A program made the position numbers and the translations under genes. A DNA stretch of 63,466 nt, counting the filler, from Octopus bimaculoides (taxonomy: Eukaryota), in NCBI RefSeq assembly GCF_001194135.2. It is 5 parts of 4 records of this genome, joined end to end, with 100 filler letters (N's around TTAATTAATTAA, not from the genome) between each part and the next. Parts side by side here need not be neighbours in the genome. Positions count along the whole stretch, not along the records: positions 1 to 30,731 come from NC_068981.1; 4 more parts are not named here. The stretch is one strand, 5' to 3'. Below, in pieces: positions 1 through 63,466 of the stretch. Each line of letters begins with the position of its first letter. Within the stretch, counting starts at the first letter, position 1. The notes under the pieces were generated by a model, which saw only the letters and a list, made by a program, of their open reading frames with translations, searched no databases and was not told where the DNA came from.

Positions 1-1094
1 TATATATATATATATATATATTCTTTTATTCTTTTACTTGTATGAGTCATCTGACTGTGGCGATGCTGGAGCATCATCTTTATATATATATATTGCAGCG
101 AATACGGTGAACAAACAAAACACATTTAGTAATTTTCAATCGATAAAGTTTACAACGCTAGCGCTTTTTATAATTCGTTATTGAATATAACACCAGCAGC
201 AGTCGAAGTTTCTTAATTTGTAATTCTAAGTTTCACATTTATTCAAATGATTAAAGTTGAGAAGAAGCATCACAATATGCAGGCAAAAATATTCGAAAGT
301 AAATCGAAATATGATTACTTAACAATATATGGAGATTTGATTAGCTGCCTATAAAATGTTTAAAAAGAATGCACCTTACAGTCTTCTGTTCAATTCTCAT
401 GCGCAGAATAGTTAGATTTGCAACATGTGTTTACCACTACCTATACCTAGAATTTCATCTAAGAAACATTTTATGCTGAGATTCATATGTTCTGTAATGT
501 TTAAATTTGCCGCATTGATTATGCTAAAGAAATCTGTTCTTACACCATCTATTCCCTAGCCATCCATATTTTACAAAATAATTAGTTGATTGTCACTGTA
601 AATACCAAGTTCTAAAGAACCAAATTTCTTCTGAAGTAAGTTTAAAATGAATAGTTTTACTCATTTATAAAATTCAGCGACATAGCACGATCCCATAGTT
701 ATATCGGACAATTCCTCTCCACGACGTTTAACCTAAAAAGAAGTATCTTAGAAGAACGAGGATCGCCTCGCGTTCATAACATACGAATCCATAATTGGAT
801 TCAAATTTGAATAAATTACGTATCCTGTGCTTAACAACTGAGCAGATGAAAGGGCAATTTTCTAGCAATTATAGCAACTAATCAAATATCGACGTTCTGT
901 TCACTAATCTACTTCTAATATACAGTCACGCCTCATGACAAGTTTAAAAGTTTGAATAATCGGTGATAATGGCAATTGTAAAGATATCAATAATGGTTTC
1001 AGAATTGTATATAGAGAGTTGCGTTCAATAGAGATACAGTATTTCATAGACATTAAAAGCATATATATAGATAGACATTAAAAGGTATCTTTTG

Positions 1095-1147
<53 letters not shown>

Positions 1148-2402
1148 TGTTATTTAAAATGTGCAGATGATACATAATTTGGTGCATTGGGCAACAAGTC
1201 TATAATTAAAAGCCTACGAGCTGGGATTTAAGAAATCATAATAAAAATATCATGCTAGACAGGAATCGGCTGTAGAATGTGATCAGTCGTTAATAGAGCA
1301 ATATTGAATTTAGAAGTTGTGAGAAACAGAAGTACAGTACTTTCCAATAAGTACAGTTGTTTTTCTTGTTGCTGTTGTTTAGCTATAAGGCAACCGTGCT
1401 CTAGCAGGTTCACGGTCAAAGGTGTTCCAACCGTGACCATGCCGTACTTTTTCAAACCGGGAAATCCAGTTTATCAAACGTTTTATTACTGTTTGGAGAT
1501 TGACGGGCATATGATTTGAGAGAAATTTAGCTGCTATTTTGAGCAAATTGAGTGACTGTGGGCAATTCCCTCATTAGCGTGTTCCGACAGATGATACTGA
1601 CAAAAGTAAAATATTTGTATCAAATAAATGTAATGTAATCAATGGACTCCCTAATTAGTTCGTACCGAGGAGGCACAACCATGTTAAAAAAGCTATTACA
1701 AATACATTGCATTAAGTGTCTTAAAACGAATCGTTCAAATAGTCATCACCAATTAGAATTCTCATTAACAACAAAAGGGATAACAGGTTTGGAGGCATTA
1801 AGCTATCAAAAGAATTATTATATTCTTCATTACTTGACATAAATATTTGACAACGCTTTAATGCCAATCAATTATGATGTTATATATTGCAAAATCTCGT
1901 AATTGGCTGACCATGGCGGACGTTCTGGAAATATAGAAAGTATTATAAATGCCAGAATCGAATCTTGAATTGATGAGTATGAAATTAATACATGCAAGGT
2001 CTTAAATGCACATATAGTCATGTATCCACATAAATGCACACAGAGATAAATGCACACACAGTCATGTATCAACATAAACATTTACTATAACACGCGGGCA
2101 CACACACACACACACACACACACATACATACATACATACAAGCATACATGTCGATGTTCTCACGCCGTAATCTTGTCACGAAACCACTGAATGAGGTGTG
2201 ATAATATGTTGCAGTCGACTTTCAAATACTGAACTATTAGTTGCTACAAGGTTTAGTTGGAAACTTGGCTCCCAATAAGCAATAATTATTGTATTATCCA
2301 ATAATTTTATTACAGATTCCGAGTTCAAATCATACCGAATTCAAATTTGCCTTTCATCTTTCTATGACTGATAAAGTAAAGCATCCATATTATATTCGAG
2401 TC

Positions 2403-2609
2403 TACGAGGGGTGCTGAAAAGTTCTTGGCCTTAGGGGTGTCGCGAAAGGCCTTGTTGGAGGCCCAACATTCCGAGTTCTTTTACAGGGCTTAGCAAAACT
2501 GAAGGACCGCAGCAGTCAAATGTATGAATCTGAGAGAGGAATATATTGAATAAAATCCTCCTGTATTTTCTTTTACCCAAAGCCAGGAACTTTTCGGTAC
2601 CCCTTAGTA
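2403..2609 (+). mobile_element. Mariner-derived MITE
   Basis: TA-flanked TIRs tacgaggggtgctgaaaagttcttggc / gccaggaacttttcggtaccccttagta; retains transposase C-terminus KCMNLREEYIE*. Confidence 0.8.
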
Positions 2610-3387
2610 TATATAAGCTCTCAAGAGATTTCTGGCCTGTTGTTTATCTTAGAAATGATTTACCTTTAAAAGGAAGAAAGATTTTCTCCAATTTTTCTAG
2701 CTATTTACTAAAATACTTTGTTTTGTTGTTGTTATCGTAGTTTTATTAGTGGCCTAAAATCAAACGGCTTGTGTAACAGAAGATTGGACGTTTTAATGCT
2801 AAAGAAATGAGATGTGATGTTCATAACAGCATATAAACAAAGCGATATCATTTCGATTAGGGAGTAAAGTTGCTTCTCCACGCCGCCTCCAATTGCAGGA
2901 AAGGTTACCTCTTACTCAACATTGACTGCACGTCAACCAGAACATATGTGCTGTTATTGTTGTTTAAATACAGCATAACTCAAGTCCACTTCATTTTCTC
3001 TAGACACTAGAGCCATGTTTCGGTGAAATTTAACTGCTATTTCTAACACGTCTAAAGGCCACCAGCAGGCTATTCTGTTGACACGAGGACATTTGATTAA
3101 TATTACATGTTACAGGTGAACACAGTTTTGGAAATAACATATAATGGACAATTAACCAAGATATCGACGTTTTGTATCAGAGACATTGCAATTTGCCCAT
3201 AATAAGACCTATGTTTAATTCTCAAATGATGCGATTCCTATGTGAAAATTTGTAAGTGAATATACACAATGCGATCTTTTGTGACATTGGCACAAATAAC
3301 CTATTTGCTTCATCTATAAGTCAGTTGGTCTAGACACTTTTCGATTGCTGACTAACCATAAAAAGACATGATTTTATCGGTTAATCT

Positions 3388-3602
3388 ATTTCAGTTATTA
3401 GACTGTGGCTATGCTGGGGCACCGCCTTGAAGAATATTAGTCGAACGAATCGACCTCAGTATTTGGGGGGGGGGGTTCTTATATCCTGATACTTATTCTA
3501 TCGGTCTCTTATGCCGAATCGCTAAGTTACGGGAATGTAAACACACCAACACCGGTTGTCAAGCGGCAGTGGCAGACAAACACATACACAAGGACACACA
3601 CA
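3388..3602 (-). mobile_element. SINE family A 3' half, ending in its AC tract at the hammerhead foldback (other fragments 21-80 minus, 5210-5352 plus)
   Basis: gactgtggctatgctggggcaccgcc..gctaagttacggg..ggttgtcaagcgg. Confidence 0.8.
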
Positions 3603-3661
3603 CAGTATCAATTCATTTCGCTTTCTGTGCCGAATTGACACATAAAGCTCATCAGTTAAGC
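3603..3661 (-). ncRNA. Second, inverted hammerhead copy (stem I degenerate)
   Basis: Minus strand reads gcttaa-CTGATGA-gctttatgtgtcaattcggcacagaaagc-GAAA-tgaattg-ATA-ctg; core and stem II intact, stem I poorly paired. Confidence 0.55.
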
Positions 3662-3864
3662 TTACTACGTAAACGATTTTTAAAAATATATTTACCTCTC
3701 CGTGCGCGTCTGTTCAACTGAAGGCACAGCGACATCCAAACGAACATTAGCTGAACAGACGCGCACGGAGAAATAAATGTTTTTTTTAAATAGTTTACGT
3801 AGTAAGCCTAGCTGATGAGCTTCAAGTGTCAATTCGGCACAGAAAGCGAAATGAATTGATTCTG
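3603..3864. repeat. Foldback (about 115-bp inverted arms, about 30-nt spacer), possibly a Penelope-like element remnant
   Basis: cagtatcaattcatttcgctttctgtgccgaattgacac... is the reverse complement of ...gtgtcaattcggcacagaaagcgaaatgaattgattctg; inner arms ctccgtgcgcgtctgttca / tgaacagacgcgcacggag. Confidence 0.9.
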
Positions 3865-3866
3865 GG
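3807..3866 (+). ncRNA. Minimal type I hammerhead ribozyme motif
   Basis: Stem I cctag/ctggg; CTGATGA 3812-3818; stem II gctt..gtgtc-aattc-ggcac..aagc; GAAA 3848-3851; 2-bp stem III with near-palindromic loop (atgaattgat); AUU triplet 3859-3861. Confidence 0.7.
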
Positions 3867-6160
3867 ATAACTACCCTCCTCTTATAGTTTTATAAATGGG
3901 GACAACCGTTTTTCTAAATGTATTTGCTACATTCTCCGTGCGTGTTTATATATAGTGAGAGATGTGTGGTTTTGGAGAGTTTTAACTCTTTTTTCTAGCA
4001 AACTGGTACATATTGTTCCCTGACTTTATATATATTTTGCTTATTTAGATTATGTTTGCTAGCCACTTTATCATTATTTTTTTAAAGATAATGATAACTT
4101 ATTTGAATTTTATATATATATATATATATNNNNNNNNNNTATGTGTGTGTATATATATATACATATGTATATAATATATATACATATATATATATATATG
4201 TGTGTGTGTATATATACACACACATATATATATGTGTGTGTATATATATATACATATGTATATAATATATATACATATATATATACAGATACACAAATCT
4301 GTATAAATCTTGTTTTGTTTAGACCTTTGTATATATTATTCGCGATTAAAGATGTTAGAGTTATATTTGTGCTGTATTAACTGTAGATGAAATGTAGACT
4401 TAAACAGAAGTATTTCTCTCGTAGCAACAGTTAGCAACAGTTAGCGAAATGAAATGATAAACGCATAATATATTGACTGTGAGTAACTGATGTTTGTAAA
4501 TGAGTAGAAATCCAATTATTCGGGAATTATGGTATTGATTTCATTTTATGAGATTAGAAGAGAACTAAACAAGTGTTCCTGTTCAGATTAAGTATGGTAA
4601 TTGTTTATCTTTTAGAGCAGAGATTTTACTATACATGTGTAAGTTCTATTAATAGTTTGGAGATTATTTTATATTATTTCCGAATGAGGATACGCTAATA
4701 TAGTTTGTGCTTCTTATGCTGAAACATGAAAATGTTTCTGTGTTCTGTATGCAGCTTTGCATCAAATATTCATTATACGCTCAGATTGCACATAGCATAA
4801 CTCTAAAAGAAAAAAATCTACATTTATTCACAGTATATTTTTCGTCATGTAAATGTTAATGGTTATGGCGACATAGAAATATGAATTGTTGTTCTTGTAA
4901 TACATGGGATAGTATAAGACACACCGTAACTGAATAAAAGACGAAACGTTTACATTTGAAAATTCTTTGGTCAGATCTAACAGGGGACTAAACAGCTACC
5001 ACAACAGCTTCAACAATGACAATGACGTGTTACAAGTCTGTGGTTGGAGCAGAAGACACTTGCCCATGGTGCATCGCAATGAGATTAAACCCGAAACTAT
5101 AGACAGACATATTAGCTATTAAATGTGTGTCTTTAAACGTGCTTGTATATCTCAGCTTGGCAACAAATGTGTATCTCTCGACTGGACAACCAATGTATTT
5201 GTATCGCTCAGTTTTATGTCCCTGTAACTTATCGGTTCGGCAAAAAATGACCAAATCTATACTATACTTAAAATAAGAACTGCGGTCGAGTTGATCGACC
5301 TAAACTTATCAAGATGGTAGGCCTGTATGGCCGTAGTTCAATGACTGAAATACTTTGTAGAAATAATATCCAAATCCGCCTCAAACCATACTCTACTGTA
5401 TTAAATGAGAAATGAATGCGTTTGATAATGTACACCTGCATATTTTAGCACGATGAGATGCTCACAGATGAAATGTTTTTGATTATAAAGCTGACCTATG
5501 TTCTTGCTGATGTCTTTTACCATAGATCTGCTTAATCTGATCTGACATAGAGATAAACAGCTCGATCAGATATAACATAGGGCTAAACCATCTATCCATC
5601 AATAAACACATACATACATACATACATACATACACACATATTATAAGAAGTAGGAAGAGATGAAGGGGTTAGAGAAATGAGAGATAGGTTACTGTTAAAA
5701 TGAAGCTTTGTGAAACACGTGGAAAATCCGTATATTACATAAAGGCGATAGCAATGCAGTTAGAACATTAATATATAAAATGCCAATAAGAAACATATTG
5801 AAACGTTACTTTAGAAATATCTAATTAACTTTGATATTTCGAGTTTAAAACCTCTTTTACAAAAATTTTAAGGAACAAAAGAGAGATATATTAATATACG
5901 TTCCTTTCTGTTGATATGTCAAATCCTTAAATGGGATATTCAAATTACCATGCATGTAAATATGTAGAAATTTGAGATGAGGATTGTATTCCATGGAAGT
6001 ATTTATATGTGAATGTGTGTTGTGTATGAAATAGATATAAGTATATTTCATATATATTCGCAGTAGATAATATTTTTTGCCTATTTCTAGTGAGTTCTTC
6101 AAAAATTCTTTTACGCATGAAATATTTTTTTTATTATGAGAGATATTTTCCTCAGCATTG

Positions 6161-6202
<42 letters not shown>

Positions 6203-6321
6203 NNNNNNNNNNNNNNNNNNNNNNNNNNNNNNNNNNNNNNNNNNNNNNNNNNNNNNNNNNNNNNNNNNNNNNNNNNNNNNNNNNNNNNNNNNNNNNNNNN
6301 NNNNNNNNNNNNNNNNNNNNN

Positions 6322-6358
<37 letters not shown>

Positions 6359-7893
6359 ATGTGTCTGTGTGTCAATACCTGTAAATATATTACATGCATA
6401 TTACGTATATACATACATATGCATATATCTATATAAGCTATACATATGTATCCACATAAGCACACACACACACTCATACAAAATCATGTATACACACATA
6501 CATACATATATGTATGTATATGTATGGGTATCTATGTATGAATTTATGTATGTAATGTATATGTATNNNNNNNNNNNNNNNNNNNNNNNNNNNNNNNNNN
6601 NNNNNNNNNNNNNNNNNNNNNNNNNNNNNNNNNNNNNNNNNNNNNNNNNNNNNNNNNNNNNNNNNNNNNNNNNNNNNNNNNNNNNNNNNNNNNNNNNNNN
6701 NNNNNNNNNTATATATATATATATATATGCATGTTTGTATGTATGTATGTATGTATGTGTTCATAATTAGCTATGTGCTTGGAGACTTAAGAAACTTCCC
6801 ACATATTTCTTTCTGTTGTGTTCATTAGGAGCATAGAATAAAGCCTGAAAACTAAACAGCTGTATGCACGATCCAAGCTTAAAAATCTATTATTATTCAG
6901 CATATATGATCCAACCTCTCTAAACAATGTTGAAATTACATTTTAATCAGATTTATGATACGAAAAATTCAATGTGCGACATCATGAACAGAAAATAATA
7001 ATGGCTGAAATTAGAAAGCGTGTTCAGAGAATTTTACTGTACGTGACATTGCTTGTTTATTATTCTTTTAGAAATAAGTTACCATATATACAAATTTTAA
7101 TTATGTTCGATATTTTATACAAGAAATCCTTAGATCTTTCCTCCGTTTCTCAAGATACCAGAGAAAATAATCGAATAGTTTTTTTTTTTTTTATATTTAA
7201 CTGTATATCTTATTGATATACCACGACTTATGTTCATTCTTTTTCTCCAATTATCCGTGTCATTAAAAGGTCTAAAGAAAAGTATGAGTCAAAGAGATAA
7301 TCTGAGGTTCATGACAATTTGCTGTCAGATTTTTTTCCTTGGACATTTCGCGCTAACCTTTCTCTAACACAGAGACCAATAAGGAAGAACAGATATTTGC
7401 AACATAGGTTTATTTCCAAGGAGATAATTTTCCATCACAGTAGTGATTGATCTCTGTGATGATATTTTCCTCGAGCAACTATATTCTAACATAAAACATA
7501 TAACAAACAATAACTAAACTCTAGAGGCATGGGATTCATTGGACCGAGACTATTATTTAATGTAATATTTTTCCTCAATAAATACCTTTCGATCGAAATT
7601 CAAAGTAGAAAACAATCGAGAAACTAAAACAATCTAAAGCAAATAGCTATAAAGATTAACGTTGGTTAAAGACCTAAATATTTATTTCTATAAAGAATAT
7701 AGATTGATATTCGTGGTGTTTCTCCTTGCCATATTAAGATGACTTTTTATATTTTTTGTGTGGGTTTTTTGTTTGTTTGTTTTTTAAGTAAAATGAAAAT
7801 AGAACCTGAAACCTGAAGAAAACCGGAATGCTAATCCATGGAAATATGCCATAGCTAAACATAGCTAAACATTTTGTGAGGCATAAAATAAGG

Positions 7894-7932
<39 letters not shown>

Positions 7933-7954
7933 AAGAGAGAGGGAAATTATTATT

Positions 7955-8345
7955 TTTGTAGCTGACAGAATCGTTTGAGCATGGGACAAAAATGCTCAGC
8001 GGTATTTATATACGTTCTGAACTCAAATATCACCGGGTCGACTTTGAAAGTGGAGAGATAGCAGAATCGTAAGTGCGCCGGATAGAGTGCTTAGCAGCAT
8101 TTCTTCCTAATCTTTATGTGCTGAGTTTAAGTTCTCCTGAAGTCGACTTTGTCATGCATCCTTTCGAGGTTAATAAAATAAGTATCAGTCAAGTACTGGG
8201 GTCAATGTAATCGATTTACCCATCTTCTTTCAGAATTGCTGGCCTCGTGCCAAAATTTGAAGCTATTAAGGCGGAGAGGAGACAAATTTGTTAGCACGTC
8301 GGACAAAATGCTTTAGTGGCATTTCGACTAATTACGTTTCATTAT
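7955..8345 (+). mobile_element. Cluster of SINE family E copies (others: 15880-15985, 20560-20705, 34150-34345, 43690-43835, 44341-44467, 58885-59085, 60420-60615 plus; 46135-46245, 47432-47640, 50790-51075, 54690-54810 minus)
   Basis: Recurrent aaatgcttagcgg..gagttcaaattccgccgaggtcgactttgcctttcatcctttcggggtcgataaaataagtaccagtt..ctggggtcgatgtaatcgact. Confidence 0.8.
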
Positions 8346-8389
8346 GTATGTGTGTATGATATATACAAACGTGACTATATACATAAATT

Positions 8390-9250
8390 AAGCCCAGAGA
8401 ACTCTAAAGGAGAATTTCTGGAATGTTTTTAAAATCTTCATTGTACCACTAATCGATCAGTTTGTTTTGTTCTTTCTTGGAAATCCTCAGAGATTCTAGG
8501 CTTTTGTGTTAATATGTTGTTGCATAGACCAATGCAGCTATAATAACCGGTACAAATGACAAGCCCGGATTAAAGAGTTGTAAGTTCCTCATCAACTTGC
8601 CAATGATGTCCTTGTTCAACCATTTTACAAAACTTTCTCATCCAATTAGTAACTAACCGTTACAAGTCATGATTTTGCTTCCTCTCCTATAGAACAATAT
8701 CAGGTCTGTTATGCTTGCACCAGACTCCAGTTTTTATTGAAATGTTCTGCTAGTGTTCTGCATTTTTAAATGTGTGTTTACATTCTAATTTTGCGATATG
8801 TTTAGTATAACTGTCAGGGCAATCCTTCCAGCGGATAGCATTGTAAAAGTTATTAGCAACGATGTCATGTTTTATTGGAAGGTAGCACATTGTGATAGCT
8901 ACTGATAGTGTAGGTTGTATCTGCCACTCTAAAACAACAAACATTTGCTATCATAACGTGAAGATAAAGGAACCTTATCTCTCTTATTGATCAGGCTTTT
9001 AGTAGTTTTCTCCTATTCTTGAATAGTGACAGCGTTTCATGTATTGAGAAGGTAATGTATATATGAGAGGTTGAAGACAGAAAGTGTAGTTGGCATCTTG
9101 TTGCTTGCGAGATACGTAGTCATACATAATTTTTGGTGTTGTCATGCATAACTTGGTATGTTGAGTGTTCTCCAAGTTTCACTTTAAGTAGGTTTTTATA
9201 CCCACGTTACGTACAGCTAACATAGCTCTTAGTAACTCCTTTTAAAAATC
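8390..9250 (-). mobile_element. Decayed non-LTR retrotransposon 3' fragment with restriction-like endonuclease (RLE)
   Basis: Minus-strand frameshifted remnants: QE*EKTTKSLINKRDK..DSKC (zinc-knuckle region), KHDIVANNFYNAIR, KHNRPDIVL (PD motif), LMRNLQLFNPGLSFVPVIIAAL. Confidence 0.7.
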
Positions 9251-9303
9251 ACAAAGCACACTATGTACTATGATTGTGCACATATTTGAGCATTGTTTTT
9301 ATG

Positions 9304-10210
9304 TATGGGATGGTATAAAAGATTTCCCAGACTAGTTCTGTAGCGTGCCAACAGATGTCAGCACACGGTTGCGTACGCAGAGAGAACTAGCAATGGCCTT
9401 TATGAGGCAGTGTGCCGAGTGACTCGCTGTGTTTACTTCGCAAGTTGTAAAATTTGTGTTTTTGCGATCACGTGTATGCTGTAGTCTGCGATTTTGTCAT
9501 GGACAGGAAGTTGGAACAAAGAGCCAACGTGAAACTTTGCGTTAAACATGGGAAGTCTACTACAGAGACATTGAGTGACGAGGTAATGGGTCGTACGCAA
9601 AGTTTTGAGTGGCGCAGGCCCTTCAAAAGTGGAAGAACATCACTGGGAGACGACAGGCGATCTGAAAGACTTCCCACGAGCGTCACCCCCGGAAATGCAG
9701 CATTGTGCATCAGGAATTCGTCTCCCAGGGTTAGACTGTCATTTTGAGAGTTCTATTGTGACATTTTGAAGCGTTTGAGGGAGGACATTCAGCGAAAGCG
9801 ACCGGATCTGTGGGGCACAGAGAATTAGATTCTTCACGACGACAGTGTACCCTGTCACCAAGCTCTCCTCACTCGTGAGTTTCTCACCAAAAGCAACATG
9901 GTATCACTTCTTTATCCGCCAGATTTAGCTCCTACGAACTTCCATCTCTTCTCCAAGATGAAAATGCAGCTCAAAGGTCGCTGTTTTAACACCGTTGTCG
10001 AGATCCAGAACGAATCGCAGAAGGTCCTCTACGCGCTTACGAAAAACGACTTCCAGGCCGGATTCCAAACATGGCAGGAATGCTGGAACCGGTGTATTGC
10101 TGCAGAACGGGACTATTTCGAATGAGACGATGTTAAAACTTAGATAATATTTTTTTTTTAATTTATTATTAAACATAACTAGTCCTGGAACTTTCTGATA
10201 CCACTTCGTA
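9304..10210 (+). mobile_element. Internally deleted mariner transposon
   Basis: Degenerate TIRs (tatgggatggtataaaagatttcccagactagtt / aactagtcctggaactttctgataccacttcgta); N-terminal HTH MDRKLEQRANVKLCVKHGKSTTET..; C-terminal LYPPDLAPTNFHLFSKMK..WNRCIAAERDYFE. Confidence 0.9.
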
Positions 10211-10640
10211 CATGAATATAGTACGTAAATATAATAAGCATATGCTCATTGTATATACGTAAATAGGTACGTTGGTATGTATATGCGTTTGTTTATTTGT
10301 CTGTAATTACATCACCAGTTGTATTTATGCATATATGTTTTATGTACACACGAAGGTATAGCTATTAGTATGTGTGCGTGTATTTATTCTGTTCGTTGAT
10401 TCATAAAGGGAAGTTTAGCGATGTGGTGCTAAACTTGTTTGATAGGCAACTGAACTGTATATAAGCGTCTCTGCTGTGTCTTCTGACACAGGCAGGAACT
10501 AATAATTCAAGATAATGGAAAATTGTGTTGATGAATCAGCCTTCTTACTAGATACACGGTAATTGTGCTTCTGTAACGCACCTACTTCAGCAAGATATAC
10601 AAAGCTAATTAACTTCAGTAATCTATGCATACATACTTAG

Positions 10641-10676
<36 letters not shown>

Positions 10677-11347
10677 AATGTTCACGCCTGCACCTATAAA
10701 ACAATTTGTACATGTAAATGGTGATTCTCTCATCGTTAACTCACCAATTATAAAGAAATCAATGATATATTGGGTACCAACATTGCCAAAATAAGTTCGG
10801 AGTTGTCTTCTGTATTTTCTAAAGTGATTAAAATAATGTCAATCATTGAGCTACTGTTGTCTTTTTCTTTTCCACCGCATAAATATTTCCAATTCAATTT
10901 TGATTTTGACTACACTAAATATGTTAGCACTATTTACCTATTACTTTCCGTGCTGGAGCTGCCTTTGAGTACTTTTTTTATGAACTATCTTGAATTCAGT
11001 TAGTCTCACCAGACAACTCCACAAAATACAAATGCGCGGATGCCTCTCTCAAGCAGTCTTCTCGAAACCTTATCCAATCCGCCATCTACGTCTTCGCAAT
11101 AGTTTGTGAGGGAGCATCTACCCGGTCATTTGACTTCAGCAAAATCTCGTCCAAATCGTTTTAAATAACGAATATACTAGCCAAGGTAGTAGTCTCCAAT
11201 GAAGACAAACGGGATTGTCACAGATGGAACGTCTTTAGTTATAGTTCTCGATGAAGACAAACCAGTGACTCAACAACAGCAACATCATATGTCTGAAAAT
11301 CGAGTTGGAGGTTCAGTTTTCATTTATGGGCTAATGCCCATGAAAGT

Positions 11348-11647
11348 GGATGCACATGGCCTAGTGGTTAGAGCAGCGGACGCGCGGCCGAGGGATCTCG
11401 GGCTGGGCGATGTGTGTGTTTATGAGCGAAACACCTAAAAGCTCCACGCGGCTCCGGCAGAAGGTAATGGCGAACTTCTGCTGACTCTTTCGCTACAACT
11501 TTCTCTCACTCTTTCCTCCTGCATCTAGTAGCTTACCTGCGACGGACCGGCGTCCTGTCCAGGTGAGGAATCTATACGCCAATGAAACCGGTAAACCACC
11601 GGCCTTTGTGAGCCAGGCATGGCTCGAGAAGGAACAAACAACAACAA
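11348..11647 (+). mobile_element. tRNA-derived SINE family C, possibly V-domain type
   Basis: A box tggcctagtgg; cctgcgacggaccggcgtcctgtccagg resembles V-domain SINEs (from recall); (AAC)n tail. Confidence 0.65.
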
Positions 11648-11910
11648 TGCCCATAAAAAAGAAACTAGCAACCTCACATTATTTTCACTCTCCCGAGAGA
11701 GTATAGCAGAACAAGGTTTCAATCCCTGAGTGAATTCGATTCATTTCACTTATGCCTTCATTTAATTCCTTTGAAAAAAAAGAGCATGATCGACTTAATT
11801 TACCCTTCTCTTAATCTATGTAGTAACTAGCAAATGAGTTAATCAATGTTTCCTCTTCGTTGGTAAATCTGAACGTATGCCTGAATGTGTGTGTGTGTGT
11901 GTGTGTGTGT

Positions 11911-12244
11911 GAAGGCGCATGGCTCAGTGGTTAGAGCGTCAAGCTTACAATCATGAGGTAATGAGTTTGATTCCTGGACCAGGCTGTGTTGTGTTCTTGA
12001 GAAAGACACTTTTACGTTGCTCCAGTTCACTCAGCTGAAGAAATGAGTTGTAATGTGACTGGGGCCAAACTGTATCGGCCCTTTTGCCTTTCCCTTGGAC
12101 AACATCGGTGGCAATGGAGAGGGGAGGCTGGTTTGCATGGGCGACTGCTGGTCTTCCATAAACAACCTTGCCCGGTCTTGTGCTTCGGAGAGTAACTTTC
12201 TAGGTGCAATCTCATGGTCATTCATGACCGAAGGGGGTCTTTAC
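11911..12244 (+). mobile_element. tRNA-derived SINE family B
   Basis: A box tggctcagtgg, B box gtttgattcc, CORE-like gtgttcttgagaaagacactt; inverted copy at 28012-28354. Confidence 0.85.
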
Positions 12245-12257
12245 ACTTTACTTTTTA

Positions 12258-12326
<69 letters not shown>

Positions 12327-12356
12327 TGTATACACACACATACACATGTGTGTGTG

Positions 12357-13620
12357 TATTGGGTTGTCAAAAAAGTTCGTTCGCTTTTTTAATTGAAAAA
12401 AAGACACAAGTTTTGAACACAATACGATATATTCAATCAATGATATAATTGCCGTTTCGTTCCAGTACCTTCTGTTGTCTTCTAGATAGACAGATCCATT
12501 ATTCCCTGCTCAAACAATTTCCTGTCTTTACTAGTTAAAGACTCTTCAAGGTGAATGTGTTACATCCTCTTCAGAACTGAGGGTCTGTCACTCAATAAAT
12601 TTTGAAGAGGTCGAAACAGGTGCAAAGTTGAAGGTGCAAAGTTTGGCGAATATGGAGGGTGCGGCAAAATTCCCCAACGAAACCCTAGTAAGTTCTACCG
12701 TGTCTACAAAGAAACATATGTTCTGGCATTGTCGTGATGAAAGGCAATTCTTTTAGGATTAGCAAGTGCCAGATGCTACTGGCGAGTCGCTGTGTTTAAT
12801 TTGTTCAGTTAGTCACGGTGCACATCCAAATTTTTGGTGCTGTTCATGGGAAGAAGCTCGTAAAAGATAACACCCTTCCAATTCCACCAAATTGAAAGCG
12901 TAAACTTCTTCGAGTAAAGTTTGGCTTTGGAGGTTTGGTTTTGGCGGTTTGCCGCGTTCCTCCAAGGATTACGTTTCACATTTACGTTTCACATTGTTAT
13001 AGACGATCTTTCGTCCCCTATCACCATTCTCTTGAGAAAAAAATCGTTTCTTTCATGTTTCTGACACGAATTGAACATGGAAAACCGTTGGGCTACGTTA
13101 GCCACATTCAAGTGATGTGTGACCCAAACATCGAGCCTACTGACGTAATCAAGTAGATGCAGATGGTTTTCAACAATTTATTTGGACATTAGAGGAATGC
13201 CTGCGATCATCCTGGTCGTATAACGGGGGTTGATGTTGCTGTTAATCACTCTTGGCAGCCCAGAGTGAGATGCAACATGCACCGAAAAATTTCCCGACCG
13301 AAATCTTGAAAACTACTTCAAGCACACACTTTACGTAACAACATCATCTCCGTACACAGCACATATCTTCCTACAGGTTTCCGCCGCTTTCTTGCCTTTA
13401 TTAAAATAGAAAAGTATGAGGGGTCGATTATGTTCGTTTTGGTTCTCCATTTTCACACAAAATACAGTCTATCTCGACGCAAGATCGCATCGGACAACGT
13501 TGAAGTATCATATATCTAACGAGTGCACATGCACAAAGGATAGACTGGAGTTAGCTACTCATTAGAGAGCTTGAAGTGTAGTGTCGAAAAAACCGAACAG
13601 ACATTTTGGGCAACCCAATA
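12357..13620 (-). mobile_element. Full-length (about 1.26 kb) dead mariner, mellifera-like; pseudo-transposase 13450..12433
   Basis: TA-flanked TIRs ttgggttgtcaaaaaagttcgttcg / cgaacagacattttgggcaacccaa; minus strand MENQNEHNRPLILFYFNKGKKAAETCRKICAVYGDDVVT* ... QKVLERNGNYIID*; internal stops. Confidence 0.9.
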
Positions 13621-13640
13621 TTTATGTGTGCATGTATGTG

Positions 13641-13701
<61 letters not shown>

Positions 13702-15148
13702 NNNNNNNNNNNNNNNNNNNNNNNNNNNNNNNNNNNNNNNNNNNNNNNNNNNNNNNNNNNNNNNNNNNNNNNNNNNNNNNNNNNNNNNNNNNNNNNNNNN
13801 NNNNNNNNNNNNNNNNNNNNNNNNNNNNNNNNNNNNNNNNNNNNNNNNNNNNNNNNNNNNNNNNNNNNNNNNNNNNNNNNNNNNNNNNNNNNNNNNNNNN
13901 NNNNNNNNNNNNNNNNNNNNNNNNNNNNNNNNNNNNNNNNNNNNNNNNNNNNNNNNNNNNNNNNNNNNGGTGTTATTCAACTCTTTATACTTCCAACAAA
14001 TGTTTCGAAGAAAGCATTGCTATCATTCCAGAAGGAACAAAATGATGTAAAACAATGCAATCTTCTCATCAGGGACAAAAAAAAAGAGAAACAAATATAC
14101 ATATATATTTGTATCTAAGTATATATACATATATATGTGTATCTATGTATATACACATATATATGCGTATGTGTGCATGTATATATACATACGTATGTGC
14201 ATGTATATGCATGTTTGCATGTATAGGCCTGCGAGTGTGTATGCACGCATGTGTTTGTATGTTTAGTGCGTATGTCTGTACGTGTATCAATATGTATGTA
14301 TGTCATTATTCAGTTATTATTTCAAGATTCTTTGTAAATAGAGAAAGAGCCAGTTTCTAACCTAGATCCAAGGTTCCTTCATTGGAATTTCAATAACAGC
14401 AACAGGTTATTTTTGCATGTATGTATATGTGCAGTATTTGGAGTCAATGCATGTGCAGATTTGTATGTTTTGTTTTATGCATATAGTTGCATGTTTAGAC
14501 ATGTGCATATAAACTTCTGGAACATTTTCCAGATTTTTACAGTTCCAGTGATGGATTGGAAAGCTGTATTCTTCGAATCCGTTTTCTCCTTTCTGATTTT
14601 GAGTAGCCTAATTTCTCAAGGTTGGCACGTAGTTACGGTACTACAGATAGAAAGAATCTGTTTACCTGTTGAGCTGCTGTTTTTGTTCTGTTCCTCGGTT
14701 GTGTTGTTGTTGATGTTGTTTCCAGCCATGTTGTTCGTAGTAACTCTCTGCATGTTAAATTCAAGCTTCAGTCGAAAATTACTACGATCTTGAATAAAAG
14801 GCTCCCTCAGTTAATTTATCTGAAGATTAACCAATTATTTAACAGGTCTGATGGTAGTGGCCTCAAAGCTGGAGATAGTATTCATCGTATTTTCAATAAA
14901 TAGTCGCCCACGCCAAATACGCGACTTGTCCCTTCAAGTGTGGTATGTATGTTGGAGTGTATGTGTGTGTTCATATCTGTGAGCATCGCTTAGAATATTT
15001 TTGCATACAGTTTAGCTTCACTGCCTTGTTTAACTCCTTGTTGCAGTTGGTTACTACTTATTTCTTTTATCTTAGCTGTTTGCTTATTAAACAGTACCCA
15101 AATCTTATAAATGGTTGAGTCCATAAGTGATTTTATTCTACTTGACAG

Positions 15149-15232
15149 GTGCAACAGGAAATATACCAAGGTTGGCAGCGTTATCAATTGTGGTATGGGG
15201 CGAGCAACCACGACATAAACACGTTCACGTAG
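15149..15232 (+). CDS. Putative terminal coding exon (short-tail form) of a class B1 secretin-family GPCR: VQQEIYQGWQRYQLWYGASNHDINTFT*
   Basis: Acceptor attttattctacttgacag|GTG, phase 0. Peptide fits the class B1 helix-8 pattern VQxEIxxxWxRxxL (cf. PTH1R VQAEIKKSWSRWTL), and class B1 genes have a conserved phase-0 intron at NxE|VQ. Upstream 7TM exons were not found. Confidence 0.65.
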   Translation: MQQEIYQGWQRYQLWYGASNHDINTFT

Positions 15233-17022
15233 AACAAAAATATCGACAGAGCTTGTACGTTGAACTTTGATCGTTCAGTGTCACATTAAGGATAAGACAA
15301 AAAAATATCCATGTAAAGGATCATCATTGTCATCATCATCATCATCATCATTTTGAAACAACGAAGTTTGTCCTCTGTAATCGAAACATCTGTAGTGTTC
15401 GTTTTTGTTGTCTCTGGGACAGTAATAGAACTTAGATTTAACGTTGTGAACGAATGAATTGCTCGTTAATTGAACTCTTTTGCTGCCGCTTAGAAGGAGA
15501 TAAGGGTGAACTGTATGTCGTGTTTACTTCACTGCCGTCTCGTTTGTCTGTGGCCAAAAAAGAGTGAGTGTGCTCTTGGTACGTTGTTGTTGCTGCTATT
15601 GTTCTTGTTCTTGTTTATCCCCTGTTGTAGCAGCGCAATGATCAAAGGCCTTCAAGCCGTAACCATCATCGTGAATTCTTTTTTCACGAATTATGTACTC
15701 TTGATTACATTATCCACAAACATTGGAGAATGTAATCTGGAGTACATTTGTTCATTTATTTTTTGTAGATCTTTATTTCTTCATAGATATTTTGTTTATT
15801 TCTATAGATCATACGGCGTAATTATCAGGTTTTAAGTAAACCATTAGACGAGTCGTTACAGCATCGGGTAAATTGTCTTATGGTAACCAATCTGGATCTC
15901 TCCACTCAAAGTTCCTATCCCACAGGCTTCAACTTTGCCTTTCATTCGGGATCAATAAGTAAAGTACCAGTCTTGTATTTAGGTCAATTCTTCTCCTCCT
16001 CTCACTATTTCTGTCATTGTTTCAGTTTTTCTCTTTCCAGAAGATATCGATTGTGATCAGAATTGTAGAGGGATGGGCACCACCAGGTCTAAAAATGACG
16101 AAGACATACCATATGTCATGACTTCGCCCCTATGACTCCATCAAGGAGGTGAAGTTCTAAAGCAAAACAATACGAAGATTTGGTTGCCATTTCTAGAAGG
16201 CCTAGAGACCACGTGAAGGCACTGTTTCGCTGGCTCGGTCCTTATATGTATATGAAGTGGGCATCAAGTGTTCTACACAATAGAAAATGTATTTACAACT
16301 CAGTAGATTTAGCCCATAAATGGCTAAATTTATCGAAAATTAGTAGCAAACTGATTATTTGGTTCATGCCCCTTAACTGGTAAGGCTAACTGCAACCCCA
16401 TGTCAATAGTAATTTTCAAATTAGCTTTGCTTTTGTGTGTGTGTTTATGTGTATATATGTATATATGTATGTATATGAGTCACAGATATAATAGGAGAAA
16501 ATGTGTACTTTTGTAGGTGGCAGAGTGCAATTGTGTGGATGTGTTTGTGTGCAAAGTACGTGTGAGTGTGAAATCTAGATAGGAGAAAATATCTGTTCAT
16601 CATTCGCGTTATTGTATGTATAACTGTGTGCGCATGTCTGTAAGTATGCGTGTAAAAACTAAACACCAAAAGGTTAGCTGGCTTACGCTATTTTGCTTAA
16701 TCCATCTAAATTCTAAATACAAATCCCTTCGTAGTCGACATTATTTTTCTTCACACAACCCGAAATTGATAAAAACAGTTTAAAAATAAAAAGAATTAAG
16801 GTAAATAACTGAAAGTGTCATTGACATAAATTTGGATAATTAAGTTAAAGTGTAGTGTACCGATTGTCATACGGAAACAGTTCTTGATTGAAATTTATGT
16901 TTAGTTGGAGAAAGTGTCAAAAACTCAGTGATGAATGTTAACAGACTCTCAAAGAAAGGGAAAATAATTTCAATAAAATATTATAAAAAGGTTTCAGCCT
17001 ATAATCATTCCGTTTTGCTTAT

Positions 17023-17535
17023 ACGCAGGTAGGAAAGCCTTCTTTTTTCTGTCGAGTGCTTATGCGCCCCTTTATCAGACTATTTTCTTTAGTCATTGCA
17101 CGGTGATCGCCATAAACTTTAAGCTTATATAAAAATACCATTGTTATTATTTACAGGATTGTAAATCACGGTGCCGTAATAAAAAAAAAAACATTCGCAC
17201 CGAAAGCATAGAGAAAGTTTGTTTAGATAAAAACAAATACGAACTAATATATAGTTCTTAAATTTGAAAGAAAGAGGGAGGCTGATTCGCTGGTGTAAAG
17301 GTAATACACTTAGTCGCGTTAGCAAAGGGATGTAGGTTCGCCTCCCACGCAGATAGGAAAGCCTTCTTTCTTCTGTCGAGGGCTTATATGCCCCTTTATT
17401 AGACTATTTTCCTTAATCATTGCACGATGTTCGTCATAAGCTTTAAGCTTACATAAAAATACCATTATTATTATTTACAGAATTGTAAATCACGGCGCCA
17501 TAATAAAAAAAAAAATCATCCGCACTGAAAGCATA
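17023..17535 (+). repeat. Tandem duplication (period about 324 bp) with a tRNA-like head between the two copies
   Basis: 17023-17215 matches 17347-17535; A-box-like tggtgtaaagg 17291-17301 and B-box-like ggttcgcctccc 17335-17346 lead into copy 2. Confidence 0.8.
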
Positions 17536-19313
17536 TATAGATAGATAGATTTCTACACATTCAAATTTTAAGCATAATCAGGATCATGTATTTAGCCGCG
17601 CTGTGAAAATAGACTTCGGGATTTCACCAACCAGGAAGAACGTACGAATCGACTAAATGAATTTGCATTAAAGGCATGATCAGGATTCTGTTACTTTCCT
17701 CTGGTTGTTTGATGCCAAATTTCTGCTATCTAGGTCTGAAACTGTGAAATTAGAGCATATATACACTCATTTACGTTTATATGTCAATATGTAAACAGGA
17801 TTGGGCTAAACTAGACCATTTGACAAAGTAATTCAAACTTGGTCGTGCGCATTAATTACGTGGCTTAACAATACAGTGTATTGGAGATCAAATTTATAAG
17901 CAGATAAACAAACACATATTTAAGAAATATATGTTTAGACTCGCCGTAAAAATAGACCAGGTATTTTAATCGACGTCTATTTTTTTCCATAGTGTGTTGT
18001 TTATCTACATTCTCTCGGTAACCAGAGGGAAAATAAATAAATCGTGGCGTAGCCTCTTCTCTATATACATAGAGATATACTAACGCTTGTGTGTGCGAGT
18101 GTACGTGTTTAAGTTTGGGGCGGAAGTTAGTTTTGACTACAATTGCAAGCTTCATTTTGACTAGATCTTCAAGTTTAATCAACCAGAAGTTGACTGAGCC
18201 GTCAGCCGAAGTTCATTGTCCCAGTCAAAACTAGTTATATAATAAATTTTACTCCAATTTAGTATTGAGTCTCCTCGTCAGTAAATATTCTGTTGTTACC
18301 CTTTAAATTTCTGGAGAATAATAACCTCAAAATTAACACACATGCACATACATATGTTGTATATGATAAAGCAAACGGTTTAGATTTTCGATTATAAAAT
18401 TAACTTGAGATACAATCAATCATTCTACAAGTACAAATCCAATATCAAAAAATCTTGCACAAAACCGTTTGCAAGAATCAAACAATGAATTTGTTGTAAA
18501 CTAGTCGACTGTGTCATCCATTGCACCCAAAAGCTCCCAGTTCAGTTCGTCTGCTGAGATTAATGCTTATAAAATGCTGTTACACAAACCACATGAGAAT
18601 CCTTGTTATTTTCGGAGCACTTAACTTTAGTCTGCAGAGAGATTATTTCACGTTTCGTTTCTTTAATCATTTAACATGCTTTTCGTAACTGAAATTTTCC
18701 GCACTATTGTGATCGAAACAATCACAAGCATACTAAATTCTAGTTGTAGAAGAAAAATAAAAAGGTAAAAATTTTCCATTATAAAATAAACTTTAAATTA
18801 AATTTGACGCTTTACAAGCATAAATCCAGAGCAAGAAAAGTACGTGGAGTATTTAAATTGTGAAAACTATGTTAAAATAAAAATATAAAACGTGAAAAAT
18901 TAAATTATCTCTCCAACAGCTTAGAGTTAAGTGCTATGAAAATACTGAGGATTCTCGTAAACAGACGAAATAGGTAAGTAGCTTCTGTAACAGCACTTAA
19001 TAAGCACTAATACGTGTGATTGCAGCTCTCTGAGAATGCTTTGGTACAATGGTTAACACGGCTAGGTGATTTACGACAGTTTTGGGGATCGGTTCATGCG
19101 TGTGGTTCAACATTATATACATGTGCATATTTATCCCCATGTCTTGAACACGCAATTGTATAATGTTTAAAATGTATTCCTTATACATATGTATGTATTA
19201 TGTTCTGTGACTTTATATTACATTGCAACTGTATCTCTATACATATAAGGACGCGTGTCAATATATGTGTAGAGAGAGAGAGAATGACATAAAGTTATAT
19301 ATATATATAATTT

Positions 19314-19349
<36 letters not shown>

Positions 19350-19506
19350 ACGCTTGCTTTCTCACTATATATATAAATTTCTTTATATATATCTTTATAT
19401 ATATATATATATAATCTTTATATGTATATATCTTTATATATATGTCTTTATATATGTATTTCTTTATATAGAGATATATATATATATATGTATATATTAA
19501 TATATT

Positions 19507-19551
<45 letters not shown>

Positions 19552-21459
19552 ATAACTTTATATGTGTATATATGTATATATCTTTATATATAGATATCAT
19601 TATATATATACATATCTTTATATATATATCGTTANNNNNNNNNNNNNNNNNNNNNNNNNNNNNNNNNNNNNNNNNNNNNNNNNNNNNNNNNNNNNNNNNN
19701 NNNNNNNNNNNNNNNNNNNNNNNNNNNNNNNNNNNNNNNNNNNNNNNNNNNNNNNNNNNNNNNNNNNNNNNNNNNNNNNNNNNNNNNNNNNNNNNNNNNN
19801 NNNNNNNNNNNNNNNNNNNNNNNNNNNNNNNNNNNNNNNNNNNNNNNNNNNNNNNNNNNNNNNNNNNNNNNNNNNNNNNNNNNNNNNNNNNNNNNNNNNN
19901 NNNNNNNNNNNNNNNNNNNNNNNNNNNNNNNNNNNNNNNNNNNNNNNNNNNNNNNNNNNNNNNNNNNNNNNNNNNNNNNNNNNNNNNNNNNNNNNNNNNN
20001 NNNNNNNNNNNNNNNNNNNNNNNNNNNNNNNNNNNNNNNNNNNNNNNNNNNNNNNNNNNNNNNNNNNNNNNNNNNNNNNNNNNNNNNNNNNNNNNNNNNN
20101 NNNNNNNNNNNNNNNNNNNNNNNNNNNNNNNNNNNNNNNNNNNNNNNNNNNNNNNNNNNNNNNNNNNNNNNNNNNNNNNNNNNNNNNNNNNNNNNNNNNN
20201 NNNNNNNNNNNNNNNNNNNNNNNNNNNNNNNNNNNATAGTCCATTAATTTCTAAACCTTCTCTTTATCTTTTTTAATTGAATCTGATATTTGGACGTATG
20301 TACAGAGAGATAGAGAGAAATAAAGAGAAGGGAGACTCTTTGATATTTATATTAATATGAATAATTAATTTCCAAATATTTAGCTGAACAAGACATAAGT
20401 TAAAAGAAATATGCTTATGGTATTATGAAAAGGATGTTTTCTTAAATATATATTTTTCATTGCACATTCAGTTCATGTAAACTGTTATGTATTACCAGTG
20501 TCATATATTTCAATATTGCTAACGTTATACGTTTCACTGTTGTCAATGTTATATATCTCAGTCCGGTGCTAGTTTGACAGAATCATTAGTACGTTTCACA
20601 AAAGCATCAAGATCTTTGCTCCAGCACTTAACGCATCCAGTTCAAACCCGGCCAAAATCAACTACCTTTTATCTTTTCGTATTTCATAAAATAAAGTACC
20701 TGTTAACATATGCGCGTGTGTGTATGTGTGAGAGAGTGAGAAAATAAGTTCAAAAAGAACAATTCAGACTTTTTGAGAGATCCAAAAAGAGAGAAAAATT
20801 TATTTCTAATAAAGATTCATCAGAGCAAGTAATAAGAATATGAAAATAATAGTTGAAAAATATCGTTATAGGTATAAATATACCATAAACAAGTTTTAAA
20901 AAGTGAAAGAGAAAAAGATGTTGAATCAGAATTAGATTTAATACAAAATTGGATTCAATACATACGCACGTTTCAAAAGACAATACAAATATGTAAGAAA
21001 AAATTATAATCATAGTAATTATAATTAAATTTATGCATTGTCATTCTCATTAGTGTAAGAAATATTTGGAAGGACATCAAAAACGGTTTAAGAAAATAAA
21101 ATAAAATATTACCCCACCTGTATTCTCCCTTATTGTATCTTATTCAACTGTCTGTGATTCCAAATTTCAAAGGAAAATATGGCAGTGTGATGACATAGGT
21201 AACACGACTGATGGGAAATTGCAATACCTCGGCTAGGAAACGAAACTATGATTTCGATTCGAATCCTCGAATGTGTATTTCTATTCCATTATGTCCCCCT
21301 CTGATCAGATAGAAGTAATACATGCGACAAGAAATACTTTTAGGACAACAATTGTGGGTTATCTGCTTTTCCTTAAATGCAATTACTCACTTACAGGACA
21401 ATCAATGAGAGAAAAGCTTGGAATACTACAGATGATAAACTAAGTTTGCTTACGATTAT

Positions 21460-21604
21460 AGGCACAAGAATGGCTGTGTGGTAAGAAGCTTGCTTCCCAA
21501 CCACATGGTTCTGGGTTCAGTCCCACTGTGTGGCACTTTCGGCAAGTGTCTTCTACTATAGCTTCAGGTCGACCAAAGCCTTGTGAGTGGATTTGGTAGA
21601 CGAA

Positions 21605-21661
<57 letters not shown>

Positions 21662-21897
21662 TGTATGTTGTATGTATGTATCTGTGTGTCTGTGTTTGTC
21701 CCTCTCCCACCATCGCTTGACAACCAATGTTGGTGTGTTTACGTCCCCGTAACTTAGCGGTTCGGTAAGAGAGATCGATAGAATAATTACAAGGCTTACA
21801 AAGAATAAGTCCTGGGGTCGACTGGTTCGACTAAGGGCGGTGCTCCAGCATGGCCGCAGTCAATTGACTAAAACAAATAAAGGAATAAAAGAATAAA
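21460..21897 (+). mobile_element. tRNA-derived SINE family A, full length, with internal (TA)n
   Basis: A box tggctgtgtgg, B box ggttcagtccc, CORE-like gcactttcggcaagtgtctt, internal microsatellite, tail ggcggtgctccagcatggccgcagtc..aataaaag. Confidence 0.85.
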
Positions 21898-22173
21898 ATC
21901 ATTGATGCTCCCTCAGATTGGTTTCGTCTGTTTTCCGATTGCTCTAAGCATAGCTGTTACAATTTTGTTAACTAGAGAAGGGTAATAACAATCCTTGGCT
22001 GTTAAGACGTAATCTTCGGTGAATATGTTGGAACTCTGAGGGATGTACATAAATGATTGTAAATCAAAGTAGCTGGGAGTATGTTTTGTACGTAATAAAA
22101 ATTCATTATCTTTTTCTTTTTGATATCTTAATATTTACTTTTGGCTTTAATTTTTTTCTCTTTTTACTTTCAG

Positions 22174-22452
22174 GTTCAAAACGAAATTTACAAAATGTGG
22201 CAAAGGTCACAGCTTAGCGAAATTCCTTGCTTTTATTGTCATTTCTCGTTGTGTAAACGTCATGAATGGAGGCGAAGCCGGAGTTACGATGCTGCTACTA
22301 GACCCTCCGACATAAGCACAGTTGTGTCAATGAGTGTGCTGCAGACACAAGACAAAGAGAGTCCAGTAGGTATGAACTGCATTGACAAACCGCTAAAGGA
22401 CCTGGAATATCAGCCGATGATGAACACTACAGGGGTCATTGAAATTAGCTGA
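22174..22452 (+). CDS. Putative terminal coding exon (long-tail form, 92 aa) of a class B1 secretin-family GPCR: VQNEIYKMWQRSQLSEIPCFYCHFSLCKRHEWRRSRSYDAATRPSDISTVVSMSV...TGVIEIS*
   Basis: Strong acceptor tttttttctctttttactttcag|GTT, phase 0; helix-8 motif; open frame with Cys cluster, RRSRS and Ser/Thr-rich tail; AATAAA overlaps the stop (22452-22457). Confidence 0.75.
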   Translation, partial: VQNEIYKMWQRSQLSEIPCFYCHFSLCKRHEWRRSRSYDAATRPSDISTVVSMSVLQTQDKESPVGMNCIDKPLKDLEYQPMMNTTGVIEIS

Positions 22453-22565
22453 ATAAACTTACAGCATCAACTGCTCCGGATCTCTGTGTCAACATACCAT
22501 TTAAAACAAGTACAATTACAACTACTACAATAAAAATCACCAACAAAGTCATCAACAACAGCAGA

Positions 22566-22603
<38 letters not shown>

Positions 22604-22869
22604 ATGAAAGTTTAACAGCAACAATATCAGCATTACATTAGACAAGAACAACCACAAAACCAGTAAAGCATTCGGGAATGACTTCGACAGCAAAAATTAT
22701 ATGCTCATCATTATATTAAAACAAAATCATCTACATTTGGGGTCGATTCTTGTAAGCCTTAATTGCGTTAAAGATAAAAACGAAAAACTTACTTGGAGTG
22801 AGGCAAAATAATTTTTCTTACAAATTTGAGAAAAAATTATTTTGTGATATCCTATATTGTACAAAAAGC

Positions 22870-22935
<66 letters not shown>

Positions 22936-22938
<3 letters not shown>

Positions 22939-23420
22939 GATTTCATTTATTTGCCACCAGGGTGGAGAGTGAGGGGGAGAATACAAAGACAGTCACAAAA
23001 TGTTGGGGTTTACATATAATGAAATGATAGAATAAATAAATGACAAAAAAAGAGTAAGTATACCCGATATACAATGAAAAGGAAGGGAAATATACATAGT
23101 ATACAAAGGTTATAAAAAAAAGTAGGGGACGATCGAGATGTAGTCCTCCTGATACAAGATTAACTCAAGGAAAATCGAGGAAACCCACTGTCCGAGATTT
23201 CTCTGAACACTAACGACAAGTGCCCTCCCCAATTCCCTTTCTCCGACTGTAAGGTCTACACTTAGAGAGGTACCATCCACTCTTGCCATTTTTGCAACTT
23301 TCACCTACCTTTCAATAAACTCATTTGATGGCTGCACTTCCCTCTCCACCCTCAATTTCTTTTTCAAGTGAAACTTGAAGAAGTCATTGAGACCTTTATC
23401 AAAGAGGACTGTATCAATAA
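22936..23420 (-). mobile_element. Tx1/L1-like LINE 3' fragment
   Basis: Minus strand DFFKFHLKKKLRVEREVQPSNEFIER*VKVAKMARVDGT then 3' UTR ending at an (ATT)n(GTT)n array; clade assignment from recall. Confidence 0.6.
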
Positions 23421-25228
23421 TAATAATGGAAGACTGAGACCTGAAATTATAAATTATAACTTTAAAAATTGCTGAAATAAAGTAGGATTGATCGTGGTTG
23501 AGTATTTACTGTAGATTTGGGTGAGGTTAGACACTCATCCCACCCACCCCAACATACACACACACAAATGGCGCAATTGGGAACTACTGCTGTACAGTAT
23601 CACTGAAAACTGCACGTAGAAATTGAACGGAACACACAATCGTGATAAGAAAACACATTCCGGTTAGATATCAAAAAGGCCAATATGATCGTATAATAGG
23701 AATAGCAACACACTACGCTCAGAAATCGACGGGAACAATATGATTGTGATAACAGAATAAGTAACAACTATTAAGAAAAGTGTCTGCGTTATAAGGAATA
23801 GTTTGAAGCTAAGATGGGTCTAACCTTGGGTCAATTTGAAATCAAGTAAGAAAATATTGAAAGCAAATACGAATCAAATGCAAACAGAATTGGTAACAAG
23901 AAAGTAATAGCAGCAAACTACATAGCCAAAATTACAGCAGCGAGAACAACAATAACAATAATAACAGAAATTGCAGCAACAGCGCTTCATAACAACAATC
24001 ACAACTGTGTGGAACGCAGTGGGGAATAGAAGTGGCAGCACACCTGTCATAACTATACACCTGTCATAGTTACGTTCTTATTTATTGAGCTCAAATCCAG
24101 CCGGGGGTCAACAATATTATCAAAGAACAACAAAGAGAAAATTCTTAACAAAACCAGCCACACAAATAAAACCAAGAAAATTTCATTGAAAAATTTCTTC
24201 TGAAAAACATGCAAAAAGTCACATACATGTTAAGTTGACTGTCTGTCATGTGGAAAAAAAAATGTCCTTTAAATATCTTTAATCGGTTATTTATCAAATA
24301 TAATTTAAATTCTATTCAAACATTAAACAAACTATCAAAAAAGAAAAAAAAAACTGAAAATATTCCATTATCATTAACGAGGAAAACAAATTGACTAAAT
24401 AGCTCTAATATTTAGTTTTGAGAAATCTCTAAATCATTATTTTGTCTTTGTTATTTTAATTTTGTTATTCATTCATATATGTGTGAGTGTGTACTGATGA
24501 ATTATACTTATTGTTAACGAAATGAAATAAACATGAAACCAGAATAACATAATGTTTGCTGTATATGTACACATATATATATATATATATATACTTTATT
24601 TGTGGGTTAACGCGACTACAATTTGTTTCATGTCAAAAGAAATCTCAACAATTATCAAGCTTGCCACATGGGACGCTGTTGGCCTCCATCTTGGATGAAA
24701 ACAACATGTGTGTATATATGTATATATATATATATANNNNNNNNNNNNNNNNNNNNNNNNNNNNNNNNNNNNNNNNNNNNNNNNNNNNNNNNNNNNNNNN
24801 NNNNNNNNNNNNNNNNNNNNNNNNNNNNNNNNNNNNNNNNNNNNNNNNNNNNNNNNNNNNNNNNNNNNNNNNNNNNNNNNNNNNNNNNNNNNNNNNNNNN
24901 NNNNNNNNNNNNNNNNNNNNNNNNNNNNNNNNNNNNNNNNNNNNNNNNNNNNNNNNNNNNNNNNNNNNNNNNNNNNNNNNNNNNNNNNNNNNNNNNNNNN
25001 NNNNNNNNNNNNNNNNNNNNNNNNNNNNNNNNNNNNNNNNNNNNNNNNNNNNNNNNNNNNNNNNNNNNNNNNNNNNNNNNNNNNNNNNNNNNNNNNNNNN
25101 NNNNNNNNNNNNNNNNNNNNNNNNNNNNNNNNNNNNNNNNNNNNNNNNNNNNNNNNNNNNNNNNNNNNNNNNNNNNNNNNNNNNNNNNNNNNNNNNNNNN
25201 NNNNNNNNNNNNNNNNNNNNNNNNNNNN

Positions 25229-25475
25229 GGCTCTTGTGCGGGTGGCACATAAAAGACACCATTTCGAGCGTGGCCGTTTTCGTGCGGGTGACACGTAAAA
25301 GCACCCACTACACTCTCTGAGTGGTTGGCGTTAGGAAGGGCATCCAGCTGTAGAAACTCTGCCAAATTAGATTGGAGCCTGGTGTTGCCATCCGGTTTCA
25401 CCAGTCCCCAGTCAAATCGTCCAACCCATGCTAGCATGGAAGGCGGACGTTAAACGATGATGACGATGATGATGA
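25229..25475 (+). mobile_element. SINE family D 3' part with (GAT)n tail
   Basis: ttggcgttaggaagggcatccagctgtagaaa block, internal gtgcgggtgacac repeats, 5' end lost in gap. Confidence 0.7.
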
Positions 25476-25559
25476 TATACATATGTCATTGCTACATGTC
25501 TAATAAGCTGACCTGCTAACTTTTGTCATTCCAGATTGGAGGGGACGGTTGTAACAACA

Positions 25560-26334
25560 CTTTGAACATGGTTTACAAAACACTACTTATCACAGCTGAC
25601 TAGTTTGCAGAAATTTCTGAAATGCTCCAGAACGCTTATGGCTTTGATTTTTTCCTTGGCACAAGAGTTTCAAGGACGGTAAAGAGGAGGTGAGAGACAG
25701 TGAGAGGTGTTGAGGGAATAGAGACGTCAGAACATCAGAGCTGTTTGAGAAAATTGAAAGAAGTTCAAAACTTTAATTTTCTTTAAAGTAGAATCCTCTG
25801 GTTTCAGTGCACTTGTTTTAGCACACTAGTCACTTCGTGAAGCCCCTCCCCCACCACCCCATGATAGACCGTTGTGTGTCTATATAAACAATAAACATAT
25901 AGTTTGGAGTTCGAGTGGTAACTGCACACAACATTATTCACAAAGATCTGAACATGTGCAAAATGTATGCAAAGTTTGTTCCCAGGCTGTTCAGTGATGA
26001 GCATCCTAGTAACCAACTACTTGACAGAGACATGCACTAAAACTGTCCCCCGTTCTCCCCACTGTTCAGACCCTATTCCCTGTGTCTTTTGATTGTTCCC
26101 CAAGCTGATGGAGAACCTCAGAGGCAGTCGTTTTGAAGATGGAGTCTGTGACAATAGTCCTGGACACCTTCACTTTGGAAGACTACCATTGGGGACTTCA
26201 CGAAGTGGCCGGAGTGCTAGAGCATGTGCATTGAAGTCAGAGGATCCTACTTTGAAGGAGAGTAGAATTTTGTACTTTGAAATTAATAAATGTCTCTCCT
26301 GGAGTTGTCAGAAAACTTTGTAATGCACCTCGTA
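25560..26334 (+). mobile_element. Degenerate mariner remnant (right TIR only)
   Basis: EISEMLQNAYG, HNIIHKDLNMCKMYAKFVPRL, FPKLMENLRGSRFED; ends gtcagaaaactttgtaatgcacctcgta (mariner-type TIR + TA). Confidence 0.8.
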
Positions 26335-26589
26335 TTAGTCTTTCCATTTGCGTGTTTGCTTTACATGTTGACCTTGCCACTTACTGGAAATTGCGGTATA
26401 AACACCAAATATAAGATAAACGAAAGTTGATACGTTGCTTTGTTATATGTATAAGGCTTAAATTTCAAATACATACTCTGTTTATGTAGCGATTATTATC
26501 TTCTGGATCCGATTAATTGAATTTATGTATTCTGCACTTATAGCAAACATAAGGATCCGAATTGATCCAAGTCTTTTGAGCAATACTGA

Positions 26590-26825
26590 GTAGACGGAAA
26601 CTGCGGAGAAACATACTGGATTTCAAGAAACAACTTGACCGCTTGCTATCCAAGATCCCAAATGAACCAACATCAAGGCAGGAAACTCAAAAGAGGGCAG
26701 TAGTATTGATCTCCCTCCGTCACCAAAAGCCAATCACGTAGAATTGGCCATTTAAAAAGTGACTACACTGGCGGTGCCCCAGCTTGGCCACAACCTTAGG
26801 CTTCAGACATATAAAAGAAGAAAAG
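26590..26825 (+). mobile_element. CR1-like LINE 3' end
   Basis: FKKQLDRLLSKIPNEP matches the FKxxLDxxL..PDEP C-terminal motif of CR1-type ORF2; tail ggcggtgccccagcttggccaca. Confidence 0.6.
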
Positions 26826-26865
<40 letters not shown>

Positions 26866-28011
26866 NNNNNNNNNNNNNNNNNNNNNNNNNNNNNNNNNNN
26901 NNNNNNNNNNNNNNNNNNNNNNNNNNNNNNNNNNNNNNNNNNNNNNNNNNNNNNNNNNNNNNNNNNNNNNNNNNNNNNNNNNNNNNNNNNNNNNNNNNNN
27001 NNNNNNNNNNNNNNNNNNNNNNNNNNNNNNNNNNNNNNNNNNNNNNNNNNNNNNNNNNNNNNNNNNNNNNNNNNNNNNNNNNNNNNNNNNNNNNNNNNNN
27101 NNNNNNNNNNNNNNNNNNNNNNNNNNNNNNNNNNNNNNNNNNNNNNNNNNNNNNNNNNNNNNNNNNNNNNNNNNNNNNNNNNNNNNNNNNNNNNNNNNNN
27201 NNNNNNNNNNNNNNNNNNNNNNNNNNNNNNNNNNNNNNNNNNNNNNNNNNNNNNNNNNNNNNNNNNNNNNNNNNNNNNNNNNNNNNNNNNNNNNNNNNNN
27301 NNNNNNNNNNNNNNNNNNNNNNNNNNNNNNNNNNNNNNNNNNNNNNNNNNNNNNNNNNNNNNNNNNNNNNNNNNNNNNNNNNNNNNNNNNNNNNNNNNNN
27401 NNNNNNNNNNNNNNNNNNNNNNNNNNNNNNNNNNNNNNNNNNNNNNNNNNNNNNNNNNNNNNNNNNNNNNNNNNNNNNNNNNNNNNNNNNNNNNNNNNNN
27501 NNNNNNNNNNNNNNNNNNNNNNNNNNNNNNNNNNNNNNNNNNNNNNNNNNNNNNNNNNNNNNNNNNNNNNNNNNNNTATATATATATATATATGCATCCA
27601 TATATATTGGTCATTCTGAGTTATTTCTTTTAGGTCATTTTTATTGAAATTATGCAAATGACTTGGGCAGTATATGTCTTCTACTCTTTTTTGTATAAGA
27701 CTAAGTCGTTTGGCTACTGAAAATAAAGTCGGATTATTGTTCTGCTGATGACAGCTATTGAGGTAGGAACATGCACTGTCCTGTTATCCCCAGAGAATGC
27801 GCTTGTTCTTTTTCTTAATGGCACGTCAACTTTGGAGAATCCTTGAATCTTGAGATTATTTCCTCTTCTCAAGTGGAGCTAGTTTTAATTGCGAGCCATT
27901 TAGTAATTGAGGTACTTCTTCTAGAGGCGGAGATAATTTTTACAAATCAAGAATTTATATTGTATAGTATTTTATATGTTGTATTTGTCTACATACATAC
28001 ACACATAAAGA

Positions 28012-28354
28012 GTAAAGATCCCCTTCGGTCATAAAATGACCATGAGATTGCACCTAGAAAGTTACCCCACCGAGGCACAAGTCAGGACAAGGTTGTTTTT
28101 ATGGAAGACTAGCAGTCGCCCATGCATACCAGCCTCCCCTCTCCACACCAACGATGTTATCCAAGGGAAAGGCAAAGGCTGATACAACTTGGGACTTGTG
28201 ACGTCACAACTCATTTCTACAGCTGAGTGAATTGGAGCAAAGTGAAATAAAGTGTCTTGTTCAAGAACGCAACACTCAGCCCGGTCCGAGAATCGAACTT
28301 ACTACCTCATGATTATAATCCCGACGCTATAACCACTGAGCCGTGCGCTTTCAC
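28012..28354 (-). mobile_element. SINE family B
   Basis: Reverse complement of 11911-12244. Confidence 0.85.
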
Positions 28355-28580
28355 GTGTGTGTGTGTGTGTGTGTGCGTGCTTGTTAATTTTTTGGAAGAT
28401 GATATATAAAAACTGGAGCATTGTTAATTTTTAAAAGAAGTTTGATGCTGACTGTGATTCGGACATTGAAGACGACTTGTAAACTGAAACTTCGGAGTTT
28501 AATAGAGCAGCACCTATGGATATCAAATGCATTAATATATCTCACCTGTCATTCTGTCTTTGGTATTCTTTACTCTTAGT

Positions 28581-28581
28581 T

Positions 28582-28671
<90 letters not shown>
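28581..28671. repeat. (CT)n microsatellite
   Basis: Direct inspection. Confidence 0.95.
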
Positions 28672-28673
<2 letters not shown>

Positions 28674-29621
28674 GCTATCTATCTATATCTCATCAGATGT
28701 TGTTAATGATTTCCTGGGACAATGAAACACCAAAGCAACGATATTTCGCCAATGTAATACACTTTTTCTACGGAGTTTGCGATGGTCTTGAAAACTCATC
28801 TATAAAGTTTTCGGCTGCTTTATAATCACCTGACGTTTTATCAACACGAATCTTTGAATATTTAATGTCATACGATTTCATAAATTTTTGTAATCATCTT
28901 CCAATATTCACTTTTTTTTTTAGTGTTAATCAATCCATTAAGCTTGATATATTCACTCTAATGCTGACGAACCTACTCTATCAACAGACGATCATTTATT
29001 TTTATTCTATGTAATGTTTGTTTTGTTTTGCTTCTGGTTTTGGTATGTGCTTTTATTGCTCTATCTCTCTCTCTCTCTCTCCATTTTTTTTACTTCTGTT
29101 TTTATCACATTCAACAAAGAGGCTCAACAATTTATCTTTCAGCTTCTTTAAGTTATACGGCGATTGTTCGAATGTCAAAACTCTTCAATCACATTCACAC
29201 CGTCGTCGAGGTTTCTCAAACGATTTGACTGCTTGTATTAATGACAAATATAAACGCTTTCTCTTTCTTTATCTGTTCACTATTACTCGGGAAGATATCT
29301 GCAGGCTTTTTCGACACTTTCAACGCAAAATGTGAGGTAAGTAATACACAGTTACTGATAATAAACTGACTCCAACTTAGCTGGGCCGTACAATTTTAGT
29401 CTACACCGGATAATGTCTTTCCTAACAATAACAACTCGATGCAAGATTAGCAACACCTGTCAATTTCCAGGAAACCTTCCGGGAAATTTCTAGAATTTTC
29501 CATTTGCGCTGCTTCTCTTACTCCAACTGTTACAAATTTTTCGGAATTTCACATCAAGGATTATCAGATATGTGCGTATATAGAGATACATGTTTATATA
29601 TATATATATATATATACATGC

Positions 29622-29655
<34 letters not shown>

Positions 29656-29793
29656 ATTTATATGTATATATATATATATGTATATATGTAATATATATAT
29701 ATATATATNNNNNNNNNNGTGTGTTTGTATATATTGATAGAAAGGACAACAAAAGAAAGAAAGAGACCTCGATATTATGTAAATAGATGAATT

Positions 29794-30696
29794 TATCTGT
29801 AAAAATATGTGACACTTATTCGGTAGCCATGATAAAACTCCGAGTTTCGGATGCCGGGGTGGGAACCCACGCCAACATCTCTTCAGTTGTCCGGCCATTG
29901 AAAATTCTTGTGAAAAATGAGTTAAACAAAGGGAAATTACTGTGTAGTTGACCGTTATTAAGATAAAAGTGCTATAGACCGCTAAGTAAGGGGAGGGGGT
30001 AAAGGTAAGGGAGTAGAAAAGTCTATAGTGTTTGCGTAAGTGCACCAATCCGTACATTCGCCTATATGTATATACTAAACCATCCTCGCTTGAAACACAC
30101 ACATGCTCACCCACATACTCGCCAAAAACTATACATATATGTACATATACATATATATACCCGCATACACGGATATACCCACATACACACCCACACACAC
30201 ACGCACTCAACAACCTCGCACCCATACACACGCACGCAAAAAAAATTTATATGGCTAAAAGCAAAATACAGAAGAAAGTGTGAAAAGGCTATAAGGTTAA
30301 AACGCGTCTAACATGCGCATATATTCGCGTGCACGCACACACATCTATATACACACGTACCCGCAAACACGCACACATTCACAAGCGCGCATATAAGATT
30401 CCATGTACGTGTCTATAGACGCACAGGAAAAAAAGCAGGGTGGAGGGAAGAAAACAGAAAAAATATGTGTGGAAAAATACAAAACATAAACTCTATAATT
30501 ACTTAGCGATCTATAGCTCTTTTGTCTTAATAACGGTCAACCACACAGTAATTTCCCTTTGTTTAACGGACATTTTTCACAGGAATTTTCAATGGCCGGA
30601 TAACTGAAGAGATGTTCGCGTGAGTTCCCACCCCGGCATCCGAAACTCGGAGTTTTATCATGGCTACCGAATAAGTGTCACATATTTTTACAGATA
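29794..30696. mobile_element. Foldback/MITE-like element with about 197-bp terminal inverted repeats
   Basis: 29794-29989 and 30499-30696 are high-identity reverse complements (TATCTGTAAAAATATGTGACACTTATTCGGTAGCCATG...); TA at both ends; non-coding AC-rich interior. Confidence 0.85.
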
Positions 30697-30731
30697 TATT
30701 TGTATATATATGTGTGTGTGTGTGTGTGTGT

Positions 30732-30831
30732 NNNNNNNNNNNNNNNNNNNNNNNNNNNNNNNNNNNNNNNNNNNNTTAATTAATTAANNNNNNNNNNNNN
30801 NNNNNNNNNNNNNNNNNNNNNNNNNNNNNNN
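30732..30831. other. Artificial contig linker (same at 47834-47933, 50319-50418, 59890-59989)
   Basis: Exactly 44 N + TTAATTAATTAA + 44 N four times; the 12-mer has stops in all six frames. Confidence 0.95.
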
Positions 30832-31583
30832 TATATATATATGTATGTATGTATGTATATGTATATATAGTTTTAGGGAAAAGAACCAAGGTTCATGAAC
30901 TCATCGATGAAAATCCACTGTCACATATAGAAAAATTAATATTATTTTATATATATACATATATCTCGGAACTCTATTTAGGTTTATTAACTGTGCACCA
31001 GCAGATACACGCACGCGTGTCTGCCTGTATGTATATACTTATATATATATATATACATAGTCTATCCATGCATGATCTGTAAAAAAAAAAAAAAAAGAAA
31101 TGTGTTTTGCTCTGAAAGATTCACTTGATTAGACGTGCTCGAGAGACGACAATTTTGATGTCGGAAAGTGACGGATGCCGTCAATTGTATAAATACATGT
31201 TTCTATGAACAAACTCCGTTTTTTGTTTCTTTTATATTCCTTTTTTTTTTTACCTGTTACTTTTGCTGTTATTATAGCAGCGGGGAGCACTCTACTAAGT
31301 TGTTTCTATGGCTGCTACTACCGGCTGACTTTTACCTCCATCGTTTTTGATCTTACTCTCCTCCACCTCTTCCCTGCATAGCTTGAAGCGCCGTGATGTC
31401 CAGCCATGAAACGCAGGATGGTAAATCTTATTAACAGGAACAGCCACGATCAAACAAACCCAATGGGGGAAAATTTCCACATGTTAAATCATCCGATGTA
31501 TTCATAACAATAGCGTCTTTTGAAAAATTATAATGAGGGCAACACCTATGGAACGTATCAGGAGCAGAAAGGTCAATCGACCA

Positions 31584-31600
31584 TTATCGAGATGATGATA

Positions 31601-31632
<32 letters not shown>

Positions 31633-32170
31633 GATGATGATGATGGTGGTAGTGGTGGTGGTGNNNNNNNNNNNNNNNNNNNNNNNNNNNNNNNNNNNNN
31701 NNNNNNNNNNNNNNNNNNNNNNNNNNNNNNNNNNNNNNNNNNNNNNNNNNNNNNNNNNNNNNNNNNNNNNNNNNNNNNNNNNNNNNNNNNNNNNNNNNNN
31801 NNNNNNNNNNNNNNNNNNNNNNNNNNNNNNNNNNNNNNNNNNNNNNNNNNNNNNNNNNNNNNNNNNNNGTGGTGACGATGACGATGATGATGATGATGAT
31901 GACGACGACGATGACAATGATGATGATGATGATGGCGATAATGATGGCGATGACGACAGTGATGACGATGGTGAGCTGTCAGAGGGAGAGGGGGAGAATG
32001 ACAACGATGATGACGATGATATGATAATGAGGTGGTGGTGGTGGCGATAATGATAATATCGATGATGATGACGACGACGACGATGATGGTGATGAACATG
32101 ACGGTGATGATGGTGTTAACGATGATGATGATGATGATGATGATGGTGGTGGTAGTTATGGTGATCATGA
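31584..32170. repeat. Compound (GAT)n/(GGT)n microsatellite array with gap
   Basis: Direct inspection. Confidence 0.95.
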
Positions 32171-32204
32171 TGACAACTGCTATTATGGTGATTAATATTT
32201 AAAA

Positions 32205-32880
32205 ATTAATTTCTTTTATTGATCACAAGGGACAAAAACATTACAAAAGGGGAAAAATTAAAATAAAACAATAAACAAAAACAATAAGCGATTTACTAGG
32301 AGTAAAAGATCAACACAGCAATAAAAACAGTAAAAAATAACAATAACAACGCCAAAATAGCAAGAAATGATCGCCCTCCTAATGGCGGGTGGCAACCACC
32401 TAGAGTAATCCTGACATACCCAAGACCATTTCTTACTTCTAGTTCTTGCGTCCAGTCTATAGCCACCTTAGGCAGACAAATTTTACCCGGCCATTTTTGC
32501 TACTGGGGGTGGGAAAGCATCTCTCTTTCAACACGCATCATTCTCTTTTAATAATACTTGAAGTTGACGAAGGGTTTGTCCTAACAAGAAAAATTCTGTC
32601 CTCAAAACGTTTCAACCATGTCCCCAACACATCAAATAACACATCCACCAGAGAGAGGGAGAAAATCCATTCTTCCTTCCCAAAGAGAGGCAGTGGTTCG
32701 ATCCTCACCGTAGACTTGGCTGACGGTGGGATCCATCCCACACGTAGCATTATTCATGTTCCTCACACACAATGAATATGTTCACACAAGGAATATGGTC
32801 ATGCCGGATGGCTTCGTCACACTGTGAACATCTCGAGCGGGTTCGAAAGTTGACGGCTCCAAAACAGTCAGGCCATAATT
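32205..32880 (-). mobile_element. Tx1/L1-like LINE 3' fragment
   Basis: Minus strand GWIPPSAKSTVRIEPLPLFGKEEW.. resembles the C-terminus upstream of the 22936-23420 fragment; similar T-rich 3' UTR. Confidence 0.5.
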
Positions 32881-32944
32881 AATTCATTAAATTAATTAAC
32901 AACAACGATAATATTATTGTTGTTATTATTATTATTATTATTAT

Positions 32945-34150
32945 TTTCATACACACACAACAGATTAGATTGTTGGAAAAGAAAAATTCCTAACATCGGG
33001 CTACAACAAGTAACCTCAGATGCCAAGAACCCTCCTAAGTATCCTAGCTTTCCCTAATAACACTGTTTTCTGCAGCTGTACTAAACTGGCTTTTATGCCT
33101 ATTTCCTCCATCCATCTGTTCAAATTTTCAGGGATAGTTCCTAATACACCTATAACTACTGGAATACATTTTACCCGCACTTTCCATAGTCTCTGTAATT
33201 CAATGGCTAAGTCCTGGTACTTTGCTGATTTTTCTATACCTCTCATATTGATTCTTTCATCATTTGTGACTGTAAAGTCAATTATCTGGCATTTTTTATT
33301 TTCTTTATCTATTACTACTAAATCAGGCCTTCGAGCATTTATTACTCTGTCAGTCTGAATGTTAAAGTCCCACAGCATTTTATATTTCTTATTTTCTAGT
33401 ATTTTACTAGGTTCATATTCATATCATTTATCAGTATGTTCAAATCCTAGCTTTTTAAATAACTCCCAGTTGATTACTTTCCCTAGGTTGTTATGTTTTT
33501 CCTTGTATTCTTTCTGTGGCAGCATGCTACATTCACTTACTATATGAGTTACTATATGAGTAACACTTTCCTCTTTTGATTTGCTTAACCTACATTGGGA
33601 ATTTACTTGGTTTTTATCTATCTTGGCTTTTATTCAATTAGTCCTTAATGCTTGATCTTGTGCTACTACTAACAAACTTTGTCTTTCTTTTCAGCCTTCC
33701 TTTCTGCAATCATAACCATGTTCTTACTAATACTATTTGCTGCAACTAGCTTTGGAAATCTATCAAGCAAAGCCTTCTCCTGCTAGTCAGATAACTTTTG
33801 TTCTTTTTTCAGTTTTTAACTTCTTCTTGTGATTTTACAGCTCTTAATAAACTTACTTCACTATTACCTACATAAGAGTCTATGTCTACTCACGCAGTCT
33901 TCTACTGATATTAACCCTCTTCCACCTTCCTTTCTAGGTAGGTATAATCTTGTTACTCCTGTCCTTGGATGGAGTCTTCCATTCATATCGAATTCATTCC
34001 TAGTTCTTCTGTCTAACTTTGATAATTCAGTTTTTGTTCCATCTACAAAAGCTGCTCAGTATCTAAGTAATGATACTGCCCGAGTATTTACAGCTTTCAC
34101 TAGATTCGGACTATTTAGCTTTGACTTTATTTGCTTCCTTACTATCACAA
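32945..34150 (-). mobile_element. 5'-truncated R4/Dong-like RLE LINE (zinc knuckle + RLE pseudogene)
   Basis: AQDQALRTN..CRLSKSKEESVTHIV..SEC..KHNNLGKVINWEL..MLWDFNIQTDRVINARRPDLVVIDKENKKCQIIDF..KSAKYQDL..LGKARILRRVLGI*; 3' UTR ends in (AAT)n. Confidence 0.9.
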
Positions 34151-34589
34151 AATACTATCACAAAACACGTGATAGTATTTCGTCTGTCATCACATTCTGA
34201 GTTCAAATTCCACTGAATTCGACTTTACCTTTCATCCTTTCGGAATCGATAAAGTAAGTACCCGTCGAGTACTGGATTCGATTTAATCTACTGCCACTTC
34301 CCCAAAAATTTCAGGCCTTACACCTATACTAGAAGGAATTATTATTATTCGCATATGCCTTTGCTTTCTCTCAAATTATATATATAACAAAAATATAATC
34401 CCTACAAGAAAAACCAAAATACAATATCACATGGATATATAATCCAGTATTTATAGAAAGTCATACGTTATTACTTGGAGTGGATGGAAATTCGATTAAT
34501 AGGAAAATACAGAGGCACGAAATTCATCGAAGTATTTTCTGATTTACTGTAATATTCATTTCTTCTGTTTATGGCAAAACGATTATTCG

Positions 34590-34615
34590 TTCCGTCACTT
34601 CCTGCGAGATTTGCG
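34590..34615 (-). promoter_or_regulatory. Possible core-promoter motif cluster (ETS-CRE-like GGAAGTGACG next to TCTCGC-like)
   Basis: Minus strand cgcaaatctcgcaggaagtgacgga in a CpG-bearing unique patch; motif match only. Confidence 0.25.
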
Positions 34616-34683
34616 CTAGCCCAACCATAGCTTATATATATATATACATACATAAATACATTTATCTGTACATACACACACAG

Positions 34684-34758
<75 letters not shown>

Positions 34759-35154
34759 AAGAGAGTAAGAGTGTGGCAGTCGTTGAAATATTTTCTGACG
34801 ACTATTGAGTTTGGTATCAGCGAAACATTTCCCCCTTAATAGAAGATATTTTATCAAATGTTATGTTAATTGGTATTCGGTACTGTGATGTTAACCTGAA
34901 TATTTCAATTTATTGCTGCATACATATTTAACCAACTCTATTATTTACAATTTTGAGTACTTCTTTCGTGATATTTTTCTGTATCGGAAAACTGCAGTAT
35001 TGGTTGTGTAAATTCGAGTGTGTATGTGTGTGTGTATACGCGTGTGTGTATGAGGATCGAAGTGCGTGTATACATTCATATGTAGATATGATGAGTGTAT
35101 GCGTATACATGTATATATATTTGTGAATGTATATATATTTGTGAATGTATATAT

Positions 35155-35465
35155 ATCTTTACTTTTACTTGTTTCAGTCACTGGATGGCTGCCTTGCTAA
35201 GACACCACCTTGAAGGTTTGTCGAACAAACTCACACCAGTACATTTTATATAATATATCGGGTACTTATTCTATCCCCTTTGTTGCCAAACAGCTATGTT
35301 ACGGGAACGTTAACAAACCAACACCAGTTTTCAGGTGGTGGTGGTGGAGAAAAACATAAGCACAAAAACACACATACGTATATATACATATGAGTGTGTG
35401 TGTGTCTGTCTGTGTGTATGGCAGGCTTCTTTCAGTTACTGCCATACAGTCACACCTGCGCCTAT
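35155..35465 (-). mobile_element. SINE family A, partly deleted
   Basis: Tail cttttacttgtttcagtc, body gttacgggaacgttaac, head remnant. Confidence 0.75.
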
Positions 35466-37583
35466 ACATACTTTACATATACATGTTAATACATGTATGT
35501 GTGTGTGTTTATGTATATCTAAATATACATGTCCAAACATATATAGAATTTAGTTGTTTTCATTCGCAAAATATGTATTGTTTAAAAGACAGTAAAAAAT
35601 CTGAAAATCGGCTATAATAATGTAGCCTTCCAGTCTCATTGCTTTGAAGGTTTGATGTTGAGGAGAAAACAAATTGGAGAAAAAGTTACAGAGGTTTAAA
35701 AAGCGAAAAAACTGGGTATTTTTAGCCAATAGCGAGACAGAAATTCTCTGCGTTTAGCGGAGCGTTATCAACTTTAAGGTAGTACTCTATAAAATTTATA
35801 GTTTAGCGTCTGACCCGATCATTGTAGGTTTCTAAATAAAAAGAAATATCTAATAAAATCAACACGTATCATCTTACTTTTTTTGTTTTTTTTTGTCTCT
35901 TTATTGATTGTAATTTTTTTTTATCATTTTAAAAAATTTGTTATATTAATATATTTGTCTGCACGTGTTTATGCATATTTTAGTATTATGTATACCAGTC
36001 ATGTATTTGTGTATATCATTAATATATAAGTGCATGTATGTGAAAAGGGGGCGTCTGTTTCCAGAACTCCAAAGTTGAGTAACGTTTTCTTGCTTGGATT
36101 TGTAAATTGAAATAAGAATAACACTGGTCAACAAAGAATTTGTCCCAAGAAAAAGAATACCTGTATCTTATATGTTTTTGCATTCTGAATTCAAAAATAA
36201 TGTCAAATTATCTGTGTCACCCACAGTTTCTCTGTTCCACGATATCCCTCTCAGTTCCTGTTACTTGGGCTAAATTTCAGTTAAGCTGTCGAAATGTCAA
36301 GCTAACGGTTTAAAAAATACTCCTAATTTAAATTTTTATGAATAGAATTAACCTAGTGAAATCATAAATCCAGCTATCTGAGTCCAATGAGTCCCAAAAA
36401 CATCTGAAATGAAAAATATGCAAAAATACTAACACACAGAAGCACAGAAAAAATATGTAATATACTAACACACAGAAAAATTAAAACAAGACACGCGGGT
36501 GAAAAGAATCTTGTGGTGTGAAGAATTAAGTGTGAAAAATCAACATAGACAACAGCGGCAGAGACAACTGTGAACCACAACACAGCGTGCGGTTGTCATG
36601 GTAACAAACTGCTAATGCCACGCTGTTTGTTTGTTGATTGGCTGAAATTACCCAAATTTCCCAGTTTTAATTCCAAATGACATCAGATTCTTTAATTTAC
36701 GAGATAAAGTAGTTGGNNNNNNNNNNNNNNNNNNNNNNNNNNNNNNNNNNNNNNNNNNNNNNNNNNNNNNNNNNNNNNNNNNNNNNNNNNNNNNNNNNNN
36801 NNNNNNNNNNNNNNNNNNNNNNNNNNNNNNNNNNNNNNNNNNNNNNNNNNNNNNNNNNNNNNNNNNNNNNNNNNNNNNNNNNNNNNNNNNNNNNNNNNNN
36901 NNNNNNNNNNNNNNNNNNNNNNNNNNNNNNNNNNNNNNNNNNNNNNNNNNNNNNNNNNNNNNNNNNNNNNNNNNNNNNNNNNNNNNNNNNNNNNNNNNNN
37001 NNNNNNNNNNNNNNNNNNNNNNNNNNNNGAAGTCTGAGTTTTCCAGCAACAGAGTTTTGTTTCGTGGGGTTTTTGCGGAAGGTCAAAATAGGTAACACAA
37101 ACAGGACAGTCAAAACAAACAGGAAGGGCTGCTTAGCCTAAACGAGGTTGTGGTGGCGAACGCGTAAATCAAGCTAGGACAGGAGACAAACAAGAACATG
37201 TCTTCCTTGTTCCAGTTACAACGGAAAGAAAGAAAGAAAGACGGCCGATGGTCACGTGGGAGCCAAGTGAGGAAGGGAGGAGAAGTGAGGGAGAGAGAGA
37301 CAGAGTAATAGGATAGAATAGTCGGAGAAGAGGAGGTAAAAGAATAAGAGAGAGAAAAACGAAAGAGTAAAATGATCGTATAGAGTGCGCATCAGAATTA
37401 TTAATATAAAACTTACTTGGTAGAGGATGTGTGGCGTTCAATCATATAATAATATAAATAATATATATATATGTACATACTTACATATACACGTATATAT
37501 ATATATGCATATATGGGCACAGGATGTCACGAAACGTGTACAACAAAAAAGTACGAAGTATGTACATATGGTATGTATGTATA

Positions 37584-37629
<46 letters not shown>

Positions 37630-37630
<1 letters not shown>

Positions 37631-38035
37631 CTTTTATCTTTTACCTGTTTCAGTCATCAGACTACGGCTATGCTGTGTCACCGCTCTGAATTTTTAGTCG
37701 ATTGAACTGACCCCAGTACTCATTTTTTAAGCCTGATACTAATTCTATCGGTCCCTTTTGCTGAACCGCCAAGTTACGGAGACGTAAACACACCCACACC
37801 GGTTGTCAAGTGGTGATGAGGAGGGGTCAAACACAGACACACACACATAAATATATGACCATATATATACGACAGGCTTCTTTCAGTTTCCACCAATCAA
37901 ATCCACTCACAAGGGTTTGGTCGGCCCAAGGATATAGTAGAAACACTTTGCCAAAGTGCCACGCAGTGGGACTGAAACCTGAACCACGTGATTGGGAAAC
38001 AAGCTTCTTACCACCCAGCCGTTCCTGCGGTGCAT
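37630..38035 (-). mobile_element. SINE family A, full length
   Basis: Reverse complement of the family A layout. Confidence 0.85.
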
Positions 38036-38099
38036 ATATATACATACTCATAAAGAGTCTTGCAAACCAAGTACAAAAACAATGTATATATATAATGAA

Positions 38100-38335
38100 A
38101 GTGCGTGGTTCACTGGTTAAGGTATTCGGCTCACGATCGTCAGGTCGTGGGTCCAATTTTCAGCGTTGCGTTGTGTCCTTGAGCAAGACACTTTATTTCA
38201 CGTTGCTCTAGTCCACTCAAAGGGCCAGCTTTGTCACACTGTCACGCTAAATCTCAGCCACTTGCACGTTCACTAACAGGCTGTTCCGTTGATCGGATCA
38301 ACTGGAATCCTTGTCATCGTAACCGACGGAGTGGT
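38100..38335 (+). mobile_element. tRNA-headed SINE related to family B (shared CORE-like block, different 3' part)
   Basis: gtgcgtggttcactggttaagg..gtgtccttgagcaagacactttatttcacgttgctc. Confidence 0.7.
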
Positions 38336-39449
38336 AATATGTATGTATGTATACATATATATATATNNNNNNNNNNNNNNNNNNNNNNNNNNNNNNNNNN
38401 NNNNNNNNNNNNNNNNNNNNNNNNNNNNNNNNNNNNNNNNNNNNNNNNNNNNNNNNNNNNNNNNNNNNNNNNNNNNNNNNNNNNNNNNNNNNNNNNNNNN
38501 NNNNNNNNNNNNNNNNNNNNNNNNNNNNNNNNNNNNNNNNNNNNNNNNNNNNNNNNNNNNNNNNNNNNNNNNNNNNNNNNNNNNNNNNNNNNNNNNNNNN
38601 NNNNNTATTCGCACACACATAAATACAAATATATACTTAGACATACTAATATACGTACACATAGACACACGCGCAATGCAGTGTCCTCTTAACAGTGAAG
38701 ACTGTTTCTAAAACTGTTGAAAAAAAAAATAGAACACAAATAAAGCTAGCTTCCCCACTACCACCATATTACACACTGCCGCCATTAAACACCAACTCAA
38801 GCTTTCTTTAACTAATAGATCCGTAAAAAAATAGTCATATTACTTTTACAGCGTGGTATCTTATTAATGAATTTAATGTCTGTTGTAGTAGTATTAGTAA
38901 TAGCAGCAGCAGCAGCATTGCAGTAGCAGTTTATTAACAACCTGATTGTCAAATATAGTCAACACTTAACTGACTTTCGGCAATAAGTTGGTCAAAAACT
39001 GGTGACTTTTAACCATTAGACAAACACGTGATTAATTGTTATTGATTTTATAGTTTCGCCCACGATTAGCTCTTTTGGAGCAGTGTTATAATTAAAGGCC
39101 TTATTTTTTTATTTTTTTATACCGTCTCAAAAAGCAGTATGTCTGAAACGTGATCAAATAGTGACAGTTTGATATTGAATTCCTTAAAGAATTATGGCGG
39201 AGAAGAGTCTTGGATTCGGCTGGGGGAGACATTGAATATTTCAGTGTAATATGTCAGATATTTGATACAAGTGGGGCAATAACCTGAGAACATAGACCAC
39301 ACAGACTGGTCAATGTACGAGTAGACAATGACCATAATAATTGTATGTATGTATGTATGTAAGTAGGTAGGTAGGTAGGTAGGTAGGTAGGTAGGTAGGC
39401 ACTTACGTGGATAAACAAATTAAATATAAAACCTTGGATTTTATGTACG

Positions 39450-51790: not shown

Positions 51791-53549
51791 ATACAACAAC
51801 ACCACGTTTTATCCTTCAGCCATTATCTCTACAACTCGACGACCCCTTAACTCCACCCCCCATGTCCGACCTCTACCTCCCCCCTCTTATGAATATACCC
51901 CGATTCCCTTCCTCATCGGCAATTGTTATCATGGTCTGCACCTTGATTACGACCGCAACGCACCACCACCCTCCACCACTCACGCAACAACAACAACAAC
52001 AACAGCAAAAACAAAAACTACTACTACTACTACTACATCCACCNNNNNNNNNNNNNNNNNNNCAACAATGATAACAACAATGACGAGAACAACAAGAGCA
52101 ACAACAACTACACTACTACCACCGCAACCACCACCACCACCACCACCACTCCTACTACTACTGCTGCTACTACTTTTAAATTCTCCCGCCACCCCCACTT
52201 CTAACGCTCATCACTCGCATCACTTTCATTCACGCCTATATACACACACATACTCACTCACATATCCTCAACCTCATTTATATATTCACACAAATACACA
52301 CACATTCGCACCCCCACCACCACCACCACTTGCGCATAAACCCGGGCGCATACACAGACACACACACATATACACACACATTCGCCCCCCCCTTACTCTT
52401 AAACACACACGCAGACACACATATGCTCACACGCGCTCACCAACACACACGCATAAACTCTCTGTCTGCCACACACACTCTCTCATACTCACGAGCGAAT
52501 TCACACACATGCACACACTCCCACACACGCACTTCCAAACGCGCGCGCACATACACTCATATACTCACACGCACTTACCTTCACACACATACACAAATAC
52601 GCACACATACACACACACACACTCATTCTCTTTCGCTCTCTAGCACACACACACACACACACACACATACTCATTCTCTTTCGCTCTCTCGCACACGCAC
52701 ACACATACACATACACACAAACTCTCTCTCACGCACATACTCATAAACACGCACCTATACACACGCACAGTCATCGATAAACAGGCACACACGCACTCAC
52801 ACATACATATTTACTTACACACGTACACCTCTCCCCTNNNNNNNNNNNNNNNNNNNNNNNNNNNNNNNNNNNNNNNNNNNNNNNNNNNNNNNNNNNNNNN
52901 NNNNNNNNNNNNNNNNNNNNNNNNNNNNNNNNNNNNNNNNNNNNNNNNNNNNNNNNNNNNNNNNNNNNNNNNNNNNNNNNNNNNNNNNNNNNNNNNNNNN
53001 NNNNNNNNNNNNNNNNNNNNNNNNNNNNNNNNNNNNNNNNNNNNNNNNNNNNNNNNNNNNNNNNNNNNNNNNNNNNNNNNNNNNNNNNNNNNNNNNNNNN
53101 NNNNNNNNNNNNNNNNNNNNNNNNNNNNNNNNNNNNNNNNNNNNNNNNNNNNNNNNNNNNNNNNNNNNNNNNNNNNNNNNNNNNNNNNNNNNNNNNNNNN
53201 NNNNNNNNNNNNNNNNNNNNNNNNNNNNNNNNNNNNNNNNNNNNNNNNNNNNNNNNNNNNNNNNNNNNNNNNNNNNNNNNNNNNNNNNNNNNNNNNNNNN
53301 NNNNNNNNNNNNNNNNNNNNNNNNNNNNNNNNNNNNNNNNNNNNNNNNNNNNNNNNNNNNNNNNNNNNNNNNNNNNNNNNNNNNNNNNNNTACCTATCTG
53401 TCTGTCTGTCTATCTGTTTGTCTGTCTGTCTATCTGTCTGTCTGTCTGTGTGTCGGTCTGTTTACCTTCCTCCCGATCCCCACCAACATATCTCCATACC
53501 TACCTATCACCTTACCTGTCTATCTACTTACCTACCTACCTATCTATCC

Positions 53550-53590
<41 letters not shown>

Positions 53591-53614
53591 CCAACATATC
53601 TACCTAACATATAC

Positions 53615-53673
<59 letters not shown>

Positions 53674-54436
53674 ATGTACACGAATTGTTCATGAGTGTAT
53701 ACACACTCACACACGCACGCAAGTATATTTACAAAATTAAGCTGTTTCCGTCTACTTTCACTTTCCCTTTCTATTAATTTCGTCTTCGTTTCTTCGTCTT
53801 TTATTCCGATTGTTACGTTTATTTATCTATCTTTCATCGTTCTTTCACTATCTTTTCTCCCTCCTTTCCTTTCTTCATTCATTCATTTATTCGTTCCTTT
53901 CATTTTTTTTTTCACTCTTTATTTCCTTATTATCAGAATTTATATATATATAAAAAAAAAAAGATAACTCTCCCAAAAACAAAAGCATTTTTCGTTCATT
54001 TTGTTTTTATTTTTACGTTTCTTATATCTTATTGTTGCTGTTGTTTACACCAGCTCAATAGCTCTGATCGAGCAGATCTGTGATCAAAACCGTTCCCATC
54101 GTGGCCAACTATTCTCATACCATTTTAGGAGTGTATAGAACTGCAACATCGAATGTGTTCTTCCTTGTAAAAAGCAGAACAAAACAAAAGGAGAACAAAA
54201 AGCACAAGAGCGTGACTGATTACAGAAATTTGGCTGCTCTTTCTAACAAGTTGATTAACCACATAAAGGCATAGTTGGTTTACGCTAGCGCTGTTATTTA
54301 CATACATACATACGTACGTACATACATACATACATACATAATACATATATATATACATTTACATATATAAACATATAGATATGCACATCCGTACTTACAT
54401 ATAAACGTACATACATATACACATTTTTACATACTT

Positions 54437-54487
<51 letters not shown>

Positions 54488-54879
54488 TATATACACATAT
54501 ACGCATAAATACATCTATACACACACTCACGCACACACATATACACATATACATATACATACATACATATATATACTCCCTCGCTCCAACTTTTGGTCAT
54601 AGTGTCTTCTTTACATCAATAATTTTAAAAAAAAATCTAGTGAGAAAATAAAAGAATTCGAACTTAGATACAAGACACCAAATTTTAGGGGCAGTTATAC
54701 AGTCTCTTATGACGAACCCTGTAATTGTTTGATACTTATTCAAGCTCCCTCTAAGTCTAACCCCTACAGCAGACTCCGGCAGGATTTGAATTCGTAACGT
54801 AAAAGGGCACTAATTTATTTTGTAAACATTGACAAAAGGATTATAAATTTCACAGAAACATCACACATATCGTTCATCC

Positions 54880-54923
<44 letters not shown>

Positions 54924-55780
54924 GTACATTTATAATTTAGTATATGCTGTTTGGTTCCTTCCTCTCACCTTCCCCAATTCCTCGTTAAGGTTTTTGTTTT
55001 CGTTTCTTCCTTCTTTTTCTTCTTCCGCTCGCTACTAGTTTCTTCTCCCTCCCCTGCACATTACCCTCAAACCACCACCACCACCACTACCACTACCACC
55101 ACCACTNNNNNNNNNNNNNNNNNNNNNNNNNNNNNNNNNNNNNNNNNNNNNNNNNNNNNNNNNNNNNNNNNNNNNNNNNNNNNNNNNNNNNNNNNNNNNN
55201 NNNNNNNNNNNNNNNNNNNNNNNNNNNNNNNNNNNNNNNNNNNNNNNNNNNNNNNNNNNNNNNNNNNNNNNNNNNNNNNNNNNNNNNNNNNNNNNNNNNN
55301 NNNNNNNNNNNNNNNNNNNNNNNNNNNNNNNNNNNNNNNNNNNNNNNNNNNNNNNNNNNNNNNNNNNNNNNNNNNNNNNNNNNNNNNNNNNNNNNNNNNN
55401 NNNNNNNNNNNNNNNNNNNNNNNNNNNNNNNNNNNNNNNNNNNNNNNNNNNNNNNNNNNNNNNNNNNNNNNNNNNNNNNNNNNNNNNNNNNNNNNNNNNN
55501 NNNNNNNNNNNNNNNNNNNNNNNNNNNNNNNNNNNNNNNNNNNNNNNNNNNNNNNNNNNNNNNNNNNNNNNNNNNNNNNNNNNNNNNNNNNNNNNNNNNN
55601 NNNNNNNNNNNNNNNNNNNNNNNNNNNNNNNNNNNNNNNNNNNNNNNNNNNNNNNNNNNNNNNNNNNNNNNNNNNNNNNNNNNNNNNNNNNNNNNNNNNN
55701 NNNNNNNNNNNNNNNNNNNATATATATATATATATATATATATACATACATATACACACACACACACACACATGTTTGGG

Positions 55781-55849
55781 GTCCGTGAAGGAAACCTGAT
55801 AGTTTTTAAGTGAATATACTTTAAAAACCAGTAAGTTTCCTTGTTGGAC
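55781..55849 (+). other. 69-nt imperfect hairpin, pre-miRNA-like geometry
   Basis: gtcc/ggac, aaggaaac/gtttcctt, gtttttaa/ttaaaaac, about 29-bp stem with G-U pairs and small internal loops. Confidence 0.4.
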
Positions 55850-56070
55850 GCTATATACACATACATACATACATACATACATACATACATACATACACAC
55901 ACACATACATAGACACATACATACATACATACACGCATACAAAGAAACATATATACATGCATACATACACATAAACATATATTCATTCATTTATATAAAT
56001 ACATATACATACAGCTACATATTAATGAAAATGTGCGTGTGCGTGTGTGCGCGCGCGCGTGTGTGTGCAG

Positions 56071-56172
56071 ATATTTTTATTGATATTGAGCAGAAGTAAC
56101 AGAGTGGCTCAAGGGCCAAGCTCTCGGCCCTTGGGTCACTCTGTTCATTCTGCTAAATATTAATAAAAATAT
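56071..56172. repeat. 102-nt near-perfect foldback (47-nt arms, 8-nt loop); MITE-like or hairpin RNA
   Basis: atatttttattgatattgagcagaagtaacagagtggctcaagggcc / ggcccttgggtcactctgttcattctgctaaatattaataaaaatat. Confidence 0.8.
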
Positions 56173-56222
56173 ACATATACTCATATTTTGAGTTCTATTT
56201 TTTCCTGTTTGCACCAACATAC

Positions 56223-56262
<40 letters not shown>

Positions 56263-58549
56263 NNNNNNNNNNNNNNNNNNNNNNNNNNNNNNNNNNNNNN
56301 NNNNNNNNNNNNNNNNNNNNNNNNNNNNNNNNNNNNNNNNNNNNNNNNNNNNNNNNNNNNNNNNNNNNNNNNNNNNNNNNNNNNNNNNNNNNNNNNNNNN
56401 NNNNNNNNNNNNNNNNNNNNNNNNNNNNNNNNNNNNNNNNNNNNNNNNNNNNNNNNNNNNNNNNNNNNNNNNNNNNNNNNNNNNNNNNNNNNNNNNNNNN
56501 NNNNNNNNNNNNNNNNNNNNNNNNNNNNNNNNNNNNNNNNNNNNNNNNNNNNNNNNNNNNNNNNNNNNNNNNNNNNNNNNNNNNNNNNNNNNNNNNNNNN
56601 NNNNNNNNNNNNNNNNNNNNNNNNNNNNNNNNNNNNNNNNNNNNNNNNNNNNNNNNNNNNNNNNNNNNNNNNNNNNNNNNNNNNNNNNNNNNNNNNNNNN
56701 NNNNNNNNNNNNNNNNNNNNNNNNNNNNNNNNNNNNNNNNNNNNNNNNNNNNNNNNNNNNNNNNNNNNNNNNNNNNNNNNNNNNNNNNNNNNNNNNNNNN
56801 NNNNNNNNNNNNNNNNNNNNNNNNNNNNNNNNNNNNNNNNNNNNNNNNNNNNNNNNNNNNNNNNNNNNNNNNNNNNNNNNNNNNNNNNNNNNNNNNNNNN
56901 NNNNNNNNNNNNNNNNNNNNNNNNNNNNNNNNNNNNNNNNNNNNNNNNNNNNNNNNNNNNNNNNNNNNNNNNNNNNNNNNNNNNNNNNNNNNNNNNNNNN
57001 NNNNNNNNNNNNNNNNNNNNNNNNNNNNNNNNNNNNNNNNNNNNNNNNNNNNNNNNNNNNNNNNNNNNNNNNNNNNNNNNNNNNNNNNNNNNNNNNNNNN
57101 NNNNNNNNNNNNNNNNNNNNNNNNNNNNNNNNNNNNNNNNNNNNNNNNNNNNNNNNNNNNNNNNNNNNNNNNNNNNNNNNNNNNNNNNNNNNNNNNNNNN
57201 NNNNNNNNNNNNNNNNNNNNNNNNNNNNNNNNNNNNNNNNNNNNNNNNNNNNNNNNNNNNGTGTTGGTGGTGGTGGTGCTTGTGTTGGTGTTTTTGGTGA
57301 TGATGGTGGTGGTGGTGGTGGTGGTTGTTTGTGGTAGTGGTGGTGGTGGTGGTAGTGGCAGTCGTGGTGGTAGTGGTAGTCGTGGTGGTAGTGATGGTGA
57401 TAGCTTTGGTTGTGGTTGCGGTGATGATGGTTGCGGTGATGATGGTTGTGACGGTGGTGCTAGTAGTAGTGGTGGTGGTGATGGTGGTGGTTGTAGTTGT
57501 GATGATGGTGGTGGTGGTGGTAGTAGTCGTGGTGGTGGTGGTGGTGGTGTTTAAGTTCGGTCAAACCTGATCGAGCAGACTTGAGTACCTAACCGGAAGT
57601 ATCTAGAAGTAAGCAGGACAACCCTTACTCTAAACTCTATTTGAGGACAGCGAGGTGTAATGTGGAGGACCCTTGGCTGCTGTTTCTAGGCTCTGAGAGC
57701 GTTGTTGTTATTATTGTTATCATCTAGTCTCAGCTTAATCTTCACCAAAGCCATTCCAACCTTACCCATCTCGCTTTATCTTAAGCGAATGATACCCAGG
57801 TCACATTATTTAACGTGTACATTTTAAAAACGATGGGTTGTCATTTGATGGCAATTTAACTGCTACTTCCAGCAGACTTAGGGATACGGCTGCGGCACCT
57901 TCACTAGCTCCATACAGACCCCAAAAACGTTTGAAGCAGAGGTGTTCGTTGGTGTGGTGTTGGTGATGCATTTGGTTTTGGCGGATGTGATTTATAGTAC
58001 TACATAAAATGCTAGCTTGCTAGACTAAGCCGGATTAAATGTCTTCATCCCGTTTGTTATGTCCCTTTCCGTTCCAATTTCAAAACCTGTTGCTATCGAT
58101 TGTGGCTTTGCACTCTGCGGGGTTGTTCAACTAGGTCACTGTTACACGGTTCTAATCGTTTCAATCGCAAACATCCGTCCTTTATGTGCTCTTTTTATCG
58201 AGTGGCTCCGGCGAAAGACGCTGTGCCATAGTAGACAAGATTGAATGGAATCGAATGAAGTCAGATATTTTTCTATTCAAGTCCCACTTTAACAGGAAAG
58301 TGAGACCAAGAGAAAGAGATGTTATCCTCCTGTAAATTTATAAGTTCTGAACTTAGCCTGACCGAATGAACCAAATCTCGCCATGCGTTTGTAGGTCGGA
58401 AGGATCAACAGAAAGAAGGGTACTTGCTCTTGCTAATCATAATGCCCTACGATGTGTGGGTCTCTATGATTGGTTCCATGCAGCAGTCCTCTATTCTTGG
58501 GACTTTATCATACGTTTGTATACTGTGTGCACCTATTTGTCTCATTTTC

Positions 58550-58720
58550 TTCTTTTTCTTTCTCCACTGCTCTTTGGATTTTTCAGAATAGAGGGCTGCA
58601 CTTTTTTGCAAGTGTTCAATGTGAATCTGAGTTCCAATAATCTTCAGCCTCTTTGGGCCCATCACACTCCTATTATTATTTTGAGAACATTTTCTCCTAA
58701 TTGCTGCAAATGTATTTGGA
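58550..58720 (-). mobile_element. Decayed RLE LINE C-terminal fragment
   Basis: KIIIGV..PKRLKIIGTQIHIEHLQKSAALYS aligns with IGAAIRVEHLQKTALLG of the 46511 copy. Confidence 0.6.
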
Positions 58721-59142
58721 TCACAACCAGGTTCATCTGCTGCACGGTGAGACACTTCCCATGTAAAAGACCTTTACTCGGGGTCCGTTCTCATCAACGT
58801 ATTTGGCATAACAAGGGCTGTGATGTTGAAGGATCACAACAACCGGTATTTTTATCGAGACACTCTCTAATGGAATGACAACCAAGGTTAAAGAGTCTAG
58901 TTCCCATAAAGAGATCAGTTCGCCAGGCAAAATGCTTAGCGGTTTTCCGCCGAGGTCAACTTTGCCTTTCATTCTTTCGGGGACGATTAAATAAGTACCT
59001 GTGACGCACTGGGGTCGATGTAATCGACTTAATCCCTTTGTCTGTCTTTGTTTGTCTCCTCTATGTTTAACCCCCTGTGGACAATAAAGAAATAAATATG
59101 ACCGACAAAGAATCCAGTAAAATTATGATTTATTTTACTATA

Positions 59143-59550
59143 TAAGTGCAGGAGTGGCTGAGTGGTAAGTAACTTGCTAACCAACTACATTGTTTCTGGT
59201 TCAGTCCCACTGCGTAGCACCTTGGGCAAGTGTCTTCTACCATAGCCTCGGGCGGACCAAAGCTTTGTGAGTGGATTTGGTAGATGGAAACTGAAAGAAG
59301 CCCGTCGTATATATGTATATATATATATATATGTGTGTTTGTGTGTCTGTGTTTGTACCCCCATCATCGCTTGACAACCGATACTGGTGTGTTTCCGTTC
59401 CCGTAACTTAGCGGTTCGGCAAAAAGAGACCGATGGAATAAGTACTAGGCTTCCAAAGAATAAGTCCTGGGGTCGATTTGCTCGACTAAAGACGGTGCTC
59501 CAGCATGGCCGCAGTCAAATGACTGAAACAAGTAAAAGAGTAAAAAGAGA
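59143..59550 (+). mobile_element. SINE family A, full length
   Basis: Colinear with 21460-21897. Confidence 0.85.
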
Positions 59551-59597
59551 ATATTTTCATCCCAAATTTACATAATTTTGTGGTGATGTTGAGAACA

Positions 59598-59660
<63 letters not shown>

Positions 59661-59989
59661 TGTTATTAAGCTGTTGCGTTTGTCGTATTTTATAATGAAT
59701 TCCTATTCGGCGACGATTTGCACTTCGTTTGAATCTAGTAATATTACATTCCTTAGGATAATAATTGCCATAGTTATGCATACATTCATTTAACTGCAGT
59801 TACGTCACCTAGAGTGCAAAGGCTGAACAGAAATTAATATAATCCTTTCGTTGGTCTAGTTGTTGATGCTATTATTTGCTGTAGTTTTTNNNNNNNNNNN
59901 NNNNNNNNNNNNNNNNNNNNNNNNNNNNNNNNNTTAATTAATTAANNNNNNNNNNNNNNNNNNNNNNNNNNNNNNNNNNNNNNNNNNNN

Positions 59990-60044
<55 letters not shown>

Positions 60045-61320
60045 GAGAGAGAGAGAGCGGGGATAGAATACATACGTGCACACGTGCATTCATGGATATA
60101 TGCACACATAGAAAAATATACATAAGCGTCTGTATATTTATTTTATTAATATTGAAGAGAAGAAGTGTACTTCAAGAACCGGGAATTTCGTGTTAGCACT
60201 TACCAAACTAACGCACAAAACACCCGGCTTTTAAGTCAATCTGTTGCATCCACTACATCTTAATAAAATATATATATATAATCTATTTTTTTTGAGTTCT
60301 TGCATCACCAAACCTGTATATATTTGTATATTCATATTCATTGAAATATTTGGAAGTCCCAATGTCGTATTAATTCGTAGATGTCCTCTTGTAACATGTC
60401 ATTTTTGTCGTGCGTTATTACACTTGGCAAGAAAGCGTCAAACTGACATAACCGTTAGCATGCAAGGCAGAGTACAGAGTGGTATTTCGTCCGCCTTTAA
60501 TTTGCCTTTCATGCTGTCGAGATCAATAAAATAATCACCAGTTAAGTACTAGGGTCGATGTAACCGGCTTACCCGCTCTCCCTAACATGGTGGCTTTGTG
60601 CAAAAATTTTAAACCTTTATTACACCAGGCGAACTTTATCTTACTTACACTAATATCTTACAAAAAACGTAATATACTTAAGTGTGAAGTATAAAATGCG
60701 TAAATCATTCAACGGCGCCGAAAGGACGAGAGGAAGCGGTGAAGTTCAACACATAGCCTCCATTAACGTTGTAATAAGCTTTGTGCGACGCGATAACGAA
60801 TACTCCGATCTTCCGCCACAAAATAATTTTTTTTCTATTAGTATATCCACTTGTATGAGTGTGTATATGTTCGAAAATGCATTAATGACATTATATATAT
60901 ATNNNNNNNNNNNNNNNNNNNNNNNNNNNNNNNNNNNNNNNNNNNNNNNNNNNNNNNNNNNNNNNNNNNNNNNNNNNNNNNNNNNNNNNNNNNNNNNNNN
61001 NNNNNNNNNNNNNNNNNNNNNNNNNNNNNNNNNNNNNNNNNNNNNNNNNNNNNNNNNNNNNNNNNNNNNNNNNNNNNNNNNNNNNNNNNNNNNNNNNNNN
61101 NNNNNNNNNNNNNNNNNNNNNNNNNNNNNNNNNNNNNNNNNNNNNNNNNNNNNNNNNNNNNNNNNNNNNNNNNNNNNNNNNNNNNNNNNNNNNNNNNNNN
61201 NNNNNNNNNNNNNNNNNNNNNNNNNNNNNNNNNNNNNNNNNNNNNNNNNNNNNNNNNNNNNNNNNNNNNNNNNNNNNNNNNNNNNNNNNNNNNNNNNNNN
61301 NNNNNNNNNNNNNNNNNNNN

Positions 61321-61372
<52 letters not shown>

Positions 61373-62780
61373 ACATTAATACATATATACTCACACTCAT
61401 ATGCAAATATTATTTGACACGAGTATGATGCACATGAAATTTGAAATGATTCCTTATTTTCTTGAAATCCCTTCCTTAAATTACTCTAATTATGTTTATA
61501 TTGACACGTACGCGCGCCCATGTATGTTCCACTGTTTTTTTACATAAGCATAAGCATACATATACACACGCTGATAGATACACTAATATGTTTGTATATA
61601 TGCGCTTGTATGTGTGTGTATACATAAGTATAGAAACAGACACACACTCACACACACTCACACACAGAGTTATGTATGCATGTAAGTGCTTACGCACGTA
61701 TTATTCACTTGCATATATATTTCTATATTTGTACTTGAAATGCATTATGTGCGGTTTTCTTTTCGTAGAATTTCAGCTTTAAAAAGCTATATATATGTAT
61801 GTATGTATGTGTATGCGTTGGTGTATGTGTGTGTTCGTGTGTTTGTGTGTGCGTGTGCGTGTGTGTATATACACGCAAACATATATATATATATATATAT
61901 AGATATACAGAGAAGAGAGAGAGGGAGTGAGATGTGTGTGTATGTATATTAAACATACATGAACATGTATATACGTCTCTCTGTTTATGATGGTGTCCTT
62001 AGCATAACATTGCTTCGGGTTCAGAAATTCCCCAGATGTATAATTTGTTTGGATATGGAAATTCCTGATTATATTCTATAGTGGACTGTAACTGCGTTAA
62101 ATCTCTTCTGATGGCTAATTACTATCACCTGTATGACACACTTTAGTAGTGACCAAAGGGCAGCCAGAAAGATCTATATGATTATTCTTCTTTCTTGATC
62201 AATAAACTTCATTGTAACACGAACCCTAACAAACTTATATCATGTGTATATTTAATTATAAAGGAAAAACTTGTTAATTTTAAGCTATTATTTTCTATGC
62301 GTATCTTCCTTATAAACACTAGAAAAATTTAGATGTTTGTTCAGAGAAGCATTATTTTATAAAAACTGTCATTCTTTATTTTATGTGAAATCTCAACTTT
62401 ATTCTCGAATATTTTCAGATTTCGATTTTGTTTATGTTAGTGTAGAAACGTAACATTACGAGGAATGTTACGTTACGATAAAGTCTGTAATCATAGTGAT
62501 ATTTACTAGACAAATTGTAAAATATTTAAATATGACGAGGTATATTGTACACGCTGAGATAATTTGTTCATGTGTTAATATACATACATACAAACATACA
62601 TGCACGCATATATATATATATATANNNNNNNNNNNNNNNNNNNNNNNNNNNNNNNNNNNNNNNNNNNNNNNNNNNNNNNNNNNNNNNNNNNNNNNNNNNN
62701 NNNNNNNNNNNNNNNNNNNNNNNNNNNNTATATATACACATATATATATATATATACATATGTATATATATATGCTTATC

Positions 62781-62838
<58 letters not shown>

Positions 62839-62849
62839 TATGTATACAT

Positions 62850-63357
62850 ATTCTTTTATTTCCTTCAGTCATTTGACTGCCGCCATGCTGGAGCACGGCC
62901 TTTGGTCGAACATATCAACATTAGGGCTTAGTGTTTGTAAGCCTCACACTAATTCTATGGGTCACATTTGCCCAAACGCTAAGTTACGGGACATAAACAA
63001 ACTAGCAGCAGTTGTCAAGCGATAGTGGGGGTACAAACACAGACATACAAACATATACATACATGGATACATATATACAAAATACTTACATACATACATA
63101 CATATATACATACATACATACACACATTCATATATACATACTTACATACATACATACGGATATATATATATACATGTATATTTGTGTGTATGTGTCTGTG
63201 TATATATATATATATACCACGAGCTTCTTTCAGTTTCTGTCTATCAAATCGACAAACACAAGGCATTAGTCGGTCTGAAATGCCAAGCAGTGGAACTGAA
63301 ACCGGAACTATGTGGTTGAGAAGGAAGCTTCTTACCACACAGCCACACCTACACCTA
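62850..63357 (-). mobile_element. SINE family A with expanded internal TA/TACA tract
   Basis: Tail at 62850, head (cttaccacacagccacac) at about 63350. Confidence 0.8.
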
Positions 63358-63371
63358 TATATATGTATACA

Positions 63372-63409
<38 letters not shown>

Positions 63410-63429
63410 TGTGTGTGTTTATGGGTCTA

Positions 63430-63466
<37 letters not shown>

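Follow-up and report, generated by a model that had tools for sequence, protein, structure and literature searches.

The window, that is, the whole stretch of 63,466 nucleotides of Octopus bimaculoides DNA analysed here, contains the 3′ end of a single class B1 (secretin-like) GPCR gene on the plus strand. The 3′ part of an intron (1..15148), in whose readable sequence the exon encoding transmembrane helix 7 (TM7) is absent, precedes an alternative cassette exon of 106 nt (15149..15254), which was delimited by translation, by RNA unitigs and by its junction as seen from the long-exon side. The cassette encodes helix 8 and 13 further residues (15149-15229), 15149-15232 translating to VQQEIYQGWQRYQLWYGASNHDINTFT*, and its in-frame TAG (15230-15232) is followed by 22 further nt of the exon. 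A splice donor, GTACGT (15255..15260), opens the following intron (15255..22173), which contains repeat copies and an assembly gap (19635-20235) crossed by no reading frame; a motif scan of its readable sequence found no further helix-8 copy. The coding part of the last exon (22174..22452) again encodes helix 8, within a 92-aa tail (VQNEIYKMWQRSQL...GVIEIS*) closed by a TGA (22450-22452). Both translations agree with the reading frames previously proposed for these exons. The acceptor regions, TAAGTGATTTTATTCTACTTGACAG for the cassette (15124..15148) and AATTTTTTTCTCTTTTTACTTTCAG for the last exon (22149..22173), each combine a pyrimidine tract with an AG, reading ...CTACTTGACAG before GTG and ...TTTTTACTTTCAG before GTT, respectively, and the tract is strong at the last exon and weaker at the cassette. 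The 3′UTR starts at 22453 and is covered at flat contig depth to 22540, with RNA contigs extending at least 49-78 nt beyond. AATAAA hexamers occur at 22452 and 22529, and since contigs run past 22540, these cannot mark the sole end used.

The identity of the gene was established from the RNA-derived end of the upstream TM7 exon, ...GCGCTGCTTTTCTGTTTTTTGAATAGTGAG, which encodes ALLFCFLNSE. When this peptide was joined to either tail and searched with phmmer against PDB, class B1 receptors alone were recovered, aligned at TM7/helix 8 (all 60 listed matches; E-values of 3e-4 for the secretin receptor and 5.6e-5 for the GIP receptor), in agreement with the receptor class assigned in a preliminary description of this locus. 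Pfam searches with the tail peptides alone gave no match. The class B1 motif at the TM7 end and helix 8 is ...CF(L)N-x-E8.49 followed by V8.50-Q-x-E-(I/L)-x-x-x-W, where neither E nor V varies (PMC8796428). It is present here as ALLFCFLNSE joined to VQNEIYKMW or VQQEIYQGW, and the intron falls precisely between Glu8.49 and Val8.50, where TM7 passes into helix 8. RNA contigs reach 1,301-1,804 nt upstream of the tail exon, a length sufficient for a full receptor. A 28-mer of the TM7 exon had 0 matches in the window on either strand at up to 2 mismatches, and no RNA of the receptor gene was found at 14400-15146. Similarly, a Pfam search detected nothing, 7tm_2 included, in plus-strand ORFs of at least 22 aa within 1-15148, a search of low sensitivity for short exons. 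Class-B TM motifs searched in six frames over the whole window matched just the two helix-8 exons, and no 7TM exon was detected between them, as the preliminary description had stated. The TM7 exon could lie in one of the gaps (4130-4139, 6203-6321, 6567-6709 or 13702-13968) or upstream of the window; the N-terminal hormone-binding extracellular domain is encoded beyond the window.

RNA contigs connect the two helix-8 exons to this upstream exon and to each other. Unitigs of 164 nt span 15147-15256, with the end of the TM7 exon in the 5′ flank and the very start of the long exon in the 3′ flank. The include junctions (TM7 end to 15149, and 15254 directly to 22174) were found in runs X20 and X7 and in organisms B, C, E and F, and RNA contigs from organisms A, B, C, E and F show use of the cassette acceptor. 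The skip junction (TM7 end to 22174) occurs in organism A (X20, X7, X4, X13) and in organisms B, C and F, and runs X29, X34 and X45 are among those that show it. The last-exon acceptor thus receives the TM7 exon as well as the cassette. Over the 26-30 nt upstream, the two junction types have identical sequence. At least three species thus contain both mRNA forms in their RNA, and five related species contain the cassette. The preliminary description had proposed that one receptor chooses between the two phase-0 exons; the junctions bear this out and show both exons to be real, expressed and joined in phase 0 to one upstream exon ending ...CFLNSE.

Such contigs bear on two further explanations. 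Nothing but the presence of two homologous exons 7 kb apart speaks for two tandem paralogous receptor genes with one tail exon each; the cassette and the long exon share the same RNA contigs, identical upstream sequence is joined to both, and no other 7TM exon separates them. We rejected this explanation and give it next to no weight. An artefact of assembly or of the de Bruijn graph, whether chimeric junction unitigs or window halves mis-scaffolded across the gap, could be suspected from the N gap between the exons and from evidence drawn from assembled unitigs, raw reads being very few. Yet the same junctions with canonical sites (AG/G.../GT) were recovered independently in about 10 runs, which cover five organisms and several studies, and DNA-type contigs are colinear through the intron-exon boundary at 22174, making an artefact highly improbable. 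RNA contigs join 15254 to 22174, which places both sides of the gap in a single transcription unit with matching order and orientation.

The preliminary description had regarded the two as duplicated terminal exons under a splice/polyadenylation switch, with transcripts ending after either the short or the long exon. The stop codon in the short exon would in principle allow it to be the last coding exon. However, every RNA contig containing it crosses the GT donor at 15255 into 22174. RNA coverage in X20 and X7 ends at 15254/15256 and resumes at 22174, halting about 15256, two bases beyond the donor junction, as GT is compatible with either side. Between 15268 and 15318 the RNA depth is zero, and neither AATAAA nor ATTAAA occurs within ~970 nt downstream of the cassette stop. 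The duplication therefore stands and the terminal status of the short exon does not, nor does the polyadenylation switch, and we consider alternative terminal exons very unlikely. The use of the donor and the lack of a poly(A) signal indicate one 3′ end, with the switch consisting of inclusion or skipping of the cassette. The locus instead displays what characterises a stop-carrying internal cassette: acceptor and donor are both used, the stop is in frame, and the skip form continues into the next exon.

The two helix-8 copies are identical at exactly 10/14 residues, as previously noted, and 6 of these 10 use different codons (GTG/GTT, ATA/ATT, CAG/CAA, CGT/AGG, CAA/CAG and TTG/CTT). The remaining differences between the cassette copy, VQQEIYQGWQRYQL, and the long-exon copy are N>Q, K>Q, M>G and S>Y. 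Similarity of the two exons is limited to their first 42 nt, of which 26/42 are identical. In a six-frame translation of the window, the sole match of at least 8/14 to each peptide was the other copy (next best, 7/14), and when 16 random base changes were simulated in 42 nt, 0/20,000 trials retained at least 10 identical residues. Together, the scan and the simulation indicate that the helix-8 match exceeds chance. Between the copies, pS is ~1.1 (saturated) and pN is 0.24; with synonymous sites saturated and residues kept, both copies are under protein-level selection, consistent with the old, constrained duplication suggested earlier.

Comparison between species adds to this picture for the long exon. 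Its ortholog in a distant species (P0001 in L001) shows 52-54% identity in pairwise alignment, and that species is so distant that blastn detected no DNA similarity to it. In L001, the sole distant relative compared, the 10.2 kb preceding the tail exon contained no second helix-8 exon. Divergence within the cassette is only ~1-2% among the species sharing it, which gives cross-species conservation little power; organisms B, C and E have the change T25A in the residues after the short helix 8. In the long exon of organism F, the listed substitutions comprise five synonymous and two non-synonymous changes.

The two tails differ as the preliminary description had reported. The short tail has 27 aa, 0 Cys and 3 Ser/Thr, and the long tail has 92 aa, 4 Cys and 16 Ser/Thr and contains RRSRS and RPSDISTVVSMS. 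The 13 residues that follow the short helix 8 match nothing. A poison exon, whose inclusion yields an unproductive mRNA, reduces the amount of receptor made in some tissues and gives no functional short protein, would fit several of these features: the cassette's 106 nt are not divisible by three and hold a stop, its inclusion lengthens the 3′UTR by ~300 nt, no motif is recognisable in the residues after helix 8, one of which varies, and sample-specific inclusion is expected of regulated unproductive splicing. Against it, the helix-8 residues of the cassette product have been kept while synonymous sites became saturated, which is expected only if the cassette copy is translated. In nonsense-mediated decay (NMD), a stop more than 50-55 nt upstream of the last junction triggers EJC-dependent degradation, a vertebrate rule that may not hold here. 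By this distance rule, the cassette stop, 22 nt from the last junction, lies inside the range that escapes EJC-dependent NMD. Furthermore, the depth of X25, which assembles only the include form, resembles that of the skip form elsewhere, so the include form is not visibly unstable. Overall, we regard a poison exon as unlikely, though it is the least improbable of these alternatives.

Inclusion of the cassette varied among samples. X25 yielded a single 2,223-nt contig of the include form only (depth 25), and X13 a single 1,723-nt contig of the skip form only (depth 28). No cassette contig was found in X4, X5, X13 or X14, all four of which hold the long exon, at a depth of 105 in X4. In mixed samples, include and skip unitigs had depths of 5.2 vs 7.1 and 7.7 vs 12.2, although contig depth is a poor measure of isoform ratios and contigs lose rare variants. 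As some samples assemble one form alone, cassette inclusion looks regulated.

These observations are best explained by a stop-carrying duplicate helix-8 cassette that gives one receptor two tails, a reading to which, taken as a whole, we assign a probability of about 80%. The 5′ part of the last exon, encoding helix 8, would have been duplicated long ago, and the upstream copy would have become the 106-nt internal cassette with its stop. Any alternative tail exon placed at the TM7/helix-8 intron needs its own helix 8, and the helix-8 codons are accordingly duplicated and kept twice. With the cassette skipped, the TM7 exon is joined to 22174, which would yield a receptor with the long-exon helix 8 and the 92-residue Cys- and Ser/Thr-rich tail. 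With the cassette included, the TAG would stop the receptor after 27 tail residues, that is, an altered helix 8 and just 13 further residues, and the long exon would become 3′UTR. Both mRNAs are probably translated. The short isoform, devoid of the long tail's putative palmitoylation and phosphorylation sites, would then differ in desensitisation and trafficking, and its altered helix 8 possibly confers different G-protein coupling. Roles of the tails in palmitoylation and in GRK/arrestin desensitisation are plausible only by analogy.

A more far-reaching version combines this switch with RNA editing, and we consider it speculative and rather doubtful. It would make the locus an ancient, tissue-specific (possibly neural) helix-8 switch together with an A-to-I-edited long tail. 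The second receptor would be functional, its helix 8 being re-tuned and no longer having the basic residue that precedes the conserved Trp (K>Q, M>G); lacking palmitoylation and phosphorylation sites, it would be resistant to desensitisation, and its coupling might differ. A-to-I recoding would produce Y21C and R43G inside the conserved Cys and RPSDISTVVS motifs of the long tail. If so, splicing and editing together would diversify the cytoplasmic face of one peptide receptor.

Family B receptors with tail isoforms have been described before, and the octopus gene, read as a cassette switch, adds a new example of the same principle. The Drosophila neuropeptide receptors PDF-R (PA/PD), Dh31-R and Dh44-R2, all of family B, have two C-terminal isoforms each; one isoform of PDF-R is without predicted beta-arrestin phospho-codes and the other has several, and one isoform of Dh44-R2 is without any (PMC9624432). 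Here too, a protostome secretin-like receptor has its cytoplasmic tail exchanged by alternative splicing, and among the 16 Ser/Thr of the octopus long tail there is one match to the phospho-code of the fly study (TRPSDIS), with none in the short tail. The fly comparison concerns the tails only and does not imply orthology. In octopus, the alternative part takes in helix 8 from its first residue onwards and can be recognised as a copy of the 5′ end of the constitutive exon, placed in a stop-carrying internal cassette. In Aplysia, the tachykinin-related peptide receptor splice isoforms apTKRPR-A/B are described as differing only in the intracellular C terminus, with phosphorylation-dependent desensitisation through C-terminal Ser/Thr in one isoform only (PMC11365428). 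This mollusc neuropeptide GPCR is the best experimental model for possible roles of the octopus tails; it is, however, a class A receptor from a different gene family, and the abstract reports no exon duplication.

The splicing logic is the same as in mGluR1a/mGluR1b, where inclusion of a small internal stop exon leaves a shorter tail and converts the coding exon downstream to 3′UTR; mGluR1, in contrast, is of class C, and its cassette is not known to duplicate the exon that follows or to re-encode helix 8. As in mutually exclusive duplicated exons, an exon segment was duplicated in tandem into homologous neighbours that are used alternatively, with both copies under purifying selection. Unlike in such exons, both octopus copies occur in one mRNA, within single contigs, and they are exclusive at the protein level only, because the first copy ends translation. 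A class B1 gene with an intron at the TM7/helix-8 boundary can thus gain a second tail by duplicating the start of an exon, the stop codon of the upstream copy deciding the tail and each tail carrying its own helix 8. The resulting natural isoform pair, helix 8 with 13 residues against helix 8 with a Cys- and Ser/Thr-rich tail, is testable and offers material for studying tail-dependent desensitisation in an invertebrate peptide receptor. With 28 codons, the coding part of the cassette could escape ORF-based or homology-based annotation.

Both exons of the paired locus were present in public RNA runs of organism A, the species of the window, and their junctions show that the short exon (15149-15254, plus strand) is no terminal exon but a cassette of 106 nt within the transcript. 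In runs X20 and X7, it was recovered in a 164-nt unitig each, spanning 15147-15256, with the 5′ overhang GCTGCTTTTCTGTTTTTTGAATAGTG and the 3′ overhang TCAAAACGAAATTTACAAAATGTGGCAA. The latter matches the beginning of the long exon (coding part 22174-22452, plus strand); as GT fits either side, we placed the junction at 15254|22174, with the donor GTACGT. Together with an AG that fits both sides, the 5′ overhang reads ...A L L F C F L N S E and then continues in phase 0 with V-Q-Q-E. In the same two runs, the long exon carried two kinds of 5′ overhang at 22174: the 3′ end of the cassette (TCACGTAGAACAAAAATATCGACAGAGCTT) and the end of the TM7 exon (…TGGCGCTGCTTTTCTGTTTTTTGAATAGTG). These two overhangs, combined with the cassette unitigs, indicate that one upstream exon is spliced to 15149 or 22174, and that the short exon in turn splices to 22174. 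Junctions from a single ...CFxNxE exon to both acceptors, which the preliminary description had named as a check, were thus both found in RNA. Its proposal of duplicated terminal exons with a splice/polyadenylation switch did not hold, since the cassette donor is spliced to 22174, RNA depth in X20 and X7 was zero past ~15256, and neither AATAAA nor ATTAAA occurs within ~970 nt of the cassette stop. This stop, a TAG, lies 22 nt upstream of the junction. Further downstream, an AATAAA at 22452-22457 overlaps the TGA of the long tail (TGAATAAAC); RNA contigs extend beyond 22540, so this hexamer does not serve as the main poly(A) signal. Further 3′, the contigs are broken by microsatellites, (TAC)n at ~22570 and (AAT)n at ~22850.

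Runs of N occur in this part of the window at 4130-4139, 6203-6321, 6567-6709, 13702-13968, 19635-20235, 24737-25228, 26866-27576 and 29709-29718. The flagged gap at 19635-20235 sits between the two exons and is crossed by no reading frame. Because RNA contigs join 15254 straight to 22174, both sides of the gap lie in a single transcript, ordered and oriented as assembled, and the uncertainty it introduces is confined to intron length.

The use of the cassette varied among samples. In organism A, runs X4, X5, X13 and X14 all contained the long exon (X4 at a depth of 105), and a cassette contig was absent from these four. The one contig from X13 (1,723 nt) carries the skip junction, and the one from X25 (2,223 nt) the include junction. 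Some organism A samples therefore come close to an all-or-none choice, where “none” is to be read as “rare”, as contigs lose rare variants. The cassette also turned up in RNA of the related organisms B, C, E and F, which are close to A (exon divergence of 1-6%), again spliced to the upstream exon end seen in A; the copies in B, C and E carry one difference, A15221G (T25A). The cassette junction into the long exon was seen in B and C as well, and the skip junction in B, C and F. Unitig depths for the include versus skip forms were 5.2 versus 7.1 in organism C and 7.7 versus 12.2 in organism B.

Translation of 15149-15232 and 22174-22452 bore out the two reading frames described earlier, giving VQQEIYQGWQRYQLWYGASNHDINTFT and VQNEIYKMWQRSQLSEIPCFYCHFSLCKRHEWRRSRSYDAATRPSDISTVVSMSVLQTQDKESPVGMNCIDKPLKDLEYQPMMNTTGVIEIS, respectively, and the include form would yield a short-isoform peptide ending in ...WQRYQLWYGASNHDINTFT. 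A pyrimidine tract and AG lie directly 5′ of both exons. Ten of the first 14 residues are the same, six of these ten encoded by different codons, exactly as previously listed, and 26 of the 42 nucleotides of the helix-8 segment are identical. In a six-frame translation of the window, the sole match of at least 8/14 for each peptide was the other peptide, and DNA alignment revealed no similarity outside the 42 nt, in introns and deeper in the exons alike. The Nei-Gojobori estimates between the copies were pS ~1.1 (saturated) versus pN 0.24, and in a simulation of 16 random changes, none of 20,000 trials retained at least 10 identical residues. These values agree with the suggested old duplication under protein-level constraint, and, judged by sequence comparison, the likeness of the two copies is real, old and kept at the protein level.

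An exhaustive protein search returned one match, P0001, from a distant relative, with an identity of 54% (E = 3e-14) in that search and 52% in a pairwise BLASTP. P0001 is an ORF that continues across the acceptor into the orthologue of the long-tail exon: ...FYLQ|VQHEIVKTWQRSRLSEI...GRSRSYDGVARPSDISTVVSLS...QPMIN. The exon itself lies at 10268-10546 of the 314-kb contig L001 (ENA assembly ERZ21867824), has its acceptor at the same position, and shares the conserved Cys cluster and the motif RSRSYD..ARPSDISTVVS. The only detectable DNA similarity between L001 and the window is microsatellite; an orthologous exon despite absent DNA similarity indicates that the long tail is conserved over a large distance. 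Neighboring “called genes” on L001 contain stops under the standard code, and neither a second helix-8 exon nor a TM7 exon was found in the 10.2 kb upstream of the tail exon. Across the 42-nt helix-8 segment, identities were 26 between short and long, 29 between long and L001, and 24 between short and L001. These values are compatible with a duplication either before or after the split from the L001 lineage.

When the ten RNA-derived residues were joined to either tail, all 60 PDB matches listed were class B1 receptors, always at TM7/helix-8, which upholds the earlier assignment of these exons to a class B1 GPCR. The long form matched the secretin receptor first (3e-4), then the PAC1, glucagon, VPAC, GLP-1 and PTH receptors; the short form matched the GIP receptor (5.6e-5), then the glucagon, VPAC1 and secretin receptors. 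As the ranking differs between the copies, this order is not diagnostic of subfamily, and 24 helix-8 residues did not suffice to assign one. The N-x-E|V-Q-x-E-I-x-x-x-W pattern agrees with the class B1 helix-8 motif, in which E8.49 and V8.50 are invariant (PMC8796428). The subfamilies considered were PDF-R, calcitonin/DH31-R, CRH/DH44-R, PTH-R and a mollusc-specific cluster, and a mollusc survey that lists CRHR-like, PDFR, PDFR-related, calcitonin-type and diverse “cluster B” members among the family B receptors of Octopus bimaculoides (PMC7200681) supplies the candidates. The remaining receptor sequence lies outside the readable window: the TM7 exon end had zero matches there, and a 7tm_2 signal or class-B TM motif was absent from every frame searched. 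In Pfam, the two tail peptides alone, being too short, had no match, and the concatenated plus-strand ORFs of 1-15148 gave no family; a mariner-like control ORF was missed by Pfam yet matched Mos1 in PDB, so the sensitivity of Pfam is limited on such fragments. Neither the long tail nor the TM7 end joined to the short tail found a match in a protein word index, and these negatives weigh little since the index also missed P0001.

The position of the intron, between E8.49 and V8.50, means that any alternative 3′ exon must bring its own helix 8, which a duplication of the opening 42 nt of the last exon may have supplied here. The pyrimidine tract of the upstream copy is the weaker one and, together with its own donor and stop codon, suggests that this copy acts as a regulated cassette. 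When skipped, helix 8 would be followed by the 92-aa tail, with four Cys right after helix 8, RRSRS, 16 Ser/Thr, and TRPSDIS as one match to the arrestin phospho-code used in PMC9624432. When included, helix 8 would be changed at N3Q, K7Q, M8G and S12Y and followed by 13 residues with no Cys and three Ser/Thr; these residue counts confirm the anticipated difference between the tails. By analogy with isoforms of the Aplysia TKRP receptor (PMC11365428) and the Drosophila PDF-R PA/PD isoforms (PMC9624432), we infer that the short form would lack tail-phosphorylation-dependent desensitization. The main rival explanation, a “poison” exon whose inclusion is non-productive, is disfavored by the codon-level constraint on its helix 8, the stop-to-junction distance of 22 nt, and the assembly of the include form alone in X25.

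The logic of a stop-carrying cassette is already known, for example from mGluR1b, and alternative C-terminal isoforms are common among GPCRs. Of the 49 neuropeptide GPCR genes in Drosophila, alternative C termini occur in 21, three of the five family B receptors among them, and some family B isoforms have isoform-specific arrestin codes (PMC9624432). What is distinctive here is that the cassette recognizably duplicates the segment of the terminal exon that encodes helix 8.

Two A>G differences between RNA and DNA were detected in the long exon. The X25 RNA contigs read G at both positions: 22235, where TAT becomes TGT (Y21C of the long tail), and 22300, where AGA becomes GGA (R43G), within the conserved RPSDISTVVS motif. 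X20 shares only the G at 22300; runs X13, X4 and X7 read A; and position 22235 is also G in organism B. The organism A runs carrying G (X25 and X20) include the cassette. Four DNA-type runs from four samples (X2, X10, X12 and X37) gave an unbranched contig identical to the window; two other DNA runs indexed for this sequence, X1 and X9, returned no contig. As both differences are A>G, they are candidate A-to-I editing sites or represent a rare haplotype; folding of the long exon (z = -0.04) gave no local structure backing editing.

The introns carry several repeat families, one at very high RNA depth. This is a short interspersed repeat at 21770-21890, just 5′ of the last exon, to which copies at 3372-3602 and 19-73 are related. 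In RNA contigs it reaches a word depth of ~170,000, in many variant contigs, some with an adjoining T/A run, and we presume it to be a SINE-like element carried by very many transcripts; a scan of the window, this repeat included, detected no Rfam family or tRNA. Short pieces of 14451-14625 (e.g., 14530-14560) recur in numerous RNA contigs and raw reads, which then pass into unrelated sequence, and we rejected this segment as a receptor exon in favor of a dispersed repeat. A degenerate mariner-type transposase remnant lies in an intron at 9829-10122 (plus strand), probably together with 9451-9744; its ORF aligns with the catalytic C-terminal portion of Mos1 and SETMAR (PDB, E = 2e-8) and had no Pfam match. 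A ~190-nt direct repeat (17023-17210 and 17347-17535, 89% identity) is found inside the intron between the two exons, and a ~350-nt pair in opposite orientation (11909-12250 and 28006-28354, 83.5% identity) is richer in G+C than its surroundings. Finally, a 200-nt inverted pair at 29790-29989 and 30499-30700 (94% identity, ~500 nt apart) resembles the termini of a small transposable element.
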